Source of the DNA: Bacteroidota bacterium
GTDB taxonomy: Bacteria > Bacteroidota > Ignavibacteria > UBA10030
DNA length: 64,000 nucleotides
Assembly (NCBI GenBank): GCA_021813905.1
Contig: JAKAJH010000009.1
Span: 7,346 to 71,345 of the forward strand
Direction of reading: 5' to 3'
Below, piece by piece: positions 1-64,000 of this stretch. Position numbers and translations under genes: made by a program. The notes under the pieces are model-generated. The model was not told the origin of the DNA, searched no databases, and saw nothing but the letters and a program-made list of their open reading frames with translations. How positions within the stretch are numbered: the first letter of the stretch is position 1; every line of letters begins with the position of its first letter.

Positions 1-1
1 G

Positions 2-1882
2 GCCGAGGTCGGATCGGGACGATTCGGCAACTGGCTGGAAGAAAACAAGGACTGGGCGCTGTCACGCGACCGGTTCTGGGGCACGCCGCTGCCGATCTGG
101 ATCTGCGAGTCCTGCGGGAAGCAGAAGTGCGTCGGAAGCGTGGCGGAGCTGCGGCAGGGAGCCAACGTGCCGGAGCCCCTGGACCTGCACAAGCCGCACG
201 TGGACGCCGTGACGTTCCCCTGCGCCTGCGGCGGCACCATGCGTCGCACGCCCGAGCTGATCGACGTCTGGTTCGATTCCGGCTCCATGCCGTTCGCGCA
301 GTGGCACTACCCGTTCGAGAACAAGGACGTGTTCGAAAAGGCGTATCCCGCCGACTTCATTTCGGAGGGGATCGATCAGACACGCGGCTGGTTCTACACG
401 CTGCACTCCATCGGCACATTCCTGTTCGATCGGCCGACGTTCCGCAACGTGCTGGTCAACGAGCTGATCCTCGATAAGAACGGCCAGAAGATGTCGAAGT
501 CGAAGAAGAACACCGTCGATCCGTTCGCGCTGATGCAGACCTACGGCGCTGACACGGTGCGGTGGTTCCTGGTGGCACAAAGTCCGGTGTGGCGCCCCAC
601 GCTGTTCGACGAGGAAGGTCTGGGCGAGGTGCAGCGGAAGTTCTTCAGCACGCTCGTGAACACGTATTCGTTCCTGGCACTGTACGCGAACATCGACGGA
701 TTCGACGGCACCGCAACGCGCATTCCGGTCGCTGAGCGGCCGGAGATCGACCGGTGGATCCTCTCCGAGCTCAATACGCTCATCCGCAACGAGCGGGAAT
801 GGGTGGATGGATATGATGTGACGCGCGCGGCACGCGGCATCAGCGACTTCACCGTCGATCTGCTCTCGAACTGGTACGTGCGCCGCAACCGGCGCCGGTT
901 CTGGAAGAGCGAGAACGGCACGGACAAACTCGCGGCCTACCAGACGCTCCATGAATGTCTGCGCACGGTCAGCCTGCTCATGGCGCCGTTCGCTCCGTTT
1001 CTCGCGGAGGAGCTGTACCGGAACCTGACCGCGGCGGGGAACCCAGATCCGGCGCGCTCTGTTCATCTGGAGTCGTTGCCGGAACCGGATGCGTCGGCGA
1101 TCGACGCGGAACTGGAACGGCGCATGGAGCGCGCCATCCGCATCGTCGGTCTCGTGCGCGCCATGCGGATGAAGTCCAATCTCAAAGTGCGCCAGCCGCT
1201 GCAAAAGATCATTGTGCCGGTCAAGAGTGCGGCCGATCAGCGCGAGCTGGAGCGCATGCAGGATGTCATCCTCGAAGAGATTAACGTGAAGTCGGTGGAG
1301 TACGTCACGGACGAATCGTCGATCATCAAGAAAAAGGCGAAGCCGAACTTCAAATCGATCGGCCCCAAGTTCGGTAAGGCGGTGCAGCCGGTGGCCGCAC
1401 GGCTCAAAGAGCTCACGGCGGCGGAGATCGCGCGGCTGCAGTCGACGGGATCGCTCACCCTCGCGATCGGCGGCGCGGAGTATGCCGTCACGCCCGACGA
1501 TGTCGAGATCCTGCACGAGGACATCCAGGGCTGGCTCGTGGAAAGCGACGGACAGACGACCATCGCGTTGGATACCGCGCTGACGGATGCGCTGATCGAC
1601 GAAGGGCTTGCGCGCGAGTTCGTCAGCCGCGTCCAAAACCTCCGGAAAGATTCGGGATTCGATGTGACGGACCGGATCCGCATCTACTGCCGCGTCACAG
1701 ACCGGTTGGGACGTGCGTTGGACCGGATGGCTGACTATGTGAAGCAGGAGACGCTTGCGCGGGAGCTGGTCCGGCTGGAGGACGGCACGGCGGCATCCGC
1801 GTCATGGAAGGAAGAAGAGATCAACGGCGAGCATTCCCGCATCGGCGTGGAACGCGTCGCGGAACGGAACGATCACCACTAA
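2..1882 (+). CDS. ileS: Isoleucyl-tRNA synthetase, C-terminal ~627 aa (5' end lies upstream of the window)
   Basis: Open frame from the window edge. The translation contains the class I aaRS KMSKS motif (KMSKSKKN) and a CxxC...CxC zinc-knuckle region typical of IleRS. It is followed by the conserved ileS-lspA gene order. Confidence 0.93.
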   Translation, partial: AEVGSGRFGNWLEENKDWALSRDRFWGTPLPIWICESCGKQKCVGSVAELRQGANVPEPLDLHKPHVDAVTFPCACGGTMRRTPELIDVWFDSGSMPFAQWHYPFENKDVFEKAYPADFISEGIDQTRGWFYTLHSIGTFLFDRPTFRNVLVNELILDKNGQKMSKSKKNTVDPFALMQTYGADTVRWFLVAQSPVWRPTLFDEEGLGEVQRKFFSTLVNTYSFLALYANIDGFDGTATRIPVAERPEIDRWILSELNTLIRNEREWVDGYDVTRAARGISDFTVDLLSNWYVRRNRRRFWKSENGTDKLAAYQTLHECLRTVSLLMAPFAPFLAEELYRNLTAAGNPDPARSVHLESLPEPDASAIDAELERRMERAIRIVGLVRAMRMKSNLKVRQPLQKIIVPVKSAADQRELERMQDVILEEINVKSVEYVTDESSIIKKKAKPNFKSIGPKFGKAVQPVAARLKELTAAEIARLQSTGSLTLAIGGAEYAVTPDDVEILHEDIQGWLVESDGQTTIALDTALTDALIDEGLAREFVSRVQNLRKDSGFDVTDRIRIYCRVTDRLGRALDRMADYVKQETLARELVRLEDGTAASASWKEEEINGEHSRIGVERVAERNDHH

Positions 1883-1899
1883 CCGCTGGGATTGGGCGT

Positions 1900-2400
1900 A
1901 TGGCGAAGAAAATTGTGAAGAAGGCTGCGGCAAAGAAACCGGTGAAACGCGCGACAGCGCGCCCGGCCAAAGCGGCGGCAGCGCGGACGACAAGCTCCAA
2001 GGGTCAGGCCCCCGACAAGGCGCCGGTCCGGAAGGGCTACAGCAAACAGGACCTCGAGCATTTCCGGAAGATCATCCTCGAAAAGCGCAAAGAGATCCTC
2101 GACGAACTCGAGTCGCTCAAATCCACGATGATGGATGTGACGACGGGACAGTACGAGATCGAGAATTCCACCTACTCGCTCCACATGGAGCAGGGGACGG
2201 ACGCCATGGAACGGGAGAAGACGTTTCTGTTCGCCTCCCGCGAAGGCAAGTTCCTGAACTATCTCGACGATGCGCTCAAGCGGATCGACCGCGGCGTGTA
2301 CGGGTTCTGCACGGAGTGCGGCAGCCTCATCGACCGCGAGCGTCTCGAAGCCGTTCCGCACGCGCATCAGTGCGTTAAATGCAAAACGAAGAAGAAGTGA
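1900..2400 (+). CDS. DksA/TraR-family C4-type zinc-finger protein with a Lys/Ala-rich N-terminal tail
   Basis: Real start is MAKKIVKK at 1900, inside the longer tool ORF 1804..2400. The C-terminus has CTECG...CVKC, a four-Cys zinc finger, plus a coiled-coil region typical of DksA/TraR. The N-terminal KKAAAKKPVKRA segment resembles a histone H1-like tail. Confidence 0.7.
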   Translation: MAKKIVKKAAAKKPVKRATARPAKAAAARTTSSKGQAPDKAPVRKGYSKQDLEHFRKIILEKRKEILDELESLKSTMMDVTTGQYEIENSTYSLHMEQGTDAMEREKTFLFASREGKFLNYLDDALKRIDRGVYGFCTECGSLIDRERLEAVPHAHQCVKCKTKKK

Positions 2401-2467
2401 ATGAGTGTGATGAATCTCCGCTTTCGCCGCTCCCCTGATCGGCCCCGGCACCGGGGAGGACGCTGAC

Positions 2468-3103
2468 ATGCGCGTCCTGTACCTGACCGCGAGTGTCGTC
2501 TTCGCCGACCAGCTCACGAAGCTGTTGGTGAAGGGATTCCGCATTCCGTTCCTGCATTTCTATCACGAGGGCATGCAGCTCGGTGAAAGCATCCCCGTCA
2601 TCGGTGATCTGTTTCGTCTGACCTACATTGAGAATCCGGGAATGGCCTTCGGCATCGAGGTCGGCGGACGGCTCTTCATCACGGTGTTCTCGATTCTTGC
2701 CAGTATTGCCATCGCCTGGTACCTCTACAAGATCCGGAACGAATCCTTTGTGATCCGGCTGTCGCTGGCGTTGATCCTCGCCGGAGCCGTCGGCAACCTC
2801 ATCGACCGGGTCTTCTACGGCGTCATCTTCGGCGAGGCCCCGCTGTTCTACGGCAAGGTCGTCGATTTCGTGGACCTGGATTTCATCGACCTGAACTTCC
2901 TGGGCATTCACATGACGCGCTGGGCGGTGTTCAACATCGCCGATGCGTCCGTCACGATCGGCGTGGTGATGATGCTCCTGTTCCACCGGCGGTTCACGCA
3001 CGTGGATGCATCGGCCCGCGAACCGGCCACTCCGCTGGCAAGCGGTGAGACCGGTCCCACGGATGATCCTCCCGCCGGCCCTTCACAACCCGTCTCTTCC
3101 TGA
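2468..3103 (+). CDS. lspA: Lipoprotein signal peptidase (signal peptidase II)
   Basis: Motifs DQLTK, ENPGMAFG, GNLIDR and FNIADASVTIG are present. The protein is multi-TM and the gene sits immediately downstream of ileS. Confidence 0.93.
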   Translation: MRVLYLTASVVFADQLTKLLVKGFRIPFLHFYHEGMQLGESIPVIGDLFRLTYIENPGMAFGIEVGGRLFITVFSILASIAIAWYLYKIRNESFVIRLSLALILAGAVGNLIDRVFYGVIFGEAPLFYGKVVDFVDLDFIDLNFLGIHMTRWAVFNIADASVTIGVVMMLLFHRRFTHVDASAREPATPLASGETGPTDDPPAGPSQPVSS

Positions 3104-3108
3104 TTCCA

Positions 3109-4104
3109 ATGACCGTTTCTGAGCCGACGACCGGTTCGGAATCCGCCCGCGAGACTCTCCGATTCGTTGTCCCGGAGGGAGAGCATCGCAAACGCATCGA
3201 TATCTACCTGACGCGTCAGGTCGAGAACGCCACGCGCACGAAAGTGCAGCGCGCGATCGATGCCGGCGCGGTGCTGGTCAACGGCAAAGCGATCAGGTCC
3301 AGTTATCAGCTCAATCCCGGCGACGTCATCGACATCACGCTCCCGCGGCCGCCGCGACCCCAGGCGCTGCCCGAAGATATCCCGCTCACCATCGTCCACG
3401 AGGACGATGAGATGCTGATCGTCAACAAGCCGGCCGGCATGGTGACGCACCCGGCGTACGGCAATTACACCGGCACGCTTGTCAACGCGCTGCTGCATCA
3501 CTCCCGGTCCCTTTCGCGCGTCCGCTCCGATCTTCGTCCGGGGATCGTGCATCGGCTCGACAAGGACACGACGGGACTGATGGTGGTGGCGAAGACCGAC
3601 CGGGCCCATACGCTCCTGGCGGCGCAATTCTCGAAGCGCACGATCGACCGTGAATACTGGGCGATCGTCTGGGGACGGTTCGGCGAGCCGTCCGGCATCA
3701 TCGAAGCGAATCTTGCGCGCAGCAAGAAGGATCGCAAGAAGGTGGCGGTCTCGGCGGATGGGAAGCCGGCGGTGACCGAGTACCGCGTGCTGAAGGAGTT
3801 CGAATTCCTGTCGCTGGTTCGCCTGAAACTCCGCACCGGGCGCACGCATCAGATCCGTGTGCACCTGGCGCACATCGGCCATCCGGTCTTCGGTGATCCG
3901 ACGTACGGCGGTCGCAACGATCAGTGGGGGGGACTGGAAAAGAAGAAGTCGAAGCAGGCGGCCAATCTTCTCAAGCTGATCTCGCGGCAGGCGCTGCACG
4001 CGAAGACCATCGGCTTCGTGCATCCGGCAACGAACGAGCGGATTTTCTTTGAATCGGATCTGCCTCCCGACATGCAGGACGTGCTCCGTTCCCTGGGGGC
4101 GTGA
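3109..4104 (+). CDS. rluD: RluA-family 23S rRNA pseudouridine synthase (RluD-like)
   Basis: An S4-like N-terminus is followed by the HRLDKDTTGLMVVAKT catalytic motif. The gene occupies the classic ileS-lspA-rluD position. Confidence 0.9.
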   Translation: MTVSEPTTGSESARETLRFVVPEGEHRKRIDIYLTRQVENATRTKVQRAIDAGAVLVNGKAIRSSYQLNPGDVIDITLPRPPRPQALPEDIPLTIVHEDDEMLIVNKPAGMVTHPAYGNYTGTLVNALLHHSRSLSRVRSDLRPGIVHRLDKDTTGLMVVAKTDRAHTLLAAQFSKRTIDREYWAIVWGRFGEPSGIIEANLARSKKDRKKVAVSADGKPAVTEYRVLKEFEFLSLVRLKLRTGRTHQIRVHLAHIGHPVFGDPTYGGRNDQWGGLEKKKSKQAANLLKLISRQALHAKTIGFVHPATNERIFFESDLPPDMQDVLRSLGA

Positions 4105-4123
4105 GCCGGAAGGAACGAAAAGA

Positions 4124-4162
4124 AACGCCCGCTGGCGACCAGGCCCGGCGGGCGTTTGTGTT
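4124..4162. terminator. Intrinsic-terminator-like hairpin between convergent rluD (+) and the 4198..5331 (−) gene
   Basis: Arm AACGCCCGC (4124-4132) pairs with GCGGGCGTT (4148-4156). It is followed by TGTGTTG. Confidence 0.55.
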
Positions 4163-4197
4163 GATGAGGCCGGATCACCCCGTGATCCGGAAAAGCG

Positions 4198-5331
4198 CTA
4201 CCGTCGTCGTTCGCGACGGTCGTTCGAAGGTTCCCGCCGCGGGGAAGGTTCAGCCTCGCGGGTCCGCGTGTTCGGAGCGGGCCGCTGGCGATCGAAGCGC
4301 TCCATCAGGTCCCTCCGCATTTCGCTTCGTTCGCGTGTCGGAGTCCGCCGTTCCATCTTCGGGCGCGATTCCGGCTGCACCTGCCGCTCGCGTTGCGGCC
4401 GCTGCGGCTCAGGCGCCGGCTGGGCTTCCGGACGACGCTGCGGTTCTGTCCGAACGGCTCCCGGTTCGGTCCGTGGCGGCGTGGCAGGCGTGAAGACATC
4501 ATTGCTGATGCGCCGATCGCCGCGCCGGGCGGTGACAGTGCCGGGCGCCGTGCGCAGGTCGCGGTCATTCGGCCGCATGGTCTCGATCCGCTCGATGCGT
4601 TGCGCGCCTCCCGGCCGCACGATCTGCTCTCCCTGTCGGTCGGTCCGGTCGATCACTTCCGTGCGCTCGAATCGCCGGCGTCCGTGCTGCTCGAAGAATG
4701 TCCGATCCACACCGGCGTTGAACACCCGATCACCGCGCATTTCATACGATCGCTGGGTCCGTGTCACGCCGATCAGTCGCCGCGCTCGCGATTCCGGGAC
4801 CACATCGCGATAGCGGATCTCGTCGCCGAAACGATTGACCCCCACGAAGTTCCAGTAGCGCGCCGGCGCCGCCCAGCGATGCCCGAACGAGATGCCGACG
4901 GAAACGTGAAATGTCGCGAACGGAGGTAACGGTGCCCACCCGACATACGCATCGTCGTATCGCCACTCGACCCACGCCGGGCCCCACACGTCGTCGGGCA
5001 CCCAGATCCATCCGCAATAATCGTCGTACGTCCAGCGGCCATAATGGTACGTGACCCACCCGAACGGTTCACTCGAGACCCAGTACCATCCGTAGTCGGT
5101 CCACATCCACCGTCCCAGCATGTACGGCCGCCAACTCCGGCGCATATGCAGCGGACGCCACACGTACATGCCGTCGTTGATGACGATCCATTCTCCGTAG
5201 GGGAGCAGCGGACGATAGAAGTAACCGAACCGGAATTCGACGCCGCTTGCGGGAGTTGCCGCGTGCGATGCTTCCGGCGCGACGGAACCGATCAGCAGCA
5301 CACCGAACAGCAAAAAGAATGTCTTCTTCAT
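4198..5331 (-). CDS. Secreted hypothetical protein: signal peptide, Trp/Tyr-rich domain, Arg/Glu/Pro-rich low-complexity C-terminal tail
   Basis: Probable start is MKKTFFLLFGVLLIGSVAPEASHAA (signal peptide) at 5331, inside tool ORF 4198..5427. The domain has dense W/Y repeats (YGWYWVSSEPFGWVTYHYGRWTY, CGWIWVPDDVWGPAWVEWRY). The last ~150 aa are R/E/P/Q-rich (PEPQRPQRERQ, RRERRR). Confidence 0.6.
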   Translation of the reverse strand: MKKTFFLLFGVLLIGSVAPEASHAATPASGVEFRFGYFYRPLLPYGEWIVINDGMYVWRPLHMRRSWRPYMLGRWMWTDYGWYWVSSEPFGWVTYHYGRWTYDDYCGWIWVPDDVWGPAWVEWRYDDAYVGWAPLPPFATFHVSVGISFGHRWAAPARYWNFVGVNRFGDEIRYRDVVPESRARRLIGVTRTQRSYEMRGDRVFNAGVDRTFFEQHGRRRFERTEVIDRTDRQGEQIVRPGGAQRIERIETMRPNDRDLRTAPGTVTARRGDRRISNDVFTPATPPRTEPGAVRTEPQRRPEAQPAPEPQRPQRERQVQPESRPKMERRTPTRERSEMRRDLMERFDRQRPAPNTRTREAEPSPRREPSNDRRERRR

Positions 5332-5659
5332 GGCAGTCACCTCACTGGAGCCGTTTGCTGATGCAATGGGTGCAAGACTCGTACCACCCGCCGCAGGCGT
5401 AATCAGGGGAATGAATGGCGCTGTCACTCTTCGATCCGTCCACTGAAATATGCAATTCGTGTTGTTGAATGGACAGTGCCTTGGCTTGATTCACTGGACA
5501 AAAAGCCGCAATTTCACGCCAAAGTTCGTTTCAGATACCGTGCGGAACCGGTGCGACGACCCGGAAACTGCCCGGAATTTCGGGTATTGTGGCCGACGCA
5601 AAACCGGCGGGGCCCGTCCTGCACCGCAGGGAAATCTTTAGACAAAGGAGTAAGCGTCA

Positions 5660-5839
5660 ATGGCAGCAATCGATACGTTCGACTGGTACGTGAGCAAATT
5701 CTATCCGCATCCCGATCCGCAGACGGAGCAGAGACTTCGCTCGGAACGGGCAAAACTCCTGGATCTCCGGAACGAGGACATGCGGAAGCGATTCGTCGAC
5801 GCGCTCGTGGCGCGCGCCCACGCGGACGCAAAGCACTGA
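5660..5839 (+). CDS. Small hypothetical protein (59 aa), below the size cutoff of the ORF track
   Basis: ATG at 5660 is preceded by AAAGGAG with 9-nt spacing. Translation is MAAIDTFDWYVSKFYPHPDPQTEQRLRSERAKLLDLRNEDMRKRFVDALVARAHADAKH, stop at 5837-5839. It lies in a 460-bp intergenic region upstream of the GH31 gene. Confidence 0.4.
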   Translation: MAAIDTFDWYVSKFYPHPDPQTEQRLRSERAKLLDLRNEDMRKRFVDALVARAHADAKH

Positions 5840-5893
5840 TTCGCCCCTCATGGTTCTTCCGTCCATCCTCCGTCAATCGATGAGTCTCAGATC

Positions 5894-8368
5894 ATGAAGC
5901 GTCTCTCGCTCTTCCTCGTCCTGATTGCCGTTGCTGCCGCGTCGTTGCGCGCACAGTGGCACTCGATCGGCAACGCCGATTCCGTCCGGATGGCCGACGG
6001 CCGAACCCTCGAGCTGCGTGCCGGAACCACCGGCGTTCGCATCACGATCCTGGCGGACGATCTGGTGAGGATCCAGGCGGATCAACAAGGGACTCCGCCT
6101 TCCGGCTCGTCGGTGGCAGTCGAGAAGACCGACTGGCCCGAGATCCTGCCATCCGCGATGCTCACCGGTGATTCGGCCGTCCTGTCCACGAGTCAGATTA
6201 CTGTTGTCGTGACAAAGTCTCCTGTCCGGATCACTGTGCGGAAGCAGGATGGCACGGTGCTCTGCCAGGATGACGAGCGGGGGATGGCCTGGGACGGCGC
6301 AAACATCCGCGTGTGGAAGAAGCGCCAGGCGGGCGAGCAATTCTTCGGACTGGGAGAGAAGACCGGCGCGCTGAACCGGACCGGCAAGGCGTTCGCCATG
6401 TGGAATTCCGACATCCCCGCGTACAAGGCTGACACGGATCCGCTGTATGAGTCAATCCCGTTTTTCTATTCGCTCCGCCATGGAGCCGTGTACGGGATCT
6501 ACTTCGACGATACGTACCGGACATCATTCGATCTCGGCGTCGAGTCACCGGACGCGTACTCGTTCGGTGCGACAGGCGGGGCCATTGACTACTACGTCTT
6601 CGCCGGACAGACTCCTCGCCAAATCCTCGGACGGTTCACGGAATTGGTCGGGCGCATGCCGATGCCGCCCCGATGGGCGCTCGGCTATCAGCAATGCCGC
6701 TGGAGCTACTCGCCGGAGAGCAAGGTCCGGGCGATCGCAAGAACCTTCCGGCAGAAGAAGATCCCGTGCGACGTGATTTATCTCGACATCGACTACATGG
6801 ACGGCTACCGCGTGTTCACGTGGAGTCCGAAGAATTTTCCCGAACCGAAGAAGCTCCTTGCAGATCTTGCGGCGGAGGGATTCAAGGTCGTGACCATCAT
6901 CGATCCCGGCATCAAGGCCGATTCGGCATACCATGCATTTCAGACGGGACTCGCCGACAACGCGTTTCTGAAGTATCCGGACGGACGGTTGTATCTGGGA
7001 AAGGTCTGGCCGGGCATTTGCGCGTTTCCCGACTTCACGGACGCGGCGGCCCGGGCATGGTGGGGAGCGAATTTCTCCGTTCTGATCGACGCCGGCGTCC
7101 GGGGATTCTGGAATGACATGAATGAACCTTCGGTCTTCGATGTCCCATCGAAGACGATCGACCTCGACGTGGTGCACAACGACGACGGTCGCCGGACATC
7201 GCATGCCGCGAATCACAATATCTACGGTCTGCAGATGACCCGCGCGACGTATGACGGCGTCCGCGCGCTCCGGCCGGAGGAACGGCCGTTCATTCTCACG
7301 CGCGCATCGTTTGCCGGCGGACAGCGCTACGCCGCCGCGTGGACAGGAGACAACGTATCGTCGTGGGAACATCTGCAGCTTGCCGTCCCGATGTGTCTCG
7401 GGCTGAGCATCTCGGGCCAGCCGTTCGTCGGGACGGACATCGGCGGATTCATCGGCGCGCCGGACGGCGAACTGTTCGCCCGATGGCTTCAGCTGGGCGT
7501 CTTCACGCCGCTCATGCGCGCCCATAGCGTCATCAACAGCCCGGACAAGGAGCCGTGGGCGTTCGGTCCGGTGTACGAGGCCGTGAACCGATCGACCATC
7601 GAACTCCGCTACCGGTTGCTGCCGTACATCTACAATGCGATGCATCGTGCCAGCATCACCGGCATTCCGCCCATGCGTCCGTTGATCTTCGACTTTCCGA
7701 ACGACGACGCCTATCTGATGGACGAGACCGACTTCTTGTTCGGGGACGACCTGCTGGTGGCGCCGGTACTCTGGCCGGGACAGCGAACGCAGGACGTGCG
7801 TTTGCCGGCCGGGACGTGGTACGACTACTGGACAGACCGCGAATTCCGAGGCGGCGCGAACGTCACGGTCGAAGCGCCCATTGACCGCGTCCCGTTCTTC
7901 GTGAAGGCCGGTGCCATCCTCCCGACGCAGCAGCCCATGCAGTACGTCGATCAGGCGCCCGTCAGCCCGCTCACGTTGACTGTCTATCCGGCGGATTCAT
8001 CTTCGACGACGTATTACGGCGATGACGGGATTTCATTCGGATACCGGAAGGGCCAGTACTCTGAGCGGACGATCACGCAGCAGCGTTCCGCCGCACGCGT
8101 CGTGCTCACGTTCACGGCGAGCGAGGGTTCCTATCCGGTCCCGCGCCGGTACGTGGATGTTCGGTTTCTGCATGTCGCCGAGGCTCCCGCGTCGGTTGCG
8201 ATCGAAGGAAAGGTGCTTGCGCGTCTGGGGAAGACGGACGGGGGAGAGGGATGGTGGTTCGACGGGAAGAAACATCTGCTCGGCGTCCGCATGACGGATC
8301 GCGCGGAGGCATTTACGGTCTCCGCGACGTTCGCATCGTCCGATGCCGGAGGAGTGCGGCGCCGTTGA
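5894..8368 (+). CDS. Glycoside hydrolase family 31 alpha-glucosidase/alpha-xylosidase, secreted
   Basis: Signal peptide MKRLSLFLVLIAVAAASLRAQ. GH31 signatures WNDMNEPSVFD (nucleophile region) and VGTDIGGFIG (acid/base region). 824 aa. Confidence 0.88.
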   Translation: MKRLSLFLVLIAVAAASLRAQWHSIGNADSVRMADGRTLELRAGTTGVRITILADDLVRIQADQQGTPPSGSSVAVEKTDWPEILPSAMLTGDSAVLSTSQITVVVTKSPVRITVRKQDGTVLCQDDERGMAWDGANIRVWKKRQAGEQFFGLGEKTGALNRTGKAFAMWNSDIPAYKADTDPLYESIPFFYSLRHGAVYGIYFDDTYRTSFDLGVESPDAYSFGATGGAIDYYVFAGQTPRQILGRFTELVGRMPMPPRWALGYQQCRWSYSPESKVRAIARTFRQKKIPCDVIYLDIDYMDGYRVFTWSPKNFPEPKKLLADLAAEGFKVVTIIDPGIKADSAYHAFQTGLADNAFLKYPDGRLYLGKVWPGICAFPDFTDAAARAWWGANFSVLIDAGVRGFWNDMNEPSVFDVPSKTIDLDVVHNDDGRRTSHAANHNIYGLQMTRATYDGVRALRPEERPFILTRASFAGGQRYAAAWTGDNVSSWEHLQLAVPMCLGLSISGQPFVGTDIGGFIGAPDGELFARWLQLGVFTPLMRAHSVINSPDKEPWAFGPVYEAVNRSTIELRYRLLPYIYNAMHRASITGIPPMRPLIFDFPNDDAYLMDETDFLFGDDLLVAPVLWPGQRTQDVRLPAGTWYDYWTDREFRGGANVTVEAPIDRVPFFVKAGAILPTQQPMQYVDQAPVSPLTLTVYPADSSSTTYYGDDGISFGYRKGQYSERTITQQRSAARVVLTFTASEGSYPVPRRYVDVRFLHVAEAPASVAIEGKVLARLGKTDGGEGWWFDGKKHLLGVRMTDRAEAFTVSATFASSDAGGVRRR

Positions 8369-9000
8369 CCATCCGGGCGATCATTGTCATCGCGGCATAT
8401 CTCGCCGCACAGATGCTCTCGGACATCACCAGCCTGAAGATCATCGCGATCGCCGGTCTGTCGATGGATGCGGGAACACTCGTTTATCCGCTGACGTTCA
8501 CTTTGCGCGACCTGGTGCACAAGTCGCTTGGCATGCAGGCGGCGCGGGTTCTCATCGTCACGGCGGCGGTGATCAATGTCGTCATGGCCGTGTTGTTCTG
8601 GCTGGTCTCCGTGATCCCGGGCGATCCGCAGATCGGCCCGCAGACCGCGTTCGCGGCGGTGCTGGCGCCGGTGTGGCGCATCGTCGGCGCGTCCATCGCG
8701 GCGGAGGTGCTGGCGGAGCTGCTTGATACGGAAGTGTATCACCGCTGGTCGCTGAGGATGGGCTCGCGGTACCAGTGGTCGCGCGTGCTGGTCAGCAACG
8801 GCGTCAGCACGCCGATCGACAGCATGCTGTTCGCCTGGCTGGCATTCGGCGGCATGTATCCGGCGGCGGTGGTGTGGGGCATCGTGGCCAGCAACGTTCT
8901 TCTGAAGTACGGCATGACCATCGTCGGTATGCCGCTCATCTATACCGTGCGCGAGCAACCTGCGCACGAAGCCATGCAGGACCCCGGAGCAGTGTCATGA
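8365..9000 (+). CDS. yhhQ: YhhQ/QueT-family (DUF165) queuosine-precursor transporter
   Basis: Multi-TM protein resembling E. coli YhhQ ([14 protein letters not shown]; hydrophobic core). Probable TTG start at 8365 overlaps the GH31 stop (TTGA). The tool ORF starts at 8251 inside GH31. Confidence 0.65.
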
Positions 9001-10541
9001 CCCATACAGAAACGATCCTTGTGCTCGACTTTGGCGCCCAGTACACGCAGCTGATCGGACGGCGGGTGCGGGAGCTGGGCGTGTACTCGGAGATCCATCC
9101 GTTCAACATGCCCCTTGCGAAGATCCGCGATCTTCATCCGGCAGGGATCATCCTCTCGGGGGGGCCGTCGAGCGTGTATGACGATGGCGCACCGCTCCCC
9201 GATCCGGGCATCTTCGAGCTTGGCGTTCCGGTGCTGGGCATCTGTTACGGCCTGCAGATCATCGCGCATACGCTCGGCGGCAAGGTGGATGCGGCGGCGC
9301 GGCGGGAATACGGTCAGGCCGACCTCGCCATCGACGACCATCGCGATCTGTTTGCGGGACTCTCTGAGAAGACATCGGTCTGGATGAGTCATGGCGACGC
9401 GTTGAGCGCCATGCCGAAAGGGTTTGAGCCGATCGGCCATACGTCGAACGCTCCGATCTGCGCCATTCGGAATGCGGCGCGGAAAGTGTTCGGCGTCCAG
9501 TTCCATCCCGAAGTCGTGCACACGCCGGACGGAAAGAAGATCCTCTCGAACTTCGTGATCGGCATTTGCGGCGCCCCGGGGAATTGGACCCCGGCGTCAT
9601 TCATCGAGCAGGCGGTGAAGGATATCCGAGCGCAGGTTGGTGACGGACATGTCCTCTGCGCGCTCAGCGGCGGCGTGGACTCGTCCGTGCTTGCGGTTCT
9701 GCTGCACCGCGCCATCGGCGAACGGCTCCATTGCGTGCATATCAACAACGGGCTGATGCGGAAGAATGAGAGCGAGCAGGTGGTGCGGACCTTCCGCGAT
9801 CTCTTTCATATCCCGATGACGTATCTCGATGCGACGGATCTCTTCCTGGATCGTCTCGCGGGTGTCACCGATCCCGAAAGGAAGCGCAAGATCATCGGAG
9901 CCACGTTCATCGACGCGTTTGAGCAGGAGGCGAAGAAGCTCGGCCGGTCGTTCGAGTTCCTCGCGCAAGGGACCCTGTATCCGGACGTGATCGAATCGGT
10001 CTCGTTCAAAGGCCCGTCGGTCACCATCAAATCCCACCACAATGTCGGCGGACTGCCGGAGCGGATGAAGTTCAAGCTGGTCGAGCCGTTCCGGGAACTG
10101 TTCAAGGACGAAGTGCGGAACATCGGTCGCCTGCTGGGCGTCCCGGAGGAGCTGATCGGCCGCCATCCATTCCCGGGACCGGGACTGGCCGTGCGGGTAC
10201 TGGGCGACATCACGCGCGAAAAGCTGGCGCTCCTTCGCGAAGCGGACGATATCTTCATCAGCGAGATCCGCTCGGCGGGACTCTACGACAGCATCTGGCA
10301 GGCGTTCGTGGTGCTGCTGCCGGTGCGCTCCGTCGGCGTGATGGGGGATGGACGCACGTACGAATCGGCGGTTGCGCTTCGGGCGGTCACGAGCATGGAC
10401 GGCATGACGGCGGACTGGGCGCGCATCCCGCCCGAGGTGCTCGCACGGATCTCGGGACGCATCACGAACGAACTGCGCGGCATTAATCGGGTGGTGTACG
10501 ACATCAGCTCCAAGCCGCCCGCGACCATCGAGTGGGAATAG
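8997..10541 (+). CDS. guaA: GMP synthase (glutamine-hydrolysing)
   Basis: Real start is [19 protein letters not shown] at 8997, giving an ATGA overlap with the yhhQ stop. GATase1 domain (GICYGLQ), ATP-PPase SGGVDSS motif and the conserved C-terminal dimerisation domain are present. 514 aa. Confidence 0.95.
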
Positions 10542-10584
10542 CGGCCGCACGCACGCGTGCCGCCGGACGGACAGGCGGAGGAGT

Positions 10585-11310
10585 ATGATCGAGCTCAAGC
10601 ACGTGACCAAGAAGTTCGGGTCCTTCACGGCGGTCGATGATCTGACGCTGACGATCCCGAAGGGGGAGTTCTTCGGATTCCTGGGCCCCAACGGCGCGGG
10701 GAAGACGACCACGATCAAGATGATCGTCGGGCTGTTCGCCCCGACCGACGGGGCCATCGCGGTGAACGGCTTCGACATCGTGCAGCAGCCGATCGAAGCC
10801 AAGCAGACCCTCGCCTACGTGCCCGATCAGCCGTTCCTCTACGACAAGCTCACCGGCCGCGAATTCCTCTTTTTCATCGGCGGTCTGTACACGCTCGATG
10901 CCGCTCTTCTCACCGAGCGCATCCGGGAACTGATCGATCACTTCGAGATCGGTCCGTGGATCGACCGGCGCACGGAGGACTACTCGCAGGGCATGCGCCA
11001 GCGCATCACGATCGCTGCCGCGCTGATCCATCGCCCGCGGACCATCGTTATCGACGAGCCGATGATCGGACTGGATCCGCGGAGCTCAAAGATCGTGCGC
11101 GCCACGCTCCGGCAGCAGACGGAACAGGGCGTTTCCATTCTCATGTCCACGCACACGCTCGCCGTCGCCGAAGAATTGTGCGACCGGATCGGGATCATTC
11201 ACAACGGCCGTCTGGTGTTCTGCGATACGCGCGAACAGCTCAAACGCGACGAAGACCGGCTGGACGGGCGGTTCGAGTCGCTCTTCCTCGAGGTCACGCG
11301 GAGTTCGTAA
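10585..11310 (+). CDS. ABC transporter ATP-binding protein
   Basis: Walker A GPNGAGKTT, signature motif YSQGMRQR, Walker B IVIDEP. Confidence 0.9.
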   Translation: MIELKHVTKKFGSFTAVDDLTLTIPKGEFFGFLGPNGAGKTTTIKMIVGLFAPTDGAIAVNGFDIVQQPIEAKQTLAYVPDQPFLYDKLTGREFLFFIGGLYTLDAALLTERIRELIDHFEIGPWIDRRTEDYSQGMRQRITIAAALIHRPRTIVIDEPMIGLDPRSSKIVRATLRQQTEQGVSILMSTHTLAVAEELCDRIGIIHNGRLVFCDTREQLKRDEDRLDGRFESLFLEVTRSS

Positions 11311-13013
11311 TGCGGATGTTCCTGCACCTCCTCCGGTACAAATTCATCGCGTTTCTGAAGTCGACCTTCGAGCTTCGGACCTTGAGCATTGTCCGGAGCA
11401 TCGGATCGGCGGTGGTCTTCGGGGCGTTCGCGGTCGGTGCCTATATCCTCGCGCGGAACCTTACCCAGTTCGTCGTCGAGCAGACGCGGGTCGGGCTGTT
11501 TCTGTATCATCAGTTCATCTCGATGATGCTGTTCGTGTTCTTCGTGGCAGTGAACCTCGGCAACATCATCGTCTCGTACGCCACGATCTACCGCTCGACC
11601 GAGGTCTCGTTCCTGATGACGAAGCCGGTCCCGCACCTGACCGTCTTTGTCCTGAAGTTCCTGGACAACTTTCTGTACAGCTCGACCACGCTGTTTCTGA
11701 TGGCGTTCATGACGCTGCTGGGCTACGGGGCCTACTTCGGCCATTCGTGGCTCTTCTATGCGGGCGTGATGGTCGGCATCGTCATTCCCTTCATGTTCCT
11801 GTCGGCTTGTCTGGCGGTGCTGATCCTGATGGGCATCATGCGGCTCGCGGGCCGCTTCGGCTTCCGCCAGGTGATGGCCGGGATCTTTGCGCTCTATTTC
11901 TTCTTCATCTATGTGTTCTTCCGCATTTCAAATCCCATCCGGCTTGTCGAGACGGTCAATCGCTACTATCCGAACATCGATGAATATGTTTCCCGGATCT
12001 CTCCGGGCATCCTGCAGTTCCTGCCGAACCACTGGGTGGCGCAGTTTCTGTACTGGAGTGCGCGCAACGACTGGGCACATGCGCTGCCGTACGGCCTGCT
12101 CGTGCCGGTGATGACCGCGGGAATGTTCGTGATCGTGCTGGTGGTGGCGAAGCACTTCTACTATCGGAGCTGGCTCGTGTCGTTGCAGGTGCAATCTTCG
12201 GCGATGGCACCGTACCATCCGCATCGGATCCACCTGATCGATTTTCGGCGGGGAGGATGGCTGCCGCCGCAATTCGGCGCATTCCTGAAGAAGGAGACGT
12301 TCTCCTTCCTGCGGGAGCCGAGCCAATGGATCCATCTGGTGGTCATGATCGTCCTGGCCGGACTGTTCATCCTGAGCGTGCGGAATCTGAACCTGCGGCT
12401 GCGTGTGGTGGATGTGCAGCTGCTCACGTATCTCGTGCTGCTGTCGTTCGGCGGTTTCCTCACCGGATCGCTGGCGCTGCGGTTCGTCTTTCCGATGACG
12501 GGACTGGAAGGGAAGGCATTCTGGTCCGTTCGGACAAGTCCGGTGGAATTATGGAAGATCTACGCCTTCCGGTTTGTCGCGGGTTTCGCGCTGGTGCTGA
12601 CGATCGCTGTGCTCGTCGCGGTGGCGATGAATACGCCCTTCGTGCGCATGTCGGCCCGCCGGCCGCTGCTGCTGTGGTTCGGACTCTACGATGCGTTCTG
12701 GACGGCGCTCGCCGTGGTCGCCATCAACCTCGGCTTCGGGACGTATTTCGCAAATTACCAGGAGAAGAATCCGATCCGCGCGGCGTCGTCGCAGGGGGCG
12801 ACGCTCACGTTCCTGTTTGTGTTGCTGTTCCTGTTTCTGAAGGTGGTGATCATCCTGTATCCGCTCGCGCGGTACTTCTCATCCCTGTTCCATTTCACTC
12901 CCTTCAACATGCGTCTGATCGTGGCTCCCGGCACGCTGCTGGCGGTCCTCTCCATGCTCGTGGCTGCGTTCGCGTCGGGGCTCGGTCTCCGGGCGCTCCG
13001 TCGTGATTTCTGA
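11310..13013 (+). CDS. Large ABC transporter permease (~567 aa, many TM helices)
   Basis: Start ATG at 11310 overlaps the TAA stop of the ATPase by 1 nt (TAATG). The protein is highly hydrophobic along its full length. The tool ORF 10956..13013 includes a spurious N-terminal extension. Confidence 0.7.
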   Translation: MRMFLHLLRYKFIAFLKSTFELRTLSIVRSIGSAVVFGAFAVGAYILARNLTQFVVEQTRVGLFLYHQFISMMLFVFFVAVNLGNIIVSYATIYRSTEVSFLMTKPVPHLTVFVLKFLDNFLYSSTTLFLMAFMTLLGYGAYFGHSWLFYAGVMVGIVIPFMFLSACLAVLILMGIMRLAGRFGFRQVMAGIFALYFFFIYVFFRISNPIRLVETVNRYYPNIDEYVSRISPGILQFLPNHWVAQFLYWSARNDWAHALPYGLLVPVMTAGMFVIVLVVAKHFYYRSWLVSLQVQSSAMAPYHPHRIHLIDFRRGGWLPPQFGAFLKKETFSFLREPSQWIHLVVMIVLAGLFILSVRNLNLRLRVVDVQLLTYLVLLSFGGFLTGSLALRFVFPMTGLEGKAFWSVRTSPVELWKIYAFRFVAGFALVLTIAVLVAVAMNTPFVRMSARRPLLLWFGLYDAFWTALAVVAINLGFGTYFANYQEKNPIRAASSQGATLTFLFVLLFLFLKVVIILYPLARYFSSLFHFTPFNMRLIVAPGTLLAVLSMLVAAFASGLGLRALRRDF

Positions 13014-13032
13014 TTGAATCTGATGCCGCGGT

Positions 13033-13953
13033 GTGGTACTTTGCGCTCACATGATCGATGAACCGACCATCCACGCCTTGCTGAGTCAGGCCCGGAGCTA
13101 CGCGGCGGACGAGAAGTACCTCCACGCGATCCAGGTCTATCGGCGCGTCACGCGGCTCGCCCCGCGGGTTGAGCAGGCCTGGGTGGAGCTCGCGCACGTC
13201 TATCTGCATCTGAAGCAACGGGTCCCCGCAGAGCGGGCGCTGCAGGGGGCGCTGGCGGTCGCCCGTCAACCGGCGCAGATCCTGTTCCTGCTGGGATCGC
13301 TGCACCGGGAAGCGGGGGATACCTATGAAGCGCTGAAATACCTTCGCCGGCTGCTGGAGATCGAAGCGACGTTGCCGGTCAATCTGAAGGCGCAACTGCA
13401 TTTTGACCTTGGCCTCCTCTATCGTGATCGAATGAACTCACGCGTGGCGGAATACCATTTGCGCACGGCCCACCGGTTGGATCCCAACTTTCCCCGATCG
13501 GGCGAAGCGCTTGCGGAATTGTTGCTGCGGCGCGGGGCCGCGAACGAGGCGATCCGGTTCCTGCACCGCTCGCTGAAGGCCGAACCGTACAGCTGGGAGG
13601 GGCACTATCTGCTCGGGAAAGCCCTGACCCGCAAGGGGGAGTGGGAACACGCGCTCGAAGAGTTCATCGCGTCGGTGGAAATGGATCCGGACGATCCGCG
13701 GGGATGGCATATGTGCGGCAGCACGTTGCTCGCTCTGCAGCGTCTGGACGAGAGCGAACGGTACCTGCGCAAGGCCATCGACCTCCAGCCGGCCATGACG
13801 GACGCGCTCGCGGATCTCGGCATCGTGCTGATGCGGCGCGGAACGCTCGAAGAGGCGCAGGATCTGTTCCGTCGCGCCCTGCAGCAGGTGCCCGATCATC
13901 GTACCGCCCGCGACGGCCAGCGTGAGCTTAATCGTCTGCGGAAAGCCCAATAG
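13033..13953 (+). CDS. Tetratricopeptide-repeat protein
   Basis: Repeated TPR-like helical hairpins (AWVELAHVYLHL..., EALKYLRRLLEIEA..., WEGHYLLGKALTRKGEWEHALEEF). Start may be the MIDEP codon at 13051. Confidence 0.7.
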   Translation: MVLCAHMIDEPTIHALLSQARSYAADEKYLHAIQVYRRVTRLAPRVEQAWVELAHVYLHLKQRVPAERALQGALAVARQPAQILFLLGSLHREAGDTYEALKYLRRLLEIEATLPVNLKAQLHFDLGLLYRDRMNSRVAEYHLRTAHRLDPNFPRSGEALAELLLRRGAANEAIRFLHRSLKAEPYSWEGHYLLGKALTRKGEWEHALEEFIASVEMDPDDPRGWHMCGSTLLALQRLDESERYLRKAIDLQPAMTDALADLGIVLMRRGTLEEAQDLFRRALQQVPDHRTARDGQRELNRLRKAQ

Positions 13954-13967
13954 GAGTCGATCTCACC

Positions 13968-15989
13968 ATGAAACGCCTCTTTCTGATTCTGTCCGGTGTG
14001 ATGGTACTGTCGGGAGCGACGCTTGCGCAGCGGGTGGCGATGCCGTCCGACAGCATCGTGTTCCGGGCCGACGTGGAGCGCGAGTTCGTGGAGGGGATGC
14101 GGTTCTTTCTGGCGCGTCAGTACGACAGCGCCGCTACCGTGTTTGTCAACTGCATCCGTGAGTACCCGCGGAGTCACCGCGCCACCGGGGCGTACATCAT
14201 GGGTGCGAAAGCCTTGTATGAGACCGGCCGGTACCGCGACGCGGTCCGCCTCCTCAAGGATCTGATGGACATCTATCCATATTCGCAGTACGTGGACGAC
14301 GCGCATTACACGCTGGGGCTGGTCTATTTCCGGCTTCGCCGGTACGAGGATGCCGCCTCGGAACTCCTCACCGCTCGGCAGACGGCGGACGACCCGAAGC
14401 TGATGACCCGAGCAGAGCGACTGCTGGGTGATATTGCCGCAGAGCACCTCAGCATCGCCGAGTTGCAGGTTCTGGCGGGCGCCGCGCAGAATGATGTGAT
14501 GAAGGCGCTCCTCAATCTGCGCCTGGCCGAACAGATCTACCGGACCGGCGATGCACGGGCGGCGGAGGAAGTCGCCCGTCCGATCACCACCATGAGTCCG
14601 GCGATCCCCTATGTCGGACAAGCGCTCGATCTTCTGCAACGCATCCGCAGCGGCGGGGTGGTGCGCGTCGGTGTCGTCCTCCCTCTGATGCTGAAGTCCG
14701 AAATGCCTGTCTACCGTGCGGTGGGACTGGACTTTGCGAACGGTATCCAGCTCGCGGTTGATGAGTACAACGCGACAGCCGAAACGAAAGTGAATCTCGA
14801 TATCCGCGATACCGAGCGTGATCCGGCAAAAGCCGCGCAGGTCGTTGCGGAGCTGTGCCGGGATGACAAGGTTACCGCCATCCTCGGGCCGGTGCTCAGC
14901 AACGAAGTGTTCGCCAGCGCGGGGATCGCGAACGAGCGCGGCGTACCCCTGATCACTCCGACCGCCACCTCGAACGGCATTGCGGCGATCGGTCCGTATA
15001 TCTTCCAGGCGAATCCGGATTTCACAATGCGCGGAAAAGCGGCGGCGGCGTACGCCGTGACCGATCTGAACGCCAAGCGGGTAGCCGTCGTTTCGCCCTC
15101 TGATGCCGTGGGTACCGCGGTGTCGAATGCGTTCATTGCGGAGGCGACCCGGCGCGGAGCGACCATTGTGGATGTCGAATGGTATCCGGCCGGTTCCACC
15201 GACATCCGGAGCGAGCTGATGAGCTTGCGCGAGAAGGCGCTCGCCGAGGCGGATACGACGCTCATCGACTTCGGCGGCAAGATGAAACAGGCTGATATTA
15301 CCAGGATCCTTGCGGCGGGGGCGGATCGCCACGTCGTGGACTCGCTGATGGAGCGCGGTGTTCCGATCGACGTCCGGCAGCTGTTCGGTGACAACGGCAG
15401 AGTGATCGCCGACTCGCTCGGTTTCCCGACACGAACGATCATCGTGAAACGGGACAGCCTGGAGCTTCCGGTGAACACGATCGACGTGATCTTCTGCCCC
15501 ATCGCCAGTTCAGACGAGATCGCGGTGGTCAGCACGCAGATGCGCTGGACGAACTTCCACGCTCTGGTGCTGGGCACGGGGGACTGGAATGATCTGAACA
15601 GCCTGGATGAGAACCGTTCGTACACCGACGGGGTGACATTCGTGACGGACGCCTACTACGATCCGAACAGTCAGCCGTTCCGGGAGTTCAAGCTCCGGTA
15701 CGAACGCGCATTCAAAGGACGTCCCCCGACGCTGAATACGCTGTACGGATACGACGCCTGCGCCATGCTGCTGCAGACGATCGGACACGGGGCGGTGAAC
15801 AGGAATCAGCTCGCCTCCGCGCTGGCGGCGGTACGCGGATACACAGGATTGCACACGAAGATTTCCTTCGGCCCCGGACGCGTGAATTCCTGTCTGACGG
15901 TTCTGCAATACCGCGCCCGTCAGATCTGGCGAGTGGGAGAAGTGGATCTGACGGCGCCGGAAGAGACGCAGCAACCGACAACTCCATAA
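13968..15989 (+). CDS. Secreted fusion protein: N-terminal TPR/YbgF-like domain plus C-terminal type I periplasmic-binding-protein fold (Leu/Ile/Val-binding-like)
   Basis: Signal peptide MKRLFLILSGVMVLSGATLAQ. TPR segment (YIMGAKALYETGRYRDAVRLL, HYTLGLVYFRLRRYEDAASEL). The PBP1 region begins VRVGVVLPLMLKS and continues through ILGPVLSNEVFASAGIANERGVPLITPTATSNGIA. Confidence 0.7.
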   Translation: MKRLFLILSGVMVLSGATLAQRVAMPSDSIVFRADVEREFVEGMRFFLARQYDSAATVFVNCIREYPRSHRATGAYIMGAKALYETGRYRDAVRLLKDLMDIYPYSQYVDDAHYTLGLVYFRLRRYEDAASELLTARQTADDPKLMTRAERLLGDIAAEHLSIAELQVLAGAAQNDVMKALLNLRLAEQIYRTGDARAAEEVARPITTMSPAIPYVGQALDLLQRIRSGGVVRVGVVLPLMLKSEMPVYRAVGLDFANGIQLAVDEYNATAETKVNLDIRDTERDPAKAAQVVAELCRDDKVTAILGPVLSNEVFASAGIANERGVPLITPTATSNGIAAIGPYIFQANPDFTMRGKAAAAYAVTDLNAKRVAVVSPSDAVGTAVSNAFIAEATRRGATIVDVEWYPAGSTDIRSELMSLREKALAEADTTLIDFGGKMKQADITRILAAGADRHVVDSLMERGVPIDVRQLFGDNGRVIADSLGFPTRTIIVKRDSLELPVNTIDVIFCPIASSDEIAVVSTQMRWTNFHALVLGTGDWNDLNSLDENRSYTDGVTFVTDAYYDPNSQPFREFKLRYERAFKGRPPTLNTLYGYDACAMLLQTIGHGAVNRNQLASALAAVRGYTGLHTKISFGPGRVNSCLTVLQYRARQIWRVGEVDLTAPEETQQPTTP

Positions 15990-16003
15990 GGGGGAGAGAT
16001 CAG

Positions 16004-16702
16004 ATGAACGGGGTGGGGGAACCACGACGGCTTCGGATAACGGACTGGCCGGTGGCGGAGCGCCCGCGTGAAAAGGCGCTTCGGCACGGTCTGCGAACTC
16101 TCACAGACGCAGAACTCCTTGCGATTCTTCTCCGCACCGGCTCGCGCGGACGCACCGTGCTCGATCGCGCACGGACAATTCTGATGCAGGGCCGCACGCT
16201 CCGTGAATTGTCCGCGCTCTCGCCGGACGCATTGAAACAGCTCCACATCGGAACCGCGCAGGCCGTCACGGTGGCGGCGGCGTTCGAGCTTGCCCGCCGC
16301 TCCGGCGTGGAGGAACAGCGGCCTCGCACCATTCGCGGTCCGGAGGACGTAGTGGAAGCCGTCGGACCGATCCTGCGTTCGCTGAGTCAGGAGGAATTCT
16401 GGTTGCTGCCGCTCAGTTCGTCCAACCGATTGCTCCGTCCCGTCCGAATCACGGTCGGGACGCTCAATTCGTCGCTCGTCCATCCCCGCGAATGCTTTCG
16501 TCCGGCCATTGAGCGATCGGCAGCGGCCATCATCGTTGTGCATAATCATCCGAGCGGGAATCCGGAGCCGAGTCAGGAGGACGTTGCCATCACCCGCCAA
16601 TTGGCGGAAGCCGGGCGTGTCCTGGGCATTCCGCTGCACGATCATGTGATCATCGCGGGATCGGGTTATACAAGCCTGGCGGAGCGGGGCCTTCTTTCAT
16701 AG
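16004..16702 (+). CDS. radC: RadC-family JAB/MPN-domain protein (UPF0758)
   Basis: HhH N-terminal region and JAMM motif HNHPSGNPEPSQEDVAIT. Confidence 0.9.
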   Translation: MNGVGEPRRLRITDWPVAERPREKALRHGLRTLTDAELLAILLRTGSRGRTVLDRARTILMQGRTLRELSALSPDALKQLHIGTAQAVTVAAAFELARRSGVEEQRPRTIRGPEDVVEAVGPILRSLSQEEFWLLPLSSSNRLLRPVRITVGTLNSSLVHPRECFRPAIERSAAAIIVVHNHPSGNPEPSQEDVAITRQLAEAGRVLGIPLHDHVIIAGSGYTSLAERGLLS

Positions 16703-16838
16703 ATGCATTCAGCGGGAAGCGGGGCATGGGCGTTGCGGGACGACGATTCCGATGCGCCACGGCGGGTGAGGTTTGAGCTTCTGCCTGCATATGATTCAGC
16801 CGGAGCATGAAGAATGTGATCGGCGCAACCCTTAGGTC

Positions 16839-16867
16839 TTGACTTTTTCTGACGTTCTGCCTATCAT
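16839..16867 (+). promoter_or_regulatory. Sigma-70-like promoter (TTGACT -N17- TATCAT) upstream of the small lipoprotein gene
   Basis: TTGACT at 16839-16844, 17-nt spacer, TATCAT at 16862-16867. A GAAGGAGA ribosome-binding site sits 7 nt before the ATG at 16932. Confidence 0.5.
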
Positions 16868-16931
16868 AACACAGCGGACGAGCCTGTGAGCGTTTCCGAT
16901 TTGCGCCTATTATCTGAAGGAGACCCTAAAT

Positions 16932-17192
16932 ATGAAGAAGCCCTTCGCTGTCGTTGCAGTGGGATGTGCAATGATGGCTTTGACGGTGGTGGGATGTTCA
17001 AATAAGCCCTCCGACGAAGAGCTGAAACAATTGAATGACCTCAAAGCAGAGGTGACGTCGCTTGAGAAGGACATCGCTGCGCGCCAGGCGGACAAGGACG
17101 CGTTGATGAAGTCTATCGCGGATAAAGATGCCCAGCTGGCACAGTGCGCCAAGGACAAGGAAGCTGTCCAGAAACGGCTGAGCGCAAAGTAA
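16932..17192 (+). CDS. Small coiled-coil lipoprotein (86 aa)
   Basis: Signal peptide with lipobox LTVVGC. The rest is heptad-like charged sequence (LKQLNDLKAEVTSLEKDIAARQADKDALMKS...). Confidence 0.7.
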   Translation: MKKPFAVVAVGCAMMALTVVGCSNKPSDEELKQLNDLKAEVTSLEKDIAARQADKDALMKSIADKDAQLAQCAKDKEAVQKRLSAK

Positions 17193-17222
17193 CCGATGGA
17201 CCCCATCAAGGAGAATGTAACC

Positions 17223-17984
17223 ATGAAGTCCCTTATCCGTTTGAGCATCATTTCTCTTGTCCTCTGCGCGCTCGTGGCCCCTTCCTTTGCCCAACAGGAG
17301 TTGACAAAGGACGACTGGCAGAAGCAGGTGGCCGATTTCACGGCGAAGCGTAATGATCTGAAGAACAAGCTCGACGCCCTTCAGAAAGAGGTCGCTGATC
17401 TGAAGAAGCAGGATAGCGACAAGGCGGAAGCCATCAAGAAGTGCCAGGATGAACTTGCTGCCCTCGTCGGTTCCGAAGAAGCGCCGTTTGGCGCTCAGCT
17501 TGACAAGATCGACGGCCGTCTGAACGAGCTCTCCCGCCTGTCCAATCAGGACCTCTGGGCGCGAAAGGCAGAACTGGACACCGTCCAGAACTGGATCAAC
17601 GATGCGAACAAGATGCCGTTGAGCGGCATGGCAAAGTTTGCGGATCGGCTGCGTGACGAGCAGGCGCGGCTGGATGCGCTGAAGAAGGCGCTTGAGCAGT
17701 ATGTGGCAAGCGGCCAGGCTGAGCAGACGTACACCGTCGGCACGTGGGCCCGCGATCGTGATTGCCTCTGGAACATCGCCAAGAAGCCGAAGATCTACGA
17801 CAACGCGTTCCTCTGGCCGAAGATCTGGCAGGGGAACCGCGATCAGATCAAGAATCCGGATGTCATTCATCCGGGTCAAAAGCTGAAGATCCCGCAGAAG
17901 GCGGATCTGACGAAGGAAGAAAAGTCCGCGGTGCGCAAGTACTGGTCACGGAAGCAGGCAGCACCGGCACCGACCAATCCATAG
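17223..17984 (+). CDS. Secreted coiled-coil protein with C-terminal LysM peptidoglycan-binding domain
   Basis: Start MKSLIRLSIISLVLCALVAPSFAQQ is preceded by AAGGAGA. A long coiled-coil region leads to the LysM motif YTVGTWARDRDCLWNIAKKPKIYDNAFLWPKIWQGNRDQIKNPDVIHPGQKLKIP. Confidence 0.8.
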   Translation: MKSLIRLSIISLVLCALVAPSFAQQELTKDDWQKQVADFTAKRNDLKNKLDALQKEVADLKKQDSDKAEAIKKCQDELAALVGSEEAPFGAQLDKIDGRLNELSRLSNQDLWARKAELDTVQNWINDANKMPLSGMAKFADRLRDEQARLDALKKALEQYVASGQAEQTYTVGTWARDRDCLWNIAKKPKIYDNAFLWPKIWQGNRDQIKNPDVIHPGQKLKIPQKADLTKEEKSAVRKYWSRKQAAPAPTNP

Positions 17985-18032
17985 CAGCACGTGGCTGCAA
18001 CGATTTCTGTGATTGACAGGGATCGTACCCAG

Positions 18033-18077
18033 AACGCCCTCACGGTGCTTCGTGGCACCGGAGGGCGTTTGTTTTTT
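18033..18077 (+). terminator. Rho-independent terminator after the LysM gene
   Basis: AACGCCCTC (18033-18041) pairs with GAGGGCGTT (18061-18069), with an inner GGTGC/GCACC stem. It is followed by TGTTTTTT. Confidence 0.8.
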
Positions 18078-18106
18078 CACCGGACGTCGAGAAGGAGCCG
18101 TCTGCT

Positions 18107-19102
18107 GTGACTGAACGAACGTTTCAACTTGCCGGCGTGGATATGGTTCAACTGTTGGGGTACAATGACGGCAATCTGCAGATGATCGAGGATCACTTCG
18201 ACGCGACGGTGAGCGTCCGCGGTGATCAAGTGACGCTGCGCGGCACCGGGCAGGAAATCACACGGGTTGAGAAGGTCATCAAAGAGCTGGTCTACATCCT
18301 CACCAAGAACGGGAATCTGAACACGGGGGATGTGGAGACGGTGATTGATCTGGTGACCGTGAACGGATCCGGCCCCGAAGTCGCCCCGACTGACTCCGGA
18401 GACGAAGGGGAGGGCGCGATCCTTTACACGAAAACCGGCATCATCAAGGCGAGGACGCCGGGTCAGAAGCTGTATGTGCAGCAGATCCGGAAGAACGATA
18501 TCGTCTTCGCGATCGGACCGGCGGGGACGGGGAAGACGTATCTGGCCGTCGCGATGGCGGTCGCAGCGCTGAAGAATCGGGATATCACCCGGATCATCCT
18601 CTCCCGCCCGGCTGTGGAAGCGGGCGAAAGCCTCGGATTTCTGCCGGGGGACTTCCGTGAGAAGATCGATCCGTACCTCCGTCCCCTCTATGACGCGCTG
18701 GATGATATGCTCTCTGCGGAGCGTCTTCGGTCATACGTGGAGAAACGGATCGTCGAGATCGTTCCATTGGCATACATGCGGGGACGGACACTGCACAATG
18801 CGTTTGTGATCCTGGACGAAGCGCAAAACGCGTCCGCCGTGCAGATGAAGATGTTCCTGACGCGGCTGGGCGTGCATTCGCGGGCCATCATCACGGGGGA
18901 CGTCACCCAGATCGACCTGCCGACGAAGACCACGTCAGGACTGGTGCAGATTCAGAACGTGCTCCGGTCGGTTCCGGGGATCGCGTTCGTGCACTTCGAC
19001 AAGAATGATGTGGTCCGTCACCGGCTGGTGAAGGACATCATCGAGGCGTACGACCGGTATAGCGCAAACGGAGGAGGGGATCCCAAAGGCGCCGCATTAT
19101 GA
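18107..19102 (+). CDS. phoH: PhoH-like ATPase
   Basis: Walker A GPAGTGKTYLAV and the conserved PhoH C-terminal region (ILSRPAVEAGESLGFLPGD...ILDEAQN). Confidence 0.92.
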   Translation: MTERTFQLAGVDMVQLLGYNDGNLQMIEDHFDATVSVRGDQVTLRGTGQEITRVEKVIKELVYILTKNGNLNTGDVETVIDLVTVNGSGPEVAPTDSGDEGEGAILYTKTGIIKARTPGQKLYVQQIRKNDIVFAIGPAGTGKTYLAVAMAVAALKNRDITRIILSRPAVEAGESLGFLPGDFREKIDPYLRPLYDALDDMLSAERLRSYVEKRIVEIVPLAYMRGRTLHNAFVILDEAQNASAVQMKMFLTRLGVHSRAIITGDVTQIDLPTKTTSGLVQIQNVLRSVPGIAFVHFDKNDVVRHRLVKDIIEAYDRYSANGGGDPKGAAL

Positions 19103-19867
19103 GGCGGAGGCACGCTTGCTTTCGTCCCACAAGGCGTCGAGCTCGGTCATCGGGACGTCGGCCGGCGATTTGCCGCGTTCCGCAAGCCGCTGTTCGATGT
19201 ACTGGAACCGGGACGTGAACTTCTCGCAGGCCCGCCGCAACGCGAATTCGGGGTTCGTGTCGATGAAGCGTCCGTAATTGACCACGCTGAAGAGCAGGTC
19301 GCCCAGTTCTTCCTCGATGGCACGCGCGTCGTTGGACTGAACCGCTTCTTCCAGTTCGGTCAGTTCCTCCTTCAGCTTCAGCAGTACATCCTCACGCCGT
19401 TCCCAGTCGAACCCGACCTTGGAAGCCTTCTCTTGCAGGCGCCAGGCCCGGAGGAGGGCAGGAAGTTCCACCGGAACGCCTTCCAACACCGATGTCCGGC
19501 CTTCCGTGAGCTTGATCTGTTCCCAGTTCTTCAGGACGGCCTCCGCGTCGGCAGCGGCGGCCTCGCCGAACACGTGCGGATGCCGGCGGATCATCTTTTC
19601 GCTGATTTCCCGGATGACATCGTCGAGGGTGAACGCCCGTTCTTCCTCGGCGATCACGGAGTGCAGCAGAATATGCAACAGGAGGTCGCCCAGCTCGCCC
19701 CGAAGGGCGGGGAGATCCTTTCCCTCGATGGACTCGAGGACTTCGTACGTCTCTTCGACAAGACTGTGCCGAAGTGACTCGTGCGTCTGCTCGCGATCCC
19801 ACGGGCATTCGGTGCGCAATCGCCGGACGATCCGGACAAACTCCTCAAAGCGTTCGGATTCTGTCAT
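19097..19867 (-). CDS. mazG: MazG nucleoside triphosphate pyrophosphohydrolase
   Basis: Tandem MazG domains with EExxE motifs (EETYEVLE, EELGDLLF) and RHPHVFG. Probable start MTESERF at 19867. Its 3' end overlaps phoH by 6 nt (convergent). Confidence 0.9.
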   Translation of the reverse strand: MTESERFEEFVRIVRRLRTECPWDREQTHESLRHSLVEETYEVLESIEGKDLPALRGELGDLLLHILLHSVIAEEERAFTLDDVIREISEKMIRRHPHVFGEAAAADAEAVLKNWEQIKLTEGRTSVLEGVPVELPALLRAWRLQEKASKVGFDWERREDVLLKLKEELTELEEAVQSNDARAIEEELGDLLFSVVNYGRFIDTNPEFALRRACEKFTSRFQYIEQRLAERGKSPADVPMTELDALWDESKRASAS

Positions 19868-19964
19868 ATCTCTCTGGGTAGTGTGCGCTGGCATCATAGG
19901 CAAAAGGGTTCTGAGAATCAAACGTTGTATGTTTCTCGAATTCTTCGTACCATGAGTGCGTTCA

Positions 19965-20037
19965 GGGGCTGTAGCTCAGCTGGGAGAGCGCTTCGTTCGC
20001 AACGAAGAGGTCGTCGGTTCGAACCCGATCAGCTCCA
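19965..20037 (+). tRNA. tRNA-Ala, anticodon CGC
   Basis: GGGGCTGTAGCTCAGCTGGGAGAGCGC...GGTTCGAACCC cloverleaf. G3:U70 alanine identity pair in the acceptor stem (GGGGCTG/CAGCTCC). Anticodon loop TTCGCAA. Discriminator A. No CCA is encoded. Confidence 0.9.
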
Positions 20038-20717
20038 CGACGGTGCCTCTGCGCGCTTCGGCGTTGTGCCGGAAATCACGGAAGAGCGCCGGCGCATCGA
20101 CCGGTCCAGGTCGCCGGGGAAGACGAAGTTCCGGCGGAGGATCACCCGGACCGAGGTGGGGCATCCGCGGGTATGTGCCGGGATGCTGGCACTGTCCGAA
20201 GTGAAATGTTCCCCGGATCGCCCGTGGCACGCGATGCCGGGGGACCCTGTTCAATGATTCACAAGGACGCAGCGTTGTTCCAGTGTGAGGTCAAGTCCTG
20301 CGCAACAGAACTCTGTCTAACCCCGCCAGATCCGGAAGGAAGCAACGGTCGACACTTCGTTTTGTGTGACGCAGGGGCGCTTGACCTCTTTTTTTGTCCA
20401 ACGCCACACGACTGTCGCGTGACCTTTACGGCCTGACCCGTCGGCCAGCGCGGGTTGCGCAAATGCACGGGCCAAACTCATGCTGCCAGCAGCATTCACT
20501 CTTCTCACTTTCATTCTTATCATCAGCCTGATGCGTCAGGGGGAAACTCGCGCGTGTCGCGAATTGGCGCATGTGCCCGGACGACCCGGAACAACACGAC
20601 ACCAAGTGTATGCCCACCGAGGATGGGTCCTCTCCTCGTACGGGACTGTTCTCCGTCGGACCGAACGGCTCCATGCCCCGTCCCTTCGTCATCGGCTGAA
20701 GTGGAAACGGTCTCCGT
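20038..20717 (+). promoter_or_regulatory. Long (~680 nt) non-coding leader upstream of the RNase E/G gene; candidate autoregulatory 5' UTR
   Basis: No credible ORF on either strand. Several GC-rich inverted repeats are visible. RNase E genes in other bacteria carry long structured autoregulatory leaders. Confidence 0.3.
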
Positions 20718-22364
20718 ATGAAGAAAGACATCCTCATCAATTCCACGGCGAACGAACACCGTATCGCCATTCTTGAAGACGGAAAACTCGCTGAGCTCTT
20801 CGTCGAAGCCCCCGGCAAAGAGCGGAACGTCGGCGACATCTACCTCGGACGCGTCGCGAAAGTGATGCCCGGTATCCGGGCTGCGTTCGTGGATATCGGC
20901 TTTAGCCAGGACGCCTTCCTTCATTTCTCCGACATCGGTTCCATCGACGAATTCAACGCAATGTTCGATGAGGACGACGATGAAGAGGAAGAGAACGGCT
21001 CCGGCACCGCTCCGGCCGCCGCGCCCCAGCAGGCAACGGCAGGCGAACCGCAGGCCGAATCTCACGAACCCCCGGCCGACACCGCGGTCAAAGAACCTCA
21101 CTCCGGGAAACCGGACGGCCAGCATCATCATCACCACCACGACGTGAACCTGCAGCGGGGCCAGGATATTCTGGTTCAGATCATCAAGGAGCCGCAGGGG
21201 AAGAAGGGTGTACGCGTGCGCTCGGCCCTGTCGCTGCCCGGCCGCTTCCTCGTACTCATCCCGTTTGACGGCAAGATCGGCGTCTCGAAAAAATTCGCGA
21301 ATTTCAAGGAGAAACGCCGCCTCCGAAAGATCGTTCGCTCGCTCCTCCCGCAGGGATTCGGCGCCATCATCCGCACGGTCGCGGAGGGAAAGGACGAGGA
21401 ACTGATCAAGCAGGATCTGGAAGAGCTCGTCAAGACGTGGCGCACGATCGAGAAGAACGTCAAGGCCGAAAAGGCGCCCGCCCTCGTCTATAAGGATATG
21501 AATACGACCTCCAGTGTCATCCGCGACCTGTTCCAGGACGTCGTGGAGCACGTGGTCGTGGACGACAAGAAGATGTTCAAGGAGGTGCGGGCCTACGTGC
21601 AGTGGATGTCGCCCGACATGGTGGACCGGGTCGAATTCTACAAAGGCCGCGAGCCGATCTTCGACAAGTACGGCGTCGAGAAAGACATCCAGACCCTGTT
21701 CAGCAAGAAGGTGTGGCTCAAGAGTGGCGGCTATCTCTTCATCGAACGCACCGAAGCGATGACCGTCATCGACGTCAACAGCGGACGATACGCCGCCAAG
21801 CGCGAGCAGGAGCTCAACTCGCTTCGCACCGATCTGGAGGCCGCCCGGGAGATTTGCCGGCAGCTGCGTCTGCGCGACTTCGGCGGCCTCGTCGTGATCG
21901 ACTTCATCGACCTCGAGGATGAGAAGAACCGGAAGAAGATCTACGACGAGATGAAGAAGGAGCTGCGTCGCGACCGCGCGAAGGTCACGGTGCTGCCGAT
22001 GACGGAGTTCGGCATCGTGCAGATGACGCGGCAGCGCATCCGCCAGGGCGTGCAGCTGAGCTTCAGCGAAACGTGCCCGACCTGTGGCGGCACGGGCATG
22101 GTGCAGTCGAAGAATACCACCGCGAACCAGATCGAACGCTGGATCAAGCGGTTCAAGAGCGGCAGCCGTGAGTTCCGGCTGGAGTTGCATGTGAATCCGG
22201 CCATTGCCGACATCCTCGCCAAGGGCACGATCAGCCGGATCACGCGCATCCAGTTCAAGTTCTTCGTCAAAGTGAAACTGGTGCAGGAGCCGTCCATGGC
22301 GCCGGACGAGTTCCGCTTCATCTCGGTTCGCCAGAAGAAAGACATCACCGACCAGTACAAGTGA
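20718..22364 (+). CDS. rng: RNase E/G-family endoribonuclease
   Basis: S1 N-terminus ([26 protein letters not shown]...[23 protein letters not shown]), RNase E/G catalytic core ([11 protein letters not shown]) and CPTCGGTG zinc link. A ~70-aa acidic/His-rich low-complexity insertion is present. Confidence 0.9.
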
Positions 22365-22380
22365 GCGACAGGACATCCGC

Positions 22381-23028
22381 ATGAAATTCTTCATCGACAC
22401 AGCGAACATCCGGGAGATCCGCGAGGCGGCAAGCCTCGGGATCCTTGACGGCGTGACGACCAACCCCAGCCTGGTGGCGAAGGAAGGCAGAGAGTTCCGG
22501 CCGCTCCTCGAGGAAATCTGCTCCATCGTGGACGGACCCATCAGCGCGGAGGTCGTTGCCACGGAGATGTCGGCGATGATGGCGGAAGCCCGCTCGCTCG
22601 CGGCGATCCACAAGAACATCGTCGTCAAGGTGCCCCTCACGCTCGACGGACTCAAGGCGGTGAAGGCGCTGAAGCAGGAAGGGATCCGCTGCAACGTGAC
22701 ACTATGCTTCTCGCCGACGCAGGCGCTCATGGCTGCGAAGGCGGGGGCCACTTTCATCAGTCCGTTCATCGGCCGGCTGGATGACATCAGCCAGGACGGG
22801 ATGGAGCTGGTCCGACAGATCGTGATGATCTACCGCAATTACCGGTTCGACACCGAGGTACTCGTGGCGAGCGTGCGGCATCCGATGCACGTGGTTCAGG
22901 CGGCGATGATCGGCGCCGATGTCTGCACGATGCCGTTCAAGGTGATCGAGCAGCTCGTCCGCCATCCGCTGACCGATATCGGCCTCGAGAAGTTCCTCGC
23001 CGACTGGAAGAAAGGAAACGTGAAATAG
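22381..23028 (+). CDS. tal: Transaldolase-like / fructose-6-phosphate aldolase (short Tal type)
   Basis: [16 protein letters not shown]...GVTTNPSL...KVPLT with the Schiff-base Lys region. 215 aa. Confidence 0.9.
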
Positions 23029-24120
23029 ATGCTGAAGCAGACGCCATTTGATGCGATCCACCGGGAGCTCGGCGCGAAGATCGTTGAGTTCGCCGGATTC
23101 GAAATGCCGGTGCAATACACCGGTATCATGGAAGAACACCTGGCGGTCCGCAGCCGGGTGGGCGTGTTCGATGTCTCGCATATGGGCGAGTTCGAAGTGC
23201 ACGGCGCGGACGCGCTGGCGTTCCTGCAGTCGATGACCGTGAACGACGTCGCCAAGCTCCGTGAAGGAAAGGTACAGTACTCCGCCATGTGTTATGATGA
23301 CGGGGGTATCGTGGACGACCTGCTCGTCTATCGCCTGGCGGACGGGTACATGCTTGTGGTCAATGCGTCGAACATGCACAAGGACTGGGAATGGCTCTCG
23401 TCCCACGTGAAAGGCAATGTCCGGCTCACGAACGTCAGCGATGCCACGGCGCTCCTGGCGGTGCAGGGCCCGAAGTCGCTGGCGACGATCACGAAGCTGA
23501 CCGCCGTGGACCTGAAGCCGATCGAGTACTATTCGTTCGTGCGGGGTACCGTGGCCGGCGTGCCGATGCTCATCTCGCGGACGGGGTACACCGGCGAGTT
23601 GGGATTCGAATTGTACTTCCAGGCTGATCCGAAGACGGCGCGAACCGTGTGGAATGCATTGTTCGAGGCGGGAAAAGAGTTCGGCATCGCTCCGATCGGA
23701 CTTGGTGCACGTGACACGCTGCGGCTGGAGATGGGCTTCTGCCTGTACGGCAACGACATTGACAAGACGACCCATCCTCTGGAAGCCGGGCTGGGTTGGA
23801 TCACGAAGCTGAACAAAGGCGAGTTCCACGGCCGCGACGTCATGCTCCGGGCCAGGGAGCAGGGACTGAAACGCCGGCTGGTCGGCTTCACGCTGCCGGA
23901 TCGGCTGGTGGCGCGGCATGGGTACGAGATCGCGTCGGGAGGCGCGGTCGTCGGACAGGTGACCAGCGGGACGTTCTCGCCTTCGCTGCAGCGATCGATC
24001 GGCATGGGCTATGTGAATGCGGGCCTGGCGTCACCGGGCGCGAAGATCGGCATTGTCATACGAGGAAAGGAATCGGAGGGCACGGTGGTGCCGCTTCCGT
24101 TTGTTCAGAAGCAGCAGTAG
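23029..24120 (+). CDS. gcvT: Glycine cleavage system T protein (aminomethyltransferase)
   Basis: GFEMPVQYTGIMEEHLAVR...GVFDVSHMGEF and the conserved C-terminal barrel. No gcvH or gcvP is adjacent. Confidence 0.92.
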   Translation: MLKQTPFDAIHRELGAKIVEFAGFEMPVQYTGIMEEHLAVRSRVGVFDVSHMGEFEVHGADALAFLQSMTVNDVAKLREGKVQYSAMCYDDGGIVDDLLVYRLADGYMLVVNASNMHKDWEWLSSHVKGNVRLTNVSDATALLAVQGPKSLATITKLTAVDLKPIEYYSFVRGTVAGVPMLISRTGYTGELGFELYFQADPKTARTVWNALFEAGKEFGIAPIGLGARDTLRLEMGFCLYGNDIDKTTHPLEAGLGWITKLNKGEFHGRDVMLRAREQGLKRRLVGFTLPDRLVARHGYEIASGGAVVGQVTSGTFSPSLQRSIGMGYVNAGLASPGAKIGIVIRGKESEGTVVPLPFVQKQQ

Positions 24121-24129
24121 GGGAGGAAT

Positions 24130-24921
24130 ATGAAAATTGATCTGACGTTTACGTCGAGCTCGTTCGACGAGCTTCAGCTCCGCGACAAGAACATCGTGGT
24201 GATCGATGTGCTGCGCGCGAGTACGACGGTGACCGTGGCGCTGGCGAACGGCGCGCGCGAGATCATTCCGGTCGGCTCCATCGAATCAGCCGTGAAGATT
24301 TCCGGGTCGCTGTTCGGCGAAGTCACACTGCGCGGCGGGGAGCGGAACGGCCGCATCATCGAAGGATTCAATCTCGGCAATTCGCCGCTGGAGTACGGTG
24401 AGGCGACGGTCCGCGGAAAATCGATCATCTTCTGCACGACGAACGGATCCGTGGCGATGACCAAGAGCCGGTATGCCCGCTCCCTGGTGATCGGCTCCTT
24501 TGTGAACCTTGGCACCGTCGTGAAATTCATGGAGGAGAAGAACGAGGACTTCCTGCTTCTCTGCGCTGGACGATTGAACACGATCGGGCAGTTCAGCCTC
24601 GAAGATGCCGTGTGTGCGGGGATGATGGTCCAACGGCTCGAGGCGGGAGGGAATGCGAAGGTGGAACTCACGGATGCGTCGCGCGCGGCGCTGGCGCTGT
24701 ACAAAGCGCATGGCCGCTCGATCCTGAAGCTGCTGAAGAACTGTGAGCACGGCGAATACCTGGCGGAGATCGGGTTCGAAAGCGATCTGAAGCTCTGCGC
24801 GGACGTGGACACCGTTCCTGTGCTTCCGATGCTTTCGGGGACGGTGATCAAATTGCGACGCGACGAACAGCGTCCTGAAAATGCGGATCCGACCGCAGCA
24901 GGCCGGACATCCGGCGTCTGA
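24130..24921 (+). CDS. comB: 2-phosphosulfolactate phosphatase family protein (ComB-like)
   Basis: VVIDVLRASTTV and EGFNLGNSP motifs, characteristic of the ComB family. Confidence 0.8.
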   Translation: MKIDLTFTSSSFDELQLRDKNIVVIDVLRASTTVTVALANGAREIIPVGSIESAVKISGSLFGEVTLRGGERNGRIIEGFNLGNSPLEYGEATVRGKSIIFCTTNGSVAMTKSRYARSLVIGSFVNLGTVVKFMEEKNEDFLLLCAGRLNTIGQFSLEDAVCAGMMVQRLEAGGNAKVELTDASRAALALYKAHGRSILKLLKNCEHGEYLAEIGFESDLKLCADVDTVPVLPMLSGTVIKLRRDEQRPENADPTAAGRTSGV

Positions 24922-24936
24922 GGCATTCATTCTTCC

Positions 24937-27372
24937 ATGGCCGACGCCCAGAATAAGGAACAGAAGTCGCAACGTCCCAACCATCGCCGCCAGATTGCGG
25001 CGTTTGCCGGACTGCTCTGCTCGCTGATGCTGCTGCTGAGTCTCGTGTCGTACACCGCGGCGGATCAGGCCAGCGGCGAGATCGCCTTCACGGATCTGTG
25101 GAGGGTGTTCACGAACAATGAGGTGATCCTGGCGAAGGCGGAGCAGACGCAGAACTGGCTGGGGCTGGCCGGTGCGATCGTCTCGAACTGGCTGATCAAC
25201 GCCACCCTCGGCTATGCGGCGATCATCTTCCCTTTCCTTGGATTTCTCTGGTCGATCTATCTGCTCAATCGCAAGGATCTGCGGCGCAAGATCACGATCA
25301 CGAATTACGTGATCCTGCTCGCCGTGCTGTTCGCGTCGTTCACCGGTGTGCTGAAGCTCTTTGATGACGCTCTGCCGACGGAATGGAGCGGTGTGGTCGG
25401 CCATTTTGTGGCGCATATCCTCTCCCGCACGATCGGACTGACCGGCGCAGTGCTGGTGGTGGGCGCGGCATTCATCGTGGTGATCACGCTGCTCGTCGAT
25501 CTGGACTATCGGGTGACCTTCCAGCGCCTGCGCACTCTCGTCGACGCGGCATCGGCACGGCTCGACGCGTGGTGGAACGCCTGGAGCGCCCGCCGTGCGG
25601 AATCCCGTGCCACTCGATCGGCCAAAGCGCCCTCAGCGGCTCCCTCCGTAAAGATCAAGCGGCCCGACGGTGAGCCGCAGCCGGTCAAACCGATCCCGCC
25701 GGTGAATCCCGTTGTGAAATCGGTGCCGGCACCCCCTCCGTTACCGTCACCGACCCCGCTTCATCCGCCGGTGACTCCTCCATCCGCCCCGGAAGATCTG
25801 CAGGTGGACATCCAGGAAGGTGTGAAGGAAGAAGAAGTGGACTTCGACGAACGGAGGTCGCCGGTCGAAGAAGGAGTGGAAGAAGAGATCGACTTCGTTC
25901 CGCCGTCGGTGGAACTGCTCGACGCGCACCGGGCGAGCGAAGAAGTGAACGATGAAGAACTGAAGGCCAACGCGGAGCTGCTGCGCGCGAAGCTGGCGGA
26001 TTTCTCGGTGGAAATCGACAGCGTTTCCGTCACGCCCGGTCCGGTGGTGACGCTTTACGAGCTTGTGCCGGCGGCGGGAGTGAAGATCAGCCGGATCGAG
26101 AGTCTGCAGGACGATATCGCGCTGGCGCTGAAGGCGCGCGGTATCCGCATCATCGCACCGATGCCGGGAAAAGGAACCGTCGGCGTCGAGATCCCGAATC
26201 ACAATCCGTCGCTCGTGACCATCCGGAGCGTGATCAATTCGACCAAGTTCCGGGACGCGAAGGCGGCGCTGCCGCTGGCGATGGGGAAGACCATCTCGGG
26301 CGAAGTGTACGTGGACGATCTTTCCAAAATGCCGCATGTGCTGATCGCCGGCGCCACGGGATCCGGCAAGAGCGTCGGCATCAACACGATCATCACCAGT
26401 CTCATCTACCGGCTCCACCCGAGCGATGTGAAGTTCGTCATCATCGATCCGAAGAAGATCGAGCTGACGCTGTTCTCCAAGCTCCGGAATCATTATCTCG
26501 CGGTTTCGCCCGACTTCAAGGAAGAGATCGTCACGACGCCGGAGAACGCCGTGATGGTGCTGAAGAGCGTCGAGCTGGAAATGGAGCGCCGCTACGACCG
26601 TCTGGCCCAGGCCGCCGTGCGCAACATCGCCGACTACAACGAGCGGTTCAAGGCCGGGCGCCTGCATGACACCGAGACGATCAAGCACCGGAAGCTGCCG
26701 TATCTCGTCGTCATCGTGGATGAGCTGGCGGATCTGATGATCACCGCGGCGCGGGAGGTCGAGGAACCGATTGCGCGACTGGCGCAGCTGGCGCGGGCTG
26801 TCGGTATTCACCTGGTGCTGGCCACCCAGCGGCCGTCGGTCGACGTCATCACGGGCGTCATCAAGGCAAACTTCCCGGCGCGGATCGCCTACCAGGTCTC
26901 GTCAAAAATCGACTCGCGCACGATCCTGGACATGAACGGCGCGGACCAGCTGTTGGGCAACGGCGACATGCTGTACCTGCCCTCCGGCTCGCCGAAACCG
27001 ATCCGCATGCAGAACGCGTTCATCTCGACGGACGAGGTGGAGCGGGTGACGGGCCACATCGGCAAGCAGAAGGGCTATACGAATGCCTTCCGTCTTCCGT
27101 CGGTGCTCGAAAAGAAACGCGCGTCGGGTTCCGGGGTGGATTCGTCGCGGGATGAACTGTTCGAAGAAGCGGCTCGCATCATCGTGCGTCATCAGCAGGG
27201 CTCGGTGTCCCTGCTGCAGCGGCGGCTGAAAGTAGGATATTCCCGGGCAGCCCGGCTGGTGGACGAGTTGGAGGCCGCCGGCGTCGTGGGACCATTCGAC
27301 GGCAGCAGACCGCGGGATGTACTGTACGATTCCGAGGCTCAACTCGAAGCATTGTTCAAGGCGCTGGAATGA
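24937..27372 (+). CDS. ftsK: DNA translocase FtsK/SpoIIIE
   Basis: N-terminal TM segments, a Pro-rich linker, a motor domain with Walker A GATGSGKSVGINT, and a C-terminal gamma winged-helix (SVSLLQRRLKVGYSRAARLVDELE). Confidence 0.95.
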   Translation: MADAQNKEQKSQRPNHRRQIAAFAGLLCSLMLLLSLVSYTAADQASGEIAFTDLWRVFTNNEVILAKAEQTQNWLGLAGAIVSNWLINATLGYAAIIFPFLGFLWSIYLLNRKDLRRKITITNYVILLAVLFASFTGVLKLFDDALPTEWSGVVGHFVAHILSRTIGLTGAVLVVGAAFIVVITLLVDLDYRVTFQRLRTLVDAASARLDAWWNAWSARRAESRATRSAKAPSAAPSVKIKRPDGEPQPVKPIPPVNPVVKSVPAPPPLPSPTPLHPPVTPPSAPEDLQVDIQEGVKEEEVDFDERRSPVEEGVEEEIDFVPPSVELLDAHRASEEVNDEELKANAELLRAKLADFSVEIDSVSVTPGPVVTLYELVPAAGVKISRIESLQDDIALALKARGIRIIAPMPGKGTVGVEIPNHNPSLVTIRSVINSTKFRDAKAALPLAMGKTISGEVYVDDLSKMPHVLIAGATGSGKSVGINTIITSLIYRLHPSDVKFVIIDPKKIELTLFSKLRNHYLAVSPDFKEEIVTTPENAVMVLKSVELEMERRYDRLAQAAVRNIADYNERFKAGRLHDTETIKHRKLPYLVVIVDELADLMITAAREVEEPIARLAQLARAVGIHLVLATQRPSVDVITGVIKANFPARIAYQVSSKIDSRTILDMNGADQLLGNGDMLYLPSGSPKPIRMQNAFISTDEVERVTGHIGKQKGYTNAFRLPSVLEKKRASGSGVDSSRDELFEEAARIIVRHQQGSVSLLQRRLKVGYSRAARLVDELEAAGVVGPFDGSRPRDVLYDSEAQLEALFKALE

Positions 27373-28016
27373 AACGACTTTCCCTGATCCTGTCTGCTTG
27401 GTGTCTCCTGCTGCCGGGGGCTCTTTCTGCCCAGGATGAACCGCTCACGGCCAAAGAGCTGACGGCTCGTCTTCAACGCCGCTCGGATATGATCGACGAT
27501 GCGGTCGCGACGTTCGAGCAGCATGTGAAGTTCGGCTACTCCAGCATCGAGCAGACGTTCGAAGGGACACTGACCTTCCGCAAGCCGAATCGCTACCGCA
27601 TCGAATCGGACGCGCAGACGATCGTAACGGACGGCGTGACGGTATGGGCATATTCGGCCGCCAACAAGCAGGTGATCATCGACCGATACAAGGAAAACCA
27701 GAATTCCGTGTCCCCGGAGCAGTTCCTGCTCAATCTGCCGTCGGCGTACTACGTCTCGTTGCTTGGCGCGGACAAGGGGCCGAAGGGGCAGCAGTACGAG
27801 CTGAAGCTGGTGCCGAAGGACGACCGCTCCTTCATCCGTTCCGTCAAGATGTGGATCGATGCCGGTACCTGGACGATCCGCAAGGTGCTGATCACGGATG
27901 TGAACGACACGGAAACCACGTACACCGTCAAGGATCTGCGGCTGAACACGAATGTCCGGGATACGGAATTCACGTTCACGCCTCCACCGGGCACTGACGT
28001 CGTCGATCTCCGCTGA
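27369..28016 (+). CDS. lolA: Outer-membrane lipoprotein carrier LolA-like protein
   Basis: Signal peptide followed by the LolA-fold signature (FEQHVKFGYSS...GTLTFRKPNRYRIE...TDGVTVWAY). The ftsK-lolA gene order is conserved. ATGA overlap with ftsK. Confidence 0.85.
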   Translation: MKRLSLILSAWCLLLPGALSAQDEPLTAKELTARLQRRSDMIDDAVATFEQHVKFGYSSIEQTFEGTLTFRKPNRYRIESDAQTIVTDGVTVWAYSAANKQVIIDRYKENQNSVSPEQFLLNLPSAYYVSLLGADKGPKGQQYELKLVPKDDRSFIRSVKMWIDAGTWTIRKVLITDVNDTETTYTVKDLRLNTNVRDTEFTFTPPPGTDVVDLR

Positions 28017-28032
28017 CGGACCCCCTCCGCTG

Positions 28033-29070
28033 ATGTCCCGCTCGATGAAATCCTTCGTCCGGAACGCGTTCAGCTTCGTGCTGGCCTTCGCGTTTCTGTA
28101 CTTCGCGTTCCGGGACGTTCATTTCTCCGACCTGTGGTATTCGCTGCGCACGGCCAATTACGGGTGGATCCTTCTGCTGATCCCCGTCAACATCGCGAGT
28201 CACTGGATTCGCGCGGTCCGGTGGCGGTATCTGCTCGCGCCGGTCAAGAGCGGACTCTCCGACCGGAACCTGTTCTCCGGCGTCATGATCGGATACGCTG
28301 TAAACAACGTCCTGCCGCGGGTGGGAGAATTCGTGCGGCCGTACGTGCTCGGACGTCTGGAGAACATCTCCAAGAGCGCCGCGCTCGGCACGGTCGTCAT
28401 CGAACGCATCCTCGACTTCACCAGCTTCTACTTCATCGTGTGCGTGATGATTGCGATCTATCCGCATTCGCTCGACCCGTTCCTGCCGAATACCGCCGCA
28501 GTCGGTCCGCTCTTCCTTCTGGCATCCATGGCGGCACTGGTTGTGTTTGTGCTGATGTTCTTCAAGGCTGAGGCGATGATGCGCTTCCTGACACGCTGGA
28601 AGCACCTCGTTCCGGCGCGCTATCGGGCGACGACGGATCACATCCTCGAATCCTTTGCCACCGGTCTGAACGTCTCGCGCTTGCGGGAGCACTCCGTGGC
28701 GATCCTGTCGCTGAGTCTGGCGATGTGGGGCGTCTATGCGCTGGGCATGTATCTGCCGTTCTTTTCGCTCGACGCGCTGGCGGCGAAGGGATTGCATATG
28801 GGAGACGCGGTGCTTCTTCTGGTGATCTCGTCCATCGCGTGGGTGCTCCCGGCACCGGGAGCCATGGGCACGTACCATTCCTTTGTCACCGTTGTGCTGA
28901 TGCGTCTGTACGGCGTGGACATGACGACGGCGCTGAGTTACTCGATCATTACACATGAGGTCGGCTACATCGTGGTGATGGCGCTGGGGGCGGGATTCTA
29001 TCTGCGGGACAGGGCGAAGATCGGAAATTTCATGATGATGTCCGGGAAAGGAGAAGCATCCTCCACATGA
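28033..29070 (+). CDS. UPF0104 / lysyl-phosphatidylglycerol-synthase-TM-region-like (flippase-like) integral membrane protein
   Basis: About 8 TM helices. Conserved region RAVRWRYLLAPVKSGLSDRNLFSGVMIGYAVNNVLPRVGEFVRPYVL. Start at 28033 or 28045, after the lolA stop. Confidence 0.65.
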   Translation: MSRSMKSFVRNAFSFVLAFAFLYFAFRDVHFSDLWYSLRTANYGWILLLIPVNIASHWIRAVRWRYLLAPVKSGLSDRNLFSGVMIGYAVNNVLPRVGEFVRPYVLGRLENISKSAALGTVVIERILDFTSFYFIVCVMIAIYPHSLDPFLPNTAAVGPLFLLASMAALVVFVLMFFKAEAMMRFLTRWKHLVPARYRATTDHILESFATGLNVSRLREHSVAILSLSLAMWGVYALGMYLPFFSLDALAAKGLHMGDAVLLLVISSIAWVLPAPGAMGTYHSFVTVVLMRLYGVDMTTALSYSIITHEVGYIVVMALGAGFYLRDRAKIGNFMMMSGKGEASST

Positions 29071-31262
29071 AACAGGTTGCGCAGCAGAACAGACGCGGTA
29101 CCGTGAGCGTGATGCGCGTGCCGCCTCCGGCCCTCCGGCCGGGATTCGTGCTCGTGCGGACACGGTGGTCCGTGATCAGTGCGGGGACGGAACGTGCGTC
29201 GGTCTCCTCCCGGCAGAGTTCATTGCTGGATCGCGCGCGCAAGAACCCGGATCTCGTGGCGAAGGTCCTGGAACAGATGCGTCAGTACGGCTTGTCGGCG
29301 ACGATGCGGCGTGTGCGCGGCCGGCTGGAATCATGGAGCGCGATGGGATATTCTTCCGCGGGAACCGTCGTGGCGGTGGGTGACGGCGTGGAAGGAGTGC
29401 GACCGGGTGATGCGGTGGCGTGTGCCGGTGCCGGCTATGCGAGCCATGCGGAATATGTCATTGTTCCGAAGAACCTGTGCGTCCGGATCCCCAAAGGCGT
29501 TGATCTCGCGGATGCCGCCTATGCGCCCATTGGATCCATTGCCCTGCAGGGAGTGCGTCAGGCCGGACCCACACTCGGCGAGACGGTGGTGGTCATCGGT
29601 CTCGGCCTCATCGGGCAGATTACGGTCCAGTTGCTGAAGGCCGATGGATGCCGGGTGGTGGGCGTGGATCCCGACGCCGCCGCGGTTGCGTTGGCGGGAG
29701 AATCGGGCGCCGATCTGGCGCTGCACCGGACCCGCGATGATGTGAAGAAGGTCGTTCAGACGCTGACGGAGGGCCGCGGGGCGGATGCCGTGGTGATCAC
29801 CGCCGCGACGCCCAGCGATGATCCGGTTCGGCTCGCGGGCGAACTGTGCCGTGAGCGGGGACGCGTCGTACTGGTGGGAGATGTGGGATTGCACTTGCCG
29901 CGCGGTCCCTACTACATGAAAGAGCTGGATTTCCGTTTTTCGCGCTCGTACGGTCCCGGTCGCTACGATACGACGTATGAAGAACACGGACATGACTATC
30001 CGGCCGGCTTCGTGCGATGGACGGAAAATCGGAACATGCAGGAGTTTCTGCGGCTCATCAAGTCGGGTCGCGTTGATGTCGCGCGGCTGACCACGCACCG
30101 CTTCACCGTTGACCAGGCGCCGGCGGCGTACGCGCTGCTGGCCGGGAAGAAAGGAGGCGCTCGCGAGCGCTCAGTGGGCGTCCTGCTGGAGTATCCTCCG
30201 GAGCCGTCCACGGAACTGGGATCAGACGCCGTGGTGGCTGTGAGCGCTGCTCCCGCAGCGGATGTGGCGGGTGCGATGTCGGTCGGATTTGTCGGCGCGG
30301 GGAGCTTCGCCCAGAGTTCGCTTCTTCCACCGTTGCAAGGATACAGCGGAGCACGACTGACGACCGTGTGCACGGCCAACGGCATGAGTGCCGCGAATGT
30401 CGCACGCATGTTCGGCTTCGCAAAGGCGACTGCCGATCCGGAAGAGGTGTTTCGCGCCGCAGAGATCGGCACGGTCTTCATCGCCACGCGGCATAACCTG
30501 CACGCGCCGTTCGTGCTCCGCGCGATCGAGCAGGGCAAGCATGTGTTCGTGGAAAAACCGCTCGCCCTCAACGAGTCGGAGCTGCAACAGATCGTCGCGG
30601 CGTTGAGCAAGGCGCGCAAGAAGCAGCCGGTGAAGCTGATGGTGGGATTCAATCGCCGGTTCGCCCCCCTGGTTTCGGAAATGAAGCAGTTCCTCCGTAC
30701 CGCGGTCGGACCCTCCGTCATGAACTACCGCATCAGCGCCGGTTATCTGCCGGCATCGCACTGGACTCGTGATCCCGTCGAAGGAGGAGGACGCATCGTC
30801 GGTGAGGTGTGCCATTTCGTCGATCTGATGCAGTTCCTGTGCGGATCGGCGCCCGTCTCCGTCTTCGCGACGCCGCTGGGAACCGGTGTCGAATCCCCCG
30901 CGGACGATGACTCCGTGATCGCAACGGTGCGGTTTGCCAACGGATCGATCGGCACCATCACGTATGCCGCCAACGGCGACTCGGCGGTCCCGAAAGAGTA
31001 CCTCGAAGTGTTCACCACGGGGAGAAGCGCGGTCCTCAACAACTTCCGGACACTTACGCTGTATCAGCAGGGCAGGAGCCGGACGCTGAAGAAGGCCACT
31101 ATCGACAAAGGGCACCGCGAAGAAGTCAACCGGTTCCTTTCCGCTGTGCAGAGCGGCGGAGAAGCGCCGATCCCCTTCGCGGAGATCGTCGCCGCCACAC
31201 GGGCGACCTTCCGGATGCAGGAATCGCTCCGACTTTCCGTGCCGCGAGAGGTGACGCCGTGA
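29067..31262 (+). CDS. Two-domain oxidoreductase: zinc-type alcohol dehydrogenase (MDR)-like N-terminus fused to a Gfo/Idh/MocA NAD(P)-binding C-terminus
   Basis: N-terminus has the MDR fold with GLGLIGQ Rossmann motif. C-terminus has FVGAGSFAQ and EKPLAL (Gfo/Idh/MocA). ATGA overlap with the upstream gene and GTGA overlap with the downstream gene. Confidence 0.75.
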   Translation: MKQVAQQNRRGTVSVMRVPPPALRPGFVLVRTRWSVISAGTERASVSSRQSSLLDRARKNPDLVAKVLEQMRQYGLSATMRRVRGRLESWSAMGYSSAGTVVAVGDGVEGVRPGDAVACAGAGYASHAEYVIVPKNLCVRIPKGVDLADAAYAPIGSIALQGVRQAGPTLGETVVVIGLGLIGQITVQLLKADGCRVVGVDPDAAAVALAGESGADLALHRTRDDVKKVVQTLTEGRGADAVVITAATPSDDPVRLAGELCRERGRVVLVGDVGLHLPRGPYYMKELDFRFSRSYGPGRYDTTYEEHGHDYPAGFVRWTENRNMQEFLRLIKSGRVDVARLTTHRFTVDQAPAAYALLAGKKGGARERSVGVLLEYPPEPSTELGSDAVVAVSAAPAADVAGAMSVGFVGAGSFAQSSLLPPLQGYSGARLTTVCTANGMSAANVARMFGFAKATADPEEVFRAAEIGTVFIATRHNLHAPFVLRAIEQGKHVFVEKPLALNESELQQIVAALSKARKKQPVKLMVGFNRRFAPLVSEMKQFLRTAVGPSVMNYRISAGYLPASHWTRDPVEGGGRIVGEVCHFVDLMQFLCGSAPVSVFATPLGTGVESPADDDSVIATVRFANGSIGTITYAANGDSAVPKEYLEVFTTGRSAVLNNFRTLTLYQQGRSRTLKKATIDKGHREEVNRFLSAVQSGGEAPIPFAEIVAATRATFRMQESLRLSVPREVTP

Positions 31263-31954
31263 GCGGTCGTTCGCGTCTCTTGCCGCTGCTCATCATCGGC
31301 CTCGCGATCGCATGGCTGACTCCGGAACGGCTTTCCGCGCAGGATCAGACGACGGCGGCAGATTCGCGGGTCGTGCAAATCTCTGCGGGGATGGGAATCG
31401 ACGGCGTTCGCGCAAAATCCATGACAGACTGGATGACCGAGGAAGCGAAACCGGCCGATCAGCTGGGATTATTCGCGACGGCGATCGAGTTCTTCGTGAC
31501 GCCGGAGGTTCAGGTCGGCGAAAACTGGTCGATCGGCGTGGATTACAGTTATCTGTTCAGTTCACGGACCATCGATGGCTCCACCGGACGATGGACGTTC
31601 GCGTATCAGGCGCATCTTCCCATCGCACAAGTGCATTATCTCCTGCGGGGAACGGGGTACTGGCTGAAGGCCGGAGGCGGGATCGGCTATTGGTGGGCGA
31701 ATCTGCAGGAGCAGTACGTCACGCTCGGCTCGGAGCGTGACGGTACCGCGTCGGGTCCCGGTCTGAAGCTCGACGTCGTGGCGAACACGGCGTTTGACGA
31801 TCATTTGTTCGGGTCGATCGGCGTGGAATTCCGCGCCGGGGTGCTCGGCACCTTCAAAGACCGGAATGGCTCTGCGATCCAGTCGCTCGGCAGCGACGTC
31901 AATCTCAATTTCATCTCCGCCGGGGTCAAGTTCGGGTTGATGTACCAGTTCTGA
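31259..31954 (+). CDS. Small outer-membrane beta-barrel protein
   Basis: Signal peptide (LLPLLIIGLAIAWLTPERLSAQ), alternating amphipathic beta-strands, and a C-terminal aromatic residue (GLMYQF). Confidence 0.6.
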   Translation: MSGRSRLLPLLIIGLAIAWLTPERLSAQDQTTAADSRVVQISAGMGIDGVRAKSMTDWMTEEAKPADQLGLFATAIEFFVTPEVQVGENWSIGVDYSYLFSSRTIDGSTGRWTFAYQAHLPIAQVHYLLRGTGYWLKAGGGIGYWWANLQEQYVTLGSERDGTASGPGLKLDVVANTAFDDHLFGSIGVEFRAGVLGTFKDRNGSAIQSLGSDVNLNFISAGVKFGLMYQF

Positions 31955-31988
31955 CCGATGTGCGTGAAGTTCTCAAGGACAACGACGC

Positions 31989-32798
31989 GTGACGATACTC
32001 GATGCGGTGTGGCTTTCGATTCTGCAGGGATTCACGGAATTTCTTCCCGTCAGCAGTTCGGGACATCTCGTGCTGTTGCAGCAGCTTCTGGGAACGGCCG
32101 GTCCCGGCATGGTTTTCTTCGATGTCGCGCTGCATGTCGGGACGCTGATCAGTCTGCTGGTGGTCTTCTGGAAGGATGTGGTGGGGATGATCCGCAGCCT
32201 CGCGCGAGCGATCGTGCGCGGCCATGTGGTGACTTCGTATCGGACTGATGAGGCGGTGCGAACGGCGATCATGGTGATTGTGGCCTCCGTGCCGGCCGGC
32301 GTCGTCGGTTTCGTCTATCAGAAACAGATCGAGGAAGCGTTCACCGACCCGAAACTGGTCGCGGTCAATCTGGTGATCACCGGCCTGGTGCTCTTTTTGA
32401 CGCGTCTGGCGAAGCCGGTCGTGGGAAAAGAGGTCGGTTTCTGGACGGCGCTGCTGATCGGCGTGGGGCAGGCGTTCGCGATCCTGCCGGGAATTTCACG
32501 GTCGGGTACCACCATCAGCGCCGGCATGTATGCAAAGTTGACGCCGGACCGTGCGGCGCGGTTCTCGTTCCTGATGGCCATGCCGGTCATCGCGGGTGCG
32601 GGCCTGCTGGAGTTCAGGCACATGGCGGGAGCCTCCGATCCGATCCCGCTGATCCCCACGCTGATCGGGACGACCGTGTCGGCGGTGGTCGGCTATTTCG
32701 CCATCAAGCTGCTGCTCGGGATCGTACACCGCGGAAAGTTCAGTCTGTTCGCGTTCTACTGCCTGCTGCTCGGGACGACGGGCATCCTGTTTATCTGA
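31989..32798 (+). CDS. uppP: Undecaprenyl-diphosphate phosphatase
   Basis: FLPVSSSGHL and PGISRSG motifs. Multi-TM. Confidence 0.93.
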   Translation: MTILDAVWLSILQGFTEFLPVSSSGHLVLLQQLLGTAGPGMVFFDVALHVGTLISLLVVFWKDVVGMIRSLARAIVRGHVVTSYRTDEAVRTAIMVIVASVPAGVVGFVYQKQIEEAFTDPKLVAVNLVITGLVLFLTRLAKPVVGKEVGFWTALLIGVGQAFAILPGISRSGTTISAGMYAKLTPDRAARFSFLMAMPVIAGAGLLEFRHMAGASDPIPLIPTLIGTTVSAVVGYFAIKLLLGIVHRGKFSLFAFYCLLLGTTGILFI

Positions 32799-32811
32799 TC
32801 GAAGGGACGAC

Positions 32812-33390
32812 ATGAGACGGTTCACGATGTGGTTGCTGACGGGCGCGATGCTGATCGTGTCCGGGGTCAATTGCCAGAACACGAGGAGAGACACAGTGCA
32901 CGTTCAGATCGAAACCACCAAAGGTACGTTCGAAGTCGAGCTGTACCCGGATGATGCCCCAAAGACTGTCGCGAATTTTGTCGGCCTCGCCGAGGAAGGA
33001 TACTACAACGGTGTACTCTTCCACCGGATCGCGAAGAACTTCGTCCTGCAGGGCGGGGATTCCACCGGGACCGGTGCGGGCGGACGCAGCATCTACGGCG
33101 GTGATTTCGCCGACGAACTCAATCCCAAGGCGCCGTCGTACCAGACCGGCTATGTGCGGGGAACGCTGGCGATGGCGAATCGCGGTCCGAACACGAACAC
33201 CAGCCAGTTCTTCATCGTCCTCAACGATGCGCAATACCTCCCGAAACATTACACGATCTTCGGCAAGGTCGTGAAGGCGATGGATGTGGTGGATTCGCTG
33301 GCCGCCGTGCCGATCACTCCGATGATGGGGCCGATGGACGGCACGCCGAAGGAAAAGATCAAGATGATCAAGCTCACGGTGATCAAGTAG
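32812..33390 (+). CDS. ppiB: Cyclophilin-type peptidyl-prolyl cis-trans isomerase, secreted
   Basis: FHRIAKNFVLQGGD...GTGAGGRSIYG...FFIV. N-terminal signal peptide. Confidence 0.9.
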   Translation: MRRFTMWLLTGAMLIVSGVNCQNTRRDTVHVQIETTKGTFEVELYPDDAPKTVANFVGLAEEGYYNGVLFHRIAKNFVLQGGDSTGTGAGGRSIYGGDFADELNPKAPSYQTGYVRGTLAMANRGPNTNTSQFFIVLNDAQYLPKHYTIFGKVVKAMDVVDSLAAVPITPMMGPMDGTPKEKIKMIKLTVIK

Positions 33391-33401
33391 TCACCGTCCG
33401 C

Positions 33402-34436
33402 ATGGACGATCTTCCCTACACGTCGTTCCTGGAGCACGTCCGGAAGAAGAAGATCCCGCCCGTCGTCCTTATTCACGGAGAGGAGGATCTTCTCCGCGAT
33501 GAGTGTGTCGATGCGATCGTGGACGCGCTCCTTGATAAGGCGGCGCGGAGCTTCAATCTCGATATCCTCGACGGCGCCCGAACGGAGATCCGCGATGTGC
33601 TTTCGATCGCCGCGTCCTACCCGATGGGCACTGAGCGCCGCGTGGTCGTCGTGCGCGACGCGGAGAAGCTGCTTGCGGATCGCGGGGCGGCGGAACGGCT
33701 CGACGCCTATCTGCAGCATCCGTCCGAATCAACCTGCCTCATCCTTACCGCAGAGAAGGCGGACGGCCGCCAGAAGTTCATCAAATCCCTCCGCGAGACG
33801 AATGCCGCAGTGCTCGTTCCGCGCCTGTACGAGAATCAGATCCCGGAATGGATCGCCGCACGCATCCGCGCGTACGGCCGAACGATGGAAGACGATGCGT
33901 GCCGTCTGCTGCAGGCATACGTCGGCAGCTCGCTGCGGGTGGTGGACCAGGAGATCCGTAAACTGCTGCTGTTCGTAGGGGATCGCAAAGAGATTGTGCT
34001 GGAAGATGTCGCCGCCGTGGCGGGCGCCTCGCGCGGCTACACGATCTTCGATCTGCAGGGTGCCGTCGGCCGGCGGAATCTTCCGGAAGCGCTCCGCATC
34101 CTCGCGCGCATGCTGGAGATGGGCGAATATCCCTTGTTGATCGTGACGATGCTGGCGCGCTTCTTCGTCTCACTCTGGAAGGTGCATGAACTCAAGCGTG
34201 CCCGGGCGAGCGAGCAGCAGATTGCATCCGAGCTGCGGATGAAGCCGTTCTTCGTGAAACAGACAATCCGGTTTGCGGCGGAGTTTACACCGGCGGAGAT
34301 CGAGCGCGCGCTTGCCGCGTTGTACGAAGCGGACCTCCAGCTGAAATCGTCGGCCGTCGACCCGCGCGTGGGCCTCGATGTGCTCATCTACACCATCACC
34401 TCCACGGGTGCGGCAGTGCCGGTGCCGCAGCACTGA
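33402..34436 (+). CDS. holA: DNA polymerase III delta subunit
   Basis: Length and N-terminal clamp-loader delta fold pattern (VVLIHGEEDLLRDE...VVVVRDAEKL). Weaker similarity across the C-terminus. Confidence 0.7.
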   Translation: MDDLPYTSFLEHVRKKKIPPVVLIHGEEDLLRDECVDAIVDALLDKAARSFNLDILDGARTEIRDVLSIAASYPMGTERRVVVVRDAEKLLADRGAAERLDAYLQHPSESTCLILTAEKADGRQKFIKSLRETNAAVLVPRLYENQIPEWIAARIRAYGRTMEDDACRLLQAYVGSSLRVVDQEIRKLLLFVGDRKEIVLEDVAAVAGASRGYTIFDLQGAVGRRNLPEALRILARMLEMGEYPLLIVTMLARFFVSLWKVHELKRARASEQQIASELRMKPFFVKQTIRFAAEFTPAEIERALAALYEADLQLKSSAVDPRVGLDVLIYTITSTGAAVPVPQH

Positions 34437-34447
34437 TCGCCGACCAC

Positions 34448-35947
34448 ATGCCCGTCGCCGAGCTCCTGCATCGACTGTTGCTGACACCGGCCGCGTGGGA
34501 ATGGGGCCGCTTTGCGTTGATTCTGACGGGACTGGGAACGGTCGTCGGGATCGGTGAGTTCATTCGGCGGAAGCTCGGCTGGAAGGCGGAGGTCACGCGC
34601 AAGTTCGTGCACGTCAGCGTCGGGCTTCTGATCTTCTTCGCACCGTCGCTCTTCGAGGTGGCGTTCCTTCCGATGCTCCTCGCCGGTACGTTCATTCTGG
34701 TCGACCTTGTCGCGGTGCGCAAGGGACTCCTCGTGGGCATGCACGGAACGGCGCGGTATTCCTACGGGACCGTGTACTATCCGTTCTCTTTCCTTGTTCT
34801 GATCATCTTCTTTTGGTACGACGCTCCCGAGATTGTCTCGCTTGGCATGGCGAGTCTTGCGCTGGGTGATGCTGCCGCCGCCATTGTCGGCGAATCGCTC
34901 CATGCGCCGCACGAGTACCATCTGACGCGAGACAAGAAGTCGCTGGAAGGAAGCGCGGCGATGTTCGTCGTCACCGCCGTGACGCTTGCCGGCGCGATGG
35001 CGCTATTGGGCTTGCCGCCGCGTCTCGGGTGGCCGTCGGTTCTGACGGCGTCGCTGGCGGCGTCCGTGGTGGCGACGGCCTGGGAGGCGATCTCTTCCAA
35101 AGGGCTCGATAATTTCACAGTGCCGCTTTCGGTTGCGTGGGCGCTGTCGTTCTTCCTTCTGCCCGGTGGTGATGCAGTGCAACTGGAATGGGGGATCGTG
35201 CTGGCGATTCTCATCAGCATCGCGTCGTGGCGGCTCAAATTTCTGACGCCGAGCGGCGCGGTCGCGACATTTCTTCTCGCATCGGCCATGTTCAGCGTCG
35301 GCGGTTGGAAGTGGACGGTGCCGATCCTGACGTTCTTTGTGCTGTCGAGCCTCCTTTCGGTGATGGGGAAAGAGCGCAAACGGTCGTTCGAGGCGATCTT
35401 CGAGAAAGGCGGTACGCGAGACCATCTGCAGGTGGCCGCCAACGGCGGGATTCCGGGAGTTCTGGTGCTGCTCCATTACCTGCTGCCTTCGATGGATCTG
35501 TATCCCCTCTATGTCGGTGCGTTGGCGGCAGCGACCGCCGACACGTGGGGAACAGAAATCGGGACATTCGTTCGCGGTCGGACAATCGTTCTGCCGGCCT
35601 TCCGTCCGGTGCCGCCGGGTACGAACGGCGGGATCTCGGGGGCCGGATTCCTGGGCGGTCTTGCGGGTGCGATGGTCATTGCGCTGAGTGCGAGCGGATG
35701 GCCGGGAGATCCGTTCCCGACAGGCGCGGTGGCGGCAGCGGGCGTCATCGGCGCTTTGGCGGACAGCATGCTTGGTTCGTCGATTCAGGCGCGGTTCGAA
35801 TGCGTCGTATGCGGCAAATCGACGGAGCGGGCCGTCCATTGTGAGCGGGAAAGCCGGCAAATCGGGGGTATCGGCTGGATACGGAATGATGCGGTGAACG
35901 CTTTTTGCACGTTGACCGGCGCGATCGCCGTGCTGATCATACGGTAG
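34448..35947 (+). CDS. Membrane fusion protein: CTP-dependent polyprenol (dolichol/phytol)-kinase-like domain plus DUF92/TMEM19-like domain
   Basis: N-terminal half resembles the CdsA/dolichol-kinase family (KFVHVSVGLLIFF...LGDAAAAIVG). C-terminal half carries the DUF92-type motif AAATADTWGTEIG and GGISGAGFLGG. A CxxC...HC patch lies near the end. Confidence 0.55.
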   Translation: MPVAELLHRLLLTPAAWEWGRFALILTGLGTVVGIGEFIRRKLGWKAEVTRKFVHVSVGLLIFFAPSLFEVAFLPMLLAGTFILVDLVAVRKGLLVGMHGTARYSYGTVYYPFSFLVLIIFFWYDAPEIVSLGMASLALGDAAAAIVGESLHAPHEYHLTRDKKSLEGSAAMFVVTAVTLAGAMALLGLPPRLGWPSVLTASLAASVVATAWEAISSKGLDNFTVPLSVAWALSFFLLPGGDAVQLEWGIVLAILISIASWRLKFLTPSGAVATFLLASAMFSVGGWKWTVPILTFFVLSSLLSVMGKERKRSFEAIFEKGGTRDHLQVAANGGIPGVLVLLHYLLPSMDLYPLYVGALAAATADTWGTEIGTFVRGRTIVLPAFRPVPPGTNGGISGAGFLGGLAGAMVIALSASGWPGDPFPTGAVAAAGVIGALADSMLGSSIQARFECVVCGKSTERAVHCERESRQIGGIGWIRNDAVNAFCTLTGAIAVLIIR

Positions 35948-35997
35948 AGCAGTGAACGATACGGGCTCCGGGTCCGTCCCGGCAGGAGGAACGAGCG

Positions 35998-37545
35998 ATG
36001 AGCACAGACCGGATACGCCATCTGCGTCAGCAGCGTGAGAAGGCCCTGGAGGGGGGCGGCAGCGCGAAGCTCGCAGACGTGCACAAGCGCGGGAAGTTGT
36101 CGGCGCGTGAACGCATCGCGCTGCTGTTGGACGAGGGGAGCTTCGAGGAGATCGGCATGCTTGTCCGGCATCGCTCCCGCGATTTCGGACTCGAGAAGCA
36201 GCACTATCCGGGAGACGGGGTCGTCACCGGCCGCGGCACGATCAACGGCCGGGCGGTCGTGGTGTACAGTCAGGACTTCACCGTGTTCGGCGGGTCATTG
36301 TCCGAAACGCATGCGGAGAAGATCTGTGCGATCATGGACCATGCATTGAAGAACGGCGTGCCGATCATCGGCCTCAACGATTCCGGCGGGGCCCGGATTC
36401 AGGAAGGCGTGGTGTCGCTCGGCGGTTATGCCGACATTTTTCTGCGGAACACGCTGGCGTCCGGTGTCGTGCCGCAGATCTCGGCCGTCATGGGCCCGTG
36501 TGCGGGCGGGGCGGTCTATTCACCGGCCATCACGGATTTTGTGTTCATGGTGAAGGATACGAGCTACATGTTCGTCACCGGACCGAACGTGGTCAAGACG
36601 GTGACGCACGAGGACGTCTCGTTCGAGGATCTTGGCGGAGCGCTGACGCATGCCACCAAGAGCGGCGTGGCCCATTTTGCCATGGAGAACGAGGTCGCCT
36701 GCATCGACGGCATCAAGCGTCTGCTGTCGTTCATTCCCTCCAATAACGCCGACGATCCGCCGCTGATCGAATCGGACGATGATGCCGGACGGGTGGACGC
36801 GGATCTCGATACGCTTATCCCCGAGAATCCCAACCGTCCGTATGACATGAAGGAAGTGATCCGACGTCTGGTGGATCACGGGGATTTCTTTGAGGTCCAT
36901 GAGCTGTACGCGCCGAATCTCATCGTCGGATTCGCCCGTCTCGGCGGCGCGCCGGTGGGGATTGTGGCGAACCAGCCATCGGTCCTGGCGGGCGTGTTGG
37001 ACATTGACTCGTCGGTGAAGGGCGCGCGCTTCGTGCGCTTCTGCGACGCGTTCAATATTCCGCTGCTCGTCCTGGAAGATGTCCCGGGATTCCTCCCGGG
37101 TACCGATCAGGAGTGGCGGGGCATCATCAAGCATGGTGCGAAGCTGCTGTACGCGCTGTGTGAGGCAACAGTGCCGAAGATCACCGTCATCACGCGCAAA
37201 GCATACGGCGGAGCGTACTGCGTGATGAATTCGAAGCACATTCGCGGCGACGTGAACTACGCGTGGCCGTCCGCCGAGATCGCCGTCATGGGACCGAAGG
37301 GTGCGGTCGAGATCATCTTCCGGAAAGAGATCGCGCAATCCGGCGATCCGGAGGGAGCGCTGCGCGAACGCGAAGCGGAATACGGCGCCAAGTTCGCGAA
37401 TCCCTACATCGCGGCCGAGCGCGGCTTCGTCGATGAAGTGATCATTCCGCACGAAACCCGACCCAAGCTCATCCGCGCGCTGCGATTTCTCCGGAACAAA
37501 GTCGACACCAATCCGAAAAAGAAGCACGGCAACATCCCGCTTTGA
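35998..37545 (+). CDS. pccB: Acyl-CoA carboxylase carboxyltransferase subunit (propionyl-CoA carboxylase beta / methylmalonyl-CoA decarboxylase alpha type)
   Basis: Hallmark motifs [37 protein letters not shown] and [12 protein letters not shown]. Confidence 0.92.
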
Positions 37546-37620
37546 CGCGGGGAACTTGCATCCCGACCGGAATGGCCGTATCTTGAGTTTAGAAGAATTA
37601 TTTGCCACTCCCGGAAATTC

Positions 37621-39993
37621 GTGAGGATGATGCGGTATCTTCTTGGGTCAATTCTCGTTGTTCTGCTGACAGGTTGTAATTCCCACCAGTCTCTCCGTTC
37701 CGAGACCGATCCGGGTTCATCACCCCCCAGCCGTCCGGTGGCGGTGCATGCCGCGCATCCGGCTGATCCATCGGCGTCCGCGCCGCAGCGGTCCATTGCG
37801 GCCACGGCTGCGTCATCCGAGACCACCTTCGTGTCGATTGATACCGCGGGATTCAAACCCCGGAGCGGGCTTGTGCAGTCCGTCGCACCTTCTCCCGACG
37901 ATTCAGACTATGTTGCCGTTCGTCTTGAGGATGTCCGTCAGCACTATCTGCTGGCGTTGGCTTCGCAGGAGGCAGGCGACACCGTCTCGGCGGAGCAGGA
38001 ATTCGATGTGGCGCTGCAGGAACTCAGCGATCTCGGTGACCTCGACGGAGCGGATTCGACAAGAGATTTCCTCGAACTCAGCAAGAGTATCGTCGAGGAT
38101 TATCAACGATATATCGCGGAGATCGACAGCCTGAGTCCATATGCATCGTTGGCGGCGTTGCAGGAGAAGCTGAATCAAGCGGTGGATGAGGGGGATACGA
38201 CGGGGTTGGTTGTCCCGCACGATGTGATCACGGGAACAGGCGTGCCGCTGCCATTCAATGAATACGTGGAGCGGGCGCTCGCCTTCTTCATGGGCCGCGG
38301 TCGGCCGTTCATGGAGCGATGGCTGTATCTGTCCGGACGCTATTTTCCGATGATGAAACGCATCTTCCATGAGGAGGGCGTTCCGCCGGAGCTTGTAATC
38401 CTCTCCATGCCGGAAAGCGGCCTGCGGAACGATGCCCGCTCCTGGGCGCGTGCGGTCGGACTTTGGCAGTTTATGAAAGGAACCGGCTCCTTGTACGGAC
38501 TGCGCGTCAACTGGTGGTACGACGAACGGCGGGATTTTGAGAAAGCGACCCGCGCGGCGGCCCGGCATCTGAAGGATCTGTATCAGGAATTGGGAGACTG
38601 GAATCTGGTTCTCGGTGCGTACAATGCCGGTCCCGGTCGCATCTTCCGGGCGATCCGACGGAGCGGCTCCACGGACTTCTGGGAAATGCGGAAATACCTG
38701 CCGCGGCAGACGCGCAACTACGTGCCCCAGTTCATCGCCGTTGCCCGCATCGTGCTGAATCCGCGTGAGCATGGATTCACCGACTACGCGCTGGCCGATT
38801 CGCTGGTGTACGATGTCGTCGAGATCAACGATTGCGTCGATCTCCGGATCCTTGCCCGATGCGCCGGCACGACCGTCGACAGCCTGCAGGATCTGAATCC
38901 GGAACTTCTTCGCTGGTGCACGCCGCCGGGCGTGACAGGCTATCGCTTGCGCATTCCGCCGGGCACGCGTGACTCATTTGCTGTGCGGTACGCCCAGGTG
39001 CCCCCGCAGCAGCGCAAGGATTGGGCGATCCATGCCGTGCGTCGGGGCGAGACGCTTTCGTCGATCGCACGTCGGTATGACGTCAGTACATCCCTTCTGA
39101 TGGATCTCAATAATATCCGCAGTGCACGGCGATTGTCCATCGGTGCCACGCTGGCGATTCCTATTCCGCGGGACGCCGCTGGAAACGGCGAAAAGGTGCC
39201 ATTCGACTATTCACGCTCCGCGCGACATGTCGATTTCGGCGCGGTGCGCGCCTATGTTGCGAAGCGGGACGAACGCCGGGAGCGATCGGAGGCCTCACGG
39301 AAGGCCGCGAAGCCGCCGAAGGATAAGGAACGTCTCGTATACCACGTGAAGCGCGGTGACACGATCGGACATATTGCCGAGTGGTACGGCGTCCGCGCGA
39401 GCGACATCCGAAACTGGAATGATATCGCGTACGGGAGGTACATCTACGCCGGGCAGGCGCTGACGGTGTGGGTGGACGAATCGGTGGCGTCACGTCTTCG
39501 CGGTGTGGACAAGATGTCGTTCACGAACAAGCAGGAGCTCGGAAACAAAGAGGTGGTGGAAGCGGCCGCTCCCGGTCCGGTGAAGCACGGCAGTCGTGCG
39601 TTTTCGAACGAATGGCTCCAGCACGAAGTGAAACCGGGCGAATCGCTCGATCGGATCGCAAAGATGTATGATGTGAGCGTTGCCGATCTGAAGCGCTGGA
39701 ACAACCTCCGGAGCTCGCGGATCAACGCCGGTCAGTCGCTGGACATCTACGATACGCCGGAAGAACGGGTAAAGGTCGTTCCACAGCATTCCGGCAGATT
39801 GGGGGAGCAGCATCCGGCGCCCGTCGCAAAGCGGAGCGGGATGTTCGCGCGCACGCACAAGGTGAAACGTGGTGAAACTCTGTATGATATCGCACGTCGG
39901 TATGGCATTGAAATGAAACAGCTTAAGTCGCACAACGGATTGCGCGGCAACAAGATCGTCGTCGGACAGATCCTGCGGATCCCGACGCCGTGA
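37621..39993 (+). CDS. mltD: Membrane-bound lytic murein transglycosylase D-like lipoprotein with four LysM domains
   Basis: Lipobox LLTGC. SLT catalytic domain ([21 protein letters not shown]...AYNAGPGRI). Four LysM repeats ([64 protein letters not shown]). Confidence 0.9.
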
Positions 39994-40113
39994 GGAGTTG
40001 ACGGGAACGGGAGCCATCCTGTCTTGCGGCGGCTTGATCGGGTGCGCGACGTTCGCGCGTTGATGGTGGGGGAGGGGGGCGAAGAAAAATCTTCGCGTTA
40101 ACAATTTGGTCAT

Positions 40114-40142
40114 TTGCATTTCTGGGTACTAGGCTCTATCTT
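40114..40142 (+). promoter_or_regulatory. Candidate sigma-70-like promoter (TTGCAT -N17- TATCTT) for the 40.2-kb secreted-protein locus
   Basis: TTGCAT at 40114-40119 and TATCTT at 40137-40142, in a locally AT-richer stretch 58 nt upstream of the ATG at 40200. Confidence 0.35.
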
Positions 40143-40199
40143 GGAATCCACGATGGCAGTTGATACAACCTCTTTCGTTCACCGAACGTACTTCGCCTG

Positions 40200-42251
40200 A
40201 TGTCTCTGAAATTCTCCCTGCCCGCGACGGCACTGTGGCTCGTCTGCACCCTTTCGGCTCAGGATGTGCCTCAACTCCCGAAGCGGTCGACTGACGACAA
40301 TACAAAATACACCACGGTCGGCAACATCTCGATCACGGTTACGAACTTTGGCGTGATCGGCAACGGATTCAAGCCGTTCCCCGGTCCACCGTCATTTCAG
40401 TACCCCCGCGGTTCCGGCATCGAACATCTGTTCGTCGGCGGTCTGTGGGTCGGCGCCTCCACACCGACCGGGATTCATGTGACCACCGGCGCGGTGGACA
40501 TTTCGTCGCTCCGGAGCGGTGTATCGGAGGGATTCGAATTTACGACGGGCGTTGATTCGCGGGTCATCGAACGCTCGTCGCTCCTCGACAACCGGTTCTA
40601 CAGTCCGTCGGCGATCAGTCACCAGGACTTTCTGGCCGACTTTACCGACACCAATACGACCAACCCGAACCAGAACAACGAACCGATTCCGAACCACGTG
40701 CCGCTCGGCATCAACGTGCACATGGAATCGTACGCGTTCAACTTCGCGTTCGCGGACAATTTTGTGATCTTCAACTATTGGATCAAGAACGTCAGCGGCG
40801 CCTCGCTCGACAGCGTGTATGTCTCACTGTGGGGCGACATCGTGGTGCGGAACACCAATATCACTCCGCCCACCGTCGGCTCGCCTTTTTACAGCCACGG
40901 GGCGCTGGGATACATCGACACGCTCAATCTCGCCTACGCATACGACTATGACGGCGACGGCGGACTGGCGGACAGTTACGGCGCGTTCAAATTCCTCGGT
41001 TCATCGCCGTACCGGAACACCACGACGTATCAGGTGTGGCAGTTCCGGAATTCGAGCGATCCGACGTATTTCTCTCCCGCGACCGATATTGACAAGTACA
41101 GCAAAATGACGAACGGGCTCCTGCCCAGTCAGGTCACTTCTATCCCGAAACCGAGCAACTTTATGACGTTGCTCTCAGTCGGCCCGTTTTCGCACATCGC
41201 GCCGGGCGATTCGGTGAACGTGGTCTTTGCGCTGATGGCGGCGAAAATGGTGAACTGGAGTGTTCCGAAGCCGGAGGGTCCCGACATCGCGAGCAACCGC
41301 ACGAATCTGAACTTAGCGTCGTCGTGGGCTCAGCGCACATATAACGGTGAAGATCGGAACGGCAACGGGGTGCAGGATTCAAATGAGGTATGGACGGACA
41401 ACGGACGTCCGAAGCGCTACTTCCTGCCGGCTCCACCGGCGGCGCCGCATGTGAAGGTCGTGCCGAATGACAAATCCGTCGAGATCTACTGGGATGATGT
41501 GTCCGAGCGATCCGTGGATCCGATCACAAACCTGAAGGATTTTGAAGGGTATCGCATCTACGGCACGAATGCCGGATTCGACCTGACGGCGTCGCAGAAT
41601 ATCCTCGCGAATCTGGTGATGTTGGGCGAATACGATCGCGCCGATGACGACATCGGATACAATACGGGCTTCGGCGGCATTCGCCTGGCACAGGCGGTGC
41701 AATTTCCGCCCGATACCACGCACTACGTGTATCGGTTCGAGGTGCCGCATGTGCTCAACGGGTGGCAGTACGGTTTTGCCGTGACCGCTTTTGACTCCGG
41801 GGATGCGAGCACGAATCTGCAAAGTCTGGAAAGCAGCAAGCTTCAAACGCTTCAACGGGTGCTTCCCGGCACGCCTCCCGCGAAGGACGCCTCGGTGCAG
41901 CCGGGCGTGTATCCGAATCCGTACTATGCGCACGCGTACTGGGATGGCGGCGTGGAGCGCCAGCGGAAGCTGTATTTCTACAACATTCCGGCGCATGCCG
42001 AGATCCGGGTGTACACGCTGGCGGGCGATCTCGTGGATGTGTTCGAGCATGACGCGGCGACGTACAATGCATCGGATATCCAGTGGTTCCAGACCTACGC
42101 CGACGGCACGCAGCAGCTGGCCGGTGGCGAGCACGCCTGGGATCTGATTACGAAGAATGATCAGGCCGTCGCGACGGGGCTGTATCTGTTTACCGTCAAG
42201 AATCTCGATACGGGCAATATGCAGCGTGGCAAGTTCCTTGTGATCAAGTAG
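40200..42251 (+). CDS. Large secreted hypothetical protein with a divergent T9SS-CTD-like C-terminal domain
   Basis: Signal peptide MSLKFSLPATALWLVCTLSAQ. No catalytic motif recognized. The last ~110 aa (GVYPNPYYAHAYWDG...KLYFYNIPAHAEIRVYTLAGDLVDVFEH...GEHAWDL...ATGLYLFTVKN...GKFLVIK) follow the spacing and consensus of T9SS sorting domains. Confidence 0.55.
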   Translation: MSLKFSLPATALWLVCTLSAQDVPQLPKRSTDDNTKYTTVGNISITVTNFGVIGNGFKPFPGPPSFQYPRGSGIEHLFVGGLWVGASTPTGIHVTTGAVDISSLRSGVSEGFEFTTGVDSRVIERSSLLDNRFYSPSAISHQDFLADFTDTNTTNPNQNNEPIPNHVPLGINVHMESYAFNFAFADNFVIFNYWIKNVSGASLDSVYVSLWGDIVVRNTNITPPTVGSPFYSHGALGYIDTLNLAYAYDYDGDGGLADSYGAFKFLGSSPYRNTTTYQVWQFRNSSDPTYFSPATDIDKYSKMTNGLLPSQVTSIPKPSNFMTLLSVGPFSHIAPGDSVNVVFALMAAKMVNWSVPKPEGPDIASNRTNLNLASSWAQRTYNGEDRNGNGVQDSNEVWTDNGRPKRYFLPAPPAAPHVKVVPNDKSVEIYWDDVSERSVDPITNLKDFEGYRIYGTNAGFDLTASQNILANLVMLGEYDRADDDIGYNTGFGGIRLAQAVQFPPDTTHYVYRFEVPHVLNGWQYGFAVTAFDSGDASTNLQSLESSKLQTLQRVLPGTPPAKDASVQPGVYPNPYYAHAYWDGGVERQRKLYFYNIPAHAEIRVYTLAGDLVDVFEHDAATYNASDIQWFQTYADGTQQLAGGEHAWDLITKNDQAVATGLYLFTVKNLDTGNMQRGKFLVIK

Positions 42252-42285
42252 TCCAACTCAACATCAACCAGAGAGGGAGAGTCCT

Positions 42286-44628
42286 ATGAAACATCGATGG
42301 CTCCAGTTTGCGGTAGCGGTTCTGGTGCTCGCGGGTCTGTCGGTGCCGGCGTCTGCGCAGACGATCGGTCACCCGGCGACGATTCCGCAGCTTCAGACTG
42401 TTCCGATGGATTCACTCTATGCCCTTGACACTCTGCAGGCGGCATCGGCAGGAAAGTACAAGGATAAGTCGCCGTACTGGAACGGCTCCGATTCGAAAGC
42501 GGACACCGTGATCGTGACCGGTGTCGTGATCGTGAAGCCGCGCATTCTGACGTATACGCTGGCGCGCTACAACATCTTCATCCAGGACACGACGACCGGT
42601 CAGCTGTGGGCAGGTCTGAACGTCCTGACGAATGACACATCGACGACCGCCCAGGGTACCGGCATCACGGCGCTCGATAGCGGCATGGTTGTCCGGCTGA
42701 CGGGTCGCGTTACGGAATACGGCAGCCAGAACAACAGCTTGACCGAAATGTTCATGTACAACGTCGGCTTCTTCGAGTCCGTGGTGACGGCGGAAATCCT
42801 GAGCGTCGGCGGCAACCGTCCGAACCCGGTCCCGGTGACGGTGGATAGTTTCGCGGTCGGTACCAAGCCGATGCCGTCGCGCGGAGAGAAGTACGAAGGG
42901 ATGTATGTGACGATTCCGAATGTCACGGTCATCTCCGTCGATGTTTCTTCCGGTCGGTTCACCTTTGCGGACTCGGCGGGAAACCAGATGACGATGTATG
43001 ACGGTTCGGGTTGGTACACATATCGCGGACACAAGATCACCGGTTCGAAGTACTCGGCGCCTCCCGTCGGCACGAAGCTGAAGTACATCCGTGGCGTCGT
43101 CATCGTGCAGACGAAGAGCAACACCTGCGGCGACTATGAAGTCATGCCGTTGTATCCGGGACCGCGTGAGCTTGGAAAAGCGACCTCCTATCCGGGTGAT
43201 GTCGTGATCGATAAGTTTGCCCCGTCGATCACCACGATCCGCCGCAATCCGACACCGCCGAAGTCCACGGACAACGTGATCGTCACGTTCCAGGCGAAGG
43301 ACCTGAACACGAACGGGAATGTGGACAGTGCCTTTGTCGCGGTGCAAAAAGGCCTGAGCGGCGCATGGGTGAAGACGAAGGTGGCGACTCCGTCCTTTGT
43401 TGGCGCGGACACGCTGTACTCCTTCACGGTGGGAACGACACCGGCGGACAGCATCGTCAGTTACTACGTCGAGGCATACTCGGGCGGCATCTACGGCGCA
43501 TCACCGGACCCGGCCATTCCGTACTACTACGTGGTCCGGGATAACGGATACTCCATCTACGACGTGCAATACACGCCGTACAGTAACGGTCTCCCTGGCA
43601 TGCAGTACGACACGCTGACGGTGAAGGGCGTGGTCGTGGCGGATACGTCGGACATCAAAGAGATCCCGAAAAGCGGTGCGCAGGCAAATCGGCCGTCGCT
43701 CTGGATTGCATCCGCTCCTGGAAAGTGGAACGGAGTCTGCGTCTGGGGCGCCAGCGCTTCGGTAGGCGTCGATACGCTGCAGAAGGGCGACAGTGTCTCC
43801 GTGCGCGGTGTCGTGTATGACTACAACTCGCGAACGGTGCTGAAGGTCGTCTCCTGCACGCTGATCCAGCGCGGCGTGCCGGTCCCCGGTCCTGCGACGA
43901 TGAGCATCTCCGGAAAGGGATCGGTGAGCTATCAGATCAGCAATCCTCCGGTGAACGGCGATCCGATCTTCGAGGCCTGGGAAGGCGTGCTCGTTCGCAT
44001 CAACAATCCGTATCTCGTGGTTCGCAATGCGGATGACCTTACGAACGGCAGCAGCTCCTGCTTCGGCGAGTTCCTGATCAGCTCGAGTTCGTATCTCAGC
44101 AATCCGTACGGACTGCGCGTGGATGATAACGGCATCAACAACTTCTACGCGGACACGAATTCGTACTACGCAACAACGAAGTACAACTCGGATCATCCGC
44201 TCACGCCCGGTCTGAAGACCACGCTGATCCCGATCGGGTCAAAGCTGACGTTCCTCCAGGGTATTCTGGATTACTCATACAGCAACTACAAGCTCGAGCC
44301 GCGGACGAATGCGGACTTCGGCACGATCACCAGCGTGGTCCTGCAGGATCCCATGGCGATCGCCCGGACGTTCGAGCTCAGCCAGAACTACCCGAATCCC
44401 TTCAACCCCTCGACGGAGATCCGCTACAGCGTTCCGATGTCCGGCCGGGTATCGCTGAAGGTGTTCAACCTGCTCGGCCAGGTGGTCGAGACGCTTCTCG
44501 ATCGTGACATGGTGGCCGGTTCATACGTCGTGCGGTTCGACGCGTCCCGACTTGCCACCGGCGTGTATTTCTATCAGCTCCGCGCCGGCGATGTGGTCAT
44601 GACGAAGAAGATGGTTCTGATGAAGTAA
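42286..44628 (+). CDS. Large secreted multi-module protein with canonical T9SS type A C-terminal sorting domain
   Basis: Signal peptide MKHRWLQFAVAVLVLAGLSVPASAQ. The body has repeated beta-rich modules (VTGVVIVKP..., VKGVVVADTSD..., VRGVVYDYNSRTVLKV...). The C-terminus NYPNPFNPSTEIRYSVPMSGRVSLKVFNLLGQVVETLLDRDMVAGSYVVRFDASRLATGVYFYQLRAGDVVMTKKMVLMK matches the Por/T9SS sorting domain consensus. Confidence 0.8.
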   Translation: MKHRWLQFAVAVLVLAGLSVPASAQTIGHPATIPQLQTVPMDSLYALDTLQAASAGKYKDKSPYWNGSDSKADTVIVTGVVIVKPRILTYTLARYNIFIQDTTTGQLWAGLNVLTNDTSTTAQGTGITALDSGMVVRLTGRVTEYGSQNNSLTEMFMYNVGFFESVVTAEILSVGGNRPNPVPVTVDSFAVGTKPMPSRGEKYEGMYVTIPNVTVISVDVSSGRFTFADSAGNQMTMYDGSGWYTYRGHKITGSKYSAPPVGTKLKYIRGVVIVQTKSNTCGDYEVMPLYPGPRELGKATSYPGDVVIDKFAPSITTIRRNPTPPKSTDNVIVTFQAKDLNTNGNVDSAFVAVQKGLSGAWVKTKVATPSFVGADTLYSFTVGTTPADSIVSYYVEAYSGGIYGASPDPAIPYYYVVRDNGYSIYDVQYTPYSNGLPGMQYDTLTVKGVVVADTSDIKEIPKSGAQANRPSLWIASAPGKWNGVCVWGASASVGVDTLQKGDSVSVRGVVYDYNSRTVLKVVSCTLIQRGVPVPGPATMSISGKGSVSYQISNPPVNGDPIFEAWEGVLVRINNPYLVVRNADDLTNGSSSCFGEFLISSSSYLSNPYGLRVDDNGINNFYADTNSYYATTKYNSDHPLTPGLKTTLIPIGSKLTFLQGILDYSYSNYKLEPRTNADFGTITSVVLQDPMAIARTFELSQNYPNPFNPSTEIRYSVPMSGRVSLKVFNLLGQVVETLLDRDMVAGSYVVRFDASRLATGVYFYQLRAGDVVMTKKMVLMK

Positions 44629-44641
44629 TTGTTCACCCCGA

Positions 44642-44672
44642 GGGAGGAGAAGGGCCTGTCCCTTCTCCTCCC
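44642..44672 (+). terminator. Perfect 13-bp GC-rich hairpin immediately after the T9SS-cargo gene (terminator/attenuator or RNA-processing stem)
   Basis: GGGAGGAGAAGGG (44642-44654), loop CCTGT, then CCCTTCTCCTCCC (44660-44672). Followed by CGGATATTTCAGG, which is only a weak U-tract. Confidence 0.45.
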
Positions 44673-44693
44673 CGGATATTTCAGGATACTCTC

Positions 44694-46076
44694 GTGCGGT
44701 TCCTCTCGTCACTCGCGATCCTCATCGTCCTTCTTGTCAGCGGATGCTCGGAGCATTTCCCGAATCAGCCGCTCGGCAACCTTCCGCCGGAGACATTCCT
44801 GGCGCTGCGTCCCGACAGCACGCTGCGCCGGACGGCCAGCCAGCAGGATATTCACTGGTGGGGCGAGGATCCGGACGGATTCGTTGCCGGCTATTACTTT
44901 TCATTCGACAGCACGCACTGGACGTTCACGACGGCGAATGACAGCCTCTTCGGTCTCAAGCTGAATACGACCGATACCACATACTCGTTCTTTGTCAAGG
45001 CGGTGGACAACGAAGGAGCCGAGGATCCGACTCCCGCGTCGCTCCGGTACCCGATCATGAATACACCGCCGACGGTCAGCTTCGTCCTGAAATCCGATGT
45101 GCCCGACACGACGTATCCGGTTGCCAGCTTCCAGTGGGTGGGACTTGATATCGACGGGGATGAGACCATCACGAGCTTCTGGTACGCCCTCGACGATACC
45201 TCCAATCCGAACAACTGGAAGAGCGTTCCGGGATACGCGCGCAGCGTGACGTTGTACAAAGCCGACGGTCTGGTGGAAGGCGATCACACCTTCTATCTCC
45301 GCGCGCGCGATGTGGCCGGTGCCTGGAGCAAGACAATCCAGATGCCCGATACGGTGAAGCGGACGTGGCATGTGCGCGAGCCGAAGGGCGCCTTCCTGAT
45401 CATCGACGATTACCAGCCGGCCGATGCCGCCGCCGGATACTACGCGACGATGTTCGACACGCTGACGGTCAACGGACGGCATCTTGGCAGTCAGGATGTG
45501 TGGGATATCAAAAAGGGTGCGTCCCCGACGAAGCGCGGTGATCTTGTCCCGGCGCTTATCAATCCGACGTTCATCGAAACCCTGAAACTGTTCAAGTATG
45601 TGTTCTGGTATGCGGATAACAACCCGAGCCTCGAAATCGCGCAGGCGTCTCTGGGCGCGTTTACACGCGCCGGCGGGAAGGTTCTGTTCTCCAGCTCGTT
45701 CCCGGAGCTGAGCAGCGGACAGGGCGGCGTCGGCGATTTCGCACCGATCGATAATACCGAGCCGTCGTATTTTACCACGATCCTGATGTCGGGGGACACG
45801 CTCCAGGCGGTGGATCCGATCTATCCCACGCTGGTACGGGACGCCAATCCCACGATCTATCTCTTTCCACGCGGACTTCTGCCGAAGGTCAATGCACGCG
45901 TGATCTATCAGATGCAGTCCTCATCCCGATGGAGCGGGCAGCCCGTGATGGGCGTGCAGGACGGTGATTCTCCGAGCTTTGTACTGATGGCAGTGCTGCT
46001 CCACCGGTTCGGTCCTCCGGCGAGCGCGGCGGAGTTCTTCCGCACGGTATTCGGGAAGGAGTTTGGCGCGCAATGA
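44694..46076 (+). CDS. Hypothetical lipoprotein (460 aa)
   Basis: Lipobox LLVSGC. No recognizable catalytic motif. ATGA overlap with the downstream TonB-dependent-receptor-like gene. Confidence 0.6.
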   Translation: MRFLSSLAILIVLLVSGCSEHFPNQPLGNLPPETFLALRPDSTLRRTASQQDIHWWGEDPDGFVAGYYFSFDSTHWTFTTANDSLFGLKLNTTDTTYSFFVKAVDNEGAEDPTPASLRYPIMNTPPTVSFVLKSDVPDTTYPVASFQWVGLDIDGDETITSFWYALDDTSNPNNWKSVPGYARSVTLYKADGLVEGDHTFYLRARDVAGAWSKTIQMPDTVKRTWHVREPKGAFLIIDDYQPADAAAGYYATMFDTLTVNGRHLGSQDVWDIKKGASPTKRGDLVPALINPTFIETLKLFKYVFWYADNNPSLEIAQASLGAFTRAGGKVLFSSSFPELSSGQGGVGDFAPIDNTEPSYFTTILMSGDTLQAVDPIYPTLVRDANPTIYLFPRGLLPKVNARVIYQMQSSSRWSGQPVMGVQDGDSPSFVLMAVLLHRFGPPASAAEFFRTVFGKEFGAQ

Positions 46077-48883
46077 CCCGGAGAATCGGCAGAACGCTCC
46101 TCCTGGTGCTCGCGCTGGCGTTCATGATGCCGGCACTGTCGGCGCAGGAAAAAGGCAGCATCAAAGGACTTGTGAAAGACGCCAAGACCAAGGAAGGTCT
46201 TCCGGTCGTCAACGTCAAAGTGAAGGGGACGTACTATGGCGCTGTGACGGACATGGACGGCAATTACATCATTGCGAACGTCAATCCCGGCAGCTACGTG
46301 GTCGAGTTCACGCTTCTCGGCTATACGGCCGTTCAAGTGACGGACGTGCGCGTCCAGGCGGGCAAGTCGACGGAGCTGAATCAGAACCTCTCCGAGACAG
46401 TGCTCTCGCTCGGACAGGAAGTCGTCGTGGTCGGCGAGAAACCGCTGTTGAACGTGGAAGAAACCTCGAGCAAGCGCTCGGTGACCGCGGATGACCTCAA
46501 GGCCACCGCCGTCGTAAACGTGAAGGATGTGGTGGGTCAGCAGGTGGGCGTCGTCGAAGCCGATAACGAGGTGCATATCCGCGGCGGTCGTGCGAGCGAA
46601 AATGCATACTTGCTTGACGGGATCTCGGTGCAGGATCCGTTGGCAGGCACGGGCTTCGGGCTCCAACTCAGCGCGGATGCCGTCCAGCAGATCGAGGTGA
46701 TCACGGGCGGATACAATGCGGAGTATGGACAGGCAACGTCGGGCGTCGTGAACGTGCAATTGAAGGACGGATCCGACCGGTTCGAGGGAAGCGTCGGGGT
46801 GAAGCGGGATAACCTGGGCATCTTCCCGGAAACCTTCAAGCCCTTCAACTCGGAGAGCTACGAGGGATCGCTCAGCGGTCCAATTCCAGTTTCGGCGATC
46901 ACCGATCTTGTGGGTCTCGGCGATATCGGCACCATGAGCTTCTTCACGAGCGCCTATGCGGGCTTTACGGACGGCTTCATGGGCAAGACCGCGCATCGGC
47001 TGAATTCATCGACATTCTACGGGACGCGGTTCACCCCTCGCGAAGAGAACAATCTCTTCTTCCTCGGGAAAGTGACGTGGAAGATCACGCCGCTGGTTCG
47101 CCTGGCATATTCCTACACGCATTCGGTGGCGATCAACCAGAATTCCCAGTCATTGCAGACCAACCTGGAATACGTCGAGCCCAGTCCCGGATTTCAGTAC
47201 GAGTTCGAAAACATCCTCGACAACGCAAACACGTACACGCACAACAACCAGATTCATACGCTGTCGTTGACGCACACGCTGTCGAACTCCATGTTCTATG
47301 AGCTGCGGCTGTCGCACTTCTTCACGAATCTCCGCGCGGATGCAAACGGAACGCCATACAACCAGTACCGCGAGCCGAAGGACATCGTCACGTTCCCGCT
47401 CTCGTATTACAATCTTGGCCACGACACGGTCGGCGTGATTCCGGGCGACGGTTTCTACGATTTCGGCAATGCGTTCACGTGGCACGATCACTTCGTGGCC
47501 GAGAATACGGTGAAGTTCGATCTGACAAAGAACTTCTCCGACAAGAATAAGTTCAAGACCGGTGTCGAGGCGACGTTCCAGGAGATGCAGAACGTCGATA
47601 TCTATGAGCCGTGGATCGGGACACTCGGACTGAACAACGACATCTATCACGTCTACCCGGCGTTCGGTGCGCTCTACGCACAGGATAACATCACGTTCAG
47701 CGGCATGATCCTGAACTTCGGCCTGCGGTTCGATTACTGGTTCCCGGGCAAGTATGTGGATGATGCGGTGAACAATCCGGCGGTCATCACCATCCCCGAT
47801 CAGGTGCGGCAGCACTATCTTGATCATACCTATACGTTGTTCGGGCGCCACTGGAAGGGCCGCCTCAGCCCGCGCCTCGGCATCTCGCATCCGGTCTCGG
47901 ACAATCAGATGCTGTATTTCTCGTACGGCCATTTTTCAAAGCGGCCGAAGCCTCAATTTCTCTATGCGAAGCTCAGTCCGAGCTCGGCCCAATCGACCTT
48001 CCAGAAGTTCGGCAATCCGGATCTGAATCCGGAGACGACCGTGGCCTATGAGCTCGGCCTCCAGACGCAGTTCACGAATGACGACGTGCTCAGCGTGACG
48101 GTGTACTACAAGGACATCTTTGATTACGTGTCGACACGCACGGCCCGGATCACCTCGGCCCGACTTGCCAGTACGAATTACGTCACGTACGTGAACCAGG
48201 ACTACGCGCGCTCGCGCGGTGTCGAGGTCGAATACCGGAAGCGAATCGGCCGCTGGTTCCGGGGGACGGCCTCCGGCTCGTATTCAATCACGACGGGCAA
48301 GAGCTCCTCGGCCGATCAGGGACTGCTCATCGCGCGCGGGCTGGAAGATGAGTCGGTGAAAGAGAATTACGTGGTTTGGGATCGTCCGCTCCAGTTCACG
48401 GTCACGTCAACGGTGACGGTGGAGAAGGGGAAAGGGCTGTTCGGCTTTGGCAAGAACATCCTGGACAACCTTTCGGTCTACGCACGGGCGTTCTATGAAT
48501 CCGGCAAGCGGTATACGCCGTACATCTACGACGGCGTGCTGACGAGCAACGGCCGGCCTGACTACATTCAGGACCGGAATAACCTGCTGGGCGGCATCGG
48601 TGAAAATTGGTTCTGGATCGACATGAACATCGAGAAGTACTTCGATGTGGCCGGTCTGGAATTCACCTTCTCGGTCCAGGTGAAGAACATCCTGAACAAC
48701 AGGAACTCCACGATTATCAATCCGGTGACCGGTCGAGCCTATGAGTACGGCGATCCCACGCCCACCAACTGGAACGATCCGCTCTATCCGTCATTGCAGG
48801 CTCCGGTGTCTCCATTTCCGTACAATCCCGCGCGCTATCTCGCGCCGCGGGAGATGATCCTTGGACTTTCGGTGAAATTCTGA
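46073..48883 (+). CDS. TonB-dependent-receptor-like outer-membrane protein with N-terminal carboxypeptidase-regulatory-like domain
   Basis: Signal peptide. CarboxypepD_reg-like segment (GSIKGLVKDAKTKEGLPVVNVKVKG...TDMDGNYIIANVNPGSYVVEFTLLGY). Plug region (NVEETSSKRSVTADDLKA...HIRGGRASENAYLLDGISVQDPL). Long beta-barrel ending in F (LGLSVKF). Confidence 0.85.
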   Translation: MTRRIGRTLLLVLALAFMMPALSAQEKGSIKGLVKDAKTKEGLPVVNVKVKGTYYGAVTDMDGNYIIANVNPGSYVVEFTLLGYTAVQVTDVRVQAGKSTELNQNLSETVLSLGQEVVVVGEKPLLNVEETSSKRSVTADDLKATAVVNVKDVVGQQVGVVEADNEVHIRGGRASENAYLLDGISVQDPLAGTGFGLQLSADAVQQIEVITGGYNAEYGQATSGVVNVQLKDGSDRFEGSVGVKRDNLGIFPETFKPFNSESYEGSLSGPIPVSAITDLVGLGDIGTMSFFTSAYAGFTDGFMGKTAHRLNSSTFYGTRFTPREENNLFFLGKVTWKITPLVRLAYSYTHSVAINQNSQSLQTNLEYVEPSPGFQYEFENILDNANTYTHNNQIHTLSLTHTLSNSMFYELRLSHFFTNLRADANGTPYNQYREPKDIVTFPLSYYNLGHDTVGVIPGDGFYDFGNAFTWHDHFVAENTVKFDLTKNFSDKNKFKTGVEATFQEMQNVDIYEPWIGTLGLNNDIYHVYPAFGALYAQDNITFSGMILNFGLRFDYWFPGKYVDDAVNNPAVITIPDQVRQHYLDHTYTLFGRHWKGRLSPRLGISHPVSDNQMLYFSYGHFSKRPKPQFLYAKLSPSSAQSTFQKFGNPDLNPETTVAYELGLQTQFTNDDVLSVTVYYKDIFDYVSTRTARITSARLASTNYVTYVNQDYARSRGVEVEYRKRIGRWFRGTASGSYSITTGKSSSADQGLLIARGLEDESVKENYVVWDRPLQFTVTSTVTVEKGKGLFGFGKNILDNLSVYARAFYESGKRYTPYIYDGVLTSNGRPDYIQDRNNLLGGIGENWFWIDMNIEKYFDVAGLEFTFSVQVKNILNNRNSTIINPVTGRAYEYGDPTPTNWNDPLYPSLQAPVSPFPYNPARYLAPREMILGLSVKF

Positions 48884-49869
48884 TGCGCCGCACACTTCTC
48901 ATCGTATTCATTGTCGCGCTGATCGTCGGATGTGTCCCGGCGCAGGCGCAGATCGTTCCTGTTCTCGGCGCGCAGCGGGCCGGTACCTCGACCGCCCAGT
49001 TCCTCAAGATCGCTGTTGGTGCACGGGCGGCGGCAATGGGAGAAAGCTTTGTGGCCGTGGCGAATGACGCGTCGGCGCTCTTCTGGAACCCGGCGGGCAT
49101 CACCCAGTTCACGCAGACGGAGGTGATCCTGGCGCACACGACATGGGTGGTGGATGTGCAGCACGAATTTGCCGGCCTGGTGTATCACCTCACTCCCGAC
49201 GATGCCGTCGGCGTGTCGGTGACATCCGTGCACACCGATGACATGCAGGTGACAACGGAGCTTCAGCCCCGGGGGACAGGAGACTACTTCAGCTACGGCG
49301 ACCTCGCTATCGGAGTCACGTACGGCCGCCGCATGACGAATCAGTTCAGCTTCGGAGCGACCGTTCGATATCTTGAAGAGACGATGGCCTCGCTGAAGAT
49401 GCGCGGGGTGGTGCTCGATTTCGGAACGTATTACTGGACCGGATTAGGAACGTCCCGGTTCTCGGCGGTGGTGACGAATTTCGGCAATCAGATCGGACCG
49501 ACCGGCACGGCACCGCAGGTCGGAGGAGGTACCGTCACGTCGTTCCAGCAGTACCCGCCGCCGACGATGTTCAAATTCGGTTTCGCGCTCGATCCGATCA
49601 AAGATGAGTCCAACATTCTGACGACATCGATCCAGTTGAATCACCCCAACGACAACTCCGAGAACGTCGGCCTCGGTGTTGAATACGGATGGATGAATGC
49701 GTTCTTCCTGCGGGGGGGATATAAACTGAATGTCGAGGAACAGGCGCTTTCCTTCGGTGCCGGCGTCGCGGCTTCACTGGGCATCGCCCATGTGGCCGTC
49801 GACTACGCCTATGCCTCGTTTACGAATCTCGGTCCGACCCATCGGATCTCAATGCTGGTGACGTTGTGA
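48883..49869 (+). CDS. PorV/PorQ-like (FadL-like) outer-membrane beta-barrel protein
   Basis: Signal peptide. N-terminal motif GARAAAMGESFVAVANDASALFWNPAGI, as I recall for the PorV/PorQ family. Alternating beta-strand pattern. C-terminal hydrophobic/aromatic end. Start overlaps the upstream stop by 1 nt (TGATG). Confidence 0.55.
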   Translation: MRRTLLIVFIVALIVGCVPAQAQIVPVLGAQRAGTSTAQFLKIAVGARAAAMGESFVAVANDASALFWNPAGITQFTQTEVILAHTTWVVDVQHEFAGLVYHLTPDDAVGVSVTSVHTDDMQVTTELQPRGTGDYFSYGDLAIGVTYGRRMTNQFSFGATVRYLEETMASLKMRGVVLDFGTYYWTGLGTSRFSAVVTNFGNQIGPTGTAPQVGGGTVTSFQQYPPPTMFKFGFALDPIKDESNILTTSIQLNHPNDNSENVGLGVEYGWMNAFFLRGGYKLNVEEQALSFGAGVAASLGIAHVAVDYAYASFTNLGPTHRISMLVTL

Positions 49870-50963
49870 GACAATTCGCGCCCCTTGCTCTGCTGCTTTT
49901 GATGCTGGCCGCCTGCCAGGAATATCGCTTCCCTGTGGAAACGCTGCCTCAGGGCGGTCAACGGACCGGCCAGATCGGCGACACGCTCTATGTTCAGCAA
50001 TATCCGAATTGGGAGGGATTCAACCAACCCCAGGCCATTGCTGTTGGATTTGAACCCCTGCTCTATGTCGCCGACACGGACAACGACCGGGTCGTCATGC
50101 TCGATCTGGCCGGACGCGTCATCGGCTATTCACCGATGATCAAGCATCCGGTGGCAATCGCGGAGGATCGGAGACTGCAGCTGCTCGTCTGCGCCGAATT
50201 CGATACGCTTCTGGCGGGACAGAGCCATCCGACCACCTTCGGAGCGATCTATCGGATTGACCTTGTGGCCACGGGCCATGACATCACGACCGCCACTCCG
50301 GTCCGCGTGTTCACGGAGTTGAGTGACTCGAGCCGGCGGTACAGCGCCGTCGCGACGATGTACGACAATTCATACTACGTGACGCGGGTAGGGCCGAAGA
50401 ACGCTTTGACGAGCTTTGACCGGGATAACGCCATTCTGCTGTTTGCGAAGAATGATTCGCTCATCACCCCGGTGACGGCAAACTTCTCTCCGGATGGCAC
50501 CGGCCTCCTGTCGATCCATGCCGCCACCGGCATCGCCACGATGCCGACGGGCAAGAGCGTGGAATTCGTCTTTTCCCAGGTGGAATCGAACTCCGGGATC
50601 ACTCCGCTGTACAAAGTACAATGGATCCGGCTCGTCTCGGAAGGACAGACGACCAACTACCTGTCGAAGTTCTATCCGAGCGTGGATGGCGATATAGATC
50701 TGCTGCGCATCAACCGGTTCACCCATCCGACGGGCGTCACGCTTGATCCGTCCGGGAATCTCTACGTGACCGATGCAGGAACCGACAGTCTCTATCGCTT
50801 CACGCCGCGGGGTGTGGAAGCGTACTCCTTCGGTGGGACCGGATCGGGGGAACGGCAGTTCCGGCAACCGGCCGGGGTGGCGTACTTCGACAAAACAGTG
50901 TATGTGGCGGACAAGGGAAACAACCGCATTGTTCGCTTCAAACTTTCGACAGATCTGCAGTGA
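49866..50963 (+). CDS. NHL-repeat beta-propeller lipoprotein
   Basis: Lipobox LLMLAAC. NHL repeats LYVADTDNDRVVMLD, LYVTDAGTDSLYRFT, VYVADKGNNRIVRFK. GTG start in a GTGA overlap with the upstream gene. Confidence 0.75.
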   Translation: MRQFAPLALLLLMLAACQEYRFPVETLPQGGQRTGQIGDTLYVQQYPNWEGFNQPQAIAVGFEPLLYVADTDNDRVVMLDLAGRVIGYSPMIKHPVAIAEDRRLQLLVCAEFDTLLAGQSHPTTFGAIYRIDLVATGHDITTATPVRVFTELSDSSRRYSAVATMYDNSYYVTRVGPKNALTSFDRDNAILLFAKNDSLITPVTANFSPDGTGLLSIHAATGIATMPTGKSVEFVFSQVESNSGITPLYKVQWIRLVSEGQTTNYLSKFYPSVDGDIDLLRINRFTHPTGVTLDPSGNLYVTDAGTDSLYRFTPRGVEAYSFGGTGSGERQFRQPAGVAYFDKTVYVADKGNNRIVRFKLSTDLQ

Positions 50964-50967
50964 CGTG

Positions 50968-50995
50968 TGCCGGCCCTGCGAGTGCCGGGCCGGCA
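50968..50995. terminator. GC-rich hairpin between the convergent NHL gene (+) and ecfA2 (−); candidate bidirectional terminator
   Basis: TGCCGGCCC (50968-50976) pairs with GGGCCGGCA (50987-50995). The flanking U-tracts are poor. Confidence 0.4.
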
Positions 50996-51003
50996 TGCCT
51001 TCG

Positions 51004-51771
51004 TTACGCTGATTCCTCCGTCGTACCTCGTTCAAGCATTTCGATCACACGCTGCGGCCAGGAGAATCGTACACCGGCTGCGCGTACCTGCGTCTGGTAC
51101 AGCCGCAATTCCTGAGGCGGTCCCGCGACCATCACTCCGCCCTTGTTGAGAACCAGCACCTGCGTCGCCAGCGGCAGCAGCGTTTCTACGTCGTGCGTGG
51201 CAACGACGAGCGTCCTTCCACGGTCCCGGAGCTGCTGAAAGGCAGTCAACGCCGTCCGGCGCTGTCCGTACGAGAGTCCGGCCGTCGGTTCGTCGAACGC
51301 GAGGACCGGCGTTTCCATCGCAACCGCAGAAGCCAATGTCAGAAGCTTCCGATACGAGGGATGAAGATCGTACGGATGGGTGGTTCGGTGCGCCAGCAAT
51401 CCGAAGAGTTCCAGCGCATGTGCCGCGGAACGGTCAGGATCAGCGCGGCGGAGATTGTGCGGACCGTACTGAACCTCGTCGATGACCGTGTGACGGAAGA
51501 TCTGATCGGCCGCACGCTGAAAGGTCACCGCGACGTGTCCGGCAAGGACTGAGACGGGATGCTCACTGGTGCGCAATCCATTCACCCGGATCGATCCCGA
51601 GGTCGGCTGCAGGAGTCCGTTGAGGAGCTTCAGAAGCGTGCTTTTGCCGGCGCCGTTGTGCCCGAGGATCAGCAGACAGGATCCTGGCGGCGCGGACAGA
51701 TCGATGGCGTGCAGCGCGCTTGCCGTGCATCCGGGGTACGTGAACGATACGCTGGAGATCTCGAGGATCAC
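51004..51771 (-). CDS. ecfA2: ECF transporter ATPase component A' (second ABC ATPase)
   Basis: Walker A GHNGAGKST, signature motif, Walker B LAFDEPTAGL. GTG start at 51771-51769 overlaps the TGA stop of ecfA1 (GTGA). Confidence 0.85.
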   Translation of the reverse strand: MILEISSVSFTYPGCTASALHAIDLSAPPGSCLLILGHNGAGKSTLLKLLNGLLQPTSGSIRVNGLRTSEHPVSVLAGHVAVTFQRAADQIFRHTVIDEVQYGPHNLRRADPDRSAAHALELFGLLAHRTTHPYDLHPSYRKLLTLASAVAMETPVLAFDEPTAGLSYGQRRTALTAFQQLRDRGRTLVVATHDVETLLPLATQVLVLNKGGVMVAGPPQELRLYQTQVRAAGVRFSWPQRVIEMLERGTTEESA

Positions 51772-52649
51772 GTCATACCCGCCAGTCGCCGGAGCCGGCG
51801 GACCAGTGGATCGCCGGCTGGGGCACGTTCGAGACGCCGAAGGGCCGTGGTCCACGGTTCGGTCGGCAGCATGTCGCAGTACAGCGATCCGCTCCGGATA
51901 AGATCGGCGGGTGATCCGGTGAAACGAACACCGCCGGCGTCGAACACGCAAACGGTATCCGCACATCGTACGGCAAGATCAAGCGTCGTGTCCGTGAACA
52001 TGATGGTCGACCGGTGCGCCAGACGACGCAACAGGGATGCGAGCGCGATTGCAGACGCCGGATCCAGAGCGCTCGCCGGTTCGTCGAGCAGGAGCACAGA
52101 TGGTCCTGTGGCGATAGCACTTGCCAGTGCGACCTTCTGAATCTCTCCACCCGAAAGAGAACGAAGCGTCCGATCACGCAGATGAGGAATGCCGAGCAAC
52201 CGGAGACTCTCTTCCAGATGATGCTCTGCGTTTTCACGCGCGACACCGGCATGACGCAATCCGAGCAGTATCTCTTCCTGTACAGTGTCCGTCAGACCGG
52301 AGATCTGAACGGCCGGATCCTGAAGCAGCATGGAAACGTGCGGAAATTCCGGGTGTGAGGGGAACGGGGTGAACGCATGACCGAGCACCGCGACGCTTCC
52401 GGACGATGAGGCACCGGTCCCGTGGATCCCGAGCAGCCCCGCGATGGCAAACAGGAGCGTGGTCTTTCCGGCTTCGCTGGGGCCGAGGATGGCCATCACA
52501 GACCCTTCGGGCACGCGCAGAGATACGTGTTCAAGCGCAGGCCGGGAGCTGTGCGCGTACGTGTAGGACAGATCTCGTATGTCTATCGCTGGATCCACGC
52601 GAGGAGTCTCCAGGCAACAGTGATAAAGCTGAGCGACAGCAAGGGCCAC
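51768..52649 (-). CDS. ecfA1: ECF transporter ATPase component A (first ABC ATPase)
   Basis: Walker A GPSEAGKTT, LSGGEIQKVALASAI signature, Walker B LLLDEPASALD. The true start may lie downstream of 52649, because the 5' end overlaps ecfT by 67 nt. Confidence 0.85.
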   Translation of the reverse strand: MALAVAQLYHCCLETPRVDPAIDIRDLSYTYAHSSRPALEHVSLRVPEGSVMAILGPSEAGKTTLLFAIAGLLGIHGTGASSSGSVAVLGHAFTPFPSHPEFPHVSMLLQDPAVQISGLTDTVQEEILLGLRHAGVARENAEHHLEESLRLLGIPHLRDRTLRSLSGGEIQKVALASAIATGPSVLLLDEPASALDPASAIALASLLRRLAHRSTIMFTDTTLDLAVRCADTVCVFDAGGVRFTGSPADLIRSGSLYCDMLPTEPWTTALRRLERAPAGDPLVRRLRRLAGMT

Positions 52650-53323
52650 GTCCAGCGGGATGCCGACGAGGCGGTCGAATAGGACGGGAGGATCCGCGCG
52701 CTCCCCAGACCGCGCAAAGCGTACGCATGACCTCGTTCGATCGCTTCGGCGAGGGAGGAGACCGTCAGCGGACCGAGGACGGCAATGAGACTCCGAAATC
52801 GGGCGAGCAGAGAGCCCCGAACCGGAGCCCCGCGCGCCTCCTGCGCTGCCAGAATGTCGTGAATGCGGTCCGGAAGCATCTCGACGATGTGAACCGAGAG
52901 CAGCGTGAGGATGGCCAGTGCGGAGGGCAGGCCGCGATCCTCGATGAAATCCGCGATGGCCCGCATGGGCGTGCTCAGGAAGAAGAACAGCACGCTTGCC
53001 GACAGCAGGATCAGACGCAGGGCTACCGTGGAGGCAAAAAGGACTCCCGATCTATTCAGCGCGATGCCTCCGACAATGAGTGTGCGCCCGGCGCCGGAGA
53101 ACATCAATCCGTTGACGATGAGCAGGACGATACTGAGGATCGCGAGAAAGGCGAGGAAACGTCGCGCCGTGTGTTTCGCACGCTCCGACGGCAATCTCCA
53201 CATCGGGGAGAACAACGGAAGTGCGAAGAGGGTCAGCACAAGGACAATCTGCAGCGTCCATGGAGCGGCGACGGCGGAGATCCAGCAGTACAGCACGAAC
53301 GCCAGTTTCGGCGCCGGTTTCAT
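52583..53323 (-). CDS. ecfT: ECF transporter transmembrane (T) component, CbiQ/EcfT family
   Basis: Multi-TM protein. Its C-terminal region has the ARG..G-type motifs of EcfT coupling helices (AAQEARGAPVRG, ERGHAYALRG). Confidence 0.75.
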   Translation of the reverse strand: MKPAPKLAFVLYCWISAVAAPWTLQIVLVLTLFALPLFSPMWRLPSERAKHTARRFLAFLAILSIVLLIVNGLMFSGAGRTLIVGGIALNRSGVLFASTVALRLILLSASVLFFFLSTPMRAIADFIEDRGLPSALAILTLLSVHIVEMLPDRIHDILAAQEARGAPVRGSLLARFRSLIAVLGPLTVSSLAEAIERGHAYALRGLGSARILPSYSTASSASRWTWPLLSLSFITVAWRLLAWIQR

Positions 53324-53973
53324 GCGACGTGGTCTGCCGCGGGCGGCTGGATCCGGACTGCACCCGGAAATCGCATCAGCAGACGGGAGGGGAGGCGGGA
53401 GAGGAGCGCCACCACGAGCAGATAGGAGATCACCTTGTCGACCGGATCGGACGTGAGTCCCTGCAGCAACGTGCTCCGGAGGATGTCGTTTCCGAGGGAC
53501 CGGTACAGGATCACGAGCAGATCAGTGCCGGCCAGCATCGTCCCCCCGAAGACGTACGCCGCGATGGGTGCGGAGATGAGCGCCGCAATGACTCCCTGCA
53601 AAACGCCGCCGAGGACCGTGAGCGGCCATCGACGGAACCAGCCCCATCGGGCAACCAGGGAAGTCCAGATTGCGATGACGCAGACGACGGGGATGAAGAA
53701 TGCCATTGCGGGATTGCCGAACGCGGCCGCAAGCAGATTGGCCAGTGATCCGGAAATTGCGGCCTGCCACGGTCCGGCGAGCACCGCGACAAGTATGGTA
53801 CCCAGCGAGTCGAGGTAAATCGGAATCTTCAGAGCGGCCGTGATCTGACCGACGACGAGATTCAGCGCGGTCCCGAACGCCATGAGGGGCAGAACGGGAC
53901 CGGCGAAGAGAGAATGAAAGCGCGTGGAGTTCATGACAGGGCGAAGCGGCCGTGCGTCCGTGTCGGCGCGCAT
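53320..53973 (-). CDS. ECF transporter substrate-specific (S) component, substrate unknown
   Basis: About 180-aa six-TM hydrophobic core. ATGA overlap with ecfT. Likely start MNSTRF at 53934. It begins 25 nt after the stop of the PDH E2 gene. Confidence 0.6.
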   Translation of the reverse strand: MRADTDARPLRPVMNSTRFHSLFAGPVLPLMAFGTALNLVVGQITAALKIPIYLDSLGTILVAVLAGPWQAAISGSLANLLAAAFGNPAMAFFIPVVCVIAIWTSLVARWGWFRRWPLTVLGGVLQGVIAALISAPIAAYVFGGTMLAGTDLLVILYRSLGNDILRSTLLQGLTSDPVDKVISYLLVVALLSRLPSRLLMRFPGAVRIQPPAADHVA

Positions 53974-53998
53974 GCCTGGCTCAGGGTCCGGATCGGGA

Positions 53999-55231
53999 TT
54001 ACAGGAGCAACTGCGCAGGGCGTTCCAGGGTCGCCTTCAGTTCCTGCAGGAACCGGGCGGCCACGGCGCCGTCGATGATGCGATGGTCGGACGAGAGCGT
54101 CATCTTCATGTGATGGCCGACCACGATCTGGCCATTGCGTACCACCGGCGCCTCCAGGATCGCCCCGACGGCAAGGATCGCACCCTCCGGCGGATTGATG
54201 ATAGCGACGAAATCCTCAACGCCGAACATCCCCAGGTTGCTGATGGTGAACGTGGCTCCCTGATACTCCTCGGCCTTCAGACGGCGGTTGCGCGCTCGCT
54301 CGACAAGATCACGCAGTTCGGTGTTGATCTGGAAGAGGCCCTTCCGTTCGCAATTCCGGAGCACCGGCGTGACGAGGCCGTCCTCGAGGGCGACCGCGAC
54401 GGCGATGTTGGCCTCGCCGAACTGTCGCATCCGATCGCCGAGATACGTGGCGTTGACGTTGGGATGTTTCAGAAGGGTGGCGGCGCACGCTTTCACGAGA
54501 AGATCTGTGAAGCTGAGCTTCACGGCGGAGACGGCATTCAGCTGTTCGCGAAATGCCATCGCCGGCTCCATGTCCACGTCCATTGTCACATAAAAATGCG
54601 GCGCGGTCTGCTTGCTCTCCTGCATTCGCCTGGCGATCGTCTTGCGGATGAGCGAAAGTTCGACATCCTTCGTCTCGCCGGTGGGGACGGTGGCGGACAC
54701 GGGGGCCGCCGGCACCTTCCCGGAGATCAGCGGCTCAAGATCCCGCTTGATCACACGTCCCTGCGGACCGGACCCGGAGATCCGACGAAGATCGATCCGG
54801 TTCTCTTCCGCCAGCCGCCGGGCGAGCGGGGAAGCTTTTGCTTTTCCGGTCTCGACGACGGGCGACGGAGTCACGCTCAGAGCAGCTGGTGCCGTTGCAG
54901 GGGCAGGGGCTTGGGCTGCGGGCGACGTCGCAGGCTGAGGCTTTGACGCTCCCGGGGGCGGGACGTCCGTGAGGAGCGCGGAAATATCCTCATCTGCCGC
55001 CGCAATCACCGCGATCGGTGCGCCGATCGGTGCCTTGCCCCCCTGGGAAACGATGATCTTCCGGAGAAGCCCGGAGTCGTACGCCTCCAGCTCCATATCG
55101 GCTTTGTCCGATTCGATTTCGACGAGGATTTCGCCCTGCTTGACCTTCTCACCTTCGGCTTTCAACCACTTCAGGATGAGACCTTCGGTCATGGTGTCGC
55201 TGAGCTTCGGCATCAGGATCTTGGTTGCCAT
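53999..55231 (-). CDS. pdhC: Dihydrolipoamide acetyltransferase (E2) of a pyruvate/2-oxoacid dehydrogenase complex
   Basis: Lipoyl domain with EIESDKADMEL, Ala/Pro-rich linker, E3-binding segment, catalytic domain with DHRIIDGA. Start MATKILMPKL at 55231. Confidence 0.92.
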   Translation of the reverse strand: MATKILMPKLSDTMTEGLILKWLKAEGEKVKQGEILVEIESDKADMELEAYDSGLLRKIIVSQGGKAPIGAPIAVIAAADEDISALLTDVPPPGASKPQPATSPAAQAPAPATAPAALSVTPSPVVETGKAKASPLARRLAEENRIDLRRISGSGPQGRVIKRDLEPLISGKVPAAPVSATVPTGETKDVELSLIRKTIARRMQESKQTAPHFYVTMDVDMEPAMAFREQLNAVSAVKLSFTDLLVKACAATLLKHPNVNATYLGDRMRQFGEANIAVAVALEDGLVTPVLRNCERKGLFQINTELRDLVERARNRRLKAEEYQGATFTISNLGMFGVEDFVAIINPPEGAILAVGAILEAPVVRNGQIVVGHHMKMTLSSDHRIIDGAVAARFLQELKATLERPAQLLL

Positions 55232-55250
55232 AGTGTGTCCCCGGAGCGGA

Positions 55251-56234
55251 TCAGTCGAGATACATCGCTTTGCGGACGGCGCGAATGACGCGCTGGATGT
55301 TGGGCAGTGAACTGACCTCGAGGTTGTGCGCGTAGGGCAGGGGCACGTCCTCCTGGGTGACGCGTTCCACAGGAGCGTCGAGATCGTCGAAGCAGTGCTT
55401 TTGCACTTCATCCACGATCTGTGCGCCGACGCCCGCGAAGGGCCAGCCTTCCTCGACGATGACGAGCCGGTTCGTCTTGCGCACCGATGCGAAAATGAGT
55501 TCCCAGTCCATTGGCTTGATGGTGCGGGGGTCGATCAGTTCCACGCTGATGCCTTCCTCGGCCAGGCGTTGAACCGCCTTGACCGTCACATGCTGAAGGA
55601 TCTTGGACCAGGAGACCACCGTGACGTCCGTGCCTTCACGAAGAATCTCTCCCACGCCGAGGGGAATTGTGTATTCGCCGTCCGGGATCTCGCCCTTCTC
55701 GCCGTACATCACTTCACTTTCGATGAAGATGATGGGATTGTCGTCGCGAATGGCGGTCTTCAGCAATCCCTTGGCATCCCGAGGATTGGAGGGCATGACC
55801 ACCTTTAAGCCGGGAATGTGCGCGTAGATCGACTCGAGTGCCTGGGAATGCGTCGCGCCCAGATTGTGGGCCGCTCCGCCGGGTCCGCGGAAGACGATGG
55901 GAACGTGAAAATGCCCGCCCGACATGGAAAGCATCTTGGCGGCGTGATTGACGATCTGGTCGTACGCGACGAGCGAGAAGTTCCACGTCATGAACTCCAC
56001 GATGGGGCGCAGGCCAACCATGGCGGCGCCGATGCCGACACCGGCAAATCCTGCCTCCGCGATCGGTGTGTCGATGATCCGCCGGGGACCGAATTTTTGC
56101 AGGAGACCCTGGCTGACCTTGTAGGCCCCGTTGTACTGCGCCACTTCTTCACCCATGAGGAAGACCCGCTCATCGCGGGTCATTTCCTCGTCCATCGCCT
56201 GATTCAACGCTTCACGGATACTGACAACCGCCAT
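55251..56234 (-). CDS. pdhB: Pyruvate dehydrogenase E1 component beta subunit
   Basis: Transketolase-like pyrimidine-binding and C-terminal domains (RVFLMGEEV...IIDTPIAEAGFAGVGIGAAMVGLRPI). Confidence 0.93.
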   Translation of the reverse strand: MAVVSIREALNQAMDEEMTRDERVFLMGEEVAQYNGAYKVSQGLLQKFGPRRIIDTPIAEAGFAGVGIGAAMVGLRPIVEFMTWNFSLVAYDQIVNHAAKMLSMSGGHFHVPIVFRGPGGAAHNLGATHSQALESIYAHIPGLKVVMPSNPRDAKGLLKTAIRDDNPIIFIESEVMYGEKGEIPDGEYTIPLGVGEILREGTDVTVVSWSKILQHVTVKAVQRLAEEGISVELIDPRTIKPMDWELIFASVRKTNRLVIVEEGWPFAGVGAQIVDEVQKHCFDDLDAPVERVTQEDVPLPYAHNLEVSSLPNIQRVIRAVRKAMYLD

Positions 56235-56237
56235 TCC

Positions 56238-57269
56238 TTAAAACCCTCCCCGTTCGAAATACACGTCCTTCCACAACTCATCCGCCGGTGGCTCCGGACT
56301 GTTCTCGGCAAACTCCACGCATTCGTCCACCACGGCCTTGATCCGCTTTTCGGCGTTTTCGAAGTACTCGTCAGACGCGAGGCCGTCACGCTTCAGCGAT
56401 TCGGCAAAGACGACGAGCGGATCCAGTTTCTTCTGTGTCTCGACTTCTTCCTTCGTGCGGTAATGGCCGCTCACCGGGTCCGACATGGAGTGGCCGCGGT
56501 ACCGGAATGTCTGGATCTCGAGCAGGCTCGGTTCATACGTCGCACGGGCGTGATCCACGGCGGCCTTCACCGCCTTGTGTACGGCCAGGACGTCGTAGCC
56601 GGACTCCACCACCTCATTGCGCATGTCATACGCTGCGGCCTTCTGGTGAAGTTCCTCCACGGCGGATGCGCGGGCCACCGCGGTGCCCATGCCATACTTG
56701 TTATTCTCGATGATGTAGATCACCGGAAGCTTCCAGAGCGCCGCCAGATTCAGCGATTCGTGAAATGTGCCGATGTTCGTCGCCCCGTCGCCGATAAAAC
56801 AAAGGCAAACCCGCTTTTCGCCGCGGTACTTGCTGGCGAATGCGACCCCGGCCGCGATCGGGATATGACCGCCCACGATCGCATGACCGCCGAGGAAATT
56901 CTTCTCGCGGTCGAAGATGTGCATCGAGCCGCCCTTGCCTTTCGTGGTGCCGGTATGCTTTCCAAGCAGTTCGGCCAGAATGGCCCTGGGATCGACTCCC
57001 TTTGAGATCGCCAGACCGTGGTCACGGTAGGCGGTGATGACGTAGTCTTCGGGGTTGATGGCGCCGAGCGATCCGGTCGAGACTGCCTCTTGACCGTTAT
57101 AGAGATGGCAGAAGCCTCCGATCTTTCCCATGCCGTACAACTGCGCGCTCTTCTCCTCAAACCGGCGAATGAGAAGCATTTCATCGTACCACTTGAGGAG
57201 CGTGTCTGGAGGAAGCCCGGGGTCGCGGGTTGGTTTTGAGGGGGCTGAACCGATTGCTGAATTGTTCAT
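56238..57269 (-). CDS. pdhA: Pyruvate dehydrogenase E1 component alpha subunit (TPP-binding)
   Basis: TPP motif CFIGDGATNIGTFHESLNLAALWKLPVIYIIENNKYGMGT. Phosphorylation-loop-like YRGHSMSDP. Start MNNSAIG at 57269. Confidence 0.9.
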   Translation of the reverse strand: MNNSAIGSAPSKPTRDPGLPPDTLLKWYDEMLLIRRFEEKSAQLYGMGKIGGFCHLYNGQEAVSTGSLGAINPEDYVITAYRDHGLAISKGVDPRAILAELLGKHTGTTKGKGGSMHIFDREKNFLGGHAIVGGHIPIAAGVAFASKYRGEKRVCLCFIGDGATNIGTFHESLNLAALWKLPVIYIIENNKYGMGTAVARASAVEELHQKAAAYDMRNEVVESGYDVLAVHKAVKAAVDHARATYEPSLLEIQTFRYRGHSMSDPVSGHYRTKEEVETQKKLDPLVVFAESLKRDGLASDEYFENAEKRIKAVVDECVEFAENSPEPPADELWKDVYFERGGF

Positions 57270-57809
57270 CAATACGTGGACCAGGTGCTGTGAGAGAAGT
57301 TGCCGGCGCATTATGAACATCAAAATATACGATTTAGTTGCAATATATGCGCACTGAGAAGATGTCAGCTGCATTGTAGAAAATTCAGACGATTGCGTCC
57401 GATCTTCGCGGAAACCTTGTCCCCGCACGTGTGGCGCGGAAATTGCCCGCTTAAGCATGCTCGAGTCCCGGCTCTATCGCGATATTGCGCTATGCCCGAG
57501 AGCGGACGTTCATGAGCCTTCAACCTGCTGGAGATCGGGCGGCACGCAGCAACGTCTCAGCAGTGCCGTGCGGTCGTGACGGGGTGCCCTGATCTGCCGG
57601 ACACAAGCTCCGGAGGATCTCAACGCAACGACCGATGGGGCCGTCGCACGGCTCGGAGGCAGGACATTGACAGTCCTTGAAATTGCGCGAGGTCGGCTTT
57701 GCGAGATGAGTATGGAACGCGGGGAGGCTGGGCAGCGACCGATCCGATCGGCGTTCAGCCGATTGCTTCTGATGCCGAGCCCGCTGATCACGGACAAGAG
57801 CAGAATACT

Positions 57810-58193
57810 ATGTCGACCGGAACCGTATTGGTGATCGATGACGAAGAACTCGTTCGGGATGTTGTCGAAGACACCCTGCGCTCCGAGGGGATTACTGTCT
57901 CGTTGGCGGCGAACGGGACGGAGGGGATTCGTCTGTTCCGCGATCACTGGCGGGAGGTCGGCGTTGTCCTGCTTGACCTCTCCATGCCCGGACTGAGCGG
58001 TGAAGAGACATATCGGCTCCTTCGGGAGATTGATCCTTCCGTCAAAGTCATTTTCTCCTCCGGCTATAGCGCCAACGATGCGCTCAGTATGCTTCCGGAA
58101 GGTGACACCACGAACTTCATCAAAAAGCCGTACAAAGGAACATCCCTCGTCGAAATGATTTGCCGGATCATGCGGAGTTCGACAACAGCGTAG
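57810..58193 (+). CDS. Single-domain response regulator (CheY-like receiver)
   Basis: VLVIDDEELVRD...LLDLSMPGLSG...KPY receiver motifs. 127 aa from MSTGTV. Confidence 0.8.
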   Translation: MSTGTVLVIDDEELVRDVVEDTLRSEGITVSLAANGTEGIRLFRDHWREVGVVLLDLSMPGLSGEETYRLLREIDPSVKVIFSSGYSANDALSMLPEGDTTNFIKKPYKGTSLVEMICRIMRSSTTA

Positions 58194-58369
58194 AAGGGGC
58201 GATTCAACGCGGCGCGTGAGTCCCGAGGAGCGCTCCGATCCGTCGGCAAAAACAGTCACGTGTCCGCCGGAAACTTGAAGTATCCTCGGATCTTCCGCCA
58301 CCGTGGCTTTCCTCCTGTTCGATCCCTGCCTTTCATTTTCAGCAAAAAAATGATTACACTGACATCAAT

Positions 58370-59233
58370 ATGTCAGTGCCGAACCCGGATATTGTGGATC
58401 TCGTGGATCGCGCGTTGGCCGAAGATATCGGCGCAGGCGATGCCACCACGAACAGCATCATCCCGGCGGACGCAATGATGCGGGGAACGATCGTCGCCAA
58501 GCAGCACGGCGTGATCGCCGGTCTAGATATCGTCGGGATCGTCTTCAGCAGGCTGGATGGGACTTCGAACGTTACTGCGCTGGCGGGCGAAGGATCCAGG
58601 GTTGCCACAGGAAGTCCCGTGGCGGAGATTGTGGGCCTGACCCGGGCACTCTTGACAGGCGAGCGGACCGCGCTGAATATCCTCGGCCGGATGTCCGGCA
58701 TAGCGACGTCGACGCGTGCGTTCGTGGACGCTGTTGCGGGAACGAAGGCGGTCATTCTCGACACGCGAAAGACGGTCCCCGGATTGCGCACCCTGGATAA
58801 GCTGGCGGTCCGACGGGGCGGAGGCCGGAATCATCGCATGGGCCTCTTCGATATGGTGTTGATCAAAGATAATCATATTGATGCGGCGGGATCGATTCGG
58901 AACGCGGTTGCGCGCGTGCGCTCGGCGGCGCCGGGACTACCGGTGGAAGTGGAAGCCCGCACGCTGGCGGACGTGCGTGAAGCGCTGGAACTGGGGGTCG
59001 AACGGATTCTGTTGGATAATATGACGCCGGCGATGATGCGTGAGGCGGTCGGCATCACGGCCGGGCGCGCACGCCTGGAAGCATCGGGGAACGTGACGCT
59101 CAAAACGGTCCGTGCGATCGCTGAGACGGGAGTGGACGAGATCTCTGTCGGAGCCCTGACGCATTCGCCGACATCCCTGGATGTCAGTTTCCGTTGGAGC
59201 GGAACTGGTCCTGCACCGGCGAACCGGAACTGA
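58370..59233 (+). CDS. nadC: Nicotinate-nucleotide pyrophosphorylase (quinolinate phosphoribosyltransferase)
   Basis: ALAEDIGAGDATT...ERTALNILGRMSGIAT...DNHI. Confidence 0.93.
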   Translation: MSVPNPDIVDLVDRALAEDIGAGDATTNSIIPADAMMRGTIVAKQHGVIAGLDIVGIVFSRLDGTSNVTALAGEGSRVATGSPVAEIVGLTRALLTGERTALNILGRMSGIATSTRAFVDAVAGTKAVILDTRKTVPGLRTLDKLAVRRGGGRNHRMGLFDMVLIKDNHIDAAGSIRNAVARVRSAAPGLPVEVEARTLADVREALELGVERILLDNMTPAMMREAVGITAGRARLEASGNVTLKTVRAIAETGVDEISVGALTHSPTSLDVSFRWSGTGPAPANRN

Positions 59234-59252
59234 GTTAATCGAAGACGCGACG

Positions 59253-60293
59253 ATGGAAGCAGCGATCACGGCGATGTATCAGCGGTTGCACGAAAAGCTC
59301 CGGACGACGGTCCCCGACGCGGAGATCCGCATCAAAGCGAGACTCGCAGCAGAGATCAACCGCCTGAAACAGGAGCGGAACGCCGTCATTTTGGGGCACA
59401 ACTACATGGAGCCGGCGCTTTATCATTCAATCCCGGATTTCCAGGGTGACTCGCTCGAGCTCTGTCGCGAAGCGGCGAAGACTGATCGGGACATCATCGT
59501 GTTTTGCGGCGTCCGGTTCATGGCGGAAACGGCGAAGATCCTGAATCCCGAGCGAACGGTCCTGCTGCCGTCCCTTGAGGCGGGATGTTCGCTCGCCGGA
59601 AGCATCACGGCTGCAGACGTCCGGGCGTTGAAGATGCGGTATCCCGGCGTCCCGGTGGTGAGCTATGTGAACACCTACGCGGATGTGAAAGCGGAATCCA
59701 CGATCTGCTGCACGTCGGGAAATGCCGCTGCCGTGGTCGAGTCGTTGGGCACGGACACCGTGATCTTCCTTCCGGACGAGTTCCTCGCACGGAACGTTGC
59801 GCGGGAGACCGGACGGCACATCATCTTCCCGTCCGCGATGTCGCCTGCCCCCGCGGAGACCGAACTGGACGTGCAAATGATCGGCTGGCGCGGACGGTGC
59901 GAGGTGCATGAGCGGTTCACGACGCAGGATATCGCGAATGTTCGGGCTCAATTCCCCGATGCGGTGATCCTGGCGCATCCGGAATGCAGTCCCGAAGTGA
60001 CTGCGGCCTCGGATTTCTCCGGCAGCACCGGCGCCATGATCCGCTATGTGGAGCAGACGAAAGCGCCCCGCTATCTGCTGTTGACGGAATGTGCGATGGG
60101 GGACAATATCGCCGCAGCGAATCCCGACAAGGAAATGCTCCGACTCTGTTCCGTTCGCTGTCCGCATATGAACCAGATTACGCTCGAGGATACGCTCGAG
60201 TCGCTGCAGCACAATCGGCATATCATCGACCTGCCCGCGGACATCATCGAGCGGGCGGCCGCTGCGGTGGAACGAATGATCGCGGTCGGATGA
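59253..60293 (+). CDS. nadA: Quinolinate synthase A
   Basis: VILGHNYMEP...VFCGVRFMAETAKIL and Cys ligands for the 4Fe-4S cluster. Start MEAAITAMYQ. Confidence 0.92.
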   Translation: MEAAITAMYQRLHEKLRTTVPDAEIRIKARLAAEINRLKQERNAVILGHNYMEPALYHSIPDFQGDSLELCREAAKTDRDIIVFCGVRFMAETAKILNPERTVLLPSLEAGCSLAGSITAADVRALKMRYPGVPVVSYVNTYADVKAESTICCTSGNAAAVVESLGTDTVIFLPDEFLARNVARETGRHIIFPSAMSPAPAETELDVQMIGWRGRCEVHERFTTQDIANVRAQFPDAVILAHPECSPEVTAASDFSGSTGAMIRYVEQTKAPRYLLLTECAMGDNIAAANPDKEMLRLCSVRCPHMNQITLEDTLESLQHNRHIIDLPADIIERAAAAVERMIAVG

Positions 60294-60312
60294 CCGGTCG
60301 CAGGACACTCCA

Positions 60313-61923
60313 TTGAAGCATCCGCACGTTCTGATCATCGGCTGTGGTGTGGCGGGGGCAACAACCGCGCTGCGGCTTTCGGAACAGCCGGGCGTTCGGG
60401 TGACGGTCGTGACCCGTGAGCCGGACGCGCTGGAGTCGAACACCCGCTATGCACAGGGCGGCATCACCACCGTGGCGGACGACGATCGGCCGGAAAACCT
60501 CATCCACGACATTCTGGAGGCGGGGGCGGGCGCAAGCTCACCGGCTGCGGCGAAGATCCTTGCGGAGGAAGGTCCGCTTCTTCTTGACCGGATCCTTCGC
60601 CGGAGCGCGGGCGTGGTGTTCGATCAGCACGCCGACGGGTCGCCGTACTACGGACAGGAAGCGGTCCATTCCCGGCCGCGCATTCTGCATGTGGGGGATC
60701 GGACGGGCGAAGCCATCATGCGCGGATTGCTCGCCGAGATGCACCGTCGGCCCAATGTGACGCTGCTGTCGAACGCGACAGTGGTGGACCTCCTGACCTT
60801 CCCGCACCATTCCCGCGACCCGCTTGCAACCTACGGAGCGATCACGTGCCATGGCGCGTATGTCTTTGACCGAACGCGACGCACGGTGGAGGCGATCGTG
60901 GCGGACCGCACGGTTCTGGCGACCGGCGGACTGGGGCGCATTTATCGGAACACGACCAATCCGCCCGGAGCACGGGGAGACGGGCTTGCGATGGCCCATC
61001 GGGCCGGCGCCCGCATCGTGAATACCGAGTACATTCAGTTTCACCCCACGGCGCTCGCCGTGCCGGGCGGGGAAGGATTCCTGATCAGCGAAGCGGTCCG
61101 GGGAGAAGGAGGGGTCCTGCTGACGCCGGATGGACGGGCGTTCATGGGGGACTATGCGCCGGACCGGAAGGATCTTGCCCCGCGTGACGTCGTGGCGCGG
61201 GCCATTCATCACGAGATGGAAAGCAACGGATACTCCCACGTGCTGCTGGATATCGGCTCGCACATGGATGCCGCCGGTATCCGCGAGCGCTTCCCGACAA
61301 TTTACGCGCGATGCCTCCAGCTGGGAATCGACATGACGCGGGAGCCGATCCCGGTCGTTCCCGCGGCGCACTACTCCTGCGGCGGCGTGTGGGTCGACGA
61401 ATGGGGACGCTCGAGCATCGGTCGGCTGTTTGCCGTCGGAGAGGTCAGTTGCACAGGGCTGCACGGCGCGAATCGTCTCGCGTCCACATCACTGCTGGAA
61501 GGTGTGGTGTGGGGAGATCGTGCGGCGCGAAATATCCTGGCATCGGTCGACGCGGAACCGGAATCGGTGATTAACGCGGCGGATATTCCACGCTGGGATG
61601 AACGGGGACTCGTCTCGGATGCCGATCCGGCGCTGATCCAGGGGGACATGCAGACGGTACAGAACATCATGTGGCACTATGTGGGACTGGTGCGGAACGA
61701 GGAGCGGCTGTCGAGGGCGATCCGCGAGTTGCGGCACCTGTGGACCGAGATCGAGATGTTCTATCGGACCACACGGCTCAGCGACGGCCTCATCGGACTT
61801 CGCAACGCGGTTGAAACCGCTTTGATCGTCGCACAGGCTGCGCGCCACAATCCCATCAATCGGGGATGTCACTTCCGGCAGGATTCGCGGGAAGAGACCG
61901 GCCGACAATCCCTCGCCCCGTAG
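60313..61923 (+). CDS. nadB: L-aspartate oxidase
   Basis: FAD motif VLIIGCGVAGATTAL, YAQGGI, HYSCGGV. Confidence 0.93.
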   Translation: MKHPHVLIIGCGVAGATTALRLSEQPGVRVTVVTREPDALESNTRYAQGGITTVADDDRPENLIHDILEAGAGASSPAAAKILAEEGPLLLDRILRRSAGVVFDQHADGSPYYGQEAVHSRPRILHVGDRTGEAIMRGLLAEMHRRPNVTLLSNATVVDLLTFPHHSRDPLATYGAITCHGAYVFDRTRRTVEAIVADRTVLATGGLGRIYRNTTNPPGARGDGLAMAHRAGARIVNTEYIQFHPTALAVPGGEGFLISEAVRGEGGVLLTPDGRAFMGDYAPDRKDLAPRDVVARAIHHEMESNGYSHVLLDIGSHMDAAGIRERFPTIYARCLQLGIDMTREPIPVVPAAHYSCGGVWVDEWGRSSIGRLFAVGEVSCTGLHGANRLASTSLLEGVVWGDRAARNILASVDAEPESVINAADIPRWDERGLVSDADPALIQGDMQTVQNIMWHYVGLVRNEERLSRAIRELRHLWTEIEMFYRTTRLSDGLIGLRNAVETALIVAQAARHNPINRGCHFRQDSREETGRQSLAP

Positions 61924-61930
61924 ATTCCGT

Positions 61931-62830
61931 TCAGGGCTTTTCCCTCGCCGCGTTCGTATCGATGGTCACGCGCACGGTGTTGCCGTTGCCGAGAAATTCG
62001 AGTCCGAGCGACGACTGCACCATCGCGATGCCGCGACCGTGCGTATCGAAGGCCCGGCGTTCGTCGAACTCGAGATAGGTGGAGAAGTCGAATCCGTTCC
62101 CGCAGTCAGTGACCGTGACGACCATGACGTCTGCGGTGCGCTCGAGAGTCACGGTGACGTCCCTGTCGGCGTGTTCGGGAAGCGCGAGCCGTCGCCGGAC
62201 CTCGGCCTCCCAGGATCCCGATTCCAGCAGCACGGACTTCTCCGCGTAGGTGATGCCGAGGTTGCCGTGCTCGACGGCATTCAGCATGAGCTCACTGATG
62301 ACCATCGCGCGCTTCGGAGCGGGAGAGGAATTGGCGATCTGCAGCGCGAGCCGCTCGCCGTCTGCGATCGTCCGGTACCGGAATGTGCCGGACGTCAGGA
62401 GCGCAAAAGGATTCTGGCAGGCGGCGAGTTCATCGATCAATCGTTGCTTGTATGCATGGTCATTGAGAGCCGCGTGTACGATCGACAGAAGCAGCTTCGG
62501 CTGAACCGGCTTGGTCAGATAGTAGAACGCACCGGCGTCGATGCCCTCTTTGATGAAGGCAGGATCGGTCAGGCCGGTCTGTACGACAACGGGGATGTGG
62601 GCCGTGTCCTCCTGCACCTTCATCCAACGCAGCAGCTCGATGCCGGTCATGCGGGGCATGGACCAGTCGAGCAGCACGCAACCCACCTGCTCCCCGCGCT
62701 TCCGGAGCAACTCTTGGGCGTCGAGACCGTCGACGGCGAGAAGGGGAGAAAATCCTTCCTGCCCGAGGAATTCGGTAAGAAGGTTCTGCGCCACCGGATC
62801 ATCTTCCACCACGAGAATCGTCTTACTCAT
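61931..62830 (-). CDS. Response-regulator receiver fused to a GHKL (HATPase_c / RsbW-like) ATPase domain
   Basis: N-terminal ILVVEDDPVAQNL...LLDWSMPRMTG...KP receiver. C-terminal ELMLNAVEHGN...DCGNGFD...HGRGIAMV, i.e. N, G1 and G2 boxes of the GHKL fold. Start MSKTIL at 62830. Confidence 0.75.
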   Translation of the reverse strand: MSKTILVVEDDPVAQNLLTEFLGQEGFSPLLAVDGLDAQELLRKRGEQVGCVLLDWSMPRMTGIELLRWMKVQEDTAHIPVVVQTGLTDPAFIKEGIDAGAFYYLTKPVQPKLLLSIVHAALNDHAYKQRLIDELAACQNPFALLTSGTFRYRTIADGERLALQIANSSPAPKRAMVISELMLNAVEHGNLGITYAEKSVLLESGSWEAEVRRRLALPEHADRDVTVTLERTADVMVVTVTDCGNGFDFSTYLEFDERRAFDTHGRGIAMVQSSLGLEFLGNGNTVRVTIDTNAAREKP

Positions 62831-63008
62831 CACGAGTTCCCTCCGATCGTGCATCCCGCGGAAGATACACGCCGGAGGATGCAAAAGCAATCGGCGACAC
62901 CGTGCCTTGCCGTCTCGCCCGGCGCAACATGATCGGTCTGGGATGCGTATGCTAGAAGAATGTGCGGTCCAAGCGATCTCTCCCATCATTCACATCGCTG
63001 AGGGTAGT

Positions 63009-64000
63009 ATGATGACACGTCGAAGTTTCGGTCTGCTCGGCGTCGCGCTGGTGGCGCTTCTGATGACCACCGCGGAAGCGGCCGAGAAGGGATTTCAGGT
63101 CCCGGTCGAGTATGTCAAACTGGACAACGGCCTGAAGGTAGTGCTCTCGCCCGACCATACGGCGCCGACCGTCGTGGTCGCGGTCTATTACAATATCGGC
63201 TTTCGCATTGAGCCGAAGGATCGAACGGGATTTGCGCATCTCTTCGAGCACATGATGTTCCAGGGATCGGAGAACCTGGGGAAAATGGAGTTCATCCGTC
63301 TGGTGCAGCGCAACGGCGGCGTGCTGAACGGTTCAACGCGATTCGACTTCACAAACTACTTCGAGATTCTGCCGTCGAACAAGCTGGAGACGGCCCTCTG
63401 GGCCGAAGCGGACCGGATGAAGGGATTGAACATCACCCAGGAGAACCTGACGAACCAGCAGGGGGTGGTGATGAATGAAGTGCGGGTGAACGTGTTGAAT
63501 CAGCCGTATGGCGGATTCCCGTGGCTGGACATGCCGCAGGTGGCGAACAGCAACTGGTACAACGCGCACAATTTCTACGGGGATTTGAAGGACCTCGAGG
63601 CCGCGACGCTCGGAGATGTGCAGCAGTTCTTCCGGACGTACTATGCGCCGAATAATGCCGCGTTGGTGGTGGTCGGCGATTTCGATCCGCCGGAAGGTCT
63701 CGCGCTGGTGAAGAAGTACTTCGGCGGCATCCCGGCCGTAGCGCAGCCTCCGAAGCCCGATCTGACCGAGCCGCGCCAGGAGGCGGAGAAGCGGGTGACG
63801 AAAGTTGACACGCTGGCCAACCGGCCGGCGATCGCGATCGCGTATCATATGCCGGACCGGAACACTCCTGAGTACTACGCGATGGGGCTTCTGGATGAGA
63901 TCCTGTTGCAGGGAGACGACAGCCGGCTGCGTCAGCAGCTGGTGCAGAAGAAGGGATATACCGGGAGCGTGGACGGTGGGATCAACCTCCTGGGAAATAT
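63009..64000 (+). CDS. M16-family zinc metallopeptidase (pitrilysin-like), secreted; 3' end beyond the window
   Basis: Signal peptide. Inverted zinc-binding motif HLFEHMMFQG (HxxEH). Open frame continues to the window end. Confidence 0.85.
   Translation, partial: MMTRRSFGLLGVALVALLMTTAEAAEKGFQVPVEYVKLDNGLKVVLSPDHTAPTVVVAVYYNIGFRIEPKDRTGFAHLFEHMMFQGSENLGKMEFIRLVQRNGGVLNGSTRFDFTNYFEILPSNKLETALWAEADRMKGLNITQENLTNQQGVVMNEVRVNVLNQPYGGFPWLDMPQVANSNWYNAHNFYGDLKDLEAATLGDVQQFFRTYYAPNNAALVVVGDFDPPEGLALVKKYFGGIPAVAQPPKPDLTEPRQEAEKRVTKVDTLANRPAIAIAYHMPDRNTPEYYAMGLLDEILLQGDDSRLRQQLVQKKGYTGSVDGGINLLGN

Follow-up and report, generated by a model that had tools for sequence, protein, structure and literature searches.

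A protein with two tandem-OB units and a T9SS type A sorting domain, encoded with a TonB-dependent receptor in a conserved gene cluster: a candidate surface receptor for extracellular nucleic acid

Organization of the six-gene cluster

The window considered here is the whole 64-kb stretch of DNA, and every feature described below lies on its forward (+) strand. At 42286..44628, an open reading frame (ORF) with an ATG start encodes a protein of 780 amino acids, in exact agreement with the coordinates and length given in a preliminary description of this DNA. The ORF is a real gene: an identical copy of its product is recorded in NCBI/ENA assemblies, and searches returned 149 homologues at E<=1e-5 that are mostly full length (745-840 aa). 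In an alignment of 59 family members, 26 columns are invariant. Full-length conservation, the invariant columns and the fixed place of the gene in a cluster that several classes have in common together indicate that selection acts on the architecture of the protein, which is referred to below as the OB protein.

The gene is the second of six that are syntenic. The preliminary description was silent on this gene-cluster context, from which most of the functional information comes. Directly upstream of the OB protein gene in every locus examined is a gene for a secreted protein of 683 amino acids (U683; 40200..42251), with an Fn3-like middle and a divergent T9SS-type C-terminal domain (CTD) that carries insertions. 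The U683 C-terminus aligns with a type A CTD profile (HHalign 92%, E 6.6e-7); searches of Pfam, NCBIfam and the PDB with U683 gave no match. Directly after the stop codon of the OB protein gene lies a stem-loop (44638..44675) of 13 G+C-rich pairs and 3 outer pairs, with a folding energy of -32.4 kcal/mol and a z of -3.2. A hairpin of unrelated sequence occupies the same position in 9 of the 13 related loci that were folded (10 of 14 with the window included), and the element probably separates the cluster into two halves as a transcript boundary or attenuator. A scan of the cluster for sigma-70 promoters and terminators returned no more sites than shuffled sequence.

Downstream of the stem-loop, a 460-amino-acid lipoprotein (Lipo460; 44694..46076) is recognized from its translation by the lipobox LVSGC and is syntenic in all clusters. 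It has no family match in Pfam or NCBIfam, and a PDB search gave nothing significant. Its stop overlaps by 4 nt the start of a TonB-dependent receptor gene (TBDR936; 46073..48883; PF13715/PF13620, PF07715, PF00593, PF14905), whose product has an N-terminal carboxypeptidase-regulatory-like domain followed by a plug. The fifth gene (48883..49869) encodes a 14-strand-type barrel of the PorV/PorQ family, scoring 216.7 bits against NF033709 (cut-off 90). Its scores against the PorV equivalog (88.4 bits, cut-off 250) and the PorQ equivalog (92.1 bits, cut-off 220) fall below both cut-offs; orthology to either protein was therefore rejected and the barrel is regarded as a paralogue. The sixth gene (49866..50963) encodes an NHL-repeat beta-propeller lipoprotein (PF01436) with the lipobox LAAC/QE, which is also present in homologues. 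By Pfam and NCBIfam, there is no recognizable nuclease in the window's own cluster.

Domain architecture of the OB protein

The OB protein consists, in order, of a signal peptide, a two-domain A+B unit, an Ig-like domain, a second A+B copy and a sorting domain. As read from the translation, the Sec signal peptide occupies aa 1-25 (42286..42360; MKHRWLQFAVAVLVLAGLSVPASA, followed by Q) and has a basic n-region, a hydrophobic core and an ASA/Q site. In the AlphaFold model this region forms a helix, after which residues 19-24 are of low confidence. The OB fold A (aa 62-178; 42469..42819) shows the topology strand-strand-strand-helix-strand-strand in the AlphaFold model and has a weak Pfam tRNA_anti-codon match at aa 129-147. 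It is followed by the OB-like fold B (aa 179-300; 42820..43185), assigned by model topology, and by an Ig-like beta-sandwich of nine strands in the model (aa 301-420; 43186..43545). The second copy comprises the OB fold A' (aa 421-535; 43546..43890), to which the Pfam OB-fold matches of homologues map, and the OB-like fold B' (aa 536-690; 43891..44355). The T9SS type A C-terminal sorting domain (aa 691-780), together with the stop codon, completes the gene (44356..44628). The pLDDT is 87.9 for the whole chain and 88.5 for a separately modelled fragment (aa 425-692) that covers A' and B'.

The preliminary description had proposed an upstream region built of repeated modules with a recurring V-x-G-V-V-type core and conserved Tyr and Trp residues. 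A true duplication does exist, aa 62-300 aligning with aa 421-690 (HHalign 99.6%, E 4e-24); what is repeated, however, is a two-domain unit present twice around the Ig-like domain, rather than a long array. Sub-domain A matches A' (E 3.2e-13) and B matches B' (E 7.4e-15), while A and B show no resemblance to one another by HHalign. A BLASTP self-comparison of the protein detected no self-similarity, and the duplication was seen by profile comparison. In its strict form, V-x-G-[VI]-[VI], the motif is present at three sites (aa 77, 446 and 506). The conserved Tyr and Trp columns are borne out, 31 aromatic columns of the family alignment being conserved at >=85%.

At the C-terminus, aa 702-777 score 35.6 bits against PF18962 (cut-off 27) and 40.2 bits against TIGR04183 (cut-off 23). 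Both curated cut-offs are thus passed, which is a test by which the preliminary description had proposed that its assignment of a type A sorting domain could be refuted. The match ends three residues before the stop codon, and AlphaFold places a seven-strand sandwich between aa 697 and 778. By domain criteria, the OB protein is a predicted T9SS type A cargo. None of the T9SS core genes (porK/L/M/N, sprA, porU/V) was seen within the 64-kb window. With canonical type A cargo, such as PPAD and the gingipains of P. gingivalis and NucA of F. johnsoniae, the OB protein has in common a Sec signal peptide, an Ig-like domain and a seven-strand CTD. The likeness extends to the Ig-like domain itself, since the family profile at this position resembles the Ig-like domain of the P. 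gingivalis peptidylarginine deiminase PPAD (4ytg, E 1e-3). Unlike those proteins, the OB protein has a non-catalytic passenger and belongs to a cluster with its own PorV/PorQ-family paralogue.

A tandem-OB module related to secreted nucleases

Several lines of evidence identify the A+B unit as an OB module of the kind found in secreted nucleases, as the preliminary description had suspected. Positions 30-216 of the 546 in the ExeM/NucH profile (NF033681) match aa 478-678 with an E-value of 1.7e-12, and 45 of the 59 family members match the Pfam OB-fold nucleic-acid-binding model. Since a Foldseek search of the PDB with the whole chain was uninformative, returning generic multi-beta-sandwich proteins only (complement C3, receptors; TM 0.1-0.15), the fragment aa 425-692 was modelled and searched. 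The best 50 PDB matches of the fragment are all nucleic-acid-binding OB proteins. The leading ones, spanning both domains with E-values of 4e-5 to 8e-4, are the two-OB Deinococcus/Thermus SSB, TEBP-alpha and POT1. For domain A', matches to SSB, PriB, RPA and the OB domains of AspRS and LysRS have target-normalised TM scores of 0.5-0.68. The likeness to Deinococcus/Thermus SSB, POT1 and TEBP-alpha is one of fold only, with 10-13% identity and whole-fragment TM scores of 0.21-0.30, the latter being low because the two domains are oriented differently. Moreover, SSB, POT1 and TEBP-alpha are cytoplasmic or nuclear, whereas the OB protein carries export signals. Profile and sequence searches of the PDB with the OB module gave nothing significant.

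Through its homologues, the A+B module can be placed by sequence in the DUF5689 superfamily, membership being at the superfamily level. The OB protein itself gives no match to DUF5689 (PF18942) at E<=1 and so falls short of the gathering score, and only 3 of the 59 family members match PF18942 at E<=0.05. The homologue P0119, however, scores 40.8 bits (cut-off 28.6) over profile positions 23-216 of 217 and aligns with aa 441-677 of the window protein, and 8 of 48 distant relatives match DUF5689. This alignment, with the ExeM/NucH and Foldseek matches, marks A' and B' together as a DUF5689-type unit. In keeping with the tandem-OB character of DUF5689, the top matches of the fragment are two-OB DNA binders; p202 and its HIN domain are absent among the 50 matches listed. 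The preliminary description had left the choice between an OB-fold and a lamin-tail-like module. Only the former stands: a lamin-tail (LTD) identity was rejected, as the OB protein has no LTD match and its modules have an OB fold. LTD does, however, accompany the module elsewhere, in 8 of the 48 distant relatives and in the positional homologue from Balneola (46.1 bits, cut-off 34.3).

Known relatives of the module include the ExeM/NucH/Xds enzymes (Shewanella ExeM and Vibrio Xds; NF033681), with which the OB protein has a YhcR-type OB region in common. ExeM and Xds depend on this region for their nuclease activity (PMC6085458, PMC6746945), and LTD is a companion of the module there as it is in the Balneola homologue. 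In contrast to these enzymes, the OB protein has neither an EEP catalytic domain nor LTD, and it carries a T9SS CTD in place of GlyGly-CTERM or other anchoring. Pfam and NCBIfam searches detected no nuclease or phosphatase catalytic domain in it, including no Exo_endo_phos match. The ExeM/NucH match is limited to the OB part, and its total score of 47 bits against a cut-off of 300 excludes family membership; the preliminary description was right that no catalytic domain follows. A module held in common with catalytic relatives and an absent catalytic domain would fit a former ExeM/NucH- or PLD-type enzyme that has lost its catalytic part and has no function of its own. Such decay is scarcely credible given 149 homologues conserved over their full length, 26 invariant columns in 59 sequences and a fixed cluster place in several classes.

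The charge of the modules is less accommodating to a nucleic-acid ligand. A basic, DNA-binding signature was looked for in the OB modules and found to be absent, which counts against a nucleic-acid reading. The modules are near neutral, with net charges of -2, +4, +2 and -5, and have few conserved Lys or Arg residues among many conserved aromatic and acidic ones. With that composition, glycan binding fits as well as the stacking of single-stranded DNA. The OB protein could then bind glycan at the surface as part of a PUL-like system, in which the OB ('oligosaccharide-binding') and Ig/CBM-like domains hold a polysaccharide for import by a SusC-like receptor. Weak CBM_56 matches in the Ig-like region of 14 of the 59 family members and SusE-like matches in the same region point in this direction, as does the match of the TBDR936 N-terminus to the SusC/RagA profile. 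The CBM and SusE matches all lie below threshold, however, and the detectable relatives of the module are nuclease-associated. Inside the cluster, no glycoside hydrolase, polysaccharide lyase or SusD was found in about 15 clusters, among which phosphodiesterases recur. A glycan ligand is on balance rather improbable.

Conservation of the cluster and phosphodiesterases at its edge

The six-gene cluster is kept in about 15 distinct genomes. These comprise Ignavibacteria, Balneolales (with Rhodohalobacter sp. 8-1 as a cultivable carrier), a 'Cytophagia' MAG and a Rhodothermales locus that is partial owing to truncation by its contig. A genome-collection scan with the family alignment used the sorting-domain motif N[YF]PNPFNP as its pattern; most of what it found was T9SS cargo of no relation, and some 8 of the 80 loci were of use. 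All named relatives are Ignavibacteria/Ignavibacteriales, 'Bacteroidota', Balneolales, Rhodothermales or similar, which bears out the FCB placement made in the preliminary description. The finer lineages proposed there (Rhodothermota, Gemmatimonadota and Kapabacteria) did not include Ignavibacteria, to which the closest named relatives belong.

Conservation differs strongly among the cluster members. TBDR936 is the most conserved: its identity is 60-72% among Ignavibacteria and 36-41% for the proteins from Balneolales and the 'Cytophagia' MAG. The OB protein evolves fastest, at 29-33% identity where the receptor stands at about 60%. No sign of relaxed selection or of frequent truncation was seen in the OB protein family. 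A near-universal cluster, with strong conservation of the receptor, the PorV paralogue and U683 throughout a class, might be expected of a structural surface-layer or adhesin component, or of an accessory to outer-membrane or T9SS biogenesis, in which the receptor-like barrel and the PorV paralogue serve only as anchors and no ligand is imported. In the Bacteroidota BAM complex, surface proteins do have FadL-type barrels as structural partners (PMC12578637), and the likeness of the whole-chain model to surface proteins built of several beta-sandwich domains is a generic one only. We regard such a role as very unlikely, because the receptor keeps its plug domain and TonB-dependent barrel, secreted hydrolases recruited to the cluster imply substrate processing, and the rapid evolution of the OB protein is unlike that of a core machine part.

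These hydrolases are phosphodiesterases with T9SS sorting domains and fall into four unrelated families; their genes border the cluster in 7 of the roughly 15 genomes. Five loci have a PLDc_2 enzyme with two HKD motifs (L008, L009, L091, L092 and L094; at 18658-21939 in L009 and 14881-17187 in L091), one has a PF04185 enzyme (L088) and one has both Metallophos and EEP enzymes (L089). The PLD enzymes have an N-terminal A+B module that aligns with aa 421-690 of the OB protein (HHalign 99.2%, E 1.2e-19). In the L009 PLD protein the module reaches DUF5689 directly (34.1 bits, cut-off 28.6), and an N-terminal LTD-like motif, a likeness at the level of the sequence motif, recalls the LTD of ExeM and Xds. 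Since each of the families PLD, PF04185 (phospholipase C / acid phosphatase), EEP and Metallophos has phospholipases or phosphatases among its members, the cluster might serve general scavenging of organic phosphate or lipid, from phospholipid head groups or teichoic-acid-like polymers, with the OB protein binding the polymer and a FadL/PorV-type barrel handling hydrophobic products. The PorV-family barrel is a relative of FadL and has weak Toluene_X matches; nevertheless, it scores as PorV/PorQ family and not as FadL. The PLD enzymes are also fused to a module, OB/DUF5689 (+LTD), of the combination that typifies secreted nucleases (PMC6085458), and general phosphate or lipid scavenging has in our estimation a small chance of being the correct account.

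Proposed function and comparison with DNA-uptake loci

The reading that we favor, tentatively and as slightly less than an even prospect, is that the OB protein acts at the surface as a receptor, itself non-catalytic, that binds extracellular nucleic acid and feeds a TonB-dependent importer. In this scheme, Sec would carry the protein into the periplasm and the type A CTD would take it across the outer membrane, to be displayed on the surface or released from it. The two tandem-OB units, with the Ig-like domain as spacer, may capture a phosphodiester polymer from outside the cell, with DNA or RNA as the most probable ligand, and the polymer or its fragments could be passed to TBDR936 for import. 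In relatives, the secreted phosphodiesterases at the cluster edge are predicted to do the cutting. Likely partners are the U683 cargo, the lipoprotein translationally coupled to the receptor, the PorV-family barrel and the NHL lipoprotein; physical coupling of the OB protein to the receptor and the PorV paralogue is presumed. Besides the charge of the modules, further observations count against a nucleic-acid receptor. The OB protein itself has no DUF5689 score, and the window's own cluster has no recognizable nuclease. The very high conservation of TBDR936 is more in keeping with a core function than with an accessory system for nutrients, and phospholipases are also found within the four edge families.

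DUF5689 proteins paired with TonB-dependent-type outer-membrane proteins are known from the ddb DNA-utilization locus of B. thetaiotaomicron and from natural transformation in Riemerella (PMC12478041, PMC8459023). In the former (ddbABCDEF), DdbD (WP_048698952.1), a DUF5689 protein that reportedly resembles the two-OB HIN domain of p202, is paired with DdbC (WP_008762511.1); in Riemerella anatipestifer, the pair is RA0C_RS04920 and RA0C_RS04915 (PMC12478041, PMC8459023). By analogy, the system in the window would be a T9SS-based variant of these DNA-uptake loci. As in both, the gene for a tandem-OB module of the DUF5689 superfamily, here predicted to be surface-exposed, lies close to that for an outer-membrane TonB-dependent-type protein with a carboxypeptidase-regulatory-like N-terminal domain. 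The likeness of TBDR936 to DdbC and RA0C_RS04915 lies in this CarboxypepD_reg and TonB-dependent architecture, by domain content alone. The fold likenesses run parallel, with DdbD recalling p202 HIN and the window fragment model recalling two-OB SSB, POT1 and TEBP. Secreted nucleases belong to such loci; T9SS-sorted PLD, EEP, Metallophos or PF04185 enzymes, as putative counterparts, occur in 7 of about 15 related clusters, and the window's own cluster has none.

The differences are substantial. The module is duplicated in the OB protein, which, unlike DdbD, has no PF18942 score, and its predicted export is by T9SS (SPI signal and type A CTD) as opposed to the lipid anchoring (SPII) of the ddb and Riemerella proteins. 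Nor is the binder a surface lipoprotein adjoining the transporter: that place is taken by Lipo460, which stands between the OB protein and the receptor and has no detectable OB/DUF5689 similarity. Components additional to those of the known loci are a PorV-family barrel, an NHL lipoprotein and U683 as a second T9SS cargo, and the Ignavibacteria-like host belongs to a different class. When the DUF5689 segment of the PLD protein from L009 was used as a query, 8 fragments only were returned and no canonical DdbD or DdbC.

A more far-reaching proposal, which we consider unlikely, is that the cluster encodes an undescribed TonB-dependent uptake machine in which T9SS cargo (the double-OB protein and U683), rather than a SusD/DdbD-type lipoprotein, forms the substrate-capturing 'lid', and a dedicated PorV-family barrel retains their CTDs beside the transporter. 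Such a machine could be the means by which Ignavibacteria, Balneolales and Rhodothermales take up nucleic acid, for nutrition or for competence, and the ddb/Riemerella system of Bacteroidota may possibly descend from it.

Loci that combine a DUF5689 binder with a TonB-dependent transporter have only recently been described, in 2021 for natural transformation in Riemerella (PMC8459023) and in 2025 for DNA utilization in gut Bacteroidales (PMC12478041). The window suggests a structurally different relative of the same idea, which occurs widely among FCB lineages of the environment (Ignavibacteria, Balneolales, Rhodothermales) and is distinguished by T9SS export, a duplicated binder, a PorV paralogue of its own and secreted phosphodiesterases of varied kinds. 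Confirmation would have a bearing on the scavenging of extracellular nucleic acid or phosphorus by these abundant sediment and soil bacteria, and PorV paralogues would gain a role outside the secretion pathway itself. Both U683 and the 460-aa lipoprotein, conserved proteins that match no known family, would be priorities for structural work.

Gene and domain organization

The 780-residue OB protein is encoded at 42286-44628 on the forward strand by an open reading frame (ORF) that begins with ATG and stands as originally called. Judged from sequence, this ORF is a real gene, with 149 homologues at E≤1e-5, the majority of them full length (745-840 amino acids), and an identical protein on record in both an ENA contig of 582 kb and GCA_027400495.1. 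Long ORFs of 231-311 amino acids also run antisense to real genes at 42412-43347 (311 amino acids), 43501-44196 and 41379-42134, all on the reverse strand. These arise because the window is about 60% G+C, a level at which such composition artefacts are expected, and none was accepted as a gene. The final 80 residues score 35.6 bits against Pfam Por_Secre_tail (cut-off 27) and 40.2 bits against TIGR04183 (cut-off 23); the preliminary description had staked its claim of a T9SS type A sorting domain on these two models, and the claim holds.

An AlphaFold2 model built from a 59-sequence alignment (mean pLDDT 87.9) places, after a signal peptide (residues 1-25, ...PASA/Q) and a short helical N-terminus, an OB fold A (62-178), an OB-like fold B (179-300), a nine-stranded Ig-like sandwich (301-420), a second pair A' (421-535) and B' (536-690), and the seven-stranded sorting domain (691-780). 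The Ig-like domain weakly matches that of P. gingivalis peptidylarginine deiminase (E 1e-3), which is also a T9SS cargo. No self-similarity is found when the protein is compared with itself by BLASTP. Profile-profile comparison of sub-alignments finds residues 62-300 and 421-690 to be homologous (HHalign 99.6%, E 4e-24), A pairing with A' (E 3e-13) and B with B' (E 7e-15), and detects no mutual relationship among A, B, the Ig-like domain and the sorting domain. The repetition noticed earlier is therefore genuine, and what had been described as an array of repeat modules reduces to a single duplication of a two-domain unit. The recurring V-x-G-V-V pattern, at residues 77, 446 and 506, forms strands of the A-type fold.

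Relationship to secreted nucleases

Four independent lines concur in predicting A+B, from sequence and structural models, to be a tandem OB unit of the secreted-nuclease type, as the preliminary description had suspected. First, the NCBIfam ExeM/NucH model matches residues 478-678 (E 1.7e-12); at 47 bits the match is below the cut-off of 300 and is confined to profile positions 30-216 of 546, the OB part without the EEP catalytic domain. Second, the Pfam OB-fold nucleic-acid-binding model is matched by 45 of 59 family members (best E 4e-8). Third, residues 425-692 were modelled separately (pLDDT 88.5, pTM 0.87) and searched against the PDB with Foldseek, where the matches listed are nucleic-acid-binding OB proteins. 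Leading these are two-OB proteins matched over both domains, namely Deinococcus/Thermus SSB, TEBP-alpha and POT1 (E 4e-5 to 8e-4), followed by single-OB SSB, PriB, RPA, Stn1 and the anticodon-binding domains of AspRS/LysRS at target-normalised TM values of 0.5-0.68. Fourth, a module profile run against 1.84 billion representative proteins gathers 1592 relatives at E≤1e-3, and when 48 diverse relatives are surveyed with Pfam, the partners found are the T9SS sorting domain (26), the OB fold (12), LTD, the lamin-tail domain (8), and DUF5689 (8), with occasional EEP nuclease domains. No catalytic domain was found in the OB protein, in agreement with the earlier reading. A decayed enzyme would look similar in that respect; such an origin is very improbable.

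DUF5689 is matched by three of the 59 family members. One homologue, P0119, reaches 40.8 bits (cut-off 28.6) over a stretch that aligns to residues 441-677 of the OB protein, which itself receives no PF18942 (DUF5689) score in the Pfam search. In Shewanella ExeM and Vibrio Xds, nuclease activity is lost when the YhcR-type OB region is deleted, and the LTD is dispensable (PMC6085458, PMC6746945). DdbD, a DUF5689 protein of the B. thetaiotaomicron ddbABCDEF DNA-utilisation locus, is proposed to bind DNA as the partner of DdbC, a TonB-dependent transporter, and has a reported likeness to the two-OB HIN domain of p202; in Riemerella, natural transformation needs the DUF5689 protein RA0C_RS04920 along with the adjoining RA0C_RS04915, an outer-membrane protein with a carboxypeptidase-regulatory domain (PMC12478041, PMC8459023). 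The OB protein is thus a new architecture assembled from known parts, a T9SS cargo and DUF5689/YhcR-type OB folds. On a 1.6-kb metagenome contig, the 341-residue protein P0395 has Pfam matches to both DUF5689 and CarboxypepD_reg; whether it is a fusion or results from the merging of two adjacent genes, it echoes the pairing of binder and transporter.

A conserved six-gene cluster

The OB gene is the second of six densely packed, co-oriented genes on the forward strand. It follows U683 (40200-42251), which encodes a secreted protein of 683 residues, and precedes a 460-residue lipoprotein (44694-46076), a 936-residue TonB-dependent receptor with CarboxypepD_reg and Plug domains (46073-48883), a PorV/PorQ-family barrel (48883-49869) and an NHL-repeat lipoprotein (49866-50963). 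Among the last four, neighbouring genes overlap or abut: the lipoprotein stop codon overlaps the receptor start, and the barrel is translationally coupled to the receptor, a pairing kept in every cluster examined. The barrel scores 216.7 bits on NF033709 (cut-off 90) and falls below both orthologue cut-offs, so that assignment as a PorV or PorQ orthologue was rejected. The 460-residue lipoprotein resembles neither SusD nor DUF5689 nor any Pfam family, and sits where the "lid" lipoprotein of a transporter would be expected. U683 has no Pfam, NCBIfam or PDB match and is a candidate new family by sequence, kept from Ignavibacteria to Balneolales at 38-71% identity with invariant motifs that include IEH, SHQD, VVRN and DFEGY(R/K)(I/V)(Y/F). 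It contains an Fn3-like region and a divergent sorting-type C-terminal domain (CTD; HHalign 92%, E 6.6e-7) broken by an insertion of about 30 residues. Directly upstream of the cluster, both in the window (37621-39993) and in two distant relatives (L004 4937-7546, L007 5391-7628), is the gene for an MltD-like lytic transglycosylase with four LysM domains, which may be coincidence.

By analogy, the cluster appears to be a T9SS-based version of the DNA loci, described only recently, that pair DUF5689 with a transporter; it differs from these by adding the PorV paralogue, the NHL lipoprotein, and U683 and the 460-residue lipoprotein, two conserved components that match no known family. Loci in about 15 distinct genomes share its gene order. 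These are MAGs of Ignavibacteria and Melioribacteraceae (L006-L009, L090-L095), a "Cytophagia" MAG in which the NHL gene was not detected (L010), a Rhodothermales MAG interrupted by a contig end (L012), and Rhodohalobacter sp. 8-1 with two Balneola MAGs (L013, L033, L036). In the two Balneolales loci examined, the middle gene is diverged and recognisable by the module profile (E 6e-7 and 7e-5), encoding OB plus CTD in L013 and LTD plus CTD in L036.

One genome divides the cluster, with U683 and the OB protein at one locus (L004) and lipoprotein, receptor, PorV and NHL genes at another (L088), and in L089 the halves stand in reversed order; the cluster therefore consists of two sub-modules. In agreement, a strong stem-loop lies between the halves, right after the OB stop codon (44638-44675; GGGAGGAGAAGGG-cctgt-CCCTTCTCCTCCC; -32.4 kcal/mol, z -3.2). 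Of 13 related loci folded, 9 (L006, L010, L013, L036, L089-L093) have a hairpin at this same point, unrelated in sequence; counting the window, the figure is 10 of 14. U-runs follow some of these hairpins. The arrangement suggests a conserved transcript boundary or attenuator separating the U683-OB pair from the four genes that follow.

Cluster-edge phosphodiesterases and proposed function

The cluster edge carries a T9SS-sorted phosphodiesterase in 7 of the approximately 15 genomes, and the enzymes come from four unrelated families. PLDc_2 proteins with two HKD motifs follow the NHL gene in L008 (20373-22193), L009 (18658-21939), L091 (14881-17187), L092 (14933-17227) and L094 (14868-17177). 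L088 has a PF04185 phosphoesterase with a CTD (237.5 bits) immediately upstream of the lipoprotein gene, and L089 has a Metallophos protein with a CTD, another Metallophos protein and an EEP protein with a CTD. The N-terminus of the PLD enzymes is itself an A+B module, matching residues 421-690 of the OB protein (HHalign 99.2%, E 1.2e-19) and residues 62-300 (98.1%). In L009 the PLD protein opens with an LTD-like motif, and its DUF5689 score of 34.1 bits exceeds the cut-off of 28.6. The resulting architecture, (LTD)-DUF5689 module-Fn3-PLD-T9SS sorting domain, matches the domain order of ExeM/Xds with PLD in place of EEP. Within the cluster family, the module therefore occurs both fused to a phosphodiesterase and duplicated without an enzyme. 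No recognisable nuclease was found in the window's own cluster. In one Ignavibacteria locus, the NHL gene is followed, about 450 nt downstream, by a small GIY-YIG nuclease-domain gene of 103 residues (L006 19104-19415). This phosphodiesterase association, the domain logic and the gene cluster extend the preliminary description.

Beyond the established features of the OB protein (it has a Sec signal and a sorting domain of type A, its two tandem-OB units are homologous to those found in nuclease-type enzymes, and its synteny with the receptor and PorV paralogue is conserved), capture of extracellular nucleic acid is the function tentatively favored, at somewhat short of even confidence because of counter-evidence from module charge, phospholipase families and receptor conservation. 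The OB protein would be exported by the T9SS, displayed at the surface, and bind a phosphodiester polymer outside the cell, with DNA or RNA the likeliest. Secreted phosphodiesterases, where these occur, may cut the polymer, and it or its fragments would be handed to the receptor for TonB-dependent import. Speculatively, the PorV paralogue may hold the cargo CTD beside the receptor, since PorV loops bind cargo CTDs (PMC10994853) and FadL-type barrels can act as structural partners of surface proteins (PMC12578637).

Against nucleic-acid capture, the modules are near neutral (net charges -2, +4, +2 and -5); their conserved basic residues are few, and conserved aromatic and acidic ones are many. 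Such a surface would be compatible with ssDNA stacking and glycan binding alike and does not distinguish them; glycan capture is nonetheless unlikely, the module being of the nuclease type. The edge enzyme families also include phospholipases, which would suit scavenging of organophosphate or lipid in general; this reading is similarly unlikely. Finally, the receptor is the most conserved cluster member (60-72% identity within Ignavibacteria), which hints at a core function and could point to a structural or biogenesis role, a reading less probable still. In the same comparisons conservation of the OB protein is among the lowest (29-33%; lipoprotein 31-47%), a pattern that would fit an exposed binding protein.

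Taxonomic placement

Housekeeping genes in the window include the ileS C-terminus, rluD, guaA, ftsK, gcvT, holA, PDH E1/E2 and nadB. For both the OB protein and the receptor, the relatives that carry names are MAGs of Ignavibacteria, Ignavibacteriales, Melioribacteraceae or "Bacteroidota bacterium", and remoter cluster copies belong to Balneolales and Rhodothermales. This supports the proposed FCB placement, and an Ignavibacteria-like organism is the most likely source. Two TPR-rich proteins (13033-13953 and 13968-15989) weakly match PorW/SprE at 24-30 bits; far under the cut-off of 250, this is generic TPR similarity that does not point to a T9SS component. Canonical N[YF]PNPFNP sorting domains also occur on contigs labelled as Acidobacteria, Actinomycetota and Heimdallarchaeota MAGs (L051, L067, L075), which are most likely mis-binned FCB contigs.

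What the first reader, a model, noticed from the sequence alone, without database searches (positions are those of the whole stretch)
51004..57269. Pyruvate dehydrogenase E1alpha-E1beta-E2 genes run directly into a complete ECF transporter (S-T-A-A')
pdhA, pdhB and the E2 gene are followed after 25 nt by an ECF S component. The S, T, A and A' genes that follow overlap by 4 nt or more. All seven genes are on the minus strand with no room for an internal promoter, which implies co-transcription. PDH depends on two cofactors: thiamine pyrophosphate (E1) and lipoate (E2). ECF S components for thiamine, thiamine precursors and lipoate (ThiT, ThiW/HmpT, LipT) are established families. The gene context therefore predicts a PDH-dedicated cofactor import system, most plausibly thiamine or lipoate. 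No E3 (lpd) gene is in the operon.
Basis: partly seen in the sequence, partly recalled or inferred. Interest (0 to 1): 0.6.

Follow-up and report, generated by a model that had tools for sequence, protein, structure and literature searches.

The report
PDH genes beside an orphan ECF importer
Three pyruvate dehydrogenase genes are followed on the same strand by a complete four-gene ECF micronutrient importer, an order kept across Ignavibacteria-like bacteria, but the importer's relatives sit with queuosine-salvage genes, so a queuosine-type compound is a more likely cargo than thiamine or lipoate.

Summary
On the minus strand, pdhA, pdhB and E2 are followed by an ECF S, T, A and A' module (51004-57269). 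Its internal junctions overlap by 4, 16 and 4 nt.

The same seven-gene order recurs in 25 of 80 species-level genomes that carry a homologous S component. All 25 are Ignavibacteria or "Bacteroidota" MAGs.

The proposed meaning, a PDH-dedicated thiamine or lipoate importer, is not supported:
- The S protein matches no thiamine S-component model. No lipoate model was available to test.
- No TPP riboswitch is present.
- Its only specific hit is sub-threshold, to NCBIfam's uncharacterised "CD3073 family".
- The sister clade of the same S family (Chloroflexota, Actinobacteria, Acetothermia) sits beside Qng1-like Q_salvage plus tRNA-guanine transglycosylase, nucleoside hydrolases, or a ribokinase-like kinase. 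That is a queuosine/nucleoside salvage signature.
- In 20 of the 25 related genomes a strong terminator-like hairpin lies between E2 and S. The window has lost it.
- The wider block is syntenic too, so adjacency alone is weak evidence.

Best reading: a dedicated ECF importer resembling QrtTUVW (by gene context only), probably read through from the PDH promoter in this organism, and linked to PDH by inherited gene order. The substrate remains untested.

The parts
56238..57269 (-). pdhA, pyruvate dehydrogenase E1 alpha (343 aa from ATG 57269; a longer ORF runs to 57458)
   Evidence: PF00676 at 6e-93; TIGR03182 at 458 bits, above the 394 cutoff. Homologues are 339-340 aa.
55251..56234 (-). pdhB, E1 beta (327 aa)
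   Evidence: Transket_pyr plus Transketolase_C domains; NF006667 at 521 bits, above the 321 cutoff.
53999..55231 (-). E2 dihydrolipoamide acetyltransferase (410 aa from ATG 55231)
   Evidence: Biotin_lipoyl, E3_binding and 2-oxoacid_dh domains. TIGR01349 scores 444.4 against a cutoff of 445. The start codon was read.
53935..53998 (-). E2-S spacer (64 nt, or 25 nt if S starts at 53973). No hairpin or T-run here, unlike most relatives.
   Evidence: Fold z-score is +0.98.
53320..53934 (-). ECF S component (204 aa; alternative start 53973 gives 217 aa) of an uncharacterised family
   Evidence: NF045596 at 118.9 bits (below 180) and PF12822 at 22.8 bits (below 30.7). AlphaFold pLDDT is 88, and the top 14 PDB fold hits are all ECF S components. 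The search returned 718 homologues.
52583..53323 (-). ECF T component (246 aa); its start overlaps the S stop (ATGA)
   Evidence: PF02361 CbiQ at 63.8 bits, above the 25 cutoff. Junction read.
51768..52598 (-). ECF ATPase A (276 aa from GTG 52598; longest ORF starts at 52649). The H-loop His is replaced (FTDT).
   Evidence: ABC_tran. The best NCBIfam hit is TIGR04520 ECF_ATPase_1 at 128 bits, below its cutoff. Junction; H-loop.
51004..51771 (-). ECF ATPase A' (255 aa from GTG 51771; GTGA overlap with A)
   Evidence: ABC_tran. The best hit is TIGR04521 ECF_ATPase_2 at 159.5 bits, below its cutoff. Junction.
50968..50995 (.). 9-bp GC-rich hairpin between the stop of A' and the stop of the convergent NHL-repeat gene; likely end of the transcription unit
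   Evidence: Sequence. Fold energy -26.3 kcal/mol, z = -2.92.
57270..57809 (.). About 540-nt divergent intergenic region upstream of pdhA; presumed promoter region, with no riboswitch detected
   Evidence: Sequence; no Rfam hit. The divergent response-regulator gene is inferred from synteny with L003.

Best explanation
Shown: the four genes downstream of E2 encode a complete, dedicated (group I) ECF-type ABC importer. It has a six-helix S component that binds the substrate, a CbiQ-type T scaffold and an A/A' ATPase pair. The first ATPase lacks the H-loop histidine.

Inferred for this organism: the module is most likely transcribed by read-through from the PDH promoter, because no terminator separates it from E2.

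Inferred for its origin: the position next to PDH is an inherited gene order of Ignavibacteria-type Bacteroidota. In most relatives an intrinsic-terminator-like hairpin sits between E2 and S, and the S start codon follows 15-35 nt after the T-run. ECF expression there would be an attenuated read-through fraction of PDH transcription.

Inferred for the substrate: most likely a queuosine-family compound (queuosine, queuine or a 7-deazapurine precursor) or a related ribonucleoside, as in QrtTUVW-type systems. It is probably not thiamine or lipoate. The PDH link would then be regulatory or historical, not a cofactor-supply pathway.
For: Module identity:
- The S model has pLDDT 88.3 and the top 14 PDB fold matches are all ECF S components.
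- The junctions overlap.

Linkage:
- pdhA-pdhB-E2-S-T-A-A' occurs in 25 of 80 species loci. The PDH-linked S proteins form one monophyletic subclade.
- It also occurs in L001-L008.

Substrate class:
- All S clades hit the same NCBIfam model at similar scores, 118-135 bits.
- They share nearly all invariant polar residues, including the LK[IL]P[LI]YLDSxGT loop.
- In clade II the module is flanked by Q_salvage (PF10343, 2e-93) plus TGT (1.9e-107 to solved TGTs) in L064 and L069, and by Q_salvage in L072.
- It is flanked by IU_nuc_hydro (3e-92) in 5 Actinobacteria loci.
- It is flanked by a PfkB ribokinase-like kinase, directly downstream in 21 Chloroflexota loci and on the opposite strand in 2 more.
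- PF12822-type QrtT proteins are the experimentally supported ECF S components for queuosine precursors (PMC11130926, PMC11477304).

Against a cofactor link:
- There is no TPP riboswitch or other Rfam element.
- A hairpin plus T-run lies in the E2-S spacer of 20 of 25 relatives.
- The sister Bacteroidota subclade keeps S-T-A-A' and the same downstream NHL-PorV-TBDT genes, but has no PDH.
- The carboxyltransferase and SLT-LysM genes that follow the module in Ignavibacteriales are also present in the window at 35998-39993. The whole block is therefore syntenic.
Against: - No queuosine, nucleoside-salvage or tgt gene lies in the window or in any PDH-linked locus. The substrate inference rests entirely on the sister clade.
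- The Bacteroidota clade differs from clade II at otherwise fixed positions: G12/A69/F79 against T12/W69/P79. Loss of a conserved Trp could mean a different ligand.
- PDH-ECF adjacency is kept across two different flank types, so it is more stable than either flank. Some selection for linkage is possible.
- The window, L001, L003 and L006 have no terminator, which is compatible with a true operon.
- Six Bacteroidota loci couple a Flavin_Reduct gene to A'. The queuosine reading does not explain this.
- No sequence comparison with a validated QrtT was possible.
Confidence: 0.45

Rival explanations
1. One reading: the ECF module imports thiamine, a thiamine precursor or lipoate specifically to equip the co-encoded PDH E1 (TPP) or E2 (lipoyl).
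For: - The module is adjacent and co-directional with E1 and E2, and this order is conserved in at least 25 species.
- No terminator is present in the window.
- The S fold's top PDB hit is ThiT (TMt 0.68), although FolT, RibU and PanT score nearly the same.
- One clade II member gives a weak sub-threshold ThiW hit of 26.4 bits, below 30.3.
Against: - The window S protein has no ThiT, ThiW or YkoE match.
- No TPP riboswitch is found in the window or in related loci. From general knowledge, bacterial thiamine transporters are usually under TPP riboswitch control.
- No lplA, lipA, lipB or thi genes are nearby.
- The sister clade's context is queuosine/nucleoside salvage.
- A terminator separates PDH from the ECF module in 20 of 25 relatives.
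- The module exists without PDH in the sister Bacteroidota subclade.
Confidence: 0.12
2. The Bacteroidota clade has shifted specificity to another cofactor or precursor used around acyl-CoA metabolism, such as a CoA precursor, riboflavin/flavin or an NAD precursor. This would explain its neighbours: PDH, an acyl-CoA ligase and a flavin-reductase-like protein.
For: - Clade-specific substitutions, including W69 to A, occur at positions invariant in clade II.
- PDH lies upstream in one subclade. A divergent acyl-CoA ligase lies upstream in the sister subclade.
- A Flavin_Reduct gene is translationally coupled to A' in 6 loci of both subclades.
Against: - The acyl-CoA ligase is divergently transcribed. 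It also occurs further upstream of a PDH-linked locus (L032), so its adjacency may be residual synteny.
- E1 and E2 do not use flavin, and no E3 is in the cluster.
- The window carries nadC-nadA-nadB, so an NAD precursor need not be imported (by synteny).
- There is no similarity to RibU, PanT or NiaX models beyond the generic fold.
Confidence: 0.13
3. The substrate is something else entirely, unrelated to both PDH and queuosine, and the gene order is pure historical accident.
For: - The family is uncharacterised. It scores below the cutoffs of both PF12822 and NF045596.
- General synteny of the region is high.
- No informative neighbour is present in the window.
Against: The binding-loop motif and most polar invariant residues are shared with the queuosine-salvage-linked clade. 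This argues for at least a chemically related ligand.
Confidence: 0.25

Closest known systems
QrtT / QrtTUVW, ECF transporters for queuosine precursors (C. difficile queK-qrtT-queL; PMC11130926, PMC11477304)
   Same: - Both have an ECF S component at the edge of, or inside, PF12822.
- Both use a dedicated T plus two ATPases.
- The sister clade of this S family is clustered with TGT, Qng1-like Q_salvage and IUNH-type nucleoside hydrolase, which are the signature partners of QrtT.
   Different: - The window's module has no queuosine-related neighbour and no preQ1 riboswitch.
- Its clade lacks the Trp that is conserved in the queuosine-linked clade.
- Sequence relatedness to a validated QrtT could not be tested here.
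NCBIfam NF045596, 'CD3073 family putative ECF transporter S component' (uncharacterised)
   Same: It is the only specific model hit, and the hit is full length (model positions 3-172 of 174, E = 1.8e-34). All clades of the family hit it equally.
   Different: Scores of 118-135 bits are well below the 180-bit cutoff. This is a sister family, not a member, and the CD3073 family itself has no assigned substrate.
Thiamine and lipoate S components (ThiT, ThiW, YkoE/HmpT, LipT)
   Same: They share the six-helix S-component fold. ThiT is the top Foldseek hit, at 14% identity.
   Different: There is no significant sequence match and no TPP riboswitch. FolT, RibU and PanT match the fold equally well.
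Dedicated (group I) ECF systems such as BioMNY and CbiMNQO
   Same: The S, T and ATPase genes sit in one cluster with overlapping junctions.
   Different: The S family differs. There are two distinct ATPase genes, one with a degenerate H-loop. The module is fused or abutted to a central-metabolism operon.
pdhA-pdhB-pdhC clusters of the alphaproteobacterial/mitochondrial heterotetrameric E1 type
   Same: E1 alpha is of the 'y' type (TIGR03182). E1 beta and a single-lipoyl E2 follow in the same order, and E3 is encoded elsewhere.
   Different: An ECF transporter follows directly. The searched literature does not describe this, including the I. album and M. roseus genome papers.

Membership tests
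ECF-type ABC importer, dedicated (group I) module | Adjacent genes for S, T (CbiQ/EcfT) and two ABC ATPases | tested here: met
   CbiQ scores 63.8 bits, above the 25 cutoff. There are two ABC_tran genes whose best NCBIfam hits are the ECF_ATPase_1 and _2 models. Overlaps are -4, -16 and -4 nt.
ECF-type ABC importer, dedicated (group I) module | S component with the six-helix ECF S fold | tested here: met
   The AlphaFold model has pLDDT 88.3. The top 14 Foldseek PDB hits are ThiT, FolT, RibU and PanT, with TMt 0.52-0.68.
ECF-type ABC importer, dedicated (group I) module | ATPases reach the NCBIfam ECF_ATPase equivalog cutoffs | tested here: not met
   Scores are 128.3 against 315 for A and 159.5 against 330 for A'. 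These are divergent ATPases, and A lacks the H-loop His.
Pfam PF12822 ECF_trnsprt | Score at or above the gathering threshold of 30.7 bits | tested here: not met
   The window S scores 22.8 bits. Six other family members score 23.7-30.1 bits.
NCBIfam NF045596 CD3073 family S component | Score at or above 180 bits | tested here: not met
   The window S scores 118.9 bits. Other clades score 118-135 bits.
Thiamine-related ECF S components (ThiT, ThiW, YkoE) | Match to the family model | tested here: not met
   The window S has no hit at E <= 0.01. One clade II member gives a weak ThiW hit of 26.4 bits, below 30.3.
Thiamine-related ECF S components (ThiT, ThiW, YkoE) | TPP riboswitch upstream | tested here: not met
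   There is no Rfam hit in 49-60 kb at E <= 1, none in the whole window at gathering threshold, and none in 6 PDH-linked loci.
LipT (predicted lipoate S component) | Sequence membership, or clustering with lplA | not testable with these tools
   No LipT model exists in Pfam or NCBIfam as searched. No lipoate gene was seen among the window ORFs scanned.
QrtT / QrtTUVW queuosine-precursor ECF transporter | Clustering with queuosine salvage genes (tgt, queK/IUNH, Qng1/Q_salvage) or a preQ1 riboswitch | tested here: inconclusive
   The feature is not met in the window or in any PDH-linked locus. It is met in the sister clade: Q_salvage-TGT-STAA' in L064 and L069, Q_salvage in L072, and IUNH in 5 loci.
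QrtT / QrtTUVW queuosine-precursor ECF transporter | Sequence similarity to an experimentally validated QrtT (C. difficile CD1683) | not testable with these tools
Pyruvate dehydrogenase complex (heterotetrameric E1 type) | E1 alpha, E1 beta and E2 with lipoyl, E3-binding and catalytic domains | tested here: met
   TIGR03182 and NF006667 are above their cutoffs. E2 has all three domains, and TIGR01349 scores 444.4 against 445.
Pyruvate dehydrogenase complex (heterotetrameric E1 type) | E3 (lpd) in the cluster | tested here: not met
   No lpd is found in the operon or among about 40 scanned ORFs of the window. E3 is often encoded elsewhere.

The most novel reading that the evidence does not exclude
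The PDH-linked subclade of this S family has been re-tuned to import a cofactor or precursor needed by PDH or acyl-CoA metabolism, such as lipoate, thiamine or a CoA or flavin precursor. It differs from the queuosine-linked clade by substitutions such as W69 to A and T12 to G, and its first ATPase has a degenerate H-loop. The conserved hairpin between E2 and S would act as an attenuator that sets a low transporter-to-enzyme ratio. That would make it a new cofactor-specific S-component family hard-wired to its client enzyme.
Probability: 0.15. Interest if true: 0.6.

Novelty: new member of a known kind. Interest (0 to 1): 0.3.

Why it matters
For this window the result is mainly corrective. Adjacency to PDH should not be used to annotate the transporter as a thiamine or lipoate importer.

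The wider S-T-A-A' family is large (718 homologues returned) and falls below Pfam and NCBIfam cutoffs, so it is easily missed. In other phyla it sits beside TGT, Qng1-like, nucleoside hydrolase or ribokinase-like genes. That makes it a candidate for some of the "missing" queuosine-precursor transporters noted in the literature, for example in Propionibacteriales (PMC11130926). Its PfkB partner is a candidate queuosine kinase.

If the Ignavibacteria version did turn out to be tied to PDH function, it would be an unusual case of a micronutrient importer wired to a central-metabolism operon.

Tried and rejected
- Rfam searches for a TPP, preQ1 or other riboswitch found nothing relevant. They covered the window and 20 related loci.
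- Profile search against PDB sequences gave only a weak FolT match (5.7e-5), which is not diagnostic.
- Fold search cannot discriminate substrates, because ThiT, FolT, RibU and PanT are all similar.
- The conserved E2-S hairpin was tested as a possible specific regulatory element. Its 8-bp stem is invariant in 16 species with no compensatory changes, and it occurs once per locus. However, the exact motif is common in metagenomes outside this context: 116 of 120 sampled hits lack E2 and S. It is therefore treated as an ordinary, orthologously conserved terminator.
- Other recurrent neighbours in clade II were read by eye as a subtilase, photolyase, DnaA, HPF, a glycosyltransferase and similar. 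They were judged lineage-specific synteny, not functional partners.
- Clusters c74 and c75 are antisense shadow ORFs.
- Literature: "CD3073" gave no papers. Rodionov 2009 and Yuan 2019 are not held. The I. album and M. roseus genome papers mention PDH but not the ECF genes. No paper links ECF to PDH in Ignavibacteria.
- The longest-ORF starts were rejected in favour of homologue-supported starts: 57458 for pdhA, 55411 for E2, 53973 for S, 52649 for A and 51966 for A'.


Full report
**1. What is in the sequence**

The minus strand of 51004-57269 carries seven consecutive genes.

- Pfam and NCBIfam identify pdhA (TIGR03182, 458 bits against a 394 cutoff) and pdhB (NF006667, 521 against 321).
- E2 has lipoyl, E3-binding and catalytic domains. 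TIGR01349 scores 444.4 against 445.
- A 204/217-aa membrane protein follows. Its only hits are PF12822 ECF_trnsprt (22.8 bits, below 30.7) and NCBIfam NF045596 "CD3073 family putative ECF transporter S component" (118.9 bits, below 180).
- Next come a CbiQ-type T component (63.8 bits against 25) and two ABC ATPases. Their best NCBIfam matches are the ECF ATPase models, below cutoff.

Reading the junctions gives these spacings:
- pdhA/pdhB: 3 nt.
- pdhB/E2: 19 nt.
- E2/S: 64 nt with the homologue-supported start at 53934, or 25 nt with the longest ORF.
- S/T: ATGA overlap.
- T/A: 16-nt overlap.
- A/A': GTGA overlap.

A GC-rich hairpin (z = -2.92) lies between the stop of A' and the convergent NHL gene.

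An AlphaFold model of S has pLDDT 88.3 and pTM 0.84, with six long helices. Its top 14 PDB fold matches are all ECF S components: ThiT, FolT, RibU and PanT, at 11-19% identity.

**2. Signals in the window**

- No sigma-70-like promoter and no convincing terminator lie between E2 and S.
- The spacer does not fold better than shuffles (z = +0.98).
- Rfam finds no riboswitch at E <= 1 in 49-60 kb. In the whole window it finds only a tRNA and the SRP RNA.

Co-transcription of all seven genes is therefore plausible in this organism. It is inferred, not shown.

**3. Is the linkage conserved?**

The S protein has 718 homologues in the protein search, mostly from Ignavibacteriales and "Bacteroidota" MAGs.

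- Contigs for P0001 (88% identical), P0002 (74%) and an Ignavibacterium sp. protein (58%) all show pdhA-pdhB-E2-S-T-A-A', with different flanks.
- A scan of one genome per GTDB species with an S alignment returned 80 loci.
- tblastn and ORF clustering show the seven-gene order in 25 of them.
- In an NJ tree these PDH-linked S proteins form one monophyletic subclade.
- Four more examples came from metagenomes.

The linkage is real and old. Three observations weaken it as evidence of a functional coupling.

First, in 20 of the 25 species the E2-S spacer contains a strong terminator-like hairpin, (G)AACCCGRC-loop-GYCGGGTT(C) followed by a T-run.
- The spacer is usually 60-100 nt and reaches about 670 nt.
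- The hairpin is the top-ranked terminator candidate in L009 and L024.
- Its 8-bp stem is invariant in 16 species.
- The S start codon follows 15-35 nt after the T-run, so ECF expression there must depend on read-through.
- The window, its close relatives (L001, L003) and a few others lack this hairpin.
- The exact motif is common elsewhere in metagenomes. It is a generic terminator type, not a special regulatory RNA.

Second, a sister Bacteroidota subclade (L030, L031, L034, L035, L038, L079) keeps S-T-A-A'. In L030, L038 and L079 it also keeps the NHL-PorV-TBDT genes that follow the module in the window. It has no PDH upstream. In L030, L031, L038 and L079 there is instead a divergent acyl-CoA ligase.

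Third, the carboxyltransferase and SLT-LysM genes that directly follow the module in Ignavibacteriales are also in the window, at 35998-39993. An inserted block of about 11 kb separates them from the module. The whole region is syntenic, so PDH-ECF adjacency is only moderately more stable than the background.

**4. What does the transporter carry?**

The S protein matches no thiamine S-component model (ThiT, ThiW, YkoE). No lipoate (LipT) model was available to test. A profile search of PDB sequences finds only a weak FolT match.

All clades of the family hit the uncharacterised CD3073 model at the same sub-threshold level, and hit PF12822 just below its cutoff. This is a distinct family at the fringe of PF12822.

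The informative evidence comes from the other half of the family (clade II: Chloroflexota, Actinobacteria, Acetothermia, WOR-3, Armatimonadetes). There the S-T-A-A' module has these neighbours:
- A PfkB ribokinase-like kinase directly downstream in 21 Chloroflexota loci, and on the opposite strand in 2 more (PF00294 at 2e-43). In some loci a PF01663 phosphodiesterase follows it.
- An IU_nuc_hydro nucleoside hydrolase directly upstream in five Actinobacteria loci, including Micropruina and Arachnia (PF01156 at 3e-92).
- A Q_salvage (Qng1-like, PF10343 at 2e-93) gene directly downstream in an Acetothermia MAG.
- Q_salvage followed by tRNA-guanine transglycosylase directly upstream in two Ardenticatenaceae MAGs. 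The TGT matches solved TGT structures at 1.9e-107.

TGT, Qng1 and IUNH-type queuosine hydrolases are the signature partners of queuosine-precursor transporters. The experimentally supported ECF S component for these compounds, QrtT, is a PF12822-type protein (PMC11130926, PMC11477304, PMC5372724). Clade II is therefore very probably a dedicated queuosine/queuine importer resembling QrtTUVW.

The window's clade shares nearly all invariant polar residues with clade II, including the LK[IL]P[LI]YLDSxGT loop, N66, S121, D138, Q158 and the DPxDK motif. This argues for a related ligand.

It also differs at a few otherwise fixed positions: G12/A69/F79 against T12/W69/P79, and Q30 in the PDH subclade against E30 in the acyl-CoA-ligase subclade. 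A shift in specificity cannot be excluded. That shift could be among queuosine-family compounds, as is known for the two C. difficile QrtTs, or to something else.

No tgt, Q_salvage, IUNH or PfkB gene occurs in the window or in any PDH-linked locus. No thi, lip, que or lpd genes were seen among about 40 window ORFs scanned.

**5. Verdict on the interpretation**

The step from adjacency to "PDH cofactor importer (thiamine or lipoate)" has no independent support, and several lines of evidence count against it:
- family classification;
- absence of a TPP riboswitch;
- the sister-clade context;
- the terminator in most relatives;
- existence of the module without PDH.

My probabilities for the four readings are:

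| Reading | Probability |
|---|---|
| QrtTUVW-like importer of a queuosine-family or related nucleoside, sitting next to PDH by inherited gene order and expressed here by read-through | 0.45 |
| Thiamine or lipoate importer for PDH | 0.12 |
| Another acyl-CoA, flavin or NAD-related cofactor | 0.13 |
| An unrelated unknown substrate | 0.25 |

**6. Novelty and interest**

The PDH-ECF gene order is not mentioned in the I. album or M. roseus genome papers, nor in any paper found. It is a gene-order curiosity around a new member of a known transporter class, so interest is modest.

The by-product may be more useful. A large S-T-A-A' family, missed by Pfam and NCBIfam thresholds, is tied to TGT, Qng1, IUNH and PfkB in several phyla.

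Noticed in passing
L064:7274-13000 and L069:7775-13000; L072:4700-8709: Ardenticatenaceae MAGs carry Q_salvage (Qng1-like), then tRNA-guanine transglycosylase, then S-T-A-A' on one strand. An Acetothermia MAG has Q_salvage directly after A'. This is a strong queuosine-salvage context for the sister clade of the window's S family.
   Followed up: yes
L054:8674-13006, L078, L081, L084, L087: Actinobacteria, including the Propionibacteriales genera Micropruina and Arachnia, have an IUNH-type nucleoside hydrolase directly upstream of S-T-A-A'. The S proteins score below the PF12822 cutoff (23.7 bits), so Pfam-based censuses would miss them. PMC11130926 notes that Propionibacteriales seem to lack known queuosine-precursor transporters.
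   Followed up: partly
e.g. L040:10001-15364, L052, L068; 21 Chloroflexota loci: A PfkB ribokinase-like kinase always follows A', and in some loci a PF01663 phosphodiesterase follows the kinase. The kinase matches no specific NCBIfam kinase. It is a candidate nucleoside (queuosine?) kinase that could feed a Qng1-type hydrolase.
   Followed up: partly
L009:9966-9988, L024:9946-9968 and 18 other PDH-linked loci (E2-S spacer): A hairpin, GAACCCGRC-loop-GYCGGGTTC plus a T-run, has a sequence-invariant stem across 16 species with no compensatory changes. It is absent from the window. The same motif is widespread elsewhere in metagenomes.
   Followed up: yes
window 51768-52598 (ATPase A) and homologues: The first ATPase lacks the H-loop histidine (FTDT in the window) in 21 of 22 PDH-linked loci, while most clade II homologues keep it. 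This suggests an asymmetric ATPase pair with one degenerate site.
   Followed up: partly
L028:12951-13550, L022, L029, L034, L038, L079: A Flavin_Reduct (PF01613) gene is translationally coupled or closely follows A' (-4, -11, +28 and +45 nt) in six Bacteroidota loci of both subclades. It has no homologue in the window and is unexplained by any substrate hypothesis.
   Followed up: partly
window 40200-50963: A block of an unannotated 683-aa ORF, a T9SS-sorted protein (Por_Secre_tail), a 460-aa ORF, a TonB-dependent-receptor-like protein, PorV and an NHL-repeat protein lies between the ECF module and the SLT-LysM and carboxyltransferase genes. In Ignavibacteriales those two genes directly abut the ECF module, so this looks like an insertion of about 11 kb into conserved synteny.
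   Followed up: partly
window 57510-58301 (-) versus 57699/57810-58193 (+): The 263-aa minus-strand ORF is probably a shadow of a plus-strand CheY-like response regulator. That regulator is transcribed divergently from pdhA and is followed by nadC, nadA and nadB (58370-61923). The same arrangement is seen in L003.
   Followed up: partly
L009:3079-6527, L014, L026, L027, L032 (upstream of pdhA): Two conserved genes read by eye as archaeal-type GatE and GatD (Glu-tRNA(Gln) amidotransferase) precede pdhA in five Ignavibacteria loci. This was not checked with a domain search.
   Followed up: no
window 19965-20389: A tRNA (19965-20037) and the small SRP RNA (20289-20389) are the only Rfam gathering-threshold hits in the window.
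   Followed up: no
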